NCBI GenBank assembly: GCA_963809485.1
Contig: CAWEJX010000012.1
Coordinates: 64,001 to 128,000 of the forward strand
Reading direction: 5' to 3'
Length of the DNA: 64,000 bases
Source: an uncultured Acidobacteriota bacterium
Lineage (GTDB): Bacteria; Acidobacteriota; UBA6911
Shown here: in pieces, positions 1 to 64,000 of the stretch
Layout: every line of letters starts with the position of its first letter
Position numbering within the stretch: position 1 is the stretch's first letter
The notes under the pieces: generated by a model
The model's input: only the letters and a program-made list of their open reading frames with translations
Told to the model about the DNA's origin: nothing
Databases searched by the model: none
Position numbers and translations under genes: made by a program

Positions 1-2
1 TG

Positions 3-1764
3 CTTAAGGCCGTCATCCGGCTGGCCGACAGATATGCCGAGGCAGCCGAAGCGCTGGCGGAAAACGAGGGAAATGCCCGGCGGAAAGAAGAGCTAAAGAG
101 AATTGCAGAAGCATGTCGTTGGACGCCGGCCAATCGCCCTGACAGCTTTTACCAGGCGATGCAGTCGCTGTGGTTCAATCAAATCCTGTCCGCTCCCACC
201 TCGACCTATAATCTGGGCAGATTCGATCAGTATATGTATCCGTTTTATAAAAAAGACATTGAGGAAGGCCGGATTAACAATGAGGAAGTTATAAGCCTGT
301 TGTGTGAATTGCGCATCAAATGCATGAGGCCTGAGAATATCAAGCTCTCAAGCGCCAAGCGATCGCAGCATGCAGGCTTTGCTAAATGGCGGAACATGAC
401 CATCGGGGGCGTCACAGCTGACGGCAAAGATGCCAGCAATGAATTGACCTATCTGGTCCTGGAGGCGGCCAACAGGCTCAGAACGGCGCATCACACCATT
501 ACACTGAGAGTTCACGAAGAAACGCCGGAAGACTTGCTAATAAAGGCTCTGGAGGTTGTCAAAACAGGCATCGGTATGCCGGCCCTGGCACTGGACAAAT
601 CCTTTCTTGATTATCTGACCTCCGGAGGCATACCGGTGGAGGATGCCCGTAATTACCACCTTGCCGGGTGTGTGGATCCGGCCATTCCGGGAAAAGCCAG
701 CTTCCTGGCGGGCAGTTTTTTTGTAGTGCCCAAGGTCCTGGAAATCTTCTTGAATGACGGAGTAGATCCGCGCACAGGCCTGGAAGCCTATTCTTTCAAG
801 CGGCCTGTTGAGGAAATTGAAACGTTTGAAGAGTTCTACGAGGCGTTTAAGAGCACCCTGTCCTATTTTATCAGTCTATGGCATGAACACAGCTTCCTTA
901 GTGGACATCCCAAGGACTACTACGATGCGGTCGAGATTCTGGAAACTGTCCTGGTGCAGGATGGAATCAAGATAGGCAAACCCCTATCGAGGAGAAAGCC
1001 CGTCCCGCCTTATGACTTCAGGGCGGCGATGGTGCCTGTCGGCGCCATCAATGTGGCGGATTCACTGGCGGCCATCAAGATGCTGATCTTCGACGAAAAG
1101 AAATTTTCCATGAAAGCGCTGAGACAAGCATTGTCTGCGAACTGGGAAGGTCACGAAAATATCAGAAAGATGTGTCTGCAGGCGCCCAAATATGGAAATG
1201 ACATCGACTATGTGGATTCCATAGCCAGGGAACTCTACAGGTTTCTTATAGACGAGGAAGCCAAATATCTGCACATTCGGCCGCCCTGAACATGGAAAAA
1301 TCCGAGGGATTGGCGGCGCCTCCATCTCATCCATGTTTGCAGGCGGCACCATAGTCGGGGCAACTCCCGACGGGAGATATGCCGGCACAACTTTGGCTGA
1401 CGGGACAGCCTCTCCTGCCCAGGGACGAGACACACATGGACCTACGGCAATGCTCAGGAGCGCCGCGAAGATCGATCAGTCTTTGTGTGCCTCAACGCTG
1501 CTGAACGTGAAGCTTCATCCTTCGTCCTTGGCAGGCCGGGAGGACCTGAAAAAACTGGGAAGTCTCATCAAAGCCTACGCTGCCATGGGAGGCAAATGGA
1601 TTCAATTCAATGTCGTCGGAAATGATCAGTTGCTCGAAGCCCAGAAGTTTCCTGAAAGGTATCGCGACTTGATTGTAAGAGTGGCAGGATATAGCGCGTA
1701 TTTTGTGGACCTGAATAAAGGCGTCCAGGATGATATTGTCAGACGAATGGAGGTCAGTATTTAA
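3..1764 (+). CDS. Glycyl radical enzyme (PFL-like family), 5' end outside window; one frameshift near 1275
   Basis: Frame open from position 3 into ORF 159..1289 (GRFDQY, TIGG, Cys loop AGCVDP). Continues in another frame (FGRPEHGKIRGIGGASISSM) into ORF 1333..1764 with GATPDGR, QFNVV and the radical motif RVAGYSAYF. Confidence 0.88.
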
Positions 1765-1952
1765 AGGGTTGAGTATTTTATGCCCCAAGGGTCTATATAT
1801 GAACCTGTTAGCTGCCGCGTTCATCGCAACCCCCGCAGCCGACCCACGATTCCATAGAGAATGCCTGAGCAGTTTCATCTCGAAATACCTGGATGCCATG
1901 CTATCGCGCAATCCGGGCCTGTTGCCGCGCTCTGCCGATGCGCAGCCGCTGG

Positions 1953-3887
1953 CTATTGAACATGCGGATTGTATTGGATTGCGCCGGCTTTTTGATCGCG
2001 GGAATAATGCTTTACGAAATCCCATGCAATCCTGGCATACTCGGGATAGAGCGCGTGAATAAGATGCTCCGTATAGTTTAAAGCGACCATTGGAACTCCG
2101 TCGCCATTGTTTAGATACCAGCAATAGTTATCATACTCATTATTGAGTTTGATCTTCTCCAAACGGTCAGCCTTGAAGCCGTTGACTGGATGCGTCGCGA
2201 AATCAAATGCATCGATCGCCTTCATGCCGTTGTACCCAAGGAAGAGATTGAGCTGGGTTTGGTAACCGACGGCGATGTTTCCATTTGCTTGATCGAAGGC
2301 CCCCGGAAGGTCGAACGATGAAGTTGTGAACATCACCGGCAAATGGGCCTTCCTTAACTGGGCTGCCTGCTCGGCGTTGGCTGTATAGCCGGCGGCAGCC
2401 ATAGGAACCGCTGCGGCAAATACAAAGGGATCGCCATTGACAGCTTTTAGGGTCGCAGCGCCCCCCATCGAGTACCCCGTAACGTAAACGCGAGAAGGAT
2501 CCAAGGACGGATATGTTTTGAGAATGTGCTTCACATACTTAGGCAGAATGTTGCACAGCAGGCCTTGAATGGTTGGATCGTTAGTCCTCGCAAAATTAAG
2601 ATATTGATGCTCCGGCGCGACCATGGCAAAACGCTCGGAGCCTGCCAGATCCAGAAGACCGATTTCATCCACAAACACGCGGGGATCGTCTCCGCCTCCA
2701 TGCATCGCAAGAATCAGCGGTACGGTTCCGGCAGGCGCCGTACCCTTTAAGACCTCGTCCGGAAGATATTCAAACCAGGTCTGCAGGTATTCGCCATCTT
2801 TCGACTTCATGTCACTAAACATTTCTGAGGTTCGGCGGATCACATGGATGCCGTCTCGCGTCGTACCGTTAATCACGGCATTTCTGCGGCATAAGGAATA
2901 GGGAGCTTCGTCGAAATTGTATCCCTGGTATGGAGTGGATGCGGAATACAGACCCTGTTTGATGACGGGGACACGCATCGCCTTTATAAACATATTGTAG
3001 TATGCGTCTTTTATATATCTAGCCGCGTCGGGGTTTCCAGTTTCCTTGGCAACGACGACTTTCCTGAGCGGGAACGCCTGGTTGAAATATGTCTCGATGC
3101 CGCTTGCGTTTATGTAGGCATCGACATCATTCACCTTCTTGTATTTTGCAATAACCGATTCAGGCGCGTTTACCAGATACACGGGAACCAGCGCCGCGAC
3201 ATTGCGGACGTTGTCCATTTTGCCGTTGATCAGCAGCATGCCGGCAATGCGACTGACGTAATCAAATGTTCCCGCAACGTAGTTGTTGAGGAATGTTGCG
3301 CCGCCGTCAATGCCCATGACATAGGTGTAGCCGTATCCGCCGAAGTACTCGGCGTCGGAATAGTACGTCGCCGCATTTCCGCTTCTTTCATAAGCCTTTT
3401 GGGCAAGCATGGCAGTTTGAAGGGCGTAGTAATATTTCTGGTCGTTAGCGGTAAAACCGGCCTTGGAATCCGATGGAGTGACGAGCACAATGCTGCCGAT
3501 TGCCTCATCGAGGATCCTGATCAAATCCAGGCTCTTGAGGTACGCAAGCGCGGCATCCTTGCCTGAGAACGATTTCTCAACGAATAGCAGGATATCGGTG
3601 TTAAGCCTCGCCGCAGCGCGTCCCCCGAATAAATTAGCGGATCGGTAGACATAGGTGGTGCCCTTGGGATAACCATCCAAAACGGGATGGGACTTGAACG
3701 TCTTTCCGTTGTTGGTTTCAAGTTGTGCTACGGCCGCGGGACTGCTTGTGCGGGTCTCTTCCAGGGTCTCGAAAGTGGCAGGATTTCCCTGGCTGCCCGA
3801 ATAATTCAGCGCAAAAGCGCTGAAGGGAGGCGATAAACTTATTGCAAGCGTCAGGACAATTGTCAAAGACAACTTCTTAACGAACAT
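1953..3887 (-). CDS. Secreted alpha/beta-hydrolase (esterase/PHB-depolymerase-like)
   Basis: ATG 3887 with GGAGG RBS; signal peptide MFVKKLSLTIVLTLAISLSPPFSAFA; MHGGG oxyanion and GYSMGG nucleophile motifs in the C-terminal half. Confidence 0.75.
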   Translation of the reverse strand: MFVKKLSLTIVLTLAISLSPPFSAFALNYSGSQGNPATFETLEETRTSSPAAVAQLETNNGKTFKSHPVLDGYPKGTTYVYRSANLFGGRAAARLNTDILLFVEKSFSGKDAALAYLKSLDLIRILDEAIGSIVLVTPSDSKAGFTANDQKYYYALQTAMLAQKAYERSGNAATYYSDAEYFGGYGYTYVMGIDGGATFLNNYVAGTFDYVSRIAGMLLINGKMDNVRNVAALVPVYLVNAPESVIAKYKKVNDVDAYINASGIETYFNQAFPLRKVVVAKETGNPDAARYIKDAYYNMFIKAMRVPVIKQGLYSASTPYQGYNFDEAPYSLCRRNAVINGTTRDGIHVIRRTSEMFSDMKSKDGEYLQTWFEYLPDEVLKGTAPAGTVPLILAMHGGGDDPRVFVDEIGLLDLAGSERFAMVAPEHQYLNFARTNDPTIQGLLCNILPKYVKHILKTYPSLDPSRVYVTGYSMGGAATLKAVNGDPFVFAAAVPMAAAGYTANAEQAAQLRKAHLPVMFTTSSFDLPGAFDQANGNIAVGYQTQLNLFLGYNGMKAIDAFDFATHPVNGFKADRLEKIKLNNEYDNYCWYLNNGDGVPMVALNYTEHLIHALYPEYARIAWDFVKHYSRDQKAGAIQYNPHVQ

Positions 3888-4038
3888 AGCCCGATCCTCC
3901 TGATTCCTCAGCAAAGCCCATGCAAGCGATTCATGTCGAAGCTTTGCATCCGCGCCCCCAGCAACCGCAAATTGGGCGTTGGGAAAAAATGCAGCAGACA
4001 ACAACGACCGTGAATGGGAAATGAAGCGGCAAATCCCC

Positions 4039-4974
4039 TTATTTGCAGATTTGTTCGTTCGGCCAGCCCATTGATTTTGATCCGGCGCCAATGACGGCTT
4101 GTATCAAATCCACCTTGCCATTCCTCATCCGGAAAATATGGAAATCCGGCAGGTTTCCCGCAAAATGCACATAGGCGACAACCGTTCCTGCTTCCACATC
4201 TACCAGGAAGCGCCGGAGGCCGTGGTTTGTAATAACCAAGCCCTTCGGGGAACAGTCATGGGCCGTCATCTTAACGCCGCCCATCGTTCCTCCTCCCTTG
4301 GTTGTCTGAAAGCCGTTCTCCCAGCGATCACAAACGCTGGCGAACGGAGTGTGCACCTTGGGATTCTCCGCGAACATATCGTAATAATCATCTGCAGCGG
4401 CAATCATGGCCAGCCGGCTGCTCCGCTGTTCCGCAGGAATGATGCTTTCCCAATCCTGGTCTTTGGTTTCCAGCACCTTTGCGCCATTGAACGCAAATTC
4501 GGTTTCCCGGGCGACAAACGTTTCCATCTCCGTAATCTGTTGATTTTCAACCTTCAGCCGAACTCCATAGAGAATAGGTCGAATGGTGCCATCGGCAGGC
4601 GGTTTCGCCGATAGGCTGGCAAAAGGTGATTTTGAGGCCGGCGCTGGTATCTTGGGGGCTGTGTATTTTTCTTCAATAACGACATTGGAATGCGTGCCGC
4701 ACTTATAGGTGTCGATCAGATCGCGTTTGAGCAAGGTTTTTCCCGCGGTTTTCCAAAATCCTTCTCCTGCGGGCATCTCGACGCCGTTTTCCGTGAATTT
4801 CACCTTGGCAGCAAGCGGAAGACTCGATGGGTTGTGCGCCTCGAGGGCGCTGAAATATTGTCCGATGATTCCCTTAAGGCCGTCGCGTGTGCAGGCCGAT
4901 TGCGCGTAGGCTGAGACGAGAATGCCGCAGGTCATCATTGCTAAAGCTAAAAGGCATTGTGCCAATCGTTTCAT
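4039..4974 (-). CDS. Secreted hypothetical protein (possibly tandem NTF2/SnoaL-like)
   Basis: 311-aa ORF with signal peptide (MKRLAQCLLALAMMTCGILVSAYA); two similar halves with FTENG / RWENG motifs. Confidence 0.6.
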   Translation of the reverse strand: MKRLAQCLLALAMMTCGILVSAYAQSACTRDGLKGIIGQYFSALEAHNPSSLPLAAKVKFTENGVEMPAGEGFWKTAGKTLLKRDLIDTYKCGTHSNVVIEEKYTAPKIPAPASKSPFASLSAKPPADGTIRPILYGVRLKVENQQITEMETFVARETEFAFNGAKVLETKDQDWESIIPAEQRSSRLAMIAAADDYYDMFAENPKVHTPFASVCDRWENGFQTTKGGGTMGGVKMTAHDCSPKGLVITNHGLRRFLVDVEAGTVVAYVHFAGNLPDFHIFRMRNGKVDLIQAVIGAGSKSMGWPNEQICK

Positions 4975-5278
4975 TCCGCATTCCCCCCAAAAAAGGTTTT
5001 ATAAAGGGCGGTCGAAGATTGAGCGCTTTTCACAAAAGCCGGCCTTCGTGCAATCTGCTCAATCCAGGGCTGCCTAGGAGCTTTTCCGCACATCATTCTT
5101 GGCTTTCATTATTGCGGAAGCTACTATATCACAGCAGGAGTTTGGCATAAGGCAAGTATTCCCGGTCTATATGCAGGATCCTTACCGCCAGGCAATCCTC
5201 TGTTATCGCGGCAAATTCAGGAGTATGCGGCAAATATTCCTACTTTCCCAGCTCCGCTTTTGGACCTGATAAAATGCG

Positions 5279-5522
5279 GAGTCAGGTACCTCCGGCAAAG
5301 CCGGAGGCTTGAAAGATTTGAACCGCTCAAAGCGGTTGGAGGAGTTACGCCGGTCTTGAACGCTGACTTACGCGGGCAAAAGCCGATGAGGCGCTTCCGA
5401 CCCTCGCCGAACAAGTCGGCGTTTGTCAGCGCTTTTATCAGCGTTTCTCAGCGTTTCAAAATACGGAGCTGTCAAACTCTGTGAGTCCCCCGGCAGAGCC
5501 GGGCGTTTACCAATGTAGTTAT
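5279..5522. mobile_element. Non-autonomous IS200/IS605-like element (MITE/PATE-like), copy 1
   Basis: Terminal hairpins CCTCCGGCAAAGCCGGAGG and CCCCCGGCAGAGCCGGGCG, plus AACCGCTCAAAGCGGTT; near-identical to 7651-7800, 11345-11480 and 53570-53974; no transposase ORF. Confidence 0.65.
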
Positions 5523-5613
5523 GCCCATGAGGCAGGATTAATGTTTCAAGAGCGCCATAAGTCGGCAATCGGACGGAAACCGATATTCCCCTGTTTTCGG
5601 AATAGGGCAATGA

Positions 5614-6816
<1,203 letters not shown>

Positions 6817-6944
6817 ACACTGCCGGGGCTGTTTCTAAGAAGATTGAAATAACGAATCAAATTGGGATGGCCATTTGGGGATTTGTGCACAAATCCATTT
6901 TCCACCGGATTCAGCGCAGGATACATCCGTAAGGAGAATCAACA

Positions 6945-7535
6945 ATGATAGAAGCCAATAATCGTTATCACGCCATGAAATCAATATTTGGAATGCTGGC
7001 TATTCTGACCGCTCTGGTATTTGTAGCCGCCTGTTCCAAGGCGCCTGCAGCGCCGCCCCCTGAACTGACAGAGCTGGTGGAGCGCGCCGCTATCGAGGAC
7101 CTTTTTAACGATTACTATTCGCAGTTCGGGCCGAACGGCCAACATAACTATATGTCCTACTTTACCGCTAACGGCAGACTCGAGGTCAACGGGCTGGTCG
7201 CGAATGGCCTCGACGAGATCAAAGCCATGTATGTCCAGGCTGGAGCGGGCAGCCAGGCAAAATCGCCGAAAGCTGAAAGCGCTGTGCCGGAGGGGATATC
7301 CGAGATGATGTACACGAATCTGAAGGTTAATAGACAGGGCGATAGAGCTACTGCAACGCTGCTTTGGCATAGCGTCAAGTCTGACCTTTTGACGTCCGCG
7401 CCCAAAATTACCGAATACGGGCGGGAACGCACTGAGCTGGTCAAACAGGATGGGCGCTGGCTCATCAGCAAGCGTGTTATCCTGAGCGAGGGCGGCATGC
7501 CTGAGGGGCTGCTGAAATCCTATCCGAAGCAATAA
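6945..7535 (+). CDS. SnoaL/NTF2-like domain lipoprotein
   Basis: Lipobox-like FVAAC; ERAAIEDL...DGRWLISKR pattern typical of SnoaL-like proteins. Confidence 0.7.
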   Translation: MIEANNRYHAMKSIFGMLAILTALVFVAACSKAPAAPPPELTELVERAAIEDLFNDYYSQFGPNGQHNYMSYFTANGRLEVNGLVANGLDEIKAMYVQAGAGSQAKSPKAESAVPEGISEMMYTNLKVNRQGDRATATLLWHSVKSDLLTSAPKITEYGRERTELVKQDGRWLISKRVILSEGGMPEGLLKSYPKQ

Positions 7536-7650
7536 CCGCATGTCTCACCAGATTTCGTCGCAAGGCGGTACAGACGGGCATGGCTGCGCCGCTTCGCGAA
7601 CCGGCGCGCGAGGAAAGGACTCCCATAATTCGATAAAGGAGTGGATTGTT

Positions 7651-7800
7651 GAGTCAGACTTGAAAGATTGGAGCCGCTCAAAGCGGTTGGAGGAGTTACG
7701 CTGGTCTTGAACGCTGACTTACGCGGGCAAAAGCCGACTCTCGCCGAATAAATCGGCGTTGGTCAGCGCTTTTGTCAGCGTATCTCAGCGTTTCAAAATA
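7651..7800. repeat. Internal fragment of the IS200-like element (copy 2, both terminal hairpins missing)
   Basis: Matches the interior of copy 1 (GCTCAAAGCGGTTGGAGGAGTTACG...TCAGCGTTTCAAAATA). Confidence 0.75.
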
Positions 7801-7873
7801 AAGAACCATTAGGAAATGCGAGCTAACCAGGCAGAAGTAACCAAACTGCAGCTGGAAGATATAATAGCCAGAT

Positions 7874-7912
7874 GCCACGAATTTCACGAATCTCGTTCGT
7901 GAAATTCGTGGC
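7874..7912. terminator. Perfect 17-bp inverted repeat; probable terminator between convergent genes
   Basis: GCCACGAATTTCACGAA-tctcg-TTCGTGAAATTCGTGGC followed by TTTTGCTTTT, 9 nt from the stop codon at 7921. Confidence 0.6.
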
Positions 7913-7920
7913 TTTTGCTT

Positions 7921-9639
7921 TTAATACCTCTCGTAATTCGGTTTGAGATCCTTGTACTTCGCCACCAGCTTGTCCCAATTCTTCGGCAACTCGATCTTTT
8001 TGGTGACAAGCGCGTTCTCGAAAAATCCCGGTCCCGCACTCCTCAGCAGCGCTATAAACGAGCCCGGCCCGCCGGCAACCAGAATCATGAGGCTTTTGTC
8101 GAGGTCCATTTTCGGTGGACTGGCGGCATTCGTAAGACCGACACTCGATCTGCCGGGGGTGCCGTGTGCCGCCAGGTATTCTCTGACTTTCTGCTTCGTG
8201 TATCCTTCACTCGACAATACCTTGGCCCAGGAAGGTATAAGAATCAGACTGGACATGGTGCTGCTAACCATGCCCGAAAGCGTATCCAGAATCCCCTTTG
8301 CGTCCGTCCCGCCCGGGACCGTCTGTATGAATGTGTTGGGGAAAAACACCGTGACGGTGCTGTCCTCCTTTTTGAAGCCCCGCTCGACGCTGAGAGGCTC
8401 CCAGGGGCTCGCCTCTTCATCCTCCCCGATCACAAGGCTGTACTTGCCCGGGTTACCGATCACCCCCATGTCCTCGATGGCCTTCCTTGCCCCCCCGATG
8501 TTCTTGACGATCAGCCCAACGGCCCGGCCGATGGCGGCATTCGCGATATTTCCCGGACTCAAGGCGCCTGAGCTGCAGTTGACGTGGATGTCGTTTCTTA
8601 TCCGACCGTTGATGGCAAGAAAAGGCGCCCACGAACCCGTGCTCACCTCAAAGGTATCAAACCTGGTTTTCGGATCGGCCAAAGCCTGCACCGTGGCGAT
8701 CAGTACCGGCATGTAGGTGGGAAGCGCACCGGCCATCACCGCATTAATCGCGATCTTTTCGATCGTGGCCTTCCCTTTTCTCGGGATGATCGTGGCCACA
8801 ATATGGTCCGGCGGCAGATCCGTCCCCGTCATCATCTCCGCCACGGCCTCCTCGGTCGGCGGTATGATGGGCAGACCGTCGGTCCATCCCTTGCTGTAGT
8901 AGAACCGGTTTACCTCCTGCAGGCTTCCTTTAAATGCGACTCTCGCAGTCTTGCCCGTTTGCTGCTTCGGAGATTTCTCCTCGGCAGTCAGCGGGCTCGT
9001 TAAGGCCTCGACCACATCCTTCATGGCCGCCGCGACACCCTCTTCAATTTCCGCCTTGACGGTGGATTCACATGCCACCGATTCCCCAACGACTCTGATT
9101 CCGGGCATTCCCTTGCTCGATGCTGCCGATTGAGCATCGGTAACAAATCCATGATTAGCCAGTAGCACGACCGGCTTGCCAAAGTCCTCGATCGCTATCC
9201 CGTTGTAGGCGAGGTACTTTGTGCAGGACCCTCAATCACCGACCACGGCAATGGCCGCGTCCAGCCCTTTAGCCCAGGCCGTGAACTTTTCCTTGTTCTT
9301 CGTCTCGATCTCATTGACGTTCGGCTGGGTCGAATGGAACCTGATTATCTGAACGTCGGGGTGCATGGCCCTTAACCTTGTTTCGATTGATTCCGCGATC
9401 GGCATAGCCGCCCGCTTGGAATTGATGAACAATCCGATTTTCTTTCCCGCCAGGGTATGAATCCTCGGGGAAATCCCCCGGAGCGGGATCGGATCAGCGT
9501 CCGCCCAGGGACTGAGAACTTCAAATTGAGTGGCCGGCGACTTGGCTTTGGAACTCGCAGCCCCTTGGGCCCCGGATACATCCTGGACCGTCAGGACGGC
9601 TAGCATCCCTATGGAAAGCGCCGATAAAATTCTACGCAT
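7921..9639 (-). CDS. UGSC-family selenoprotein, fused two-domain form with signal peptide (572 aa; Sec at TGA 9232-9234)
   Basis: ORFs 9232..9639 and 7921..9168 share a frame, joined by AVVGD-[TGA]-GSCTKYLAYNGIAIEDFGKP with no other stop; C-domain motif GWTDGLPIIPPT; hairpin at 9181-9220. Confidence 0.85.
9181..9220 (-). promoter_or_regulatory. Candidate SECIS element
   Basis: AAAGT(A)CCTCG...CGAGGACTTT stem starting 11 nt after the UGA; same outer stem at 60685-60724. Confidence 0.55.
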
Positions 9640-9827
9640 AGCAGACTCCTTCTCCTTTCAAAATGGCTTGGTGCCAATGCGATTATATCCGCAAAACACA
9701 CAAAAGACACATCACAGTATATTCGTGTGGCCGGAGGAGTGATTCATACCCTTCCAGAGTCCCTTGCCTATGAGCCCTAATCAGGGGATCGTTCGCGGGA
9801 AACACCCCTGGTTCTATTATTTGCAGC

Positions 9828-11255
<1,428 letters not shown>

Positions 11256-11293
11256 TCAGGACGATGATTTTTGACTAACATCCAAGGCACCGT

Positions 11294-11307
11294 GTTCGTA
11301 TACGTAC
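11294..11307. promoter_or_regulatory. Palindromic operator-like site (13/14) in the esterase-marR divergent region
   Basis: GTTCGTATACGTAC, directly abutting a minus-strand TATAAT at 11308-11313. Confidence 0.6.
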
Positions 11308-11344
11308 ATTATATACGCTCTCGGGCTTTCTATCATTTCATTGC

Positions 11345-11480
11345 TTGCCATGGTAATTACATTGGTAACCCCCCGGCTCTGCCGGGGGACTCAAAGAGTT
11401 TGACAGCTCCGTATTTTGAAACGCTGAGAAACGCTGACAAAAGCGCTGACAAACGCCGATTTGTTCGGCGAGGGTCGGCG
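11345..11480. mobile_element. Half copy of the IS200-like element (copy 3, inverted relative to copies 1 and 4)
   Basis: TAATTACATTGGTAACCCCCCGGCTCTGCCGGGGGACTCAAAGAGTTTGACAGCTCC... is the reverse complement of the end of copy 4. Confidence 0.7.
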
Positions 11481-11688
11481 GTATCGGAAGTTGGGATTGT
11501 AGCCGCAGGCGAGACGGGGAGGAGTCTGAGTGCATGGAGGCTTCCATACCTCCCCGGCCCTTATGGGATTTCTGCAACCCGACGATGGTTGATATTTGGC
11601 CTTGCATCCAATAGAATGGCTCACTCTCGAATGATTGCCTCATTTTGCCGGGGATCTGTTAGCTCACTTTGAATGGAGAGGTAATGCA

Positions 11689-12207
11689 TTGGCCAACGCG
11701 AGAAATTTGAAAGCACACAAAATGGAAGATAGGGAATACGATTTGTGGATTCTCATTAGTCGCGTATATCATATGGTAGCCAAGCTCAGGAATATGGAAA
11801 TGAACAAGCAGGGCATTTTGCCCGTTCAAGCCTATATGTTATTTATTATTCAGGCCATGGGCAATGCGACCACCCCGGCGGAACTGTCCCGCTTTGTCTA
11901 CCAACAAAGAAACTCCGTTTCTGATATTCTCAAACGAATGGAAAAGCAAGGCTTGGTAACCAAGGAAAAAGCGTCGAAAGGGAACGGAAGAATTCTGGTC
12001 AAGATAACTGAAAAAGGTAAAAAGGTTCTTCAGCTATCCAAGCAGAGAGAGCACCTTCACAATGTTATGTCTGTTTTGAGCAAGGGAAAAAGAGGACAGC
12101 TCGAGTCGCTGTTGGAGTTGCTGAGGGATAGAGCCATTAAGGAACTTTCGATTTATCAGAAGACTGTGCTTCCACCCTCCCAATTATCCAGATATTATCA
12201 AGAATAG
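11689..12207 (+). CDS. MarR-family transcriptional regulator (start uncertain: 11635, 11689 or 11722)
   Basis: wHTH pattern TPAELSRFVYQQRNSVSDILKRMEKQGLV...VKITEKGKK. Confidence 0.85.
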   Translation: MANARNLKAHKMEDREYDLWILISRVYHMVAKLRNMEMNKQGILPVQAYMLFIIQAMGNATTPAELSRFVYQQRNSVSDILKRMEKQGLVTKEKASKGNGRILVKITEKGKKVLQLSKQREHLHNVMSVLSKGKRGQLESLLELLRDRAIKELSIYQKTVLPPSQLSRYYQE

Positions 12208-12246
12208 ATCGGGTCGAGATGCGATCGCGGATCCAATATTCATGGA

Positions 12247-12693
12247 TTAGGGCTTGGCTTTCGAACCTATTGAATATAGCTGGACCAACTTCGCCGCCTT
12301 GCGCGGGTCACTTTCCAAAAAGACTTTGACCTTTGTTATCTTGATGTCTTTATCAGCGCCAATTTTCAGATTATAGAGGACGTTCATTTTCAGTTCCAAA
12401 AGTACTTCGCCGGTTGCTCTTTCAATAGCCTGTGTCTTGAGCAACGCACCCACCTCTTTCTGCCTCTCATCAACAATGAGGTGCTCAACCAGCAATTTGT
12501 CCTGAATGGCGGGATGAGCAAGGCATCTTTCATACCATTCAGCGCGGCTTTTCACCACATCGTCATCAAACGTAAGGTCTGGCGCATAAAATTTGTCCAT
12601 GACATGCTGAGTCTCAGGAAGCTGGCCATATTGGCTGTACGCCAGGACGTACTCTTCCATGAAACGAACTATGTCGCTGTATAGAGATTCCAT
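12247..12693 (-). CDS. Small SnoaL/NTF2-like hypothetical protein
   Basis: 148-aa ORF at the end of the minus-strand operon; FYAPDLTF and IVDERQKEV pattern. Confidence 0.55.
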   Translation of the reverse strand: MESLYSDIVRFMEEYVLAYSQYGQLPETQHVMDKFYAPDLTFDDDVVKSRAEWYERCLAHPAIQDKLLVEHLIVDERQKEVGALLKTQAIERATGEVLLELKMNVLYNLKIGADKDIKITKVKVFLESDPRKAAKLVQLYSIGSKAKP

Positions 12694-12763
12694 GTTTTCA
12701 CCTCAACTTTTCCTTTGTGGCCGCTGTCGAGGCGACCCTGTCTTCTACTCACTCACGATTATG

Positions 12764-14483
12764 CTATTTAATGGTTGGGCTTTCCCATCCTTTATTTCTT
12801 TCCAACAAGTCTCGCCAATTCCCGGGCAACACGATCGGCTTTGTTACAAAATGGGCCGGGCCATATCCAAAGGTGCTGATATAGCTAATCCCATAAGGCC
12901 CCGCACCTCCCGTAACGCAGATCTTTATACTACCGGGCCCGGCGAGCAAGGGTATCAGGGCATCAGGGCCTGACTTGCAGCGATTCCCTGATACGTTCTG
13001 GCAAGCGACCAAAGGCCGGCATTTCTGCTATATCTCTGCCGTTAAGAAAATCAGAACTCGGTATCTGAATGGCATCATAGAGAGCTTTTTGCAGATCGAG
13101 TCTCGAATATCCTTCTCTGCGGATGCAGTCCAGAGTAGCTCCACAAATGACCACAAGGTTATCCATTCCCCAGTTTCCGGCAAGCCTGTCGTGCTTCACC
13201 TTTCCTTGTTTAGCGATATACTCCACTATCCGTTTTACGGTCGGCGGTTCCGGTTGCACGATATCGGGCTGCCACGACATGGCCGGCATGACGCTGATTG
13301 TGGCCTGATCAAGACCATAGCCTTCTGCCACCCGAAGCGGCTCCCATGCTCCACCCAACGCAGTTTCATTTTCCGCAATCAGAGAAACAGACTTAAACGG
13401 GCTGCCCAGCGTTTTCATATCATTCTTGCCCGGCCAGGTATGTCCCAGATTGGTCATTATTAGTCTTACCGCGCGGGCAATCGTGGCATTCGCTCTCCAT
13501 CCCGGGCTTAGAGTGCCGAAGCTGCAATTGATGTTCAGATCCTGAATCAATCCCGGGCCGCTGACGATTAATAACGGCGCCATATTGCATGAAGTGCATT
13601 GAACCTCCCTGAGGTTGAATGCAGGATCGGTGATAGCTTCAATCGCTGCTATAACAACCGGCATGTAATGAGGAAGACACCCCGCCATGGCAGCATTGAT
13701 TGCAATATCTTTTACTGTGGCCTTTATGCCTCCGGGTTCAACAATCCCGACCACATGGTCCGAAGCGAAGTCAACACCCTCAAGCATTTGGCTCACTGCG
13801 CCCGGCGTGGGCGGCACCAGGGGCAGGCCGTCACTCCAACCGTGCCGGAGAAAATATTTCTCCATGCTTTCGCGCGCTGTTTCGTAATCGCTGCCGCTGA
13901 AGGTCAGAGTTCTTTCGGCCGTTTCGGTTTCCTCCCCGGGCTGCGGCTTCCATTGTGTCAGCGCCCTGATGACCTCATCCGCAGCCTTCTCCCCGAGTCC
14001 CAATTGCTCGATTTCCTCATTTAAGGGCAGAGAGTCCACCGGGACCACGGCGAGAGATATATCCGAGAGACCCTCGCGTCTGGCAATGAATCTGGCGTTA
14101 GCCTCGAACGGCCTCGTCACCATAAAGGCGACAGGTTTGCCCAATTTCTCCAGGTCAACCGCCTCACGTGCGGTCCTCGCCGAGCTGGTTCCCGTAAAAC
14201 CAAGGAGGACGATAATGCCGTCGCTGTACTCGGCGATTTCTTTGGATCTTGCCTCTCTGAGCTCCGGTGCTACGAAGGCGGGCCACTCGCGAAAATCGAT
14301 TCTGCCGACCCGTTTTTTCAATGCACTTTCAAGCTGCGGGAGCAATGCCTCTGCCAAACCCGCCCCGGTTCCGAACTTCAGCACACCGATCTTTTTTCCG
14401 TGCAGGCTTTGCAGACGAGGTGAAGGAGAGACCATGCGGAGAGTTTGAAATTCGCCTCTTGGATTGTATACCGTCAATTCCAC
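12764..14483 (-). CDS. UGSC-family fused protein lacking Sec/Cys (GF-T-GT-S); frameshift near 12985
   Basis: NPRG...PRL..LHGKKIG N-terminus, LEKLGKP, GWSDGLPLVPPT; C-terminus continues in ORF 12764..13012 and matches the end of 22852..24594 (GWxSPTIK). Confidence 0.8.
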
Positions 14484-14586
14484 TTGTGCTGTTTGGCATA
14501 AAAGGCACCCATGCTCATTTGGTATGCAGGATTGATAGGAGCGCTATGAATGGCTGAAACCATATTGCCATCCCGCCATAGTTGCC

Positions 14587-15814
14587 TTATGAGGTCATTG
14601 GACCGAATGCGCCCGCCATCAGGAATCCATCAAATTCGGCTTCTGACATCCCCAAAATCTCAAGGCAAATGTATTCATTGTGTTCGCCCAAAACGGGGGC
14701 CTCCCGAAAAAGCTTTGCGGGAGTCATGGATAATCTGGATGGCTGTCCCAAATAGGAGAACTCTCCCAGTTCTTTGTGATTTCCTCTCCAGAAACATTCT
14801 CTTTCTCTTAGTTGCACTATCGCTGCAAATATCTTTTGCATCTTGCACGACTCCCGCGGCAACTCCCTCCTGCTGCAGCAGAACCATGATATGTTCAGGC
14901 TCGTATTGGGATGTCCATTGCTCCACAAGATGGTTTAGCCTTGCTTCGTGTTTCTTCCTTTCCGGAAGCGTCGAGAATTCAGGGGCTTTTGTCCATTCCG
15001 GATTTCCCATGGCTTTACACATGGATTGCCACTCATCGTCCGTAAAGACAGTGATTGCGCACCAACGGTCCTCGCCTTTGCAGCGAAAGACTCCATGCGG
15101 GGCGGCATATTCGCAGGAGTTGCCGTTGGCTCTTGCCTCCATGCCGCTTGTTGAATAATCAAGCAGAAGCGGGGCTATGAGCTGCAAGCCGGATTCGAAC
15201 TGGGATACATCAATCAACTGACCTTTGCCCGTTTTGTTCCTGTGGTCGAGGGCGCTTATCAGGGCGCTTGCTGCAAAATGGGGGACGCAATAATCCGTAT
15301 AGGCCACCATTGGGGATATCGGTTCTTCGTCCGGAAAGCCTACGAGATTGACGATTCCTCCCAGCCCATTAATGTGGTTTCCCAGGCCGGGCTGAGTCGC
15401 CGAAGGCCCTGTCAGGCCCTGATTGGAGCTTCGAATCATGATGATATCCGGCTTGATCCTGCTCAATTCATCATAGCCCAGGCCCCAGCTTTCCAGCACG
15501 CCGGGCCTGTGGCTGTCAGCCACAACGTCCGCCCAGGCCACCAGTTTTTTTGCGATTTCTTTCGCGACCGCATTTTTTAGATCGAGGCTGATGCTGTATT
15601 TATTGGCTGCAAAATAGCTGAAAAATCCGGCCCGGTTAATGTTTGTTACGCCATCCTTAAAAGGAGCGGAAGTCCGCAGCAGGTCCGGCCTCTCGATGGA
15701 TTCGATGCAGATAACGGTTGCACCGTAATCGGCCAAATATTTAAGGGTCAGCGGACCGGCAATGGCCCACCCGAAATCAATCACATTAATTCCGGCAAAG
15801 ACCTTTGGATCCAA
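14587..15814 (-). CDS. CoA-transferase family III (CaiB/BaiF), Asp-containing subunit; frameshift near 14817
   Basis: IDFGWAIAGP...LADYGATVICIE, ANKYSISLDLK, AYTDY, APHGVFRC; tail APVLGEHN in ORF 14587..14928. Confidence 0.85.
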
Positions 15815-15841
15815 GCGAGTTCCTTCCTTTCACCCAAATAT

Positions 15842-17096
15842 CTAGATAATTCCGGATTGCTGCAAGAGCACCAGATCTCTTTTTGAAAAACCCAGTTCCT
15901 TTTCATAAATTTCCAGGTTGTGTTCCCCGGGCAAAGGAGCTTTCTTCAAGCCTTGTGAGCGGCGTTTCGGATAATTTTGCGAAGGGTCCGGGATAGGTAA
16001 TCTGTGCCGGAATTTCCGGATAATCAACTTTTGCCCAGAAGTTCCTGGCATCCAATTGTGTGTTTTCAAATATGTCTCGAGCTGTGGACACAGGGCAAAG
16101 CATTATCTTTCTTTTTAAGGCCTGGCCATACAATTCGGCCTTTGTGTATTTCAAAAAAAGCTCCGCGATCGGCGCCTCCATCTGTTCCTGCATTTCCTGT
16201 GTCTGTCTGGACATGTCAAACGCAGTCCAATCGAAATTGGCCATAAGCTCCGAGGCCAAACCCTCTTCCTGCAGCCACGCCGCGATGGCGCGATTGGTCT
16301 TGAGACCGAAATCACCGCCCAAAATATAAAAAATGACGTATCCGTCCTTGCACCGCCACAATAGCTTCTGCTTTGTGTCCGTCCATCGGCCCGAGAGATA
16401 GGATCCTGCGCGCTTGAGAATTTTATGATTCAACTCCCATAGCGGAACGGCATTGGAGAGCTCCCACAGAACACACTCCTGCGCCGACACATCGACATAT
16501 TGCCCTTGCCCGGTTTTTTCACGATAGAAATAGGCGATAAGGCTCGCAGCCGCCGCATGGGCACTGGCTAACAAAAATGACTGCGGAAAACTTATTCTCA
16601 CGGGAGGCGCATCCGGTTTCCCTGTTATGTACAACAGTCCACTCATAGCCATGACCACGAGGTCGGATGCCTTGAAGTTCTTGTAGGGCCCCGTTTGTCC
16701 AAACGGGCTGATCGAGGTATAGATCATGCGGGGATTGAGTTGATTGAGATTGGCATATCCCAGCCCCAATTCATCCATGTATCCCGGCGGGAAGGACTCG
16801 ATTAGGAAATCGGCATGGTTCACGAGAGTCTTGAGAATCTGCTGCCCATCCGCAGAATCGAGTTTCAGCGTTATGCCTCGTTTGTTTGCATTGTAGGCCA
16901 ACCATACAAGGCTTCTTTCCGGCGCCGGAGTTTGGCGATAAAAGGGGCCGATGCGCCTGTCCGGATCGCCTCCAGGCTTTTCAATTTTTATGACGTCTGC
17001 TCCCAGGTCCGCCAGAATCCTGCCGCACAGGTAGCCGTTATTGTTAGTTAAATCCAGCACTCGCGGCGATCGAGCCAGACATTTCTTCTCTTCCAT
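15842..17096 (-). CDS. CoA-transferase family III, subunit lacking the catalytic Asp; frameshift near 15955
   Basis: LADLGADVIKIEKPGGD, NANKRGITL, SPFGQTGPY; FPQSF at the Asp position; tail APLPGEHN in ORF 15842..16069. Confidence 0.85.
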
Positions 17097-17100
17097 CCGA

Positions 17101-18285
17101 TTAGTTTCCTTTAGGGCGTAATCGATTATCCAGCGGGGAGAAATTATTCTTCCTGGACGGCAGAGCCACAATCGCATAGCCGGGCATTACATTTTCATGC
17201 CTTTGATTTATCGCGGATCGTTCGATACGAACGCAGGAATCTCCGTCGGCATCCATGAACTTTTCGGTAACCTTGCCCTTGATCCAAACGACGTCCGATA
17301 AATATACGAACTTATTGTATTCCGTATAACTTCTCTTCAGCCAGCCATCGTCTCCCATCCAATTGGTGATCAGTTGAACGGCCCAGCAGTGCCTTTGAAC
17401 GCCGACATCGTAGGAGTGCGGAAGCCCCATGGCATTGGCCGCGGCCCGGTTATAATGAACGGCAAAAATCGGTTCGAGCGCTGAGGTGTTGGGATCCCGG
17501 AAAGCCCAGGCCGGATGCTTTTGATAGGATCGCAAAGCCACACCGTGGGCCTGCAATCTCGGGATAGGGACTCCTCCGCCGATAACGTAAGCTATTTCAT
17601 CCGTGACTCCGAGCGGCCCTTTGACCACCGGTTTAAGCTCATCCCCGATTTCAACGTCTTCCCAATACCGCGGGTTGGAGCCTCGGATTTCCTCGGAAAG
17701 AATTTCCTGTTCAATCTGCTGCAATTGTTCCTCGGTCCAGGGATGCGGCAATTCGATGTGAGCGTGCCTTTTTTTCTCGCGGGCCTTAGCCCTGGCAAAA
17801 TGAACCACCCACCAGCGATACCTGGCGATTAGATCCCCGTTCTGGTTCCAATATTGATTTTGAAAATGATCTATCACGGTTTCGTCAGCATAGCTGCTTT
17901 CCTTCGGCCCCTCAAAACTCTTGAATACGCACTCTGCCGATATTTTATCCCCTATATAGATCGGCTTCATGAATTCCACATCGCAGCCCGCATGAAAGCC
18001 TCCCAGTCCTCTCCAGCCAAATATTACATGCGCAAAACAGGCCCAGACAAAGGAAGGAGGAGCCACGATGCGGCCATACGGGCTATTTTGGGCATATTCC
18101 TTATCACTCCATAGAGGATTCACATCTCCTACGCCCTCGATGAATTTGAGAATCGCCATTCTGGATGCATACTCGTTGTGCGTGCTTTCGTCTATCCGCA
18201 GCGAGAGGCCCAGTTTGGCGCGCATTCCCTCTATCATTTCCTTGGTGATTGTCGAATCCGGCATCACCACCTTTTTTTCGGTCAT
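17101..18285 (-). CDS. MaoC-like double hot-dog dehydratase
   Basis: GDVNPLWSD..YA..SPYGRIVAPP, YWEDVEIGDEL, VHYN..AA..GLP..YDVG, TNWMGDDG; ATG 18285 with GAGG. Confidence 0.82.
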   Translation of the reverse strand: MTEKKVVMPDSTITKEMIEGMRAKLGLSLRIDESTHNEYASRMAILKFIEGVGDVNPLWSDKEYAQNSPYGRIVAPPSFVWACFAHVIFGWRGLGGFHAGCDVEFMKPIYIGDKISAECVFKSFEGPKESSYADETVIDHFQNQYWNQNGDLIARYRWWVVHFARAKAREKKRHAHIELPHPWTEEQLQQIEQEILSEEIRGSNPRYWEDVEIGDELKPVVKGPLGVTDEIAYVIGGGVPIPRLQAHGVALRSYQKHPAWAFRDPNTSALEPIFAVHYNRAAANAMGLPHSYDVGVQRHCWAVQLITNWMGDDGWLKRSYTEYNKFVYLSDVVWIKGKVTEKFMDADGDSCVRIERSAINQRHENVMPGYAIVALPSRKNNFSPLDNRLRPKGN

Positions 18286-18334
18286 CAGCCACCTCTTCAG
18301 CACGATCCGATCGTTCCAGCTGTATGCTTTGGAT

Positions 18335-19693
18335 CTATACCTCGCCAATTCCAATACCAAAATGTTTTCTCAGTTCAGTGACATAATCCGGATCCATGCA
18401 CCCCGCCTGTTGTTTTTCCAGCAAATCTACTCGTGTGGGCCTTCCGGGTGGGAACTCGGGCGTCCTGGAAATGACCTTCTCCTGCTCCAGATGCGCAAGG
18501 TCCTGCTTCGACATGCCCAACAAGGAACAAAGAACGTATTCGTTGTCCTCTCCAAAATGAGGAGCTCGTTTCAGTGCAGATTTCTTGAATCCCCGGAACT
18601 TTGCCGGTATCTGGCTGGGTATCGGTCTCTTACCTATGCCCTCCCCGTGGTCGACACACTGAAAGAAGCCTCGCTTCATGAGGTGAGGATTCAGGTTGAT
18701 TTCTTTCATGTTGAGCGCCGGCCCGGCCGGAATTCTCAACCTCTGCAGGGTATACAATACTTCGAATTTGTCCCGCCGAGCAGTCCATTGCTCAATGAGG
18801 CAATCCAATTCAGGTTGCCTTGCAAGCCTGGCCTGCCTGGAGGAGAATGCCGGGTCCCTTAAGGCTTCCGGCTCATGAATCTCCCGGACGAAGCGTTTCC
18901 ATTGGCTATCGGTTTCTATGGCAATCGCCACCCATTCGTCATCTCCCTTACAGCGGTAACAGCCGTGAGGGGCACATCCCGGATGACGATTGCCCATGCG
19001 TTTCCGGTCGCGAGTGTTCAGGATGTAATCGAGAACTATGTCGCCCAGATGACAAATGGTGGCTTCTCTTCCGGAAACATCCACGTACTGTCCCTTGCCG
19101 GTTTTCCTCTGATGGAAAAGTGCGGTCATCAGCGCCATGGCGGCATGTGCGCCCGTAACCCAATCCCCGTATGCGAAACCGGACAGAAGCGGGGGCTCAT
19201 CAGAATTGCCGGTGTTGTGCGTCAAACCACTCATCCCCTCCATGCCCGGCACATACATATAGTAGTCTTTGAGGGGGCCATCGTGTCCCAAACCGCTGAT
19301 TGAAACCATGATGATTCGAGGATTGATCTTCTTTATGCGTTCGTAGTTCAATCCCCAATTGGTCATGACCCTGGGCGAATAGTTCTCAATGACTGCGTTG
19401 CTCACTTTTAGCAGCTGCCTGAAGATATCGCGTCCTTCTTCGGTGGCCATGTTGAGTGAAATGGCCCGTTTGCCTGCATTGAGGGAGTGAAACAGGCAAC
19501 CGCGGTTCCAGGGATCGGTGCCCGGGTTGTTATCGGGATAGACATTGGCTCGCGTAAATACGTCGGGGCGTTGCCATGATTCTATCTTGATAACTTCAGC
19601 CCCCAATTCGGCCAGTATCTTGGTGGCAACGGGACCCGCAAAAACCATGGTCAGATCGATAATCCTGATGCCCTCTAAAATCTTGTATGCCAT
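18335..19693 (-). CDS. CoA-transferase family III, Asp-containing subunit
   Basis: IDLTMVFAGP...LAELGAEVIKIE, NAGKRAISL, FAYGDW, APHGCYRC. Confidence 0.88.
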   Translation of the reverse strand: MAYKILEGIRIIDLTMVFAGPVATKILAELGAEVIKIESWQRPDVFTRANVYPDNNPGTDPWNRGCLFHSLNAGKRAISLNMATEEGRDIFRQLLKVSNAVIENYSPRVMTNWGLNYERIKKINPRIIMVSISGLGHDGPLKDYYMYVPGMEGMSGLTHNTGNSDEPPLLSGFAYGDWVTGAHAAMALMTALFHQRKTGKGQYVDVSGREATICHLGDIVLDYILNTRDRKRMGNRHPGCAPHGCYRCKGDDEWVAIAIETDSQWKRFVREIHEPEALRDPAFSSRQARLARQPELDCLIEQWTARRDKFEVLYTLQRLRIPAGPALNMKEINLNPHLMKRGFFQCVDHGEGIGKRPIPSQIPAKFRGFKKSALKRAPHFGEDNEYVLCSLLGMSKQDLAHLEQEKVISRTPEFPPGRPTRVDLLEKQQAGCMDPDYVTELRKHFGIGIGEV

Positions 19694-19708
19694 TCTCGTC
19701 CCGATCGT

Positions 19709-20914
19709 TTATATGATCCCGGCGCTCTGCAATTTTTTGATTTCTCTTTGTGTGTACCCCAATCCCCGATAAAACTCACGATTGTGCTCTCCCAACAGCG
19801 GAGCCCTTCCGGGGAGCCACGGTGTTTTGCCCAGTTTGACTGGCGATCCGGGGCTGGCAATTCTGCCCAGATGTGGATGATGCGTCGTATCAAAGAACTT
19901 CCTGGCTTTCAATTGCTGGTCCTTGAAGAGTTCTCCGGCGCTCAGGACGGGAGTGAAGGCCAGGCGCAGCTCCTGGGCTTCGGCTGTAATGTCCCATTTG
20001 TTGCGGCTCATCAGCCACGGAATGATCAGGGCGTCAAATCCTTCCGGATCGGCCATGCGCGTTCGCGGGTCGGCAAAAAAGCCGCTATTTTGAAGTTCAG
20101 GTTCGTTGATCAGAAAAGGAATATTCGGCGCGCCTCCGATGCCGGGCGTGAGGCTGATCCATCCATCTTTACAGGGGACGCTGTAACCTATGGGGTAACC
20201 GTGGATGGCAAATGGATTGGTGCGTCTGCTAAATCCCAGGTACGAATATTCCGTAACATGTCCCATTAAAGTGCTGGCAACACACTCCATCATGCCTACA
20301 TCTATCGATACACCACTATTGTTCTTTGCCCGACCTATCAGAGCCGCTACTGTCCCTATATAGCTCAGCACCCCGGTCGAGAATTCCGCCTGGTATCCTC
20401 CTTGTACTGCAGGTCTTGTTTTGGGTTTAGTGCCCGGTCTCATCGGGTACACTGTCCCGCCGAGGGCCGATACCGTGAGATTATTTGCGCGGTAGCGACG
20501 GTAGGGCCCGGTTTTGCCAAAAGCTGAAATGGAGGTCACGATCATGCGGGGATTGATGGTCCGCAGTATTTTCCCGGATAAACCCAGTTTTTGGAGAGTG
20601 CCCGGAACATAGCTTTCCACAAAAATATCTGTTGTTTTCAAAATCCGCTTTAATATTTCCGTCCCTTTTTTGCTTTGGACGTTTAATGTGATGCTTTTCT
20701 TATTCGTATTCAGATAAAAGAAAGTGCCGCTCTTCTCGAGGTCGTACTCATCGTTTGGGAACGGCCCTATTTCCCGGGTGATGTCCCCAAAATTCGGTCT
20801 TTCGACCTTAATCACTTCAGCGCCAAAAGAAGCAAACAATTTCGTGCAATAGGGACCTGCGATCCCCTGCGTAAGGTCCAGTATCTTAACGCCGCTGAAC
20901 ACCCGTTCGCTCAT
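19709..20914 (-). CDS. CoA-transferase family III, subunit with Glu at the Asp position
   Basis: MSERVFSGVKILDLTQGIAGP, NTNKKSITL, GYQAEF, APLLGEHN; ATG 20914 avoids overlap with the upstream gene. Confidence 0.85.
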   Translation of the reverse strand: MSERVFSGVKILDLTQGIAGPYCTKLFASFGAEVIKVERPNFGDITREIGPFPNDEYDLEKSGTFFYLNTNKKSITLNVQSKKGTEILKRILKTTDIFVESYVPGTLQKLGLSGKILRTINPRMIVTSISAFGKTGPYRRYRANNLTVSALGGTVYPMRPGTKPKTRPAVQGGYQAEFSTGVLSYIGTVAALIGRAKNNSGVSIDVGMMECVASTLMGHVTEYSYLGFSRRTNPFAIHGYPIGYSVPCKDGWISLTPGIGGAPNIPFLINEPELQNSGFFADPRTRMADPEGFDALIIPWLMSRNKWDITAEAQELRLAFTPVLSAGELFKDQQLKARKFFDTTHHPHLGRIASPGSPVKLGKTPWLPGRAPLLGEHNREFYRGLGYTQREIKKLQSAGII

Positions 20915-20957
20915 AAAATCACGCTGACTTGCCGGCAACAGAGATGTTCGTACCATA

Positions 20958-20971
20958 ATACGTATACGTAC
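20958..20971. promoter_or_regulatory. Palindromic operator-like site (13/14) upstream of the CoA-transferase block
   Basis: ATACGTATACGTAC in the short intergenic gap, 44 nt before ATG 20914. Confidence 0.6.
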
Positions 20972-21035
20972 ATGGCGGCTTTCAACAGGCATCCTGTGGT
21001 TCGGTTGAATCGAGTCTGCATATAAATTGGCCGTG

Positions 21036-22761
21036 CTACTCAGCCGGCAGGATTTTTTCCCAGTTTGCCGGCAATTGGATCCTTTTGCTGACCGGGGGCC
21101 CTTGCTCGTGGTTTTGGACATAGCCTCTGCTGCGATTTCGCCCGGAGTCCCCACTGACCACAATCCCAATCCATTCGGGCTTCAAAAATACCGGAACCAT
21201 TCTTGCCGGATCGTCTGACTCGCAATACAGGTGTGAAATCAGCTTCTCGTCCACCCTTCGGCGCAGGCTGAAGCCGGTAAAACCTCCCTGCCAGGCGAGT
21301 CTTTCCATTGAGGCCACAGACACCTTGGAGTGGTCATACAAATACTGCTGCACGTCCTTTTTCTGCAACCCGTCTTTTGCCAGCACGCGTGCTATGCTTG
21401 GACTGATTACCAATAAAGGAAAAAATTTCCCCCAATTGACGGCCATGTGGGTCCAGGTCGACATGGCTCCCCCGAACACTTCCACGAATGTGTCCAGGTG
21501 GTCCCTGGCTTTATCCCCTCCACTGGCAATCGGCGCTGTTGCGTATACAACACTCTGGACGGTGACGACACTATCGTCGGGTTTAAAGCCGCGAGAAACG
21601 CTGAACGATTCCCATCCAAGCTCGGTCAATACATCCTCATTCTCGGCCAGAGCTACCTTGAATGTTTCACCGATCGTCGCCTTATCCGTTGTTCCGGGTG
21701 GTATCCGCAAACCGGCCACATTCCTCATGAACAGCCTCAAAAAGCGGCCCATGCTGGTATTGGCCTGGCGGCCAACTCGCATCACCCCGGTTTCATAGTT
21801 GATATTCAGGTCTTTTATTATGGGGCCATTGAGAACAATCAGCGGCTCCCAGCCGGGGGTACTGCCGGCATCCTCAATCCGGAATTCAGGATCGGAAACA
21901 GCCTCTATAACGGCCAGGAGAACGGGCATATATTCCGGTCTGCACCCTGCCATTACGCCGTTAACAGCGATGTTCCAGACCGTGGCCGCCCGGCTTTCGG
22001 GAAGCAAAATCCCGATGACTTCTTCCCGCGACCGGTCCGTAAATTGAAGAAACTTTTCGACTCTGTCGATGGTCGGAGGGATCACCGGGAGACCATCGGT
22101 CCATTGTCTCCTGATAAAAAACTCCTGAACTTCATCCAAAGTCCCCCGGAAAATGATTTGGTCCGGTTCCGGTTCTTTTGTTCTGGCCGCCTGCGTTACA
22201 GGTTTGGTAAATACCTGAATGATATTGTCGACAAGGGTACCGGTAACCTTTTGGATCAACTCTTCCCGGCTGTCTACGGACACCACGCCTGGATACTCCG
22301 CCACGGGCAGATTCTGGACTCCCAGGCTCTGGCCCACTGTCTGGACTTGTTTCAAAAAGCCGGTGGTGATAATCGAGGCTGAAGGAATGCCGGCTTTTTC
22401 AGCAACTACGCTTGCCCGCGCAACCGCGGGCGAGCAGCTGCCTCAGCCTCCGACTCCGGATATAACGGCATCACAGCCGATATTGACGAAGTCTGTCTGC
22501 CAGGGTGGCAATGATCTCGGCTTCTTGCGGGCCATGCGTATTGCCGAAGGTCTCATATTCAATGAATTTTACACCCGGATATCGCTCGGACAGTGAGGCT
22601 CGGATGAGAGGAAAAATTTCTTCCGCCCTGAAACCGTAGTCCGACAACTCACAGATAGTCTTGCCGGATAAATCCGCAATTCGAGGCGCCAGGGTTACCT
22701 TTTCAGATATTATTTTCCCAAGAGGCCATACAACTTCGTATCCCGTCTCTTGCATCATCAA
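21036..22761 (-). CDS. UGSC-family selenoprotein, fused cytoplasmic form (Sec at TGA 22443-22445); one frameshift near 22478
   Basis: After removing one base: GCDAVISGVGG-[TGA]-GSCSPAVARASVVAEKAGIPS, in frame with ORF 21036..22355 (QWTDGLPVIPPT); hairpin at 22414-22431. Confidence 0.82.
22414..22431 (-). promoter_or_regulatory. Candidate SECIS element
   Basis: Perfect GCCCGCG-GUUG-CGCGGGC stem-loop 11 nt after the UGA; G first in the loop. Confidence 0.7.
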
Positions 22762-22851
22762 TCTCCCGATCTCGCCGTGGATACACGGCTTTCAGCATAT
22801 TCGCCTCAAAAAACCGATCCTCTCTATCCCAATGCAATTGGCGGATACACC

Positions 22852-24594
22852 TTATTTAATCGTCGGACTTCCCCATCCTCCGTATTTAGAGAGGAGGGAG
22901 TGCCAGTTTTGAGGAACGTGTATCGGTTTGGTTACAAAATGCGATGGCCCATATCCCCAGGTCCCTATATAGGCAATCATGTCGGGACCGGGGCCTCCAG
23001 CAACGCAGACCTTGAGGCTTTCCGGATTGAGAAGCAGCGGTACCGGGGCATTCGGGTCTTTCTGATGTTTTTCAATAACCCATTTCGGCAGCCTGCAGAA
23101 TCCCGGGGCTTCCCTTCCGTCGAACACCTCGTTTCCGGGCAACTGGATTCTTTCGTATAGCTTTTCCTGGAGTTTCTTTCTGGAAAAACCTTCCCGACGG
23201 ATAGCCTCAAATGCAGTCGGCGAAATAAGCACCAGATTGTTGTAGATACAGTTAAGAGCATACCGGTCATATTTCGCTTTTGCCTGGAGGCTAATATGGG
23301 AAATGATTCTCTCGACGGAAGGAGGAGTCGGCAATACCAGGTCCGGCTGCCAGGACATGGCCGGCATCACGCTGATTGTCGGCTGATCGTCAGGAAATCC
23401 TTCGGCGACTCGCAATGGTTCCCATGCGCCTGAGTATGCCGATTCATTCTCTCCTATCAGGGAGTAATATCTGAAAGGGCTCCCGAAGGCTTTCATGTCA
23501 TTGATGCCGGGCCAGGTTTGGCCCAGGTTCATCATTATCAGCTTAAGCGCCCGCCCGATCGCTGCATTCGCTTTCCATCCCGGACCCACTGTGCAAAAAC
23601 TATCATTTATATTGAGTTCATCGATCAGCTTTTTCCCGCTGACAACAAAGAAAGGAGCCACCTGGCCGGATGTGCACTGCACGCCTATGAGGTCAAACAA
23701 GGGATCGATGATCGCTTCCACCGCAGCCAGGATGACGGGCATATGCTGCGGCAGGCACCCGGCCATCGCCGCATTGACCGCGATCTTCTCTATGGTCGCG
23801 TTCACTCCACTGGGAGGGAACCGGGCTATGACGTGCTCGCGCGGCAAGGATGCCCCTTCAAGCATTCTTGCCACTGCCTCTTCCGTCGGCGGTGCCAGCG
23901 GCAAGCCATCGCTCCAGCCATGATTCAGGAAAAAGCGCTCCATTTCCTCCTGAGCTGCAAGGAAATCCTTGCCGCCGAATGCCAGACTCGCTTCATTGAC
24001 TTCCGGTATCTCAGGAGGCTGCGGGGACCACCGGGTCAAAGATCTGACAACCTCGTCCGCAACCTTCTCGGCTATCTCCAATTTCTCAATTTCCTCTGCA
24101 GGCGGTACATAATCCAAAATCAACGGAGCCACTGCCAGGTCTTCCAAACCTTCGCTCCTTGCAAGAAACCTGGCGTTGGATTTAAAACAGTTTGTGACTA
24201 TGAATGCCACCGGCTTCCCCAATTTCTCAATACGGATGGCATCCGGGGCGGTTCGGGTCGTGCTGCCTCCCGACATTCCCATCGCGACGATCACGGCATC
24301 GCTATTGTCGGCAACCTCTCTGAGTTTAGCCGCCCTGGCATCCGCATCCCCCAGCACCGACATTTCCCACGTGCGGAATTCGGCGTCGGGCATTCTGTTT
24401 CTCAGGGCCTTGTCCAGGTAAGGATAGAATATCTGGCCCACCGGGACGCGGTTTCTGAGGATGCCGATCTTCACCCCATTCAGGTCCTTCAGACGAGGCG
24501 CATTGGGTATTGGAGCAATCTCCGAACTCGCCGTGGGATTCAAAACCCTCAGATGCGTTTGGCCGCTGGTCACGTTGGTATCCTCCCGGAGCAA
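22852..24594 (-). CDS. UGSC-family fused protein lacking Sec/Cys (GM-S-GG-S)
   Basis: VLNP...APRLKDLNGVKIG, DAVIVAMGMSGGSTTRT, IEKLGKP, GWSDGLPLAPPT. Confidence 0.82.
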   Translation of the reverse strand: MLREDTNVTSGQTHLRVLNPTASSEIAPIPNAPRLKDLNGVKIGILRNRVPVGQIFYPYLDKALRNRMPDAEFRTWEMSVLGDADARAAKLREVADNSDAVIVAMGMSGGSTTRTAPDAIRIEKLGKPVAFIVTNCFKSNARFLARSEGLEDLAVAPLILDYVPPAEEIEKLEIAEKVADEVVRSLTRWSPQPPEIPEVNEASLAFGGKDFLAAQEEMERFFLNHGWSDGLPLAPPTEEAVARMLEGASLPREHVIARFPPSGVNATIEKIAVNAAMAGCLPQHMPVILAAVEAIIDPLFDLIGVQCTSGQVAPFFVVSGKKLIDELNINDSFCTVGPGWKANAAIGRALKLIMMNLGQTWPGINDMKAFGSPFRYYSLIGENESAYSGAWEPLRVAEGFPDDQPTISVMPAMSWQPDLVLPTPPSVERIISHISLQAKAKYDRYALNCIYNNLVLISPTAFEAIRREGFSRKKLQEKLYERIQLPGNEVFDGREAPGFCRLPKWVIEKHQKDPNAPVPLLLNPESLKVCVAGGPGPDMIAYIGTWGYGPSHFVTKPIHVPQNWHSLLSKYGGWGSPTIK

Positions 24595-24598
24595 TGCA

Positions 24599-25624
24599 TT
24601 ATTTCGGCCGGATCCCTTTCGAATAATTCACCCGGCCTACATAGAATTCCTCCTCAGGCTCGCGCGGCGTTACACCTGCCCTTTTCAGGCCTGCCCGCAT
24701 GGCATCCTTCAAGCGCTGGAACAGGAATGACGTCGGTTTCCTGAACATGCCTCCATTCCCGCCAGTCAGCCACTGCATGTATTTCATTCCCAGCATCCCG
24801 CCCTGAAACGCGGCATCCCGGGCGCCCATAATTATCGGAGTCAGCTCCCAGTAGAGTTCCATCCCTTTGGAGAACTCTCCTTGAGCGAACAGATTGAACA
24901 TCCGGACTATTCTTGGATTCTCCGCTGTCTGGTCGAAGATTACGTAGTCGGCCGGCCCCGCCCACTGTTGTCCGTATTTGGCGACAGTGATCGGCCATTC
25001 CGCCATTTCTGCGGCCTGAAGCAGCACTTGATCGCCGACACGATGGTGAACGTCAACCCACTTTCCAAGGCCGTCACTGAGATAGGCCTTTATTGCCACT
25101 ACGTTGGGTATTTGACAGATTCTCTCGATGAGCGCCGGATTGAACATGCTTGGATGAAATCTTCCGAAATCGTAAAAAGGTTTCGGCCAGAGATCGACAG
25201 CGAGGTTGATGGAATCGCATATCTTTTGGGTGACGCGATAGATGTCCTCTTCCGATTTGGCATAAAAGTTGCCCGGCCAGCCCAAAAGAGTGTGGGTTCC
25301 GCCCACGCTTTCGAAATAATTCAGCAATTCTATCGATTGATCGGCATCGTCAAGGGCTCCGAACATGGACACAAGAACTTTGCCCTTGGCTTCTTCAGCG
25401 ACAATTCTTACAAATTGCCTGCGCTCTTCATTGCTCAAAGCGCTGACTTCTAAGGCGCAAAATACGCTGAACATGCCTTTTTCTATGTTGTGCCTGACGT
25501 CGTGCCGGATCCCTTCCTCATCCAGCGCCTCGAGGTCCGGAGTGTACGAGGGTTGAATGACTCCATCCAATCCGCGATAGTGCTTTTTGGCCCATGCCTT
25601 CGCTTCTGGTTTTGTAAATTCCAT
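24599..25624 (-). CDS. Dihydrodipicolinate-synthase-family (class I aldolase/hydratase-like) protein
   Basis: LDEEGIRHDV, LSNEERRQFV, Schiff-base Lys in IPNVVAIKAY. Confidence 0.8.
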   Translation of the reverse strand: MEFTKPEAKAWAKKHYRGLDGVIQPSYTPDLEALDEEGIRHDVRHNIEKGMFSVFCALEVSALSNEERRQFVRIVAEEAKGKVLVSMFGALDDADQSIELLNYFESVGGTHTLLGWPGNFYAKSEEDIYRVTQKICDSINLAVDLWPKPFYDFGRFHPSMFNPALIERICQIPNVVAIKAYLSDGLGKWVDVHHRVGDQVLLQAAEMAEWPITVAKYGQQWAGPADYVIFDQTAENPRIVRMFNLFAQGEFSKGMELYWELTPIIMGARDAAFQGGMLGMKYMQWLTGGNGGMFRKPTSFLFQRLKDAMRAGLKRAGVTPREPEEEFYVGRVNYSKGIRPK

Positions 25625-25696
25625 AAACAGCTCCTTGCAGTGGTGATAACGCGTTTTATCCGTTATCGCATATACATAGGTGTCTTCTATTTCGTG

Positions 25697-26743
25697 TCAT
25701 GCCTCATATTTTTTGAGCCTGTAACCTTTTGCATAATTTACGCGGCCCACATAAAACTCCTCCTCCGGCTCACGCGGAGTAATTCCCAGGGCTTTCATAC
25801 CGGCCCTGATGGCATCCTTTTGATAATCGTACAGACGGCCTGTAGGCTGCCGGACGGTTCCGCCATTTCCGCCGGCGCACCAGTGAGCGTATTTATCCGA
25901 TAGAGCGGTCACGATGCCGGTGTGAAAGTAGGAATCCGCCAACGACCCCTGTGCGCCCGGCCGGGACATCCCCCAGAAGATATCCATAGCCTTGTCGATC
26001 TCGCCCTTGATTAAATTGTCGAATATCCTCACGATTCGCGGATTCTCAGGAGTCTGCATACAATAAAAAGGCCCTGCGCCGGCCCACTGCTGCCCGTACT
26101 TCGGGATAGTGAAAAACCATCTGTCCGGCATCGGATCACTGACCAGGATTCGATCACCGCAAAGATGGAAAGCCTGAATGGTGAGTGCAAGGGAACTGCC
26201 GCCGGTGACTTTCATCGCCACGACGTTGGGGATGTCGCAAATTCGGCGCATCACGTCCGGCGGGAAATAACTTGGATGGAAATGCCATGTGTGCAGCCGG
26301 CCGGGATAAAACGTTATTGCCAGGTTGGTGGACTCGCACATGAATTTATACATCTGGAAAATGTCTTCTTCCGACCGGGGGTAATATTGCACCGGATGGG
26401 CAAGCGTGACATGAGTGCCGCCGACCTTTTCGATATGATGCAGCATCTCGATATCCTGCTCGACCGTGTCCTGCATGACGCTTACGGAACTGTGCATTTT
26501 GCCTTTGGCTTCGTCGCAGACTATCTGCACGAATTGCTTCCGTTCCTCGAATGTCATGCCGCAGGCCTCGGGCGCAGCCATTATCGAAGTAAAGCCATTG
26601 GCGTAAATCTGGTTGACATCGAAACGGATGCCATCGTCATCCAGCTTTTCAAGGTCGGGAGTGAAAGAAGGGAAAATCGGCACTTCCAGGCCTTTCATAT
26701 GCTTCTTTGCCCACAATTTAGCTTCTGATTTGGTGTATTCCAT
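25697..26743 (-). CDS. DHDPS-family protein
   Basis: MTFEERKQFV, IPNVVAMKVT; paralog of 24599 and 31012. Confidence 0.8.
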   Translation of the reverse strand: MEYTKSEAKLWAKKHMKGLEVPIFPSFTPDLEKLDDDGIRFDVNQIYANGFTSIMAAPEACGMTFEERKQFVQIVCDEAKGKMHSSVSVMQDTVEQDIEMLHHIEKVGGTHVTLAHPVQYYPRSEEDIFQMYKFMCESTNLAITFYPGRLHTWHFHPSYFPPDVMRRICDIPNVVAMKVTGGSSLALTIQAFHLCGDRILVSDPMPDRWFFTIPKYGQQWAGAGPFYCMQTPENPRIVRIFDNLIKGEIDKAMDIFWGMSRPGAQGSLADSYFHTGIVTALSDKYAHWCAGGNGGTVRQPTGRLYDYQKDAIRAGMKALGITPREPEEEFYVGRVNYAKGYRLKKYEA

Positions 26744-26809
26744 ATTTGTCTCCCCGGTCCGATTGCAGATTTCCGATTGAATAAGGTCTATTCAATCCGC
26801 GACCCGCGG

Positions 26810-27863
26810 TTATTCAATCACCCTGGTAATAGAGCCATTCCCAAAGGTTGGAATAAAGCATGAATGCTTTCCCGGTCCACCCAAAACCATTACGACAAAG
26901 TCATCCTTATGGGCGATCGGCATCCATTCACAGTCTGTAAATTCACCATACTTTTCAGGGAATTTTCTCCTGTACTGGAGATTTTCTTCAGACAAACTCT
27001 TTTTAGAGAAGCGAGCATTTTCAAAAAGAAATTCCCTAATCTGCTCCTTTGAAAATCCGTCTTTGGCGATCGCCGCTGCATGTTCCGGGCACAGCATCAA
27101 GACAGGTTCGCCGGTGAAAAAAAGCGCATTGTTGCTGCCCGGTTGAGCCATAGTAGCGGCAATGGTCCTCAATAAGTCTTTGCCAAGGACACTGTTATGT
27201 TCATTGATATTGTGGGGGCCTTCCGCAGCAAACACAGTGACCGTGCTATCCCCGGCTTTGAAAGCCTCTCTCAACATGGAAAGGCTGCCACGGACTTTCC
27301 TCTTCGTTTTCGGCAACGCAGTAGGTGTATTTTCCAGGCTGACCCTGCGTGGACTTGTCGATCTCGCCCGGCATGGCCCCTCCGATGTTGATCAGGATCA
27401 ACCTGACGGCGCGGCCTATGGTTGCATTGGCTCTGACTCCAGGTCCGAATGCATTGCCTTTGCCGTTCAATCCTATTCTTTGCGCGATGGGACCGTTGAC
27501 CACGATCAAGGGACTGCAGGGATGCGTTGTTGATTGCACGCCCCGGAGCCCGAATTTCTCATCAGACATCGCCTTCAGGGCAGCGACAATCACCGGCAAA
27601 TACTCGGGCAGGCATCCAGCCATCACGGCATTGATGGCAGTCTTTTCCAGCGTGGCGGCTCCCATCCTTGGAGGAAGGATCGCCACAACTTCCTGCGGAT
27701 CCCCATTGCCGATAGCGGACAGCATTCTGCGTACCCGCTCCTCCGTGGGTGCGATGATCGGCAGGCCGTCGCTCCAGCCAAACTTGATGAAGGCGTTGTT
27801 TACAGCGTCTTCACAATTCTCAACGCGAACTTTTTTCGATACCAGCCTGCGGACGTTTTCCAC
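26810..27863 (-). CDS. Stand-alone UGSC partner (C-terminal) domain protein; frameshift near 27260
   Basis: GWSDGLPIIAPT, AINAVMAGC, RANATIGRA, AENEEESPW; continues GDSTVTVF...GGPGKHS in ORF 26810..27316. Confidence 0.8.
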
Positions 27864-27884
27864 CGGAGATCACCTCTGCATGAA

Positions 27885-28763
27885 TCAGGCGCTCAATCCG
27901 AGCAGTTTGGCCGGATTTTTCTTGGCCATCAGGGTAATTTCTTCCTCGCCTATGCCATATTTAATCAAAGTGACTATAAACATTCTCATGCCTTCGACAG
28001 GCAGCGGGTTCCATATTTGCCCGAGATCCGTCGACATAATGCACTTTTCGGCGCCCACTGCCTTGATTACGTCCACCATCTCGGCGGGATCATGTCTGAA
28101 CTCGGATGCCTGGAAGGCCAGGAAGGTGCACTCGATAAAAGCGCCGTTCTTTGCCAGCTGAATCAGATCCTGCTTGGTGAAAGCCTCGGAAAAAAACTCG
28201 TGATCCAGAGGATGCGTGACCACAAATTTATCGATGCCCAATCTGCGGGCTTCCGCTTCCAGGGCAAACGTCTCGGTCGGCGACATGTGCCCGCTTGCCA
28301 GAACCATATCGTGTTTCTTGATGATCGGGAGCATCGGACCGATCTCCGGCACCAGGCGCCCCTTGCTATCCAGGATCGAGTACCCCTCTCCTTTAAGGGG
28401 AAGCCCGAGTCCTCTCATTTTGGAAATGGAGTTGGTGGATGAGAATGTCGGCATCCAGACCACGCGCGCCCCTGCTCTCGCGGAATATTCGACCGCATAC
28501 ACATTCAATCCGCCCATTTCATAGTCCAGGCAGACGCTGCCAAATGCGGTGAAATCAGGAACCAGCTGGTTCACCATCATCGCTATTGGAGCGGACGGGT
28601 AGAAGTGGTTTTTTATGACGAAGGCTTTCATCCCGGCCTGCTTCGCCTGATTGGCAGCTTCCAGTGCATCCACCCGGCATTTGAAGGCGTCGGGGCCGGG
28701 ATGAAAATGCATATCGATGGATCCTGACAGCAATTCGTCATAGTCAATGATCTTCATGGCCAT
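27885..28763 (-). CDS. Metal-dependent TIM-barrel hydrolase (amidohydrolase superfamily, DUF6282-like)
   Basis: IDMHFHPGPD, KNH, VWMPT, SGH, THP, STDLGQ. Confidence 0.75.
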   Translation of the reverse strand: MAMKIIDYDELLSGSIDMHFHPGPDAFKCRVDALEAANQAKQAGMKAFVIKNHFYPSAPIAMMVNQLVPDFTAFGSVCLDYEMGGLNVYAVEYSARAGARVVWMPTFSSTNSISKMRGLGLPLKGEGYSILDSKGRLVPEIGPMLPIIKKHDMVLASGHMSPTETFALEAEARRLGIDKFVVTHPLDHEFFSEAFTKQDLIQLAKNGAFIECTFLAFQASEFRHDPAEMVDVIKAVGAEKCIMSTDLGQIWNPLPVEGMRMFIVTLIKYGIGEEEITLMAKKNPAKLLGLSA

Positions 28764-28774
28764 GTGTGCTCTCC

Positions 28775-29348
28775 CTATCGCGTGCCGACAAGCACCGCGA
28801 CTATGGTATCAACAGCATTTTCAGCCTTTTTTCGCACTTCCTCCGGGGTAACGCCTGCAAGGGGATGCGGAATCGTAACCAGGCGCGGAGCCGATATCCC
28901 CCTGGCCATGTGAAACTGATTTGGCCAACGACAGGAATGCATCGCTGCAAATGATGGCCGTCGGAATCCCTCTCTTTTCCAATTCTGTCGAATCGTGGAT
29001 ACTCCACGATGTGCAGGAACCTCAATCGCAGATCCCATAAACAATGGCGTCACATTTGGGCGCAAGCTGCTTCATCTCTTCCGGAGTCAGGGGAACCGTC
29101 GCGCCGGTCCCTCCTTTTTTAATGTGGACAATCTCCGCAAATTGAAATTTTTGACGGAGTGCTGCTTCCACATGATCCAAAAAAATATCGAAGTTGGGTT
29201 TGCGGTTATCCACCAAGCCGATGACCTTGCCATTCAGGTCATCCAGACACATTGCGATGTGTTCTTGTTTTACAGTCGTGGTTGCAGTCGGATCCAATAC
29301 TTCGATATATTCTTTCACTCTATTCGCCCTGAAATGTCGGAATTCCAA
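28775..29348 (-). CDS. Stand-alone UGSC selenoprotein (Sec at TGA 29022-29024); frameshift near 28912
   Basis: CDAIVYGICD-[TGA]-GSCTSWSIHDSTELEKRGIPTAII, then after a 1-nt shift MARGISAPRLVTIPHPLAGVTPEEV; hairpin at 28992-29010. Confidence 0.85.
28992..29010 (-). promoter_or_regulatory. Candidate SECIS element
   Basis: Perfect AUCGUGGA-GUA-UCCACGAU stem-loop 11 nt after the UGA. Confidence 0.7.
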
Positions 29349-29353
29349 AAACT

Positions 29354-30274
29354 CTACAGTTGATCCATCAGCCTTTGTATCGCGATTGCTGCCGTCGCGC
29401 CATCTCCTACTGCAGTGACTATCTGTCCCCGGGAATTGCTTCGGATGTCACCCGCCGCGAAAATATTGGGGAGGTTTGTTTGCATCATTTCATTCACCAG
29501 AATGCGTCCCTGGTTGTCGAGTGACAGTAGATTTCTGATAAAGCCGGTGTTCGGATCGGTTCCCACGGCGATCAGGACGCCATCGATACTGAGGGTTTCG
29601 GTCTTTTGTGTCGCCCTGTCGTAAATCTCAACCGCTTCAACCTTGCCGCTACCTGATATCTTGACCAGCTCTGCGCCGCATCGAAGCTCGATCTTGCTAT
29701 TGGAACTAATCCTTTCCTTGAGAACCGCGGAAGCGGAAATCGTCCCTTCGACCTCGATCAGATACACTTTGGCTGCGATCCTGGCCAGGTAGAGAGCCTC
29801 GGTGACGCCCCTGTCTCCGGCGCCGCATACAACCACTGTCTTATCGTGAAACTGACCGCCGTCACAAAGAGCGCAATCAAATACGCCCTTCTCCTCCAGT
29901 TCCCGCTCCCCGGGTATATTCAGTTTCCTGGGACGGCAGCCGCTGGCAATTATCAGCACTTTAGCCGTGAAGTATCTCCCGTCGGTCAGCTGCACGCAGG
30001 TCGATTCGGAATACGATTCGATCCCGGCGACCTCGGCCATTTCCATCTGCAGGCCCGAGTTGACGGCCTGGATCGTCATTTCCGAAGCCAGCTGGGGCCC
30101 TGCGACGCCGTCACTGAATCCGGGATAATTCTCGATCCAGTCGGCATTCTTAATGCTGCCGCCAAAACCATCCTTATCAACCAGCAGGGTCCGATACTTG
30201 CCCCGGCTCAAATAGAGGCCGGCCGTAAGCCCCGCAGGGCCTCCACCAATTATTATGGCATCAAAGTCCCACAT
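29354..30274 (-). CDS. trxB: Thioredoxin-disulfide reductase family protein
   Basis: IIGGGPAGLTAG, IENYPGF, redox CALCDG, IFAAGD, QIVTAVGDGATAA; GAGGAGG RBS. Confidence 0.85.
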   Translation of the reverse strand: MWDFDAIIIGGGPAGLTAGLYLSRGKYRTLLVDKDGFGGSIKNADWIENYPGFSDGVAGPQLASEMTIQAVNSGLQMEMAEVAGIESYSESTCVQLTDGRYFTAKVLIIASGCRPRKLNIPGERELEEKGVFDCALCDGGQFHDKTVVVCGAGDRGVTEALYLARIAAKVYLIEVEGTISASAVLKERISSNSKIELRCGAELVKISGSGKVEAVEIYDRATQKTETLSIDGVLIAVGTDPNTGFIRNLLSLDNQGRILVNEMMQTNLPNIFAAGDIRSNSRGQIVTAVGDGATAAIAIQRLMDQL

Positions 30275-30419
30275 CGATTCCTCCTCTCGGTCTTGCGCAT
30301 GCCGGAGGATGGCCGGACAATTGGAACTCCCAAGTGACGGGAGTATGCCTCAGGCGGAGGAGCTGATCCCTGATCAGGATGCACCCCGCTGAGCCAATCG
30401 GATCATTTACCCGAAGCTA

Positions 30420-30475
30420 TTGACAAAAATCATAAACTACTTTATATCTAACCTACATTATGTACGTATACGTAC
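30420..30475 (+). promoter_or_regulatory. TTGACA promoter-like element plus perfect palindrome GTACGTATACGTAC (30462-30475) in a divergent region
   Basis: TTGACA-17 nt-TATATC; palindrome starts 42 nt after TTGACA, the same geometry as at 43857-43912. Confidence 0.65.
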
Positions 30476-30599
30476 TAGGGTACGAATAATTTTTTCTTAT
30501 CATACGTAAAGCTTGGTTTAAAATCAAAATAAAAGGAAAATGAAGGTCAGGTCGCGCATCCGCTGAACCAATGATCTTGTTTTCGAGAATGTTTTCCGC

Positions 30600-30965
30600 A
30601 GCCGGGCATCCTGGGAGCCTGGACGGTTTCAATGCATTTATGAATGGAATCAATTCCAAAACCAACAACTGGAAAGATACCGTGATTCTCGACTGGCGGG
30701 ATAAGGTGGCTGGGGGATGGAACCGATCAATGAAGCCTCCATGGGGATGGCTTCGGTCCCCTGCTTCGATAGCGGGCTGATTTATGCCACGACGGACAAG
30801 TACTATCACGGGTGCAACGGCGGTATGCTGAGACAGCCGGTGCCGGGATTGTATGATTATCAGAAACCGAGGATTCGGGCATCTTTAACAGCCGGGGGAA
30901 TGACTCCGCGATAAGCTCAAGAAGAAAAGTTCTACGTAGGCAGGACCAATTATGCCGGAGGAGCG
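30600..30965 (+). pseudogene. Degenerate C-terminal fragment of a fourth DHDPS-family paralog
   Basis: FDSGLIYATTDKYYHGCNGGMLRQPVPGLYDYQKPRIRA aligns with FHSGVVTALSDKYSHWCNGGNGGTVRQPTGRLHDYQKERIRA of 31012..32058. Confidence 0.7.
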
Positions 30966-31011
30966 AGGTAAGGAACCAGGGTTCAATAAAACGTGGAGGG
31001 CGGAATAGAGA

Positions 31012-32058
31012 ATGGAATTTTCCAAGCATGATGCCAAGGACTGGGCAAAACAGAATCTGAAAGGACTGGAAGCAGTAATTTTCCCGTCATTTACACCGGA
31101 TTTGAAAGAACTCGACGAAGAGGGCGTTCGATACGATGTAAATCATCTTATTGCCAACGGTTTTACATCTGCATTGGTCGCGCCGGAAACCTGCGGAATG
31201 ACTTTTGAAGAGCGAAAAAGGCTTGTCGAAATAGTGTGCGACGAAGCAAAGGGGAAAATACACACGTCGGTCGCTGTGATGCAGGATAGCGTCGAAGAAG
31301 ATATCGAGATGCTGCAGCATATCGAAAAAGTCGGAGGAACCTTTGCCTTGCTCGGCCACCCGGTACAGTACCATCCCCGGTCGGTCGAGGATATTTTCGG
31401 GATGTATAAACACATGTGCGATTCGACAAATATCGCGATAGTGTTTTACGCCGGTCGACTCCATACCAGGAAATTTCATCCGAGCTGTTTTCCTCCCGAG
31501 CTCCTGCCACGGATAGCCGATATCCCTAATGTTGTAGCCATGAAAGTCGGCGGAGGGAGTTCGATGGCAATCACGGTGATGTCTTTTCGTCTGTGCGGCG
31601 ATAAAATCCTGGTCAACGACCCGACGCCCGACAGGTGGTTTGTTACCGTGCCCCAATACGGTCAGCAATGGGCAGGCGCCGCGCCTTTTTACGCAATGCA
31701 AACTCCCGAAAGACCGCGTATGGTTAATATGTTTAATCTGCTGGTGAAGGGTGAAATAGATAAAGCAATGGATATTTACTGGGAGGCGGCTTCTCCTGCA
31801 GAAGGCGGAGAAGAACCGGCCGGCTCCTATTTTCATTCGGGTGTTGTTACCGCTTTGAGCGATAAATATTCACACTGGTGCAACGGGGGCAACGGCGGTA
31901 CCGTCCGGCAACCTACAGGCCGGCTCCACGACTACCAGAAAGAGAGGATAAGGGCAGGGCTGAGAGCGCTGGGATTTACTCCTCGTGAACCCGAAGAGGA
32001 ATTTTACGTCGGCAGGGTTAACTACGCCAAGGGAGCCAGATTGAAAAAATACACTTAA
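31012..32058 (+). CDS. DHDPS-family protein
   Basis: Close paralog of 25697..26743; IPNVVAMKVG. Confidence 0.8.
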   Translation: MEFSKHDAKDWAKQNLKGLEAVIFPSFTPDLKELDEEGVRYDVNHLIANGFTSALVAPETCGMTFEERKRLVEIVCDEAKGKIHTSVAVMQDSVEEDIEMLQHIEKVGGTFALLGHPVQYHPRSVEDIFGMYKHMCDSTNIAIVFYAGRLHTRKFHPSCFPPELLPRIADIPNVVAMKVGGGSSMAITVMSFRLCGDKILVNDPTPDRWFVTVPQYGQQWAGAAPFYAMQTPERPRMVNMFNLLVKGEIDKAMDIYWEAASPAEGGEEPAGSYFHSGVVTALSDKYSHWCNGGNGGTVRQPTGRLHDYQKERIRAGLRALGFTPREPEEEFYVGRVNYAKGARLKKYT

Positions 32059-32177
32059 TGCTGGTCCGGTTGACTTCGCACCCTATCACATAATGCTCTA
32101 CGCCACGTCGGAAAAAGATTTTTACCAGGCGACCCCAAAATGCATGCGATGCTTCCAGCGTAACCGTAGACCTCTGG

Positions 32178-32490
32178 TTTAACCACTATCGGCTAAAGCC
32201 GGTAGAATCCTTTGCGACTGAAAGTCGCTGGCGGCGAAAGCCACTTGAGGCCCGAAGGGCCGGCATTGAATTGGCCCGGCCGTCAGGCCGGGAAGAGGAT
32301 CGAGGCTAACAAGAGCGCCAAAGGCGCGGCACCTTCATTCCCGTTTGTGCCGGCCCTTCGGGCCTCATTGCCCAACAAGTTCAATCCCGAGCTGACGCTC
32401 CGGCCTATTTCTTGCCGGCCCTTCGGGCCTGAAAATCAAGCTGAAAGATTACCGCCTGAAAGGCGATGGGCTTGAACCGGGCGATTGAGC
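32178..32490. repeat. REP/BIME-like hairpin cluster
   Basis: AGGCCCGAAGGGCCGGCA near 32248 with inverted copies at 32348 and 32413; further hairpins CGGCTAAAGCCG, GCGACTGAAAGTCGC, CGCCTGAAAGGCG. Confidence 0.6.
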
Positions 32491-32633
32491 TAAAGGCGCA
32501 GGTTAAAGTATTGGGCTGCTTCTGCACATTTAACACAGATATATACAGCGTATACATACGGTGATTATCTTATTTCAGGCAACGTATACTCTGCACGGAA
32601 ACAGGGACAGGATAACGGCGAGGGGGGCAGAAA

Positions 32634-35136
32634 ATGGCGATTGAGTCTGGCAGCAAGTATGCCGAAGAAGTTGGATCATGGCAGGAAATTCTTATACCTG
32701 TCCGTTCCGCGCGGGTTGAAAAGGCCAGGGAAAGAGTGCGCAAAGAAGCCGAAATCTGCCTGGAACGCATTCGAGCCGAACTCAAGGCCTATAACCAGTA
32801 TAAAGACCAGCCTTCCATCATTCAGCGAGCCCGCTTCCTTGAGACTTTCCTGAGGGAGAAAAGTGTGCTTATCCAGGAGGATGAACTCATTATAGGTACC
32901 GTGGGAAGTAAGCCTCGCTCCGCTTTTATAACAACGGCGAATATCGCCTCTATCGAAGAAGAGCTGGATGATCCGGTAAAGGACTTCTCAATACGGTCCT
33001 ATGACAGGATTTTAGTTCATCCTGAGGAGAGAAAAGAACTGAGAGAAGAGATTATTCCGGCCGTTAAAGGCAGTGCCATCTCTCTTTTCGAGTATAATTT
33101 TAAAAATGTCGACCGGGATATTCTCGAACATGCCGCTCCCGGAGTCTCATCCTGTCCGCATATACCTATTATCGGTGACGTATCGATGGCAAGAGAAGGC
33201 GGCCACATGTTCCTCAACTTTGAAAAGGCCCTTTGTAAAGGGCTTAGAGGAATCAAGGAAGAGGTCAGGGAGAAGTTGGCGGAACTTGACCAGCCATATC
33301 GCGGATTTGACCGAAAACAGAGACGAGAATTTTACGAATCCGTGCTCATCACCCTGAATGCCGCTACGGAATATTTCCAGAAATATGCCGGACGCGCGCG
33401 TGAGATGGCAGCAAAAGAAACAGATCCGAAACGAAGGACGGAACTGGAACATATTGCCGAGACATGCGACCGGGTGCCGGAAAATCCCGCGCGGGACTGG
33501 TGGGAAGCTCTACAGTCCATCTGGTTCCTGTTCACTCTGAGTTGGATGGAACACGCCACTTTTGCAGTACATTTTCTCGGCCGAATCGACCAGATTTTGT
33601 ATCCCTTCTACAAGAAAACCGTAGAAGATGAGAAGAAAATGACCCGGGAAGAAGCTCTGGAGCTTCTGGAATGCTTCCTGGTGAAATTCAACGAACCAGC
33701 CTGGGCACTCAACTACGAGTGGTCGCAATGGGCAACCGGCCAGGGACTTTCCCAGACAATGGTGATCGGCGGACAGACCAGAGAGGGCAAAGATGCCTGC
33801 AACGAGGTTACCATGCTTGTACTGGAAGCTATGGAACAATTGCGTCTGAATCAGCCGGAATTCGCCATGAGGATATGGGAAGGGACACCCGATAAATATC
33901 TTAAAAAGGCGACCGAGCTTATCCGCCTCGGGCTCGGCTATCCGAAATTCATCGGTGACCGGAAAGGAATTCAGATGGCAGCCAAGGCCTATCCGGACCT
34001 GACAATCGAAGACTGGCGCCAGTTCGCTGTTGCCGGATGTTCGGAGATAGGTCTGCCTTATATCACTATGGATAACGGTTATGAAGCAATCGCACTGGCC
34101 TCCAAGTGGATAGAGCTGGTCTTGAGTAACGGTAAATGCGCGGTATGCGGCAAGCAGATCGGACTGGAAACCGGCGATCCCAGGAAATTTGAATCTATGG
34201 AACAGGTGAAAGAGGCCTACCGCAAACAGGTATTCTACTGGGGCGAGTATATGGCAAAGGCCGAGAAGATTTTCAAGGAAAACCAGAGCGAATGGTATCC
34301 TGCTCCATTCTGCTCGGCCTTTACCGAAGGACCCCTTGACAGAGGGCGAGATATTACCAGGGGCGGCGCCTGGTACACCGTGTACGGTTTCCTGCTGGCC
34401 AGCATCGCCGACGCAGCGGATTCTCTGGGAGTAATAGACAAGCTTATCTACCGTGATAAAAAGGTTACCTGGGACCAGCTGATTGAAGCGGTGAATGCCA
34501 ACTGGGAAGGTTATGAAAACATAAGGCAGCTCTGCGTCAACGGTGTCCCAAAATACGGGAATGACGACGATTACGCCGACGGCTGGGCAATCTGGGTAGC
34601 CGATGTCTGGGCCGACCTTATAGACTGGCTCAATACCAGAAAAGACCTTATGCCGAGGTGGGGAGGCAGATATCTGGCAGGTGGCCTGGTGGCAATAGCC
34701 AGTACCCAGTTCGGAGAATCGATCGGCGCTACACCAAACGGGCGTAAACATCCCATGCCGGTGGCTGATACCTGCTCTCCTGTACAGGGTGTCGACCGGA
34801 ACGGTCCCAGCGCCGTGGTCAAGTCATTCAGTAAATTGCCTACTCACCGGTGGGCGCTCGGCGGTCTGATAAACATCCGGTTAAATCCGAATCTGTTTAC
34901 AACCGATGCTGACCTTGAGAGATTTGCGGCTTTTATTCAGAGCATGTGAAGAGTTAGGTCTGTACCATGTTCAGTTCAATATAATTTCTGCGGAACTGCT
35001 GCGTAATGCAATGAAAGAACCGGAAAAATACCGGGACCTGCTGGTCCGGGTAGCCAGCTATGTCGCCTACTTTGTTGAGTTGAGTCCGAACCAGCAGATG
35101 GACATCATCAACAGAACCGAGCAACAGAGCTGGTAA
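32634..35136 (+). CDS. Glycyl-radical-family enzyme with Ser in place of the radical Gly (RVASY); frameshift near 34932
   Basis: GRIDQ, VIGGQ, Cys loop AGCSE, PKYGNDDD, GATPNGR; C-terminus HVQFNII...LLVRVASYVAYF in ORF 34906..35136. Confidence 0.88.
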
Positions 35137-35169
35137 CAGACCAAAAGCGCACCGGGGAGGGGTATCGGC

Positions 35170-36099
35170 TTGACGAATAAATCGGCTGACCCTGCAAAGA
35201 AACGACATGTCCTCAGCATTACCCGGATGACAGTTCATAACGGACCCGGGATACGAACCTTAATACTTCTGAAAGGCTGTCCTTTACGCTGCATCTGGTG
35301 TTCCACACCCGAATCCCGGAAAGAGACCCCGGAAATCGCTTTCTACCCGCATCAGTGTATCCTCTGTAACGACTGTATTCCGGTCTGTCCGAAGAACGCG
35401 ATAGCAACCGGTGATAGAGCGGTGGTCATAGACAGGGAGTTATGTGATAACTGCGGGCGGTGCGTCGATGTATGCAACACGGAAGCCCTGAGGCTCCTGG
35501 GACAGCAATATACAGCAGACGAACTCGTCCACGAGGTGATGAAGGACGAAATTGTCCATAAACATTCCGGCGGCGGAGCAACAGTCTCGGGAGGAGAGCC
35601 TCTGCTTGAACCTGAGTTTGCCGCCGAATTGCTCCGCTCTCTTAAGGAGAACGGAATTAATACCGGAGCGGATACCTGCGGTTTTGTCCCCCGAAAAAAT
35701 ATCGAGGCCGTCCTCCCCTATGTCGATTTTTTTCTCTGGGATATCAAACACATGGATGATGATACCCACCGCAAACTGACCGGAGTATCCAACCGTCTCA
35801 TCCTGGACAATCTTTGTTTTGCTTCGGGCAATAATATCCCGGTTTATTTGAAAGTACCCGTGATACCCGGCTGCAATGATTCCGAGGAAAACCTCAGGGC
35901 TGTCTGTAATTTCGCCGGAGACCTGCACTCGCTGGTTGAGATAAACCTCCTGCCGTTGCACCATCTGGGCAAGGCCAGATATGCTGCTCTGGGCCTCGAT
36001 TACCCCATAGACGGGATTCCTTTCATTAAGGATGATGTTCTCACGGAGATGAAACGCCTGGCAGAATCATACGGATTAAAATGCAGCATAATCGGGTAA
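35170..36099 (+). CDS. Glycyl-radical-enzyme activating enzyme (radical SAM, ferredoxin-like insert)
   Basis: HNGPGIRT, GCPLRCIWC, CILCNDCIPVCP, CDNCGRCVDVC, SGGEP, DIKHMD, LLPLH. Confidence 0.9.
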   Translation: MTNKSADPAKKRHVLSITRMTVHNGPGIRTLILLKGCPLRCIWCSTPESRKETPEIAFYPHQCILCNDCIPVCPKNAIATGDRAVVIDRELCDNCGRCVDVCNTEALRLLGQQYTADELVHEVMKDEIVHKHSGGGATVSGGEPLLEPEFAAELLRSLKENGINTGADTCGFVPRKNIEAVLPYVDFFLWDIKHMDDDTHRKLTGVSNRLILDNLCFASGNNIPVYLKVPVIPGCNDSEENLRAVCNFAGDLHSLVEINLLPLHHLGKARYAALGLDYPIDGIPFIKDDVLTEMKRLAESYGLKCSIIG

Positions 36100-36126
36100 C
36101 GGAGAAAAAAGACGCAGAATCCCAAT

Positions 36127-36330
36127 ATCGACGAATTGCTCTCCGGCTCAATAGATATGCATCTTCATTCCGGTCCGGACGAGATTCCGGGGCGCGCGGA
36201 TGCCGGTGAAACCGCCGAACAGGCTGCCGACGTCGGAATGAAAGCCATCGTGCTGAAAACTACAGTTATCCCACCACCCCGGTGGCTATCATCGCCCGGG
36301 AGATGGCGCCTGAAGTTGAGGTTTTCGACC
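36127..36330 (+). pseudogene. 5' fragment of a DUF6282-like hydrolase paralog
   Basis: IDELLSGSIDMHLHSGPD...GMKAIVLK matches the N-terminus of 27885..28763; no start codon, and it ends after about 65 codons. Confidence 0.75.
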
Positions 36331-36376
36331 CTTACAACTGTTCAAAAGGAATAAAGTGGAAGAAAGGAGAGAAATC

Positions 36377-38218
36377 ATGCGACGTTTTAGAATAGCATTA
36401 ATCTGTTTATGTGCTCTGGGCATTGTGTTAGCGGTATACGTGGTGACCAAAGGAGGTATAGAGGATGATACCTTAACAAGCAAGAAAGTAACAGTGCTGA
36501 ACCCGAGAGGTATAGCTCCTCCAATCGAAATGATACCCATGGCACCCAGGCTTGACACCCTGGAGGGCAAAACAATATACCTCGCAGGTATAAATTTCCA
36601 ACCGTTGCATCAAGGCATGATAGAAATCCACAGAATACTCGCCGAAAAATATCCCAAAACCACCTTTATACTCAAGGTCAAAGAGGGCTCCTACTTGGTT
36701 AATGACCAGAAGCTATGGGATGAAATCAAAGAAAAGGGCGACGGAGCGATAGTCGGTATCGGGCAGCTAGACACCAATGCACCGGCGACTGTCATCTTCT
36801 CCTCAATACTGGAAAAAATGGGGATACCCACGGCACCTGTTGTCACCGCAGGGTTTCCGAATCTCACAAGAAGCTTCGCGTACAAGAAGGGGATGCCTGA
36901 ACTGCGATTGACTTTTATTCCCCATCCTTTCTCAGCCAGACCAGTCGAAGTACAACGGGAATATATAAAGGGTAAAGATCCCATAAGCGGCAAACCAATT
37001 ATTGAACAAATCGTTGAGGCCCTCACCAAACCGCTAACCGATAAAGAACGAAAGACAGGTACCATAGAAAGACCCATACGAAGAATCCTGGGGCCTGATA
37101 CTCCCGAGAACCTGGCCAAGCTCTTTCTTGAAAACGGATGGACGGACGGTCTTCCGATAATTCTTCCTACGCAAGCAAGGGTAGCCGCGATGCTCAAGGG
37201 AACAAGCCACAAGCCTGATGAAGTAATCGGCATGATGCAGCCCACTCCTCCTAACGAGGCATGGGAAGGCTCTTTAAGGCAACTTGGCGGTAGTCAGGCG
37301 AAAGGAGGAGCTGAATTACCGGTAACGATGCAGCCTTCGCCTCCCTACGAGTCCTGGCAATATACTGTGGAGCATGTCGCTATCAATGCCGTGATGGCGG
37401 GAGCCAGTAAAGAGCATTTTCCTGTTATACTATCTATAGCCTCCACAGGAGTAACCTCATTATTCAGTTCCTGTTCCTCTTTCGCCAGGATGGTTGTCGC
37501 CAACGGGCCAATCCGCAAAGAGATAAAGATGAATTCCGGACTGGCCGCGTTGGGCCCCTTCAATCATGCCAATTCCGTCATCGGAAGGGCGTGGACGCTG
37601 ATATCCAAGAATCTGGGAGGCTCGATACCGGGTGAAACATATCTGGGTGATCTGGGTAATGCCCTCAACTACAACAATTTATGTTTTGCGGAGAATGAAG
37701 AGGCACTGCCCGAAGGATGGAGTCCCCTGCATGTGCAGAAAGGCTTCAAACCTGAAGAAAGCGTTGTCAGTATCTTGAGCGGGTGGAGTTTGATTAATTA
37801 TGGTGCTTTTAAGCCGTACCCGATTCACGAGGTCGCCAGGAAATTGTTTATAAGCTTTGAAACCAGCGGAGCCAGTATGGGTCGCCCTACTCTGTTATTA
37901 AGTCCCATAACGGCAACAGATCTAAAGAATGAAGGCTTCGAGAGTAAGGAGAAGTTGAGCCAGTGGCTCAAGGAAAATACCTATATGACCCTCTGGAATT
38001 ACTGGGCGATGAGGCCTAAGGACTTAGCATCCGCTAAAGCAGGAATCGAGCCATTCGCCTCAATGCTAAAACAGTCCCCGGGGGCATACTCACCGCAAAA
38101 ATCTCTCGCGCCCAACTCACAGGTTGAGATATTGGTAGTCGGTGGGGGGACCGAGGTATCCTGGCAGGCCGGAGACTTCGGGTACATGGTATCCGCATCG
38201 GTGGATAAGTGGAGGTAG
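36377..38218 (+). CDS. UGSC-family fused protein lacking Sec/Cys (GQ-L-DT-N), N-terminal membrane anchor/signal
   Basis: AAGGAG RBS; VLNPRG, APRLDTLEGK, LEKMGIP, IPHP, GWTDGLPIILPT. Confidence 0.8.
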   Translation: MRRFRIALICLCALGIVLAVYVVTKGGIEDDTLTSKKVTVLNPRGIAPPIEMIPMAPRLDTLEGKTIYLAGINFQPLHQGMIEIHRILAEKYPKTTFILKVKEGSYLVNDQKLWDEIKEKGDGAIVGIGQLDTNAPATVIFSSILEKMGIPTAPVVTAGFPNLTRSFAYKKGMPELRLTFIPHPFSARPVEVQREYIKGKDPISGKPIIEQIVEALTKPLTDKERKTGTIERPIRRILGPDTPENLAKLFLENGWTDGLPIILPTQARVAAMLKGTSHKPDEVIGMMQPTPPNEAWEGSLRQLGGSQAKGGAELPVTMQPSPPYESWQYTVEHVAINAVMAGASKEHFPVILSIASTGVTSLFSSCSSFARMVVANGPIRKEIKMNSGLAALGPFNHANSVIGRAWTLISKNLGGSIPGETYLGDLGNALNYNNLCFAENEEALPEGWSPLHVQKGFKPEESVVSILSGWSLINYGAFKPYPIHEVARKLFISFETSGASMGRPTLLLSPITATDLKNEGFESKEKLSQWLKENTYMTLWNYWAMRPKDLASAKAGIEPFASMLKQSPGAYSPQKSLAPNSQVEILVVGGGTEVSWQAGDFGYMVSASVDKWR

Positions 38219-38439
38219 AACAGCCGGGAGAGATTGATATGGCAGGGATAGGACTGTCCTCTTCCCGCTAGCTGGCCAAAAAGCTCGCGAGGTCGAGAGC
38301 ACGGAAAATTTGGTTTTGCTGGCTATCCATGCGAGTAAGAGTACGCTCGGAGCGCGGGCGGCCACCGATATTGAGCTTTTCGGCGGGATGAGCAGGATAA
38401 TAATTTGTGATTTCCTTGATCCTTTTGAGCTGCTCCTTC

Positions 38440-38590
38440 ATGCGCGACTGCGGCAATTCTGCATGCTCGGGTCTGCGAGGGGGGGCGGTCGTTGATAGGT
38501 TAGGGTGTTCCTATTCGGGCACACAGCCGGAAACGTCCGATGCAGACAAGACGACATCTAAAGACCCTATTGTGGCTTCCCCTACTCGGC
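38440..38590 (+). mobile_element. Probable degenerate group II intron 3' relic (domains V-VI)
   Basis: TGCGGCAATTCTGCATGCTCGGGTCTGCGAGGGGGGG resembles domain V; GGGCACACAGCCGGAAACG...CAGACAAG and terminal CCTACTCGGC resemble bacterial domain VI; no reverse transcriptase ORF. Confidence 0.45.
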
Positions 38591-38645
38591 GGGTCAAGAT
38601 AGTAGCGTGTATTAGTTACAAAGTCGAACACGAAGAAAGGAGAAA

Positions 38646-39887
38646 GTGATGTCTGAAGAAAAGAAAATAACGGCAATAACCAATGGCAGATTAATCGATG
38701 GTACAGGCGCCGACCCTGTTAATAACGCGACGGTCATTATCGAGGGATCGACAATCAAGAAAGTGGAAAAGCGTCAAGAAATTCCCAAGGGTGCCGCAGT
38801 CCTGGATGTTTCCGGGAAGACAGTGATGCCGGGGCTGATAAACGCGCATTTGCACCTGGCGGGAGGCGCTTCCGGGACTGGACCGTCTCCGTACCGCCCC
38901 AGAGAAGTCGCAATGTTCAAAGCGGCAGATGATGCCAAGATTATGCTGGCATCGGGATTCACGACTGTGAAGGACTGCGCGGGGAGAAACGCCCCGTTCC
39001 TGAAGCAGGCAGTCAAAGAGGGCGTCCTGACAGGGCTTCCTCGCATCGTTGCTGCCTGTTGTGTATTGAGCCAGACAGGTGGTCCGCAGGATCAAGCATC
39101 CAAAGGCGGGAAATCTCGTGATGCACGGGAAAATGATGAGGCAGAGTTTCTCATTTGTGACGGCGTGGACGAGTGTGTTAAGGCTTCTCGCTACTCTCTG
39201 CGCTTAGGTGCGGACTTCATTAAGGTCTTTGCCAGTCTGAATTATTTCCATCCGAATCACGATTCTCCAAGCGGTGTCACATTCAGTATGGAGGAGATGG
39301 AGGCTTTTGTGAAGACAGCCGCCCAGGTTGGCAAGTTCGTCACCGTTCATTCTCAGAATCGCCATAGTTCAAAGCTTGCCATACTTGCCGGGGTAAAGAC
39401 CATCGACCACGCCAGCGGGTCGGATGACGAAGTCGTGTCATTGGGAAAGACCCACGGTTCTATTTTCGTTTCGACTCTCGCATATCTCAGGGTGATGCTT
39501 GATGGAAAACTAGCCTCTCAAGCATCAGCAATGATACAAAAGGAGTGGGATGTTTCCGTTGAGGCGTACAGGAAAATGCACGATGCGGGAGTTGTCCTGG
39601 CGGCCGGCACCGATAGCTTCGGAGACACGAGAGAAGGTGCGATGGAAATTGAATTGTTGACGAAATATTGCAGTTTCACCCCGATGGAAGCAATTGTGGC
39701 TGCGACCAAACGCGGAGCCGAAGCCTGTTTTATGGGTGATAAGACGGGGACGATAGAGACAGGTAAGTACGCCGATATTATCGTTGTCGACGGCGACCCG
39801 CTGTCGAACATCAAGATATTGCAGGATGTCAATAAGATTAAAATAGTGATGTTGGAAGGCGACATCTGTGTCGATCGCGGGCTTTAA
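38646..39887 (+). CDS. Amidohydrolase family protein (prolidase-like subgroup)
   Basis: MPGLINAHLH, GADFIK, TVH, IDH, AGTD, GKYADIIVVDGDPL. Confidence 0.85.
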   Translation: MMSEEKKITAITNGRLIDGTGADPVNNATVIIEGSTIKKVEKRQEIPKGAAVLDVSGKTVMPGLINAHLHLAGGASGTGPSPYRPREVAMFKAADDAKIMLASGFTTVKDCAGRNAPFLKQAVKEGVLTGLPRIVAACCVLSQTGGPQDQASKGGKSRDARENDEAEFLICDGVDECVKASRYSLRLGADFIKVFASLNYFHPNHDSPSGVTFSMEEMEAFVKTAAQVGKFVTVHSQNRHSSKLAILAGVKTIDHASGSDDEVVSLGKTHGSIFVSTLAYLRVMLDGKLASQASAMIQKEWDVSVEAYRKMHDAGVVLAAGTDSFGDTREGAMEIELLTKYCSFTPMEAIVAATKRGAEACFMGDKTGTIETGKYADIIVVDGDPLSNIKILQDVNKIKIVMLEGDICVDRGL

Positions 39888-40103
39888 GCCCTAAAAATGA
39901 GATAAATCGACCTCATAGAGGATTAGCCTGTCGAGAGCATCGAGGTCGGGCGATGGGCTCCCGAGAGCATGCCTGATTTTTGAAGATCTGAGATGTGTCG
40001 ACATCAGAAAAGCTGGATCTTGGGAGGATGATAAAGATACTCCGGGAAGGTGGAAGACTGGGCACTGTATAAAAAATGTATCCATCCATGGGAGGAACCG
40101 CAG

Positions 40104-41179
40104 ATGAAACATTTAAACAGTATGCAAAAACTATTGATATTCATTAGCTATATCCTAATGGTCTGCGGGAGCGCCGCTATCGCGGATGATCGTCCAGACT
40201 CCGGGGGTATTACATATCTTCAGGGCCCCAGGAATGCCGAGGATATCCAACCGCTTGGTGATTCTCAGTGGTTGGTTACCTCCGGCTTGAACGGCCAGGC
40301 TTCAAAAACGGATGATAACGGCCATATCTACTTGGTCAATCGCAAAGAGAAGACATTCGAAGAATTCTTTCCGGGGGTAACGCCACAATTTAATCACGAT
40401 AAGGTAATGTTCAATGCCTGCCCAGGCCCGATAAACCCTAATAAATTTTCCGCCCATGGACTGGCCGTGCGGAAACGATCGTCCGGGCTTTATCGCCTGT
40501 ACGTCGTCAATCATGGAGAAAGAGAAGCCATAGAAGTATTTAATATTGACGCTAAAAGGCAAAAAGCCAGCGATTAGTTGGGCGGGTTGTGTATTATTAC
40601 CCAAAGAGATCATGGCGAACAGTGTCGCTATTCTTTCAGATGGTGGATTTTTAGACGACCAAGTATTTCGATCCGACTGTGCCGAATTCCATCAAAGAGC
40701 TCGTCCGGGGCAAGATCACCGGTGGTGTTTATGAATGGCATCCCGGCGGAACCGTTAAAGCCCTACACGGTACGGAGCTATCCGGCGCAAACGGGATCGC
40801 GGTATCTCCGGATGGTGAATGGGTCTATGTGACGGCCTTTGGTACACGCGAGATAGCCCGTTTTAACCGTACAAAAAGTCCTATTACAATGGAGAAAGTT
40901 AAGATCGACATCATGCCTGATAACATCCGTTGGGGTGATGATGGCATGCTTTATATCGCGGGTAATAATTATGTACCGCCTGAGCAATGCCCAAAACCAC
41001 CCTGTCGGACTGGATGGTCCGTATTTAGTATCCACCCTGAAACCTTGGAATTGAAACGAGTAACCGGTGTTGATCAAACGGCAACTTTGCAGAATGCCAC
41101 CACGGCACTTGCAGTGGGTAATGAGATATGGGTGGGAACCTACTCGGGTGATAGGATTGGTTATTTACCGAAGCCTTAA
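40104..41179 (+). CDS. Secreted beta-propeller lactonase/arylesterase-like protein; frameshifts near 40556 and 40655
   Basis: Signal peptide; NAED, AHGL, VNHGERE, ANSV, ANGIAVSPDG, PDNIRW spread over three successive ORFs. Confidence 0.7.
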
Positions 41180-41194
41180 AGGCAGTTCAATATA

Positions 41195-41545
41195 ATGGGA
41201 GGTCTTATGAGTATCAACAGATCAAGGAGGAGCTTTCTAAAGGCTGCGGGTGGGGGATTATTATTGCCTGCCGCCGGATGTGCATCAACAACGGGCCCCA
41301 AAGCCGCATCTCAACCGCCTGCAAACGTTGTCAATCACACTTTCGGCAAAGCAGGCCCGAAGGTTTGCGGAGTAGCCTGCGGGCTCGGCTTCGTGCCTCT
41401 GACGGAAGAGGCCTCCCGTGCCTTGGAAATGGGGATTAATTACTGCGATGCATCAGGAGATTACGGCGACAGCGAAAGGATCTTATCAGACATGACAAAA
41501 GGCCGGAATCGGGTGTACGCCCCGTATTACATGATATATTCGTGA
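41195..41545 (+). pseudogene. Truncated Tat-exported aldo/keto reductase-like fragment
   Basis: SRRSFLK Tat motif; ALEMGINYCDASGDYGDSERIL resembles the AKR N-terminus; only 116 aa. Confidence 0.55.
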
Positions 41546-41793
41546 AACCACAGCATATTTCATTACCTGGAAAAGTGCGGAGGCATGGAAGGCCGGCGCC
41601 TATTTTCCGGATAAAGCCAAGCAAGTGTGACCTGGAGCCGGCATTATTCGTCCTTCTGGAATGAGTCCATGGCATTATGCGAGATGTTTCTCCCCGAATG
41701 GGGAGGAGAGTCCCCAGATAGAATATAAGTACTATCAAGCCGCCACGGGGAAAAACGGTTCTCAATCTTCAGACTGCTTGGAAGGAGGAAGAA

Positions 41794-43617
41794 ATGGCAA
41801 AACTTAATGCGGTATGGTTGAGATCAGTAATAGGTGTGTTCTTTGTTTGTTCTATAACCATAGTGCATGCAAATACTTTTGCCGCTGAGCCTGAAGCGAA
41901 GGCAGAAGGTTTTTCATTTGAGGTGCTTAATCCGGAGGCCGAGTGGATTATGCCATCCAAAATCTCACTGATTTCTCCACGGCTTAAGGACCTGTCCCAG
42001 AAGAAAATCGGATTGCTCTACGCCGGCAAATCGGGTGGCGAGTTTTTTCTGGATGCATTAGAGGTGCTTCTGAAGAAGAAATATCCTTCGGCCACGATCT
42101 CAAGATATACCCGATGGGTGGATAATGCAGAGGAAAGGATATTAAGGGAAGAAGATGCCTTTGTTTATGCGGTGGGAGATGCCGGCCAGGCAGCCTGGGA
42201 CAGCATAACCTGGACAGTAAAACTGGAAAAACTCGGTAAACCCGGTGTTGCTGTTTTTGGTGACCGCGTCTTATATAATGCAAAAGTGGCCGCTTCCCAT
42301 CTTGGCATGCCGTCGGTTCGTATGGTGCCCCTACCCAGTATGGAATTTTACCCGAACAGGGCAAGCGCAGCGACCATGATGCCCTGTGCCGAAATGGTTC
42401 TGGACGATATAATAAATGCGTTAACCCGCCCGATACAGCCTTCAGAGAAGAATGCCGGTTTGATACCGAAAAAGGCGACACCTGAGTTTGTAAGAATTAC
42501 AGGCGACAGCCTGGAATCCGCCTATGATAAATTCTACCAGCTATTCATGGATAATGACTGGGGCGATGGACTCCCACTGGTCCCTCCCACGCGCTATAAC
42601 GTCGAACAGATGTTAAAGGCAACCAGCCTTTCACCTGATACAAAACTGGGTACAATACAAGTACATGACGGGAGTTCCGACCTAGTGCATGTCACTGTGG
42701 GTAAAGTTGCTGTAAATGCTGTGATGGCCGGCGCTAAACCGGAATATTTCCCGGTTATTATCGCTGCCATGGAGGGGATATCCGATAGGGGATTTTCCAG
42801 TCACGTTTTTTCTTCTGACGCCTCCTTTAACCTTTTAATAGCCGTGTCCGGCCCCATTGCGAAAAAAATCAATATGCACTCCGGAACAGGTTTCCTGGGG
42901 CACGGGTGGCGGGCCAATAATACCATCGGACGCGCTGTAAGACTGTGCATGAACAATATAGGCCATATAAGACCGGGAAAGCTTGATACGGCATTAACCG
43001 GCAGGGCGTCATCCCATACTTTTTATGTGCTGGCTGAAAATGATGTATTAAGTCCCTGGGCTCCATTTCACACTGTGCGAGGCTACCGGGCGGAAGACAG
43101 TTATGTTACAGTGTCCGGCATAGGTCTGGGCGGCGATTTCACTATTTACGGCGGCGGAACAGGAGGCGCCTGGAAAATTGATGATGTTCTGAAAAGCATT
43201 ATTAATAGAATTGCTCCTAACCGCAGTATGTTTGCAGGAACTGGCGTCAGGCCTCTCAACTATATTTTCATACTGAGTCCCGATACGGCACAGGAACTGA
43301 AGAAACGGGGCTATACCAGGCAGAGCCTTCAGGACTACATTATAGACAAAACATCCGTACCCTATGAGCAGTTGAGCAAGGCTGAGATCGAGGGGCTCAA
43401 AAGGAGGCTTTCGGAAAAGTCCGATGCCTGGGGAGGAACCGGGAATATTCCTGAAGACCGCAAACCCGTGTTCCGGGAAAACCTTAAACCCGGAGGCAAA
43501 ATACCTGCTGTCGTTTCACCTGACAATCTTAACATTTTTGTATCGGGTGATGTGTCAGGCTATAATCTTGGAGCGGTTTATCTGCTCGGGGGCCACTCGA
43601 TTAAGCCTGTTCGATAA
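41794..43617 (+). CDS. UGSC-family fused protein lacking Sec/Cys (GD-A-GQ-A), with signal peptide
   Basis: EVLNP, PRLKDLSQKKIG, AVGDAGQAAW, LEKLGKPG, DWGDGLPLVPPT. Confidence 0.82.
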   Translation: MAKLNAVWLRSVIGVFFVCSITIVHANTFAAEPEAKAEGFSFEVLNPEAEWIMPSKISLISPRLKDLSQKKIGLLYAGKSGGEFFLDALEVLLKKKYPSATISRYTRWVDNAEERILREEDAFVYAVGDAGQAAWDSITWTVKLEKLGKPGVAVFGDRVLYNAKVAASHLGMPSVRMVPLPSMEFYPNRASAATMMPCAEMVLDDIINALTRPIQPSEKNAGLIPKKATPEFVRITGDSLESAYDKFYQLFMDNDWGDGLPLVPPTRYNVEQMLKATSLSPDTKLGTIQVHDGSSDLVHVTVGKVAVNAVMAGAKPEYFPVIIAAMEGISDRGFSSHVFSSDASFNLLIAVSGPIAKKINMHSGTGFLGHGWRANNTIGRAVRLCMNNIGHIRPGKLDTALTGRASSHTFYVLAENDVLSPWAPFHTVRGYRAEDSYVTVSGIGLGGDFTIYGGGTGGAWKIDDVLKSIINRIAPNRSMFAGTGVRPLNYIFILSPDTAQELKKRGYTRQSLQDYIIDKTSVPYEQLSKAEIEGLKRRLSEKSDAWGGTGNIPEDRKPVFRENLKPGGKIPAVVSPDNLNIFVSGDVSGYNLGAVYLLGGHSIKPVR

Positions 43618-43856
43618 GGAAGACGGATTATAGAATCAGGTCATAGCATCTCCTCAGTATCCTCCGTATCAAGTCGTTGTAGCTCCGCGTATGACCTTGT
43701 GAATGTATGGCCCTGTCACTTCCTCAAAATTGGCGGTTGAGCCGCAGGGAGTCTGAAAAACAATCACTCCGTCCGCGCCTATGCCGGGCGGATAGGCGGA
43801 AAAGCTGCATCCAGGGCAAAAGGCCGTTTCCGTGCATAATTCAGGTAATATTATTG

Positions 43857-43912
43857 TTGACACACAAAGCGCGATATTTTACGGTTGATCATATTTTTGT
43901 ACGTATACGTAC
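43857..43912 (+). promoter_or_regulatory. Promoter TTGACA-17-TACGGT plus perfect palindrome GTACGTATACGTAC (43899-43912)
   Basis: Upstream of the molybdoenzyme operon; 17-mer TGTACGTATACGTACTA identical to the one at 30461. Confidence 0.68.
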
Positions 43913-44062
43913 TATGATGCGAATGACGCATCGCCACATCGAAACATGCCTGCAAAGAGAACGGAAAATCAAAGATTTCGTCGCAGGTAAATGTCGGTTT
44001 TTTGCAGGACCCTCTTTAGTGTAAGCTGGGCTACTCTGCTCTTGTGAGCGAAAGGGCCAGGA

Positions 44063-46502
44063 ATGACGGCAGCAAATGAAAGTAAAAGGGAAGAGTCAAG
44101 GGACAACTGGCTCTGGCTCTGGAGACCCCCTGAAGGCGGCGATATCGGCCGCCGCGGCCTGCGGCCCAGAGAGGCTCCCGAGAAAGTAACGGGCAGAGCC
44201 GTTTATACCAATGACGTTTATCTTCCGGGAATGCTGTATGTGAAGGTTTACCGTTCTCCGTATGCCCACGCCAGGATCCGGAAGATGGATACCAGCAAAG
44301 CCGAGGCTCTTCCCGGCGTCTGGGCCGTAATCCGATATGATGATCCGGATATCGATTTAAGCGATCCCTATAAACCCGTATTGGGTTTCATGTGGTTTTG
44401 GCATCGGAATTCCATTCTCCCGGATACCGCCGATTATCAGGGCGTCCGAGTAGGAGCGCTGGTAGTTGCCGAAAGCGAGGAAATCTGCGATCAGGCTTTG
44501 AAATTGATCGGGGAAGGCATCGAGTGGGAGCAATTGCCTTTCATCCTGGACCCGGAAAAGGCGATCCAACCCGATGCGCCTCTTTTGCATCCGGAAATAA
44601 ATCCCAAAAACAATATCTGGAAAGATGCAGTGATTCTCAACCAGGGTGACGTGGAGAAGGGATTTGCCTCATCCGACCATGTCATCGAGTTCAGCGAGAT
44701 CAAGAAGGAGGATGATGTCTGGGCCGGCGTGGAGCCCGGATGTATGGTTGTCCAATGGGTTGGCGACAATCTGGAATTCTGGTATCACGGGCAAAGAATC
44801 GGGGTAGATGTAAATTTCATATCAGCTCCCGTGTTCAAAAACGATAAAAAGCAGCCGAAAAAAGTGAAAGCGCACACGCCTTTTAACGGCGCCACCTTCG
44901 GCGGAAATGCCATGGGTCTTGCCTGCTCATCTGGCCAGGTATGCGGCGATAGCAGCCAGGAAGACCATGCGTCCGGTCAAGGTTGTGGATGATTACGCCA
45001 TGAGCTGGGAAGGCAACAGTTTTGAGACCGGAATTGCCCATTACAAGGTGGGCTTTAATAATGATGGAACCATTGTCGCCATCAAGATCGAAATCAACCA
45101 GAAAAACGGCCTTCCGATAACATCCAAGTTTATCGATACCTTGAAGACGCCGAATGTTTATGTGCATGCGATACATTCTTACTGGAGCAGACCCCATGAG
45201 TCCTGCTGGAAGGATGGCGCGGCCAATTGCACCCTTGTCAACCTGATAATCAATAAGGTAGCTGCCTGTTTGAACATGGACCCGATAAAGGTGCAACTGC
45301 TCAACGATGGCGCCAGATGGGCATGATATGGCCTGGCTGGACGAACATGTCAAGAAGCCTTACGGAATGCCCCTCAGGGACAGCCTGAAGGAGGTTGTTG
45401 AAGCCGGCAAGAAAGCTTTCGATTGGGACCGGAAGTGGCATCCGCCGGGCACGCGCAGGCTCCCCAATGGCCGGATGCATGGTGTCGGTTTTTACGCGGT
45501 AGCCTGTTGGCATACCGGCGCCAGAAAGGGCGGCGTCCCAGGCATATCTATGGCGAGAGATGGAACGGCTACCATCTTTTACCGCCGCCCCGATTGCGGC
45601 CAGTCTGCCGCTACCACCTATTGCCAGATTGCGGCTGATGAGATCGGGCTGCGCTATGACGACGTTAAAATTGAGTTCATAGACTACTTCTACTTTGATG
45701 CTGTTCCTCCCGCAGGTTCCATGGGTTCCAGCCTCAATACTTTCGGCCTTGTGGTCAATGCCCGAAAAATGAAGAGAGCTTCTCCTGGAATATGTTGTGA
45801 ACCCTCCCATTGGGGCAATACGCGCCTATGGCAATGCAGTTCCACCGGTACTCATCCCTTTCCAGGGCAAAAAGGTTGAGGAACTGGATATCAGGGACGG
45901 CGTCATCTTTGAGAAAGCCCATCCGGAAAACAAGCTGCCGGTAAGAAGAGTCACCTCATTGCTGCCGCGCGGATTGGAGGCAGCGGCAGAAGGAGGATCC
46001 TTTCTTCGTCGGCGACAAAGCTCCTGAGCTTCCCGAAGTTAAGGAGAAATATACATTGGCCCGGCAATGTGTTTTCGTCGAAGTCGAGGTTGACACCGAA
46101 ACCGGACAGGTTGAGGTTATCAAGCTGGTCCATCCTTATGATGTAGGCCAGTCGCTGAATCCCGATGTGAATGACCAGCAACTCTACGGCGGTGCCTATC
46201 CGGGCGTAGGTGTCTCCGCCACTGAAGCCATCTATTATGATCCGCATACCGGAGTCAGGCTGAATGATAATCTGCTTGGTTATCCTGTTCTGACCATACT
46301 GGATGTCGGCGAGATTGAAGCTCCCATTGTAGAAACGCATCTGGGCTGGAGCGCCTATGGACTTTGCGGCTGCAGCGAAGCCGGTAAGGCGGCCACAGCC
46401 GCAGCGATACTGGTCCCCGCCGTTTATAACGCCATCGGAAAGTGGATTGAGGAAACCCCGGTTACGCCGGAAAGAGTTCTCAGAGCGCTGGGAAAAGCAT
46501 AG
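44063..46502 (+). CDS. Xanthine dehydrogenase-family Mo-binding subunit, copy 1; frameshifts near 44920, 45315, 45775, 46003
   Basis: KVTGRAVYTND, RSPYAHARI, EVEVDTETG, DVGQSLNP, PAVYNAIG, PVTPERVL; colinear with 47176..49591. Confidence 0.82.
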
Positions 46503-46547
46503 CAGAAATTGCCTTCTTTGCAGCTGTTGATAAAGGAGCCACAACTT

Positions 46548-47171
46548 ATGCTGGCAGAAAAAATAAAGAAAAGAGCAAAATCCGCCAAGATATCCAGCGG
46601 AAAACACCCTAAGGGAACTGCCTCTGCCGGCAAGGGCGTCACCGGCACCGGCACCACAGCCATAACTCCCATCGACGGAATACGAGTTCCTTTGACGATC
46701 AAGCCAAGAACGGTGAGGATCAAGGTAAATGGGAGAACATCTAGTCTCCATGTTGAGCCCAATTGGACTCTGCGGGATGTTCTACGGCAAAAGCTGGGAT
46801 TTACGTCGGTAAAGGATTTTTGTGGCGGCTATGGAGCCTGCGGCTCTTGCTGCGTCATCATGGATGGTCGGCCGGTCCTTTCATGCATGACCCTGGCAGT
46901 TGATTGTGACGGGGCTGCAATCGAAACGGCGGAGGGCATCGCCGATGCCAAACATCCTCTGATTGAAGCCTACATTATGAATTGGACGGCTCAGTGCGGC
47001 TATTGCACTCCCGGCTTCCTCGTTACCGCCAAGGTACTGCTGGACCATAATCTCAATCCAACCGTGGAGGAGATCAAAGAAGCCCTGGCAGGAAATCTGT
47101 GTCGTTGCGGCACCTACCCGGCACACATCAAGGCTATCCAGGATGCGGCCAAAGTGCTGAGGGGGGAGTAA
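46548..47171 (+). CDS. XDH-family 2x[2Fe-2S] subunit
   Basis: CGGYGACGSC, LSC, QCGYCTPG, GNLCRCGTY; AAGGAG RBS. Confidence 0.9.
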   Translation: MLAEKIKKRAKSAKISSGKHPKGTASAGKGVTGTGTTAITPIDGIRVPLTIKPRTVRIKVNGRTSSLHVEPNWTLRDVLRQKLGFTSVKDFCGGYGACGSCCVIMDGRPVLSCMTLAVDCDGAAIETAEGIADAKHPLIEAYIMNWTAQCGYCTPGFLVTAKVLLDHNLNPTVEEIKEALAGNLCRCGTYPAHIKAIQDAAKVLRGE

Positions 47172-47175
47172 TAAC

Positions 47176-49591
47176 ATGGCAGAGGAATCAATGGAAAAGC
47201 GGCCCTGGCTATGGAGGCCCCCCGAAGGCGGCTATATCGGCCGCAGAGGCTTGCGTCCCAAGGAAGCCCCTGAAAAGGTCTCGGGCAAAGCAGTGTATAC
47301 AAGTGATGTTTACCTCCCGGGAATGCTGTATTTAAAAGCATTACGTTCCCCCTATGCCCACGCCAGGATCAAGAAGATGGATAGCGGCAAAGCGGAATCC
47401 CTCCCGGGCGTCTGGGCTGTGATCCGATACGACGATCCGGATATCGACTTCTCTGATCCCTATGAGCCCGTGATAGGGCGCTCATGGTTTTGGTATCGGA
47501 ACATTCTCCCGGATATTGCCGACTTTGAAGGTGTAAGGCTGGGAGCGATGGTGGTTGCCGAATCTGAGGAGATCTGCGATCAGGCTTTAAAGCTGATTGG
47601 GCGAAGGCATTGAGTGGGAACAATTGCCATTCATTCTGGATCCGGAGGAAGCCGTGAAATCTGGCGCTCCTCTCCTTCACCCGGAAAGAAATCCCAATAG
47701 CAATATCTTCGATGATGTGGTGACCTACAATATTGGTGACGTAGAGAAGGGATTTGCCTCATCCGACCATGTCGTCGAGTTCAAGTCGGTCAAAATTGAG
47801 GATGACGTCTGGGCCGGCGTAGAGCCCGGAAGCATCGTGGCGTGGCTGAAAGATGAGGAACTGGAAGTCTGGTACCACGGACAAAGAATTCCTGCGGACG
47901 TGAATTTTGTTGCAGCGCCCGTATTCAAAAACGATAAAAGCCGGCCCAAAAAAGTGAAGGTTCATACGCCCTATAACGGAGCGACCTTCGGCGGCAATGC
48001 AATGGGATTGGTCGCCCAGCTGTGCCGATATGCAGTCATCGCAGCCAGGAAAACAGGGCGGCCGGTCAAGGTAGTGGACGATTATGCCATGAGCTGGGAA
48101 GGCACCAGCTATGAGACCGGAACAAATCGTTTCAAGATAGGTTTTAATAACGACGGCACCATCGTTTCGATCAAAATTGACACCCTCCAGATAGCCGGCC
48201 ATCCTCTGCCCAGCAAATTTGTAGATGCCATCAAAACCCCCAATATCCTGGTTCATGAAGTGCACAGTTATTGGAGCAAAGCCCACGAGTCCTGCTGGAA
48301 AGACGGCGCCTCCAATTGCGTTCTTTCGAACCTGGTAATTAATAAAGTGGCGGCCCATCTGAATATGGACCCGATACAAGTGCAGCTGCTCAACGATGGC
48401 GCTCACGGGCATGATATGGCCTGGCTGAACGAAAATGTCAAGAAGCCCAACGGAATGCCGCTCAGGGACAGCTTGAAGGAAGTTGTCGAGGCGGGCAAGA
48501 AAGCTTTCGATTGGGACCATAAGTGGCATCCTCCGGGCACACGCAGGCTCCCCAATGGCAGGATGCACGGGGTCGGTTTTTATGCCGTGGGCTGCTGGCA
48601 CACCGGCGCCAGGAAGGGAGGCGTTCCTGGCATATCCCTGGCGAGGGATGGTACGGCCACCATCTACTACCGGCGCACGGATTGCGGCCAGTCCGCTCCT
48701 TCTACCTATTGTCAGATTGCGGCTGATGAAATAGGGCTGCGCTATGAAGACGTCAAAATAGAATTCAAGGATTATTTCTATTTTGATGCGGTTCCCCCCA
48801 TGGGTTCCATGGGCTCCAGTCTCAACACCTATGCTCTGGTGATGAATGCCAGGAGAATGAAGCAGCGCCTTCTGGAATATGCTGTCAAATTTCAAATGGG
48901 AGCCACGAACATCAATTACGGCGACAAGGTTCCGGCAACAGTCTCTCCGTTCCTGGGCAAAAATATTGAAGACCTGGATATCAAAGACGGCGTCATTTTT
49001 GAGAAAGCCCATCCGGAAAACAGGATGCCGGTCCGAAGAGTCGTCTCTTTTCGGCCTCGAGGCCTGGAATCGAATGCGGAAGTTGGAGAGTTCTTTGTCG
49101 GTGAAACTGCAGATGAACCTCCCATGGTGAAGGAACCCTTCAGTATGGGCCGGCAGTGCGTTTTCGTTGAAGTCGAGGTTGACACCGAAACCGGACAGGT
49201 TGAAGTGACCCGACTGGTTCATCCTTACGACGTAGGCCAGTCGCTGAATCCCGATGTGAATGACCAGCAACTCCTTGGCGGGGCCTATTCCGGCGTAGGC
49301 GTCTCCGCCACGGAAGCCATCTACTATGATCCGCATACCGGGGTCAAGCTGAACGACAACCTGCTCGGCTACCCGATGCTGACCATACTGGATATGGGCC
49401 CCATTGAGGCTCCCATCGTGGAAACACACGTGGGATGGAGCGCTTATGGACTTTACGGCTGCAGCGAAGCCGGCAAGGCGGCTACAGCCGCAGCCATACT
49501 GGTCCCGGCCGTTTATAACGCGATCGGCAAGTGGATTGAGGAAACCCCGGTTACGCCGGAAAGAGTCCTTAGAGCGTTGGGAAAAGCATAA
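47176..49591 (+). CDS. XDH-family Mo-binding subunit, copy 2; frameshift near 47598
   Basis: ORFs 47176..47613 and 47597..49591 join at LIG|EGIEWE; same motifs as copy 1. Confidence 0.87.
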
Positions 49592-49603
49592 GAGGTGATT
49601 CAA

Positions 49604-51991
49604 ATGAAGAGCCTAATGAAATTTGAGCATATCAATGCCGCCAGCCTGGATGATGCGGTCTCAATTCTGCGTCAATACGGGGATAAAGCCTGGGTCCTCG
49701 CCGGCGGAACTGATCTGGTGGGCACCATGCGGTTTGAGGTGCTGCACGACTATCCTGAAGTTTTGGTCAATCTGAAGACCATTCCGGGACTGGACTATAT
49801 TAAGGAAGAGAACGGCACTCTCAAGATAGGCGCATTGACCCGGCTGGAGGACATCGCCGCTCATTCCATCGTCCGGAGCCGCTATGCAGCTCTTGCTGAG
49901 GCAGCTCACCGGACAGCTTCGCCCCATGTTCGTGCCATGGGCACCATCGGCGGCAATCTCTGCCAGCTTATTCGTTGCTGGTATTTCCGGAAGGAGGAGA
50001 ACCGATTTGACTGTATCCGGAAGGGTGGCGCCATGTGCCACGCCGTTATCGGAGACAATCGATACCACTCCATCTTCGGAGCTGCGAGGGTCGCGCCTCC
50101 TCCCTGCTCCTCAAATTGTCCGGCCGGAAACGACATTCCCTCTTATCTGAGCAGCATCCGGGACGACAACCTTGCGGAAGCGGCTCAAATACTGCTGAGT
50201 TCAAACCCGATGCCCGCTATCACGGGCAGAATCTGTCCCCATGCCTGTGAACAAAACTGCAATCGAAGAGATTTGGATGAAGCCCTCTCGATATGCTCTG
50301 TCGAACGTTTCGTGGGGGATTACATCCTCGATCACGCCGACCGGCTGTATCAGGCTCCCCGGAGAGAAAGCAAAAAGGGCGTGGCCGTTATAGGGTCCGG
50401 GCCAGCCGGTCTTTCCGCTGCCTATTACCTCAGGAAACTCGGCTACCGCGTGACCATTTTTGAAGCCAGGGAAAAAGCAGGCGGCGTCCTTACTTACGGC
50501 ATCCCGCCTTACAGATTAGCCAAGGATGTGGTAAGCAGGCAGATTCAAGCCATTGAAAACACCGGGGTGCAGTTTAAGTATGGCGCTAAGGTCGGGAAGG
50601 ACATCACTCTCGATGATCTTCAGAAAAGATATAGTGCTGTCTTCTGCGCCACAGGTGCCTGGAAGTCTTCCGTTCTGGGACTACCGAACGAAGGGTTGCT
50701 GAACCGTGGTCTGGATTTCCTGGAGAAGATCAATAGCGGATTAAGAAAGATAAGCGCCAAAAAAATATTGGTGATAGGCGGAGGCAGTGTCGCCATGGAT
50801 GTTGCGACGTCCGCTCTCCGCGCGGGGGCTCAAGAAGTTCTTGTGGCTTGTCTGGAATCCCGAGATGAGATGCCTGCCTTGCCCGGAGAAGTGGAGCAGG
50901 CAGTTAAAGAAGGCATAAAGCTGATGCCTTCATGGGGGCCTTCGCGTATCTTAAAAACCAAAGGCAAGCTCTCCGGGATGGAATTGGTCCGATGCACTTC
51001 GGTCTATGACAGCGAGCATCGATTTGCTCCCGCCTATGATCGGGCGACCAAGAATACCGTGGAGGCCGACCAGATCATTCTGGCCGCCGGGCAAAGACCC
51101 AATTTGTCGTATGCCACATCGAGCTTGAATATGGACAGGGGCTTGATTGTTGTCGATCCCGACACCCAGGCCACCAGCATCGACAAAGTGTTCGCCGGTG
51201 GAGATGCCACAATTTCCGGTCCCCTTTCCGTGGTGGCCGCCCTGGCGTCGGGACGACGGGCCGCAGAGGCGATCAATCATTTTCTTGGAAGCGGGCGTAC
51301 TTTGGAGATTGAGAAGAAAGTGGAACATCTGACCCGCTGCGATGGCGAGTGCCTGGAAAAGTCCATCCGGGTTAAGGCACCGGAGCAACCTCCATCCGAC
51401 TATTGCCTGGATAAAGAGGATGTTCTGGGACTGGATATAAAAGCCGTTGAGACGGAAGCCAAGAGATGTTTCAACTGCGGATGTGACGGAGTCAATCCGT
51501 CCGATATTGCACCTGCACTGATTGCTTTGGATGCCACGATTGTCACCTCCAAGAGAAAGGTAAAGGCGGACGAGTTCTGGGTTGCGGATAAAGGACTGAA
51601 GCCGACTATCCTGGATAACGATGAAATAATAACTGAGATCCGGATACCCCGGCCGGCTGCCAACGTGAAGAGCTCATTCCTCAAGTTCGCCATGAGGAAA
51701 TCTATCGACTTTCCTATCGTAAATTGCGCAGCCGCCATAGAGAGCAAGGACGGAGTCGTTAAATCAGCCCGGATCTGCTTGAATGCGGTATACAGCAATC
51801 CTTACCGTGTGACGAAAGCCGAAGATGCGATCATAGGAAAAACCATTGATGAGGCTATGGCCGAAGATGCTGGGGCAGGCGCGGTCTCTGATGCCATACC
51901 GCTGCCGTATAACAGGTTTAAAATCCAAATAGCCAAAACATTAGTCAAGCGAGCAATACTGGCCTGCAACAACGTTCAGGGCCACGCATAA
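49604..51991 (+). CDS. XDH-family FAD subunit with inserted GltD-like Fe-S/flavin oxidoreductase module
   Basis: AGGTDL, ASPHVR, TIGGN, CWYFR..C..C; insert CSSNCP, GRICPHACEQNC, IGSGPAG, IGGGSVAMD, FAGGD; resumes NPSDIAPAL, IDFPIVN. Confidence 0.87.
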   Translation: MKSLMKFEHINAASLDDAVSILRQYGDKAWVLAGGTDLVGTMRFEVLHDYPEVLVNLKTIPGLDYIKEENGTLKIGALTRLEDIAAHSIVRSRYAALAEAAHRTASPHVRAMGTIGGNLCQLIRCWYFRKEENRFDCIRKGGAMCHAVIGDNRYHSIFGAARVAPPPCSSNCPAGNDIPSYLSSIRDDNLAEAAQILLSSNPMPAITGRICPHACEQNCNRRDLDEALSICSVERFVGDYILDHADRLYQAPRRESKKGVAVIGSGPAGLSAAYYLRKLGYRVTIFEAREKAGGVLTYGIPPYRLAKDVVSRQIQAIENTGVQFKYGAKVGKDITLDDLQKRYSAVFCATGAWKSSVLGLPNEGLLNRGLDFLEKINSGLRKISAKKILVIGGGSVAMDVATSALRAGAQEVLVACLESRDEMPALPGEVEQAVKEGIKLMPSWGPSRILKTKGKLSGMELVRCTSVYDSEHRFAPAYDRATKNTVEADQIILAAGQRPNLSYATSSLNMDRGLIVVDPDTQATSIDKVFAGGDATISGPLSVVAALASGRRAAEAINHFLGSGRTLEIEKKVEHLTRCDGECLEKSIRVKAPEQPPSDYCLDKEDVLGLDIKAVETEAKRCFNCGCDGVNPSDIAPALIALDATIVTSKRKVKADEFWVADKGLKPTILDNDEIITEIRIPRPAANVKSSFLKFAMRKSIDFPIVNCAAAIESKDGVVKSARICLNAVYSNPYRVTKAEDAIIGKTIDEAMAEDAGAGAVSDAIPLPYNRFKIQIAKTLVKRAILACNNVQGHA

Positions 51992-52011
51992 AAAAAGGAT
52001 ACCAGACCCAG

Positions 52012-52230
52012 ATGCCCAAGCTATTGGTCAAAGTCTTTGGAGATCCCGGGGAGGACACATACGACCTGGAGGATGTGAGATACCTCTTTAATTTTGCCGA
52101 CCAGATTGTTGTGGTTGATGGGCAGAACGTACGCTCCTATGACGAGCTTGCAAAAATCGTTTCCCAGGAAAAATACAGAGATCAGGAGTTTATTGAGGTA
52201 GTGCAGATACCGGCAACTACAGGCGGTTAG
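52012..52230 (+). CDS. Small protein ending in Gly-Gly (possible MoaD/ThiS-like beta-grasp)
   Basis: 72 aa; VVVDGQ and IEVVQIPATTGG C-terminus; co-oriented within the molybdoenzyme operon. Confidence 0.55.
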   Translation: MPKLLVKVFGDPGEDTYDLEDVRYLFNFADQIVVVDGQNVRSYDELAKIVSQEKYRDQEFIEVVQIPATTGG

Positions 52231-52262
52231 TTTTCCGCATCCTTCCAGAAGGTGAGCAAATA

Positions 52263-53603
52263 ATGACAACCCCTGCTGAGATTGAGAAATATCAGGAAGA
52301 GAATTTGGCACTCAAGAGGCAGATTGAGGAACGGACTGGCCAAACCGTGGAACAGCTTTATGCGGAAAGAGCCCGGCGCGTCAGGGACTCCATTGAATTA
52401 AGAGTGCCGGACCGCGTGCCCTTTTCAGTTTTGATCGAGCCCCACGCCTATTCCGGAATTCCCAATTCGGCCGCCTACTACGATCCCATCACGCTTAAGC
52501 GGACCATGCGACAAATGGCCGTGGATCTGGAGCCCGATATGGCTGAAGGTGGATTCCCGTCATCCGGCGCCGCCATGACCGAGATGGATATCAAAAACGT
52601 CGTATGGCCCGGCGGACCGAAACCGGATGACTACAACTACCAATTCATCGAAGGGGAATACATGAAGGAAGATGAGTATGACATCTTCCTGAACGACCCT
52701 ACGGGTTTTATGATCCGCTGCTACCTCCCCCGCGTATACGGGGCTTTAAAGCCTCTTGCCAAATTGCCCCCCCTGGACAGCATGTTCATGGGTTTTGAGG
52801 CCCTCACGCCTCTCTTGGCCAGCCCGGAGTTTTTCGAAATGGCCAAGCATCTGGCTGCGGCCGGAAAACATGCAGGGGAATTCTTTAAGACTGTCGGCAA
52901 TACTCAGGAAGAGTTGGCCCAACTGGGATTTCCTCCATTCGCCAGTTTTGTGCGCGGCGGTGTGGGCGGAGCGCCCTTTGATACCGTCACGAGTTTCCTG
53001 CGCGGAATGAAAGGATCGATGCTCGACATGTATCGTCGGCCCGAGAAGCTGCTCAAAGCCTGTGAGGTGATACTGGAACGGCGCATCGCACAGGCCATCC
53101 TGGCCGATCGCAACCATCGGGACTATCCTCAAAGGATTGCGATGCCGCTCTGGAGAGGGGATCTGGCCTTCATGTCCGATGCCCAGTTTAAGAAGTTTTA
53201 TTGGCCGGGATTGAAGAAGTCTTTGCAGACACATGTAGACCTCGGCTATGTACCTGTGCCCTTTTTCGAATCCAAATTCGGCGACAGGCTGGAATGCATG
53301 CTGGAGCTACCCAAAGGGAAGATACTGGCTTCGATAGAAGCCGTGGATGCGGTCCGGGCAAAGGAAATTCTGGGAGGCCATACCTGTTTGTTAATCCGCG
53401 CTCCGAATACCAGCAAACTGTGGTCGCTCAGCCAATTGGAATCCTTCATCAAAGATCTTATTGACAAATGCGGCAAAAACGGCGGACTTATCCTCGTCAT
53501 CAAAATGCCGGATAAGGCTCGAGTTGAAGACATGCAGGCTATGCTGAAATCAATTAAAGAGTATGGCCGGAATCAGGTGCCTCCGGCAAAGCCGGAGGCT
53601 TGA
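52263..53603 (+). CDS. Uroporphyrinogen decarboxylase (URO-D)/methyltransferase superfamily protein
   Basis: PDRVP, APFDTVTSFLRG..G..LDMYRRPE, F.KFYWP.L, AKEILG, GGLIL; last 10 or so codons come from the adjacent repeat. Confidence 0.78.
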   Translation: MTTPAEIEKYQEENLALKRQIEERTGQTVEQLYAERARRVRDSIELRVPDRVPFSVLIEPHAYSGIPNSAAYYDPITLKRTMRQMAVDLEPDMAEGGFPSSGAAMTEMDIKNVVWPGGPKPDDYNYQFIEGEYMKEDEYDIFLNDPTGFMIRCYLPRVYGALKPLAKLPPLDSMFMGFEALTPLLASPEFFEMAKHLAAAGKHAGEFFKTVGNTQEELAQLGFPPFASFVRGGVGGAPFDTVTSFLRGMKGSMLDMYRRPEKLLKACEVILERRIAQAILADRNHRDYPQRIAMPLWRGDLAFMSDAQFKKFYWPGLKKSLQTHVDLGYVPVPFFESKFGDRLECMLELPKGKILASIEAVDAVRAKEILGGHTCLLIRAPNTSKLWSLSQLESFIKDLIDKCGKNGGLILVIKMPDKARVEDMQAMLKSIKEYGRNQVPPAKPEA

Positions 53604-53974
53604 AAGATTTGAACCGCTCAAAGCGGTTGGACTAGCTACGCCGGTCTTGAACGCTGACTTACGCGGGCAAAAGCCGATGAGGCGCTTCCGATCCCCGCAG
53701 GGGCCAGCGCTCCGCGCTGGACAGTTTTCTGCGGCGGCACTGTGGCAAGCGCCGTGCGGCAAGGAGATGAAGGGTATGAGAAACCGGGCGTTTGCCACAG
53801 TGCCGCCGCAGAAAACTCCATCGGAAGCGCCTCATCGGCTTTTGCTCGCCGACCCTCGCCGAACAAATCGGCGTTTGTCAGCGCTTTTATCAGCGTTTCT
53901 CAGCGTTTCAAAATACGGAGCTGTCAAACTCTTTGAGTCCCCCGGCAGAGCCGGGGGGTTACCAATGTAATTAC
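53570..53974. mobile_element. IS200/IS605-like non-autonomous element, copy 4, with an internal long hairpin
   Basis: Same ends as copy 1, plus about 160 extra nt with nested inverted repeats. Confidence 0.7.
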
Positions 53975-53991
53975 AATGGCAAAGGAGGAAA

Positions 53992-55140
53992 ATGCCGCTA
54001 TTTGAAGAAACTCCGGAACAGAAGGATTTTAGACAGGCATTCCGCAAATTTGTTGCTGCTGAAATTACTCCCCACCGGGAGGAATGGGAGAAGAAACGGG
54101 CAGTTCCTCGTGCTCTGTGGATAAAGATGGGGGAAATGGGATTCCTCTGTCCATGGCTGCCGGAGGAATATGGCGGATTGAACCTCGACTTTAGATATTC
54201 AGCCATAATAAATGAAGAGCTTGCCCGCGGCGAAGGATTCGGAGTTGGCGTCCCTCTCCATAGCGATGTTGCGACTCCCTATCTTTTTCACTACGGCACA
54301 GAAGAGCTGAAGAGAAGGCTGTTGCCAAAAACCACAACAGGAGAGGCTATCTGTGCCATCGCTTTTACCGAACCCAACGCGGGATCGGATCTGGCCGCGA
54401 TCCGGACAAAAGCCGTGCGGGATGCGGATCACTACATCATCAACGGTCAAAAGACCTTCATTACAAACGGCATATTTGCGGACATTATCATCACAGCCTG
54501 CAAAACCGGCCCATCGGAGAATAACAGATCCATTACCCTGATCGCGGTAGAGGCAGACAGCCCCGGATTCCACCGTGGACGTCAGCTCGACAAAATGGGC
54601 CGCCATATGCAGGATACGGCCGAGCTGTTTTACGAAGATTGCCGCGTTCCGGCAGGAAATTTGCTCGGCGAGGAGGGGAAGGGTTTCAACTACATGATGG
54701 AATGTCTTGACCGCGAGAGGCTCGAGGTGTGTGTCAAGTGCCAGGCGATGGCGGAGGAGTGCTTCAAAGAAGGCCTGAACTACGCCAAGACTCGGAAGGC
54801 CTTCGGGCGCCCGGTGGCTGAATTCCAGCATAATGCTTTCAAACTTGCAGAAATGGCAACGGAGGTTGAATTGGGCCGCACTTTCCTTAACGTACTCATT
54901 GAGGAATTCAACAGGGGAGAGAATATCAATGTAAAGGTCTCGATGGCGAAGGCATGGCTTGGCGAGATGGTTAACAGAGTTGCGTATCAGGCTCTCCAGC
55001 TGCATGGAGGATATGGCTACAGCGAGGAATACCGCATCTGCCGCCTTTACCGTGACGTCCGCATTCTGTCGATCTTTGCCGGCACAACCGAAATCATGAA
55101 GCTCATCATCGCCAGGAGCCTTGGCCTGAAAGGACTGTAA
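53992..55140 (+). CDS. Acyl-CoA dehydrogenase
   Basis: AFTEPNAGSD, INGQKTFITNG, QDTAELF, QLHGGYGY, IFAGTTEIMK; AGGAGG RBS. Confidence 0.92.
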   Translation: MPLFEETPEQKDFRQAFRKFVAAEITPHREEWEKKRAVPRALWIKMGEMGFLCPWLPEEYGGLNLDFRYSAIINEELARGEGFGVGVPLHSDVATPYLFHYGTEELKRRLLPKTTTGEAICAIAFTEPNAGSDLAAIRTKAVRDADHYIINGQKTFITNGIFADIIITACKTGPSENNRSITLIAVEADSPGFHRGRQLDKMGRHMQDTAELFYEDCRVPAGNLLGEEGKGFNYMMECLDRERLEVCVKCQAMAEECFKEGLNYAKTRKAFGRPVAEFQHNAFKLAEMATEVELGRTFLNVLIEEFNRGENINVKVSMAKAWLGEMVNRVAYQALQLHGGYGYSEEYRICRLYRDVRILSIFAGTTEIMKLIIARSLGLKGL

Positions 55141-55395
55141 TCGCTCCTCAGGATTACGATCTCAAATCACCTGAGGTAAAAGAGGCGGTGCGTCTCTTTA
55201 TTCTCAAGGGCGACACCTATCTGGAGTGTGAGATTTTGCTTAGACAGAATTGAAGCTGCCCGCAGGCTTGCAGGAGAATGCCGTATCTTCCAAAGTTGGA
55301 GAGTGAAGCGCATCCGGAGTTGCTGCATTCTGCGGGACGCCCGTTTTCAACATGGAATTGCTCAGAAATCATCAGGAGAACGAGGAGGCATGGCT

Positions 55396-57177
55396 ATGAA
55401 GAAGGGAATAAAGAGGTCACTATTGGGAGCATGCCTGATAGCAAGCATGTTTGGGATCAGATCAGGTTTTGCTCAGGTGACATTGGAGGTCATAAGTCCG
55501 CGGGCGGAAATTCCGCCTCCGCCGTCAATTCTTCACCCCGCACCTCGGCTTGCGGATCTGGCGGGCAAAAGAATTGGATTGATTGCCAATAACAAACCCG
55601 GTGCCGAGCTCTTTTTAACGAAGATCGAAGAATTGCTCAAGCAGAAGGTCCCTGATGCAAACATCGTGCGCCTTAAGATGATGAAGGTTTCGGCTGAACA
55701 AGCCAAGAAGCTGGCATCTCAAATCGACACCTTCATCCACAGCACAGGGGACTGAGGGGGATGTACGTGGCTGGTTAGCCGCGATACTATCGAACTGGAA
55801 AAGCTTGGCAAACCCGGCGTAGGCGTTGTCACTTCTACTTTTCTCAGTGATGCTCTTTCGGCGGCTCAAGACTCCGCTATGCCTACGGTGCGTCTTGTAG
55901 CGGTGCCTGCCAAAAATTACTATACGGCGCGGACTCAGGAACCGTTGATGAAGGACGTTGCGGCCGCGATTATTGATAAAGTCCTCGATGCATTAAAGCG
56001 TCCTTTGACCCCGGAAGAAACAGGTGCGGCTGAAGCCTCGAAGAAGGCGAAGAAGGACGAGGAAATACTAAAGTTCACCGGAGCGACCTATAACGAAGCA
56101 GCTGAGGCGCTTTACAAAGGATTTCTCGAGCGCCACTGGGCCGATGGATTGCCCATAATGCCTCCCACAAAAGAGGCTGTCGATTGGATGCTTACAGGAA
56201 CGAACCGCTCTCCGGAGGAAGTAATCGGCATTGTCGCCACAAAAGGCGGGAAGGCAACAATAAGAAAGATTGCCGCGAACGCTGTAATGGCGGGGGCAAG
56301 GCCGGAGTATTTGCCGGTGATCATTGCGGCTATGGAGGCCATCACAGGAGAAGGATTAAGCGCCCTGCATCTGCAGGCCTCCGCGGGATGCGTAAGCCCG
56401 CTCATTTTGGTCAACGGGCCGATCGCTCAAGAATTGGAGATAAATTCCGGGGCCGCCTATATGGGCCATGGATTCCGGGCGAATAACTCCATTGGACGTG
56501 CCGTCAGGCTGAGCATGATCAATTGCGGGCACATGTGGCCGCAACAAAACGATATGTGCTTGCTTGGACGGCAGGATGCGTTTGGGAATACGACTTTTGC
56601 GGAAAATGAGCAAGAGAGCCCATGGAAGCCGTACCACGTTGACTTGGGATTCAAACCGGAAGACAGCACCGTTACGGTAGTGAATTATATGCACCACAAA
56701 CGCGGTCCCGGCGGGCCGGTCGTGCCTGCAACTCCGTATGAGAGCCTGTTTGACCTGGCGAAAACAGTAGAGATCGTAAACACGCCTTTGGGATCGGCAT
56801 CCAATGAGGTCATAATAGCCATCGATCCGACTTTCGCCCACCAACTGTCCACGGTGGGGTTTAGCAAAGAGGATATTAAATGGTGGATCTTTTTGAATGC
56901 GCGCACTCCGTACTCGGAACTAAGAAAAGAAGAGAAAGAAAACCTTCGAAAGTCCATCGAAAGCGGGAAAACGCCCGCCTATCTTTGGACCTGGGGCGAA
57001 CAAGGGCAAGAGAAAAAAATTGAAAACATAGCGGATGTACCCTGCCTCCAGAAACCGGACCGGATTCACATTGCCGTGGTGGGTGGTTCGCCGGGATATT
57101 CGTATGTCTGGGAGTCACCGACGGGGCAGGCCACTAAACTGATACGCGGCGCCGCGCTCACTAAAGCAGGGCGTTAG
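55396..57177 (+). CDS. UGSC-family selenoprotein (UGGC variant), fused form with signal peptide (593 aa; Sec at TGA 55753-55755)
   Basis: HSTGD-[TGA]-GGCTWLVSRDTIELEKLGKPG reads in frame into ORF 55879..57177 (HWADGLPIMPPT); GAGGAGG RBS. Confidence 0.85.
55767..55782 (+). promoter_or_regulatory. Candidate SECIS element
   Basis: GUGGCU-GGUU-AGCCGC stem-loop (one GU pair) 11 nt after the UGA. Confidence 0.6.
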
Positions 57178-57514
57178 TCCGCCCGGGATTTGTGCTCGGT
57201 TCGCAGCACGCCACGCGTGCTCTTTCAAGGAGCATCGTCCGGACGCAAAGAGCATGCAGCGCTGGCCAAAAGCGGCATGCGAATCGGCCACGGCTTCCAG
57301 CCGTGGCCTTGGCCTGTCCCCGCAAAGCGGGGCGAACGGGTGTTATTCCTGTTTTGCGGAGCATACAGAGAAAAGAAACTTTACAGAGCAGCTTTCGCAT
57401 GCTCCGCGTGACACTTCCCTTTTGCTGGTGGCCGCTTGCTGGAAGGACTCAGCCTGTGAGGGCGCATGGCCCGAAGCCCGTGGCTTTATGGGCACTGAGG
57501 TCACTGAAAGAACA

Positions 57515-58849
57515 TCAGCGTGTGCCTTTTTTATCTTCTTTGCCAAATGGGATATCCTGCTTGCCGGCCCCAGTCAGGACCTCTTCCCAATTGGCGGGCA
57601 GCTTCACCTCTCTGCTCACTGCTTTGGAACCGCCCCACACGGGAACGATCATGTTTTTCTCTCCCGGAGGGCCTCCTGCAACCAATATGAGCAGTTGATC
57701 GATGGAAGGCGTAGGGATCATCGCCTTCGACGCGTCGGTTGCCCCGGGAATGGAGTCAGACGCTCCAGGCGCTTCGCCGGACGGACGGTTGAACCTTTTT
57801 TTGAACTCGGCTGCGGGCGTCACGGCATGTTCGGCGATGTACTTTTTAAGTCCGTCCTTCGTCCATCCGTCACCCGCCAGTATGTCGACCGTGTCGTAAT
57901 TGAGAATCAACAGCAACACGCCCATGCGGGCGCTGTGCAATCCTACCAGTCGGTCCGCCAAGAGGCTCAGGAACTGCTCGGAGGTCAGACCCAATCCCAC
58001 AATCGCCTGATAGGATTCCGCCGTGACGACCGTAACGAGATTCGAGTCTTTTGAGTGGCCCAAATCGACGCGCAAAGGCTTCCAGGGATTCCCCTCTTCG
58101 ATTTCAGCAACACAATTCGCGAACTCGCCCGGTTGACCTAAAGTAGACATGTCGTTGACACCCGGCCAACTTCCGCCGATGTTGTTGATGATCATGTGCA
58201 GGGCCCGGCCGATTGTCGCATTTGACCGCCAGCCGCGTCCCAGGGCGTTTGACCCTGAATTGATGTCCAGTTGCCTGGCGATCGGGCCGCTGACGATGAT
58301 CAAGGGGGAGTCATTGCTTGTAGTGGTCGCCACCTGCGACAGGTTGAACTCCGGGTCGGACACGGCCTCGACAGCCGCAATGAGCACCGGCATGTACTCC
58401 GGCCGGCACCCCGCCATCACTGCATTGACGGCAATTTTCTCCACTGTGGCCTGCCCCCCCTTGGGCGGCACGGAGGCGATCACCTTTTCGGCGGGCATAT
58501 CAACGCCGCGCAGCATCTCCCTTACGAGTTCGGGCGTTGGAGGCACGATCGGCAAACCGTCGCCCCACCCGCGCCTGTAAAACAGATCGTTGACCTCCGC
58601 GAAAGCATCCTTGACGATCGTAATTTTCTCGGTTCTCCCCTCGACAAATTCTCCCGCCAAAGAGGGCCGCGTCTTGCCGGTAGCCGCCATGACAGTTTTG
58701 AGAAGTTTGTCGATATAGGCTCCATCTTCGCGTATGCCGGCCGGGTTATAGACTTCGATCACCTGATTGGCCGCAGCGAAAACGGAGGATGCCAGAACAG
58801 CATTGAGGATGAGGGCACGCACGATGGTACGCTGAGAAGTTGTCGGCAT
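57515..58849 (-). CDS. UGSC partner-domain protein with signal peptide; Sec domain absent
   Basis: ATG 58849 with GGAG; VYNPAG start retained, then the protein jumps to GWGDGLPIVPPT, AVNAVMAGC, RSNATIGRA. Confidence 0.78.
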   Translation of the reverse strand: MPTTSQRTIVRALILNAVLASSVFAAANQVIEVYNPAGIREDGAYIDKLLKTVMAATGKTRPSLAGEFVEGRTEKITIVKDAFAEVNDLFYRRGWGDGLPIVPPTPELVREMLRGVDMPAEKVIASVPPKGGQATVEKIAVNAVMAGCRPEYMPVLIAAVEAVSDPEFNLSQVATTTSNDSPLIIVSGPIARQLDINSGSNALGRGWRSNATIGRALHMIINNIGGSWPGVNDMSTLGQPGEFANCVAEIEEGNPWKPLRVDLGHSKDSNLVTVVTAESYQAIVGLGLTSEQFLSLLADRLVGLHSARMGVLLLILNYDTVDILAGDGWTKDGLKKYIAEHAVTPAAEFKKRFNRPSGEAPGASDSIPGATDASKAMIPTPSIDQLLILVAGGPPGEKNMIVPVWGGSKAVSREVKLPANWEEVLTGAGKQDIPFGKEDKKGTR

Positions 58850-59099
58850 CCCATAGCTCCTGTTTCGAAATGTGTGGGCGCGCATCGTTACCCCGGAGGT
58901 CCATCGGCCGTCGCGAGGTCCGTGAGAATGGATGTGATACAAGGGCGACACAGGCATTGCGGCCGCATTTCGCAGCCGATTGTCCCGCAGGTTCCCGGGC
59001 TTTTGACTCGTTGGAACGAGTATCGCGCCCTAAACCATTCTAACGGCCGGCATGGGTCCATGCCCTTTGACATTTGGCTACGACAAAATCATGTGCGGA

Positions 59100-59350
59100 C
59101 GGCTCTCCAAAGACTTTCTCAAAACCACTGGCATGAGATCCTCGCCGGCAGTTTTGAGAAAGTCTCTGGAGAGCGGTTTTCACCCCATCAACAGCAACGG
59201 CTGAGTAAATGGCACTTATATATGATTTTTCAGCGTGCGTCAGCGTTTATCGGCGTTAGTCAGCGTTAAAATTTATGCACGGGCTTCCAGAATCGGTATC
59301 AAAACGACTGTCGCGAGATCCTCGCCCCCAGTTTTGACACAGTTTCTCCA
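59100..59350. repeat. Two related palindromic units flanking a TCAGCGT-type repeat
   Basis: GACTTTCTCAAAAC...GAGATCCTCGCC...GTTTTGAGAAAGTC and TCAAAAC...GAGATCCTCGCC...GTTTTGACA between genes. Confidence 0.5.
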
Positions 59351-59460
59351 GGGCCGTCCGGTAAGACTGAATCGCGTCCGCTTATAGATTCAGGTTTTTT
59401 CGCGCTTCGCATCGGGTTGATCCCAATGGCCATAGGTAAAGATCTGTTGGATGCACTGCG

Positions 59461-61137
59461 CTAGTAAATCTCGTAGTTGGGAACAAGAGCTTTATATTTT
59501 GCTACAAGCTTGTCCCAATTGCGGGGAAACTCGATCTTTTTGGTGACGAAGCTGTTTTCGAAACCGCCCGAGCTCTTAAGTGCCGCCATCCAGACGCCAG
59601 ACCCGCCCGAGACGACCACTATGAAATCCTCTTCTTTGAGCGGCGATCGAAATTCGCCCCGAGGCGCGTTTTTCAAAATGAACTCCCTGAGCCTCTTCTT
59701 CGACCACCCTTCGCTTGAAAGAATGCGAGCATGATCGGGGATGACCACCAGGCAGGACAGCGCGTTAGGACCAAAGCTCGCGAGTCTTTCGGCAATTCCC
59801 TGAGCCGTCGTCTGACTGGGGATGGTTTGGGTAAAGCTATTCGGAAAAAGTACAGTCAGCGCGCTGTCCTCTTTTTTCAGGCCGAAGTTGACATGCAGGG
59901 GTTCCCATGGGCTTTCTTCTTCATTCTCCCCGAGCACAAGGGTGTATTTTTGGGGATTGCCCATGACCCCCATGTCCTCGATACCCTTTCTCACCCCAGC
60001 GATGTTCTTGACCATTAGGCCGACGGCGCGCCCAATGGCGGCGTTGGCCATGTTCCCGGGACTGAAAACGCCCGAGCCGCAATTTATATTGAGATCATTG
60101 CGCACCCCGCCGTTGATGATGAAGAAAGGCGCCCACGAACCCGTGCTTGTTTGAAAGACATCGAATCTGGTTTTCGGATCCGCCAGAGCTTGCACCGCCG
60201 CTATCAGCACCGGCATGTAAGTAGGAAGGGCGCCGGCCATGACCGCGTTTACTGCAATTTTCTCAACAGTAGCCTTGCCTAACTTCGGTACCATCTTGGC
60301 CACCACCTGATCGGGCGGCAGGTCCGTCCCGGTCATCATTTCCGCCACCGCCTTTTCGGTTGGCGGCACAACCGGCAGGCCATCGGTCCAGCCCTTACTG
60401 TAGAAGAAATGGGTTACCTCCTGTTGGGTTCCCTTGAAAATGATCCGGGGAGCCTTCGCCGCTTTCGGCTTCGGCGATTTCTCTTCGGGCGTCAGCGGTT
60501 TAGTCAGTGCGGCAATAATTTCCGGCAGAACGGCAGTGATGCCGCCCTCGATATCTGCGGCAACAGTGGATTCACAAGCGATATTTTCAGCCAGGATTCT
60601 GACTCCCGGCATTCCTTTGACAGATGCTGCTGCCTGGGCATCCTTAACGAAACCATAATTCGCCAGTACCACGACCGGCGTGCCAAAGTCCTCGACGGAT
60701 ACTCCGTTGTACGCGAGGTACTTTGTGCAGGACCCTCAGTCACCGACCATGGCAATGACAGCGTCCATACTCTTTACCCAGGCGGCAAATTCATTGCCGT
60801 CTTTCTGTTCTGCCACGATGATGGTCGTCAAACGGGGTTCAAAGAAGCTGAACTCAGCAGTAGTATATTTTTCTTTCAGTTGCTTCGCAATCGCCTCTGC
60901 CATAGGCTTGGCGGCGCGCTTCCTGTTGGTAAACAGCCCGATTTTCTTGCCGGCCAAAGTATCCAGCCGGGGCGCGAGTCCCCTCGGCGGCACTGCATCC
61001 GCTTCCGCCCACGGGCTAAGGACCTCGTATTGATTGTCCGGTGCGGGGCTGGCGAACGGCGTTGGTGAAGGGGCCGTTACTACCAACGTGCAGAGGACAG
61101 TGGTGATCAAAACCGACGCAATTTTATGCATAAGCAC
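59461..61137 (-). CDS. UGSC-family selenoprotein, fused form with signal peptide (558 aa; Sec at TGA 60736-60738)
   Basis: AMVGD-[TGA]-GSCTKYLAYNGVSVEDFGTP in frame with ORF 59461..60672; close paralog of 7921..9639 with the TGA at the same position. Confidence 0.86.
60685..60724 (-). promoter_or_regulatory. Candidate SECIS element
   Basis: AAAGT(A)CCTCG..TAC-AACGGA-GTA..CGAGGACTTT, 11 nt after the UGA. Confidence 0.55.
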
Positions 61138-61225
61138 TCTCTCTTCTCCTCAGATATTGTGTGCTGAATTGCCATTCAGTTTTTCAGAATACCAACTGAA
61201 TGGCAAATTGTATTTTCTGCAAAGA

Positions 61226-62191
61226 CTAAGCGCAGGCCAGTATCGCTTTCTTTACCATCCCCGCGGCGACCTGAATCTTCCACTTGTTCAGCGCCAGAGC
61301 CCTCGCTTCCGTGACCGCAACCGTGCCGGCCGCCTGCGCGCTCGCCACATCGATCGTCTTGCCCGCTATGGATTCCTCCGCTTTGGTCGCCCGGTAGGGT
61401 TTGTTATATACCGCATTGAGACATATCCGGGCCGTTCCGCCCCCAATGGCCGCCGCACAATTCACGATGGGAAAGTCTATCGACGACCTCAGGGCAAACT
61501 TTACAAAGGCGCTTTTGACGCCGGAAGCCGGCGCGGGAACCTGAATCTCCTTTACGATTTCATCGTTCTCCAGCACCGTGGAACGAGGGATCTTTACCGC
61601 CCAGAACTCCTCGGCGTTGAGGGTTCTCTTCGACGTCACGATCCTGGCATTTAAAGCGACCAGCGCCGGCGCCGTGTCGCTTGGATTCACAGCCATGCAG
61701 GCTGAAACACCCCCGAATATCGAGTGATATCGATTCTCCCCGGCCATGGCAAAGCACGCTTTGCCGCCTTTCCTGATACAGAAAAACCTGTTGTCGTGAA
61801 GCCGGAAATACCAGCATCGATTCAGCTGGCAGATGTTGCCGCCGATCGTCCCCATTTCCCGGATGTGCGGCGAAGCGGTCTTATGGGCCGCCTCCGACAG
61901 CGCCGTCCATTTGCTTTTGACCACACTGCTCTTCGCAATGTCCTCGAGCCGGGCCAATGCGCCAATCCGCAGCATGCCCTTTTCTTCTTTGATGTAATCC
62001 AGGCTTGGCGTAATGGTCTTGAGGTTTACCAGAATCTGAGGATACATGGCATCCGGGAGTACCTCAAACCTCATGGTTCCCACAAGATCGGTGCCCCCGG
62101 CAAGTGCCCAGGCATTGGCTGCACGCAGGGCCGACACCGCCTCTTCTACCGTCTTGGCATTGACACGGGTGAATTTCTTTACGGTCTTCAT
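61226..62191 (-). CDS. XDH-family FAD-binding subunit with [4Fe-4S] loop
   Basis: AGGTDL, ASPHIR, TIGGN, CWYFR...C..KGG..C...C, NPSDTAPAL. Confidence 0.9.
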   Translation of the reverse strand: MKTVKKFTRVNAKTVEEAVSALRAANAWALAGGTDLVGTMRFEVLPDAMYPQILVNLKTITPSLDYIKEEKGMLRIGALARLEDIAKSSVVKSKWTALSEAAHKTASPHIREMGTIGGNICQLNRCWYFRLHDNRFFCIRKGGKACFAMAGENRYHSIFGGVSACMAVNPSDTAPALVALNARIVTSKRTLNAEEFWAVKIPRSTVLENDEIVKEIQVPAPASGVKSAFVKFALRSSIDFPIVNCAAAIGGGTARICLNAVYNKPYRATKAEESIAGKTIDVASAQAAGTVAVTEARALALNKWKIQVAAGMVKKAILACA

Positions 62192-62205
62192 TTTTGTCTA
62201 AGCTC

Positions 62206-63999
62206 CTATGCTTTGCCCAATGCTTTAAGGATCCTGTCCGGGGTGACCGGTTCAATGTCCACATACTTGCCTATGGCGTTGTATACGGCCGTAGGCATGA
62301 TGGTGTGGTTGCAGGCGCCGCCGGATTCCCCGATGCCGCAGCTTCCGTAAGGGGCATACGCCAGACCCGTTTCCACATAGGCGCAGTCAATGGATGCGAC
62401 GTCATTCATCACATTCACCGGGTAACCTATCAGGTTATCGTTGAGTACCACTCCTGTTTTTGGATCGTGATATACCGTCTCTTTGCTGGATCTCCCGAGC
62501 CCCATATAAGCGCCGCCGTACTGCTGGCCGTTAAACGCGTCCGGGTTTATTACTCTGCCTCCGTCATTGACACTAACCTGTTTTAGTATTTCTATCCCTC
62601 CCGTATCGGGGTCTACCTCTATTTCCACGAAGTGCGCTTGCCGGACCATGTTGTACTCATGTCCCACACCGCCACGCCCTGTGTGACCGGGAGTATAGTC
62701 CCATACATACAAATAATAAGTCAGGGCTGCTGCGATTTGCGCCAGTGTCTTTTTGTTTTCCGGGTGTGCCTTTTCAAAAATTACGCTGTCCTTGATGTCC
62801 AATTCCTCAGGCTTTTTATTCGGAAAGAACGCAGGCCTTGAAGGCATCAGATTTCCCAGTGTTCTGCGCAGGGGGGTTGGCTGGGTTACCATTTCAAGGA
62901 TCAACTGCTTCATCTTCCGCGCGGCTCTTGCCGCTGCGAGATTACTTCCGCTCATCCCCTGGGATCCGCCGCCCGGCTCCGATACGAGACCGTCGCGGCC
63001 TTCGAACGGTCTTATCCGAACGTCTTTATAATCGGCTCCCATTTCATCCGCCACCACCTGGGAGTAGGAGGTCTGTCCACACAACCCTACATCACATTGC
63101 GTAGCCAGGATATCAACCGTTCCATCGGCATTCACTCGGATGCCCATGCCGGCAGTCCCCACCGTATGCGCCCACCCGACGGTGGAGACATAGCCCATCC
63201 CGTGATAATTCCCATTGGGCAGAATTTTTGTCCCGGGCAAGTGCCATTTCTTATCCCACTCCATAATCTTCTTACCCAGTTCGTTCACCTCTTTGAAACT
63301 GTCTCTGTCCGTGTTAAATCCCTGCGGCTTCCTGATGTGTTCGTTGGCATAGGCCCAGTCGTGGCCTTCGCAGCCCTCATTGATCTGGGCGACCTTGCTT
63401 GGATCCATCCCCAGTTCGCCGGCTACGTGCTCCCATACCTGGGTTACAACTCTGGTGGCCGAGCAACCATGCTTGAAGCACTGGATGGGCGGCTTTGTAT
63501 GAGCCGCCACATCGCACGTAATGTATATATTGGGGATCGTGGTGCCTTCGTGTATTTTGTTGGTACTGGTTTGTGTAACCCAAGCTTCGTAGCATTTCAG
63601 TTGCATGGCGGTGATGCGGCCATCCAGTTTGAATCCTACTTTGAAGTAATAGCGCGACCGGGCGTCCTCGTCACAGCCCTCGAAGTGACTGTCATCGTCC
63701 AGGACCTTTACCGGACACCCCGTTCGCCTGGCTGCTATCACAGCAACCACTGCTGTATGGGGGTTCGAGCGTAAATTTCCCGTACCTCCAAAAATAGCTC
63801 CATTATAGGGCAGGTAAAGATGGATCTTGTGCACAGGGCTGTATTGCCGCAGAGCGTCCATCGCGTACAACCAGTTCTGGCCGTGATGCCAAACATCCAG
63901 ATAGTCTCCCCGGCATTCGGCCACTCCGACATGGCCCTCTACCCCGGCCCACACGTCCTGATCATCACCCGCTACCCATTCGACCACTTTGTCGGCCTC
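62206..63999 (-). CDS. XDH-family Mo-binding subunit, 5' end outside window
   Basis: Frame open to the window edge; EIEVDPDTG, DGGRVINP, GIGESG, TAVYNAIG, PVTPDRIL. Confidence 0.87.
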   Translation of the reverse strand, partial: EADKVVEWVAGDDQDVWAGVEGHVGVAECRGDYLDVWHHGQNWLYAMDALRQYSPVHKIHLYLPYNGAIFGGTGNLRSNPHTAVVAVIAARRTGCPVKVLDDDSHFEGCDEDARSRYYFKVGFKLDGRITAMQLKCYEAWVTQTSTNKIHEGTTIPNIYITCDVAAHTKPPIQCFKHGCSATRVVTQVWEHVAGELGMDPSKVAQINEGCEGHDWAYANEHIRKPQGFNTDRDSFKEVNELGKKIMEWDKKWHLPGTKILPNGNYHGMGYVSTVGWAHTVGTAGMGIRVNADGTVDILATQCDVGLCGQTSYSQVVADEMGADYKDVRIRPFEGRDGLVSEPGGGSQGMSGSNLAAARAARKMKQLILEMVTQPTPLRRTLGNLMPSRPAFFPNKKPEELDIKDSVIFEKAHPENKKTLAQIAAALTYYLYVWDYTPGHTGRGGVGHEYNMVRQAHFVEIEVDPDTGGIEILKQVSVNDGGRVINPDAFNGQQYGGAYMGLGRSSKETVYHDPKTGVVLNDNLIGYPVNVMNDVASIDCAYVETGLAYAPYGSCGIGESGGACNHTIMPTAVYNAIGKYVDIEPVTPDRILKALGKA

Positions 64000-64000
64000 G

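Follow-up and report, generated by a model that had tools for sequence, protein, structure and literature searches.

The window, a 64,000-nt stretch of the genome of an uncultured Acidobacteriota bacterium, carries a UGSC-family selenoprotein gene on its minus strand (28775..29348), whose 190 codons are read through an in-frame TGA and across a one-base frame break. From a TTG start at 29348, the first frame reads ...KCDAIVYGICD-TGA-GSCTSWSIHDSTELEKRGIPTAIICSDAFLSLAKSVS and is then lost, and the +1 frame continues as ...ARGISAPRLVTIPHPLAGVTPEEV...GTR to the stop codon at 28777..28775. The family model NF041046 covered both pieces, with profile positions 2-110 falling to the first frame and 106-146 to the second; the first frame alone scored 136.9 bits against PF24696 (cut-off 25), and the 190-aa read-through protein (P0325) reached 152.6 bits against NF041046 (cut-off 125). 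Family membership (PF24696/NF041046) is given by these scores, which exceed the curated cut-offs, together with a U/C-G-S-C motif in which Sec and Cys alternate. The TGA (29022..29024, minus strand) is read as selenocysteine (Sec, U109) in the motif D-U-G-S-C-T-S-W, and the family models continue across it. Cys forms of the motif (C-G-S-C-[TS]) were present in 105 of the best 150 representatives, while 13 database matches ended early, and all four of these that were fetched stop at the D before Sec. The genome encodes Sec machinery, with selB (391 bits) and tRNA-Sec (70.6 bits). Bacterial SECIS elements, by the rule used in bSECISearch, are stem-loops that come soon after the UGA and have a G opening the apical loop. 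The hairpin AUCGUGGA-GUA-UCCACGAU (28992..29010, minus strand; 8 bp), which starts 12 nt past the UGA and whose loop begins with G, has both the UGA distance and the apical-loop G of such elements. A hairpin of this kind occupied the same place in 24 of the genome's 44 Sec-codon paralogs, in none of its 11 Sec-free paralogs, and at 27 of 440 in-frame places chosen at random; an Rfam search of 28000..30500 returned no match. That the gene encodes a UGSC selenoprotein is, in our judgement, virtually certain.

Directly upstream lies the gene for a second, divergent TrxB-like flavoprotein with the motif C-A-L-C-D-G (29354..30274, minus strand), the stop codon of which is 5 nt ahead of the UGSC start in what is apparently a single operon. 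Its product scored 311 bits against TIGR01292 (cut-off 343), and the genome's other TrxB, on another contig, scored 364 bits. On the downstream side, 11 nt past the UGSC stop, a DUF6282 (amidohydrolase-like) gene (27885..28763, minus strand; PF19799, 206.5 bits) represents one of only three DUF6282 matches in the genome. The second gene downstream of UGSC is a stand-alone gene for the domain that we call the partner (26810..27863, minus strand; GWSDGLP..., with a GVQSTTHP loop), which a one-base frame break at about 27251..27263 divides into two ORFs, each of them matched by the partner HMM (308 and 176 bits). Two DHDPS-family (class I aldolase-like) genes (24599..26743, minus strand; PF00701, 40.5 and 32.5 bits) separate it from a gene that encodes a 580-aa fusion of a UGSC-like and a partner domain (22852..24594, minus strand; PF24696, 84 bits, residues 17-187), in which G-M-S-G-G-S-T replaces D-U-G-S-C-T, leaving neither Sec nor Cys. 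The first-pass annotation had pointed to a thioredoxin-reductase link as in grd clusters. The locus is indeed like the TrxB/thioredoxin systems of grd operons in that a CxxC TrxB-type flavoprotein is encoded directly upstream of UGSC, but it departs from them in that no thioredoxin gene was found among the locus genes scanned (22852..30274) and the TrxB-like protein falls below the equivalog cut-off. Nor did the link extend to other genomes: of 14 other loci, none had a TrxB-like gene within 5 kb, or a DUF6282 or DHDPS-like neighbour (0/14), and the TrxB-like neighbour is particular to this locus.

The same annotation, quoting a GrdB string, had likened the UGSC domain to the active-site region of the Sec-containing proteins GrdB and PrdB. 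From 80 genome loci we recovered 66 read-through GrdB genes spread over 66 genomes, and all of these genes (66/66) contain the text ..DAVILTST-U-G[TS]CTRCGA..E.E..G[IL]P..NRI.P..AIP[HY]P[LF]G, so that the quoted string is authentic GrdB text. The motif spacing, described as similar, was identical from U to GIP (common offsets from U: C at +3, T at +4, E at +13 and +15, GIP at +18 to +20), whereas the stretch from GIP to HP was 5 residues longer in UGSC. In common with GrdB, GrdF, GrdH and PrdB (PF07355, TIGR01917, TIGR01918), UGSC has its Sec in U-x-x-C-T, ending a strand after D-A-[VI], and, as in GrdB and PrdB, E.E..G-I-P and a later P-H-P-[LT]-G loop follow. The resemblance proved to be real homology of the Sec-bearing C-terminal module by hhalign, BLASTP and family models alike. 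The profile comparison that the annotation had proposed, run with hhalign on 124 UGSC versus 66 GrdB sequences, scored 70.4 (P 1.4e-9, Prob 96.4) over 88 columns, in which UGSC 90-183 corresponded to GrdB 337-426; reversed alignments scored 20.8 and 21.9, and 20 column shuffles 10.7-17.3. Other UGSC/GrdB alignments gave Prob 95.5 and E 1.6e-8 over 108 columns, and profile-profile scores overall were 59-70 for UGSC versus GrdB and 7-22 for controls. With the C-terminal halves alone the likeness reached P 2.9e-11 (cross controls, P 0.83 and 0.13), and between the N-terminal halves, whose best local match comprised the first strand and a K-x-N-x-D loop, it was not significant (P 0.089). When compared with one GrdB by BLASTP, the window protein showed 35% identity over 72 residues (E 3e-7). 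The Pfam UGSC model was the second family, after GRDB, on all five read-through GrdB proteins searched (24.5, 22.2, 22.0, 18.0 and 13.7 bits), and the NCBIfam models that matched the window protein were, beyond UGSC, only those for GrdB, GrdF and selenoprotein B (E 1.6e-4, 3.3e-3 and 4e-3).

A reading in which the likeness is mere convergence or a generic Rossmann-like redox loop, with neither common descent nor functional meaning, could appeal to the very common alpha/beta class of both folds, to structure searches that gave generic matches only and to the dissimilar N-terminal halves, but it is already disfavoured and very improbable in the face of four collinear motifs common to both families (the DA-hydrophobic strand, U..CT, E.E..GIP at identical spacing and P.HP.G), P values of 1e-9 to 3e-11 against flat controls, and the agreement of three independent curated model sets on the GrdB-UGSC link. 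With high confidence, then, we regard the UGSC domain as distantly homologous to the Sec-bearing C-terminal module of GrdB and PrdB-like proteins. The UGSC protein is nevertheless not a member of GrdB/PrdB: the N-terminal GrdB domain and the third Cys are missing from it, and GrdE/PrdA is absent from the genome. With 190 residues it lacks the N-terminal domain of GrdB (approximately residues 1-200), the loosest alignment reaching GrdB 203-435; about 50 fewer residues separate its first and second strands; and the third Cys of UxxCxxC is a Trp, the window protein reading U-G-S-C-T-S-W versus U-G-[TS]-C-T-R-C in 66/66 GrdB. Under the GrdB cut-offs the window protein scored only 20.7 bits versus 602 for TIGR01917 and 16.2 versus 65.45 for TIGR01918, and a plain GrdB HMM searched against the genome picked up a single short GrdB-like gene and none of the UGSC paralogs. 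PF07355 (GRDB) did not match the window protein at E<=1; this model ends one residue before Sec, and 34 of 35 GrdB database homologs are cut at the Sec codon, which explains why the GrdB-UGSC link stayed hidden.

Sequence searches of the PDB yielded nothing below E 0.45 for the window UGSC protein, and phmmer with full GrdB and the short GrdB-like protein found no solved GrdB/PrdB structure, and the fold is described here from predicted models. The model of a fused homolog (P0031; pLDDT 93.8, pTM 0.93) shows five strand-helix units in a flavodoxin-like arrangement, the motif following strand three. Between this strand and the C-terminus its UGSC domain runs E99-105, Cys107, H108-123, E128-133, H134-146, E154-157 and H166-183, in the same strand/helix order as the predicted GrdB model (pLDDT 90.7; E341-345, Sec348, H349-364, E369-373, H376-382, E386-389, H404-422). 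In these models Sec would sit where the third strand ends, with the resolving Cys three residues on, in the first turn of the next helix. A thioredoxin fold, which the first-pass annotation had set against kinship with GrdB, did not emerge, as the predicted strand-helix order of the fused homolog differs from it. The structure-search matches listed (Foldseek, VIA) were flavodoxin-like and Rossmann-like domains, a list in which the absence of thioredoxin-fold entries does not by itself exclude that fold. As modelled, the UGSC domain is a flavodoxin-like beta-alpha sandwich and not a thioredoxin-fold protein.

The pairing of UGSC with a partner domain, noticed at this locus, recurs elsewhere: a fusion of the two accounts for 18 of the best 150 representatives, and of 14 loci in 11 other genomes, 12 have the partner next to UGSC. 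Their fusion is an argument for their binding, and we consider it likely that UGSC works with the partner. The S/T-S/T loop ascribed to the partner was borne out in 58 domains of the same genome, with S in 40 and T in 11 at column 114, and T in 31 and S in 9 at column 115. Partner descent from the GrdE/PrdA pyruvoyl proprotein, of which it might have been an analog, found no support, with an hhalign Prob of 0.1, and hhalign of the partner versus GrdB gave nothing. A GrdE HMM that recovers 55/55 positives found no match in 44,474 read-through frames of the genome; a PF09338 search of the genome was also without a match, although the control genomes were silent in that search too. Neither GrdE nor GrdA was found in this 95.7%-complete genome, and the substrate-holding pyruvoyl chemistry of Grd/Prd therefore has no counterpart in it. 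Unlike the Grd/Prd systems, with their GrdE/PrdA proprotein and GrdA, UGSC pairs with an unrelated and uncharacterised partner family. Numbering thousands of members, this family is without a model in the Pfam and NCBIfam collections searched, and its matches in NCBIfam, Pfam and the ESM Atlas are named 'hypothetical protein' only. The partner profile found nothing below E 0.16 among PDB sequences; the structure-match lists for the fused protein (Foldseek, VIA) were filled by the UGSC domain, and the partner region gave only weak Foldseek matches (prob 0.28-0.75) to class I fumarate hydratase and phosphoglycerate dehydrogenase, which we do not trust.

The genome carries about 44 Sec-bearing UGSC paralogs. 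The copy studied here contains one extra base (28909..28910, minus strand; ..tca-ca-tgg.. on the coding strand), which moves the reading frame by +1. Contigs of relatives, one in each of four metagenome runs and 95-97% identical, lack the extra base in 4/4 cases, the missing base being placed at 28909 in two runs and at 28910 in the other two. A break in the G5 run (28898..28902) was considered and rejected, the relatives putting the extra base at 28909/28910; the two readings differ at residues 147-149 (HGQ with the G5 break, MAR otherwise), and analyses made with the G5 reading are little affected because the NF041046 score changes only from 152.6 to 152.4 bits. Among the sequencing runs sampled for the window's words, none contained half of them (best, 0.26); shares of 0.06-0.10 in RNA runs carry no weight. 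If the extra base were real in the organism, this UGSC copy would be a pseudogene in a decaying locus, given that the partner gene is broken as well. Such decay would account for two frame breaks within 1.7 kb (28909/28910 and ~27251-27263), for a third in a UGSC-fused gene near 22440-22500 and for the roughly 8 paralogs, of some 60 in this genome, that are split over frames. It is improbable nonetheless: the frame is intact in all four relatives, full family scores are retained on both sides of the break with no stops or other damage seen, and each break located, one in the UGSC gene and one in the partner gene, is a single extra base of the kind that assembly errors often leave. We regard an assembly error, or else a very recent change, as the most likely origin of the frame break.

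In our reading, UGSC probably acts as the redox-active member of a two-part enzyme, together with the partner (Unknown_1) protein. In the proposed cycle, NAD(P)H would reduce the adjacent TrxB-like flavoprotein, which, directly or via a thioredoxin-type carrier, would in turn reduce the Se-S bond of U-x-x-C; the selenolate would then attack a substrate held by the partner domain and cleave a carbon-heteroatom bond reductively, as proposed for GrdB/PrdB, and the neighbouring Cys would resolve the selenoether to Se-S. A redox setting for such a cycle is offered by the TrxB-like gene just upstream and by the AhpC-TSA/Redoxin domain that some partner proteins of other genomes carry. In GrdB and PrdB the role of Sec is itself a proposal of the older literature. 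By analogy with these proteins, Sec may carry out reductive cleavage and not mere electron relay, a step that we put forward tentatively and at less than even odds. To the chain as a whole, from a stand-alone UGSC selenoprotein through GrdB-module homology and a partner enzyme to a reductive-cleavage cycle, we assign a probability of roughly 0.4. Weighing against it are the partner's lack of likeness to GrdE/PrdA, the failure to find GrdE or GrdA in the genome, the dissimilar N-terminal halves, the Trp at the third Cys position, the neighbours that do not recur at other loci, the paralogs devoid of Sec and Cys, and the frame break of this copy.

The most serious alternative is that UGSC only relays electrons, as a thioredoxin-like carrier by function though not by fold, with the catalytic centre wholly in the partner and Sec never touching the substrate. 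We treat this as a real possibility, if short of an even chance. Four of the eight partner proteins scanned in other genomes (2 genera) have an AhpC-TSA/Redoxin domain with CxxC fused to their N-terminus and a separate UGSC gene alongside, an arrangement that looks like a thiol relay, and UGSC is grouped with thiol oxidoreductases in passages of the literature (PMC2398784, PMC13188914). A broad partner alignment shows at least 90% conservation of the Cys in the motif NAVMAGC, but in 43 of the 58 own-genome paralogs this Cys is Ala, and many of those keep Sec. Also in keeping with a relay, the site carries neither Sec nor Cys in 11 of the 55 own-genome paralogs aligned, which nonetheless keep the partner domain; this domain is evidently able to exist without the redox pair. 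Against a relay, the only detectable relatives of the UGSC domain are GrdB-type proteins and not carriers, and a mere carrier would rarely call for some 44 dedicated copies, every one of them fused to a partner of its own. Returning to reductive cleavage by Sec, the broadest form of that proposal is that UGSC and partner constitute a large unrecognised class of Sec-dependent reductive bond-cleaving enzymes, sharing their descent with the module of the Stickland reductases GrdB/PrdB, using a different, pyruvoyl-free partner for substrate binding, and expanded by this genome to about 44 Sec paralogs with differing loops for substrates. This is speculative and on the unlikely side; if true, the genome would be among the largest selenoproteomes known, built from one family.

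The first-pass annotation had suggested a new enzyme family. The family itself is not new, as papers of 2007-2008 already reported the UGSC-containing protein along with its 'Unknown_1' fusion (PMC1976440, PMC2398784), and Pfam and NCBIfam models exist. The accounts consulted give the function as unknown and the fold as 'likely Trx-like', and text on the family in reviews up to 2026 has UGSC as uncharacterised and places it with thioredoxin-like-fold proteins (PMC13188914). UGSC proteins are listed among the most abundant selenoproteins of ocean and freshwater metagenomes, with 255 sequences in GOS, and as the top selenoprotein family in many non-marine samples (PMC2398784). By motif, length, scores, Sec/Cys pairs and Unknown_1 fusion, the window protein is a full member of the family as presented in those accounts (Zhang and Gladyshev 2007, 2008), and it departs from the picture given there in its flavodoxin-like model, in GrdB as nearest family and in a gene position behind a TrxB-like gene. 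Kinship with GrdB/PrdB turns an 'unknown redox protein' into a testable proposal, a two-part reductase, and offers this widespread and unexplained family its first testable function, for which the burst of paralogs provides a natural panel for substrate finding. The roughly 44 Sec paralogs of this one genome compare with entries of 26 and 33 in the UGSC row of a 2016 census table (PMC5029168), which we read as 33 genes in 26 organisms.

The UGSC selenoprotein gene (Pfam PF24696, NCBIfam NF041046) runs on the minus strand from a TTG at 29348 to a stop at 28777..28775, with read-through of an in-frame TGA at 29024..29022 and then a shift into the +1 frame. Its first frame reads KCDAIVYGICD-U-GSCTSWSIHDSTELEKRGIPTAIICSDAFLSLAKSVS and the +1 frame continues as ...ARGISAPRLVTIPHPLAGVTPEEVRKKAENAVDTIVAVLVGTR; NF041046 covers both pieces (profile positions 2-110, E 2e-31, in the first frame; 106-146, E 2e-8, in the second), and the PF24696 score was 136.9 bits. 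Since both curated models cover both pieces, the protein text, coordinates and frameshift correction of the first-pass annotation are right. The exact window sequence was absent from public sequencing runs (best share of sampled words 0.26), and contigs of close relatives in four runs each lacked a single base, the missing position being 28909 in two of the runs and 28910 in the other two, with no further insertion or deletion; one such contig of 7,490 bases spans all 901 bases compared and differs at 40 letters. A run of five G was ruled out as the site of the frame break, the base at 28909/28910 being the one that the relatives lack. When read through the TGA and the break at 28909/28910, the window protein (P0325, 190 aa, ...SVSMARGISAPRLV...) scored 152.6 bits with NF041046, against a cut-off of 125. 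Because the relatives lack the extra base and the corrected reading passes this cut-off, the gene is intact in them, and the extra base in the window copy may stem from faulty assembly or have arisen recently by mutation. A similar one-base break lies near 27251..27263 (minus strand) in the stand-alone partner gene two genes downstream, and another frame break lies near 22440..22500 (minus strand) in a Sec-bearing fused UGSC gene upstream of the ORF at 21036..22355; both may reflect assembly error or decay, and genome-wide about 8 of some 60 paralogs are split over frames.

The TGA at 29024..29022 is a Sec codon, and the window protein is a Sec-containing UGSC protein. Both family models continue across the codon, and the best family representatives carry Cys at the site, as C-G-S-C-[TS], in 105 of 150 cases. 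Near homologs in the protein database were only 105-124 aa long in 13 of 17 cases, and all four of these 13 that were fetched end at the Asp directly before the TGA, as would result from gene callers cutting there. The genome encodes the Sec machinery (selB, 391 bits, above the cut-off; tRNA-Sec, 70.6 bits), and an 8-bp hairpin with a GUA loop starts 12 nt after the UGA. Such a hairpin was scored when its stem had no fewer than 6 bp with no more than one G-U pair, its loop measured 3-6 nt and it began 8-18 nt past the codon. Of the family's 44 Sec codons in this genome, 24 were followed by one, and in every case at least one of the first two loop bases was G; the figures were 0 of 11 for paralogs carrying another residue at the site and 27 of 440 for random in-frame places. 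Stem sequences vary among subfamilies, with the position kept.

We found UGSC and the Sec module of GrdB, selenoprotein B of glycine reductase, to be homologs. From 80 GrdB loci of named genomes, 66 could be read through the TGA (the other 14 were dropped by the motif filter), and all 66 read ...DAVILTST-U-G[TS]CTRCGA...E.E..G[IL]P...NRI.P..AIP[HY]P[LF]G, which is the string that the first-pass annotation had given. The motif spacing, which it had called similar, is identical from U to G-I-P; between that point and H-P, UGSC has five additional residues. By BLASTP, the window protein matched one GrdB at 35% identity over 72 residues (E 3e-7), and profile-profile comparison of 124 UGSC with 66 GrdB sequences gave a probability of 96.4% (P 1.4e-9, score 70.4) over 88 columns, placing UGSC 90-183 on GrdB 337-426, versus scores of 20.8 and 21.9 for reversed alignments and 10.7-17.3 for twenty column shuffles. 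Differently built alignments compared with hhalign gave 95.5% (E 1.6e-8, 108 columns). The signal lies in the C-terminal halves (P 2.9e-11; two cross controls, P 0.83 and 0.13); the N-terminal halves were not significantly similar in the profile-profile comparison (P 0.089), their best local match being the first strand and a common K-x-N-x-D loop. Curated models agreed in both directions. The Pfam UGSC model was the second-best family after GRDB on five of five read-through GrdB proteins (24.5, 22.2, 22.0, 18.0 and 13.7 bits, cut-off 25; GrdB residues 323-423 on profile positions 68-171), and the only other NCBIfam models matching the window protein were glycine reductase B, sarcosine reductase GrdF and "various selenoprotein B" (E 1.6e-4, 3.3e-3 and 4e-3). 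The resemblance noticed at first pass thus reflects true distant homology.

Pfam GRDB (PF07355) gave no match on the window protein, and a plain GrdB HMM recovered zero UGSC paralogs from the genome, because the 347-position Pfam model ends at the residue before Sec and, of 35 GrdB homologs taken from the protein database, 34 are cut off at the Sec codon. The last ~85 GrdB residues, with the UxxC site, consequently lie outside both and are included in the NCBIfam GrdB models, and the truncation explains why the link stayed hidden. No text tying UGSC to GrdB or to PrdB, its D-proline reductase counterpart, was found in the literature searched, and subscription journals, database annotation and supplements, which lay outside that search, may hold one. 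The genome also encodes a separate short GrdB/PrdB-like selenoprotein (contig C20, about 1215735-1216961; L001:724-1950, minus strand) with DAVLLLPA-U-PGCT...EEAGVPT, a PF07355 match of 30 bits at profile 224-344 and a long extension at its C-terminus; 44 of 200 further genomes from the phylum encode comparable short forms.

A structure model of P0031, a fused UGSC-partner homolog (560 aa, C-G-N-C, 129 aligned sequences), reached a pLDDT of 93.8 and a pTM of 0.93, and its UGSC domain comprises five predicted strand-helix units with the Cys pair where the third strand ends and the third helix begins. In the GrdB model (pLDDT 90.7) the elements follow the same order from the Sec-bearing strand onward: the strand before Sec/Cys (GrdB 341-345, P0031 99-105), Sec348 or Cys107, a 16-residue helix (349-364, 108-123), a strand (369-373, 128-133), a helix (376-382, 134-146), a further strand (386-389, 154-157), a P-H-P loop in both, and a long C-terminal helix (404-422, 166-183). 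This agreement, judged by order of elements between predicted models, is not specific. The predicted UGSC fold differs from the thioredoxin-like fold supposed in the literature, and the GrdB resemblance corrects that assumption.

The suggestion of a new family was mistaken: the family is already catalogued, with the window gene as one of its ordinary members, and the UGSC-containing protein was named in 2007, described as "a selenoprotein of unknown function" (PMC1976440). The source genome has undergone a very large paralog expansion, with 61 read-through frames carrying the domain, nearly all fused to the partner. Of the 55 that align at the Sec site, 44 have TGA, which in 40 gives U-x-x-C; the remaining 11 carry other residues, Cys not among them. 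The count of 44 is approximate because of 7.3% estimated contamination and several split genes in the assembly. Other genomes of the phylum carry the family in 15 of 200 cases, at 1-2 copies each (up to 16 candidates scored per genome), and published whole-selenoproteome records stand at 39, 57 and 63 genes (PMC9312934, PMC13188914). Within the window, Sec-bearing genes lie at about 7924-9813 (-), about 21039-22851 (-, split), 28775-29348 (-, the gene under study), about 55180-57174 (+) and about 59464-61251 (-), and copies without Sec at 12933-14543 (-), 22852-24594 (-), 36155-38215 (+) and 41722-43614 (+). Elsewhere (contig C4, 340996-348037, plus strand), three tandem paralogs read G-G-Q-S-W-U-G-A-A-T, a U-x-x-A site with Sec and no resolving Cys, and in each the UGA is followed at 14 nt by a 7-bp hairpin.

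UGSC is functionally tied to the partner domain, named Unknown_1 in a 2008 paper (PMC2398784). The partner is fused C-terminally in 18 of the 150 best representatives, and at 12 of 14 loci, drawn from 11 further genomes in the phylum, it is either encoded next to Sec-UGSC or joined to it in one gene; no other neighbour is conserved there. Alone it forms a very large family (7,942 of 8,000 scored candidates at E<=1e-3), most members being ~371 aa; no relatives were found in Pfam, NCBIfam or the PDB, and no useful Atlas name. The conserved S/T-S/T loop noted at first pass is real (column 114, S 40 and T 11; column 115, T 31 and S 9, in 58 partner domains of the source genome). The partner showed no likeness to the pyruvoyl proproteins GrdE/PrdA (Prob 0.1), and neither GrdE nor GrdA was found in the genome, with a GrdE model that recovered 55 of 55 positives. 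Four of eight partner proteins from the 14 loci, in two genera, bear at the N-terminus an AhpC-TSA/Redoxin domain containing C-P-T-C; one more shows a weak match of thioredoxin-like type. At L144-L147 (genomes G069, G130, G082 and G050), a Redoxin-partner fusion (C-P-T-C in L147) adjoins a stand-alone Sec-UGSC gene; these loci constitute a three-part thiol/selenol system.

In the window, too, UGSC stands in a thiol/selenol redox context. Seven same-strand genes with short gaps encode, in order, a TrxB-like flavoprotein (30274..29354, minus strand; its 311 bits fall short of the equivalog cut-off, and the housekeeping TrxB is encoded elsewhere), UGSC, DUF6282, the split partner, two DHDPS-like proteins and a fusion in which the UGSC-like domain has lost both Sec and Cys. 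TrxB-like, DUF6282 and DHDPS-like genes were found at none of the 14 other loci.

The mechanism proposed for PrdB/GrdB in the older literature serves as a template for the UGSC cycle. NAD(P)H would reduce the TrxB-like protein, which, directly or via a carrier, would reduce the Se-S bond of U-x-x-C; the selenolate might then attack a partner-held substrate, cleaving a carbon-heteroatom bond, and Cys112 would resolve the adduct. On these proteins, the passages of a 2026 review go no further than GrdB binding glycine and releasing ammonia, and PrdB being a homolog of GrdB. We give reductive cleavage by Sec a probability of roughly 35%, and consider the proposed chemistry plausible and unproven. 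The main rival, in which UGSC is purely an electron relay into a catalytic centre inside the partner, is given about the same probability; the Redoxin fusions of the partner, and the fact that 11 of the 55 aligned paralogs have neither Sec nor Cys, fit such a relay at least as well as Sec cleavage.

The UGSC genes appear to lie within a large anaerobic catabolic island. The segments at 32634-36099 (+) and 14675-21169 (-) encode a glycyl-radical enzyme with its radical-SAM activase, four family-III CoA-transferases and a MaoC-like hydratase; the glycyl-radical enzyme is PFL-like (529 bits), with a Gly_radical domain that ends early at the ORF end.
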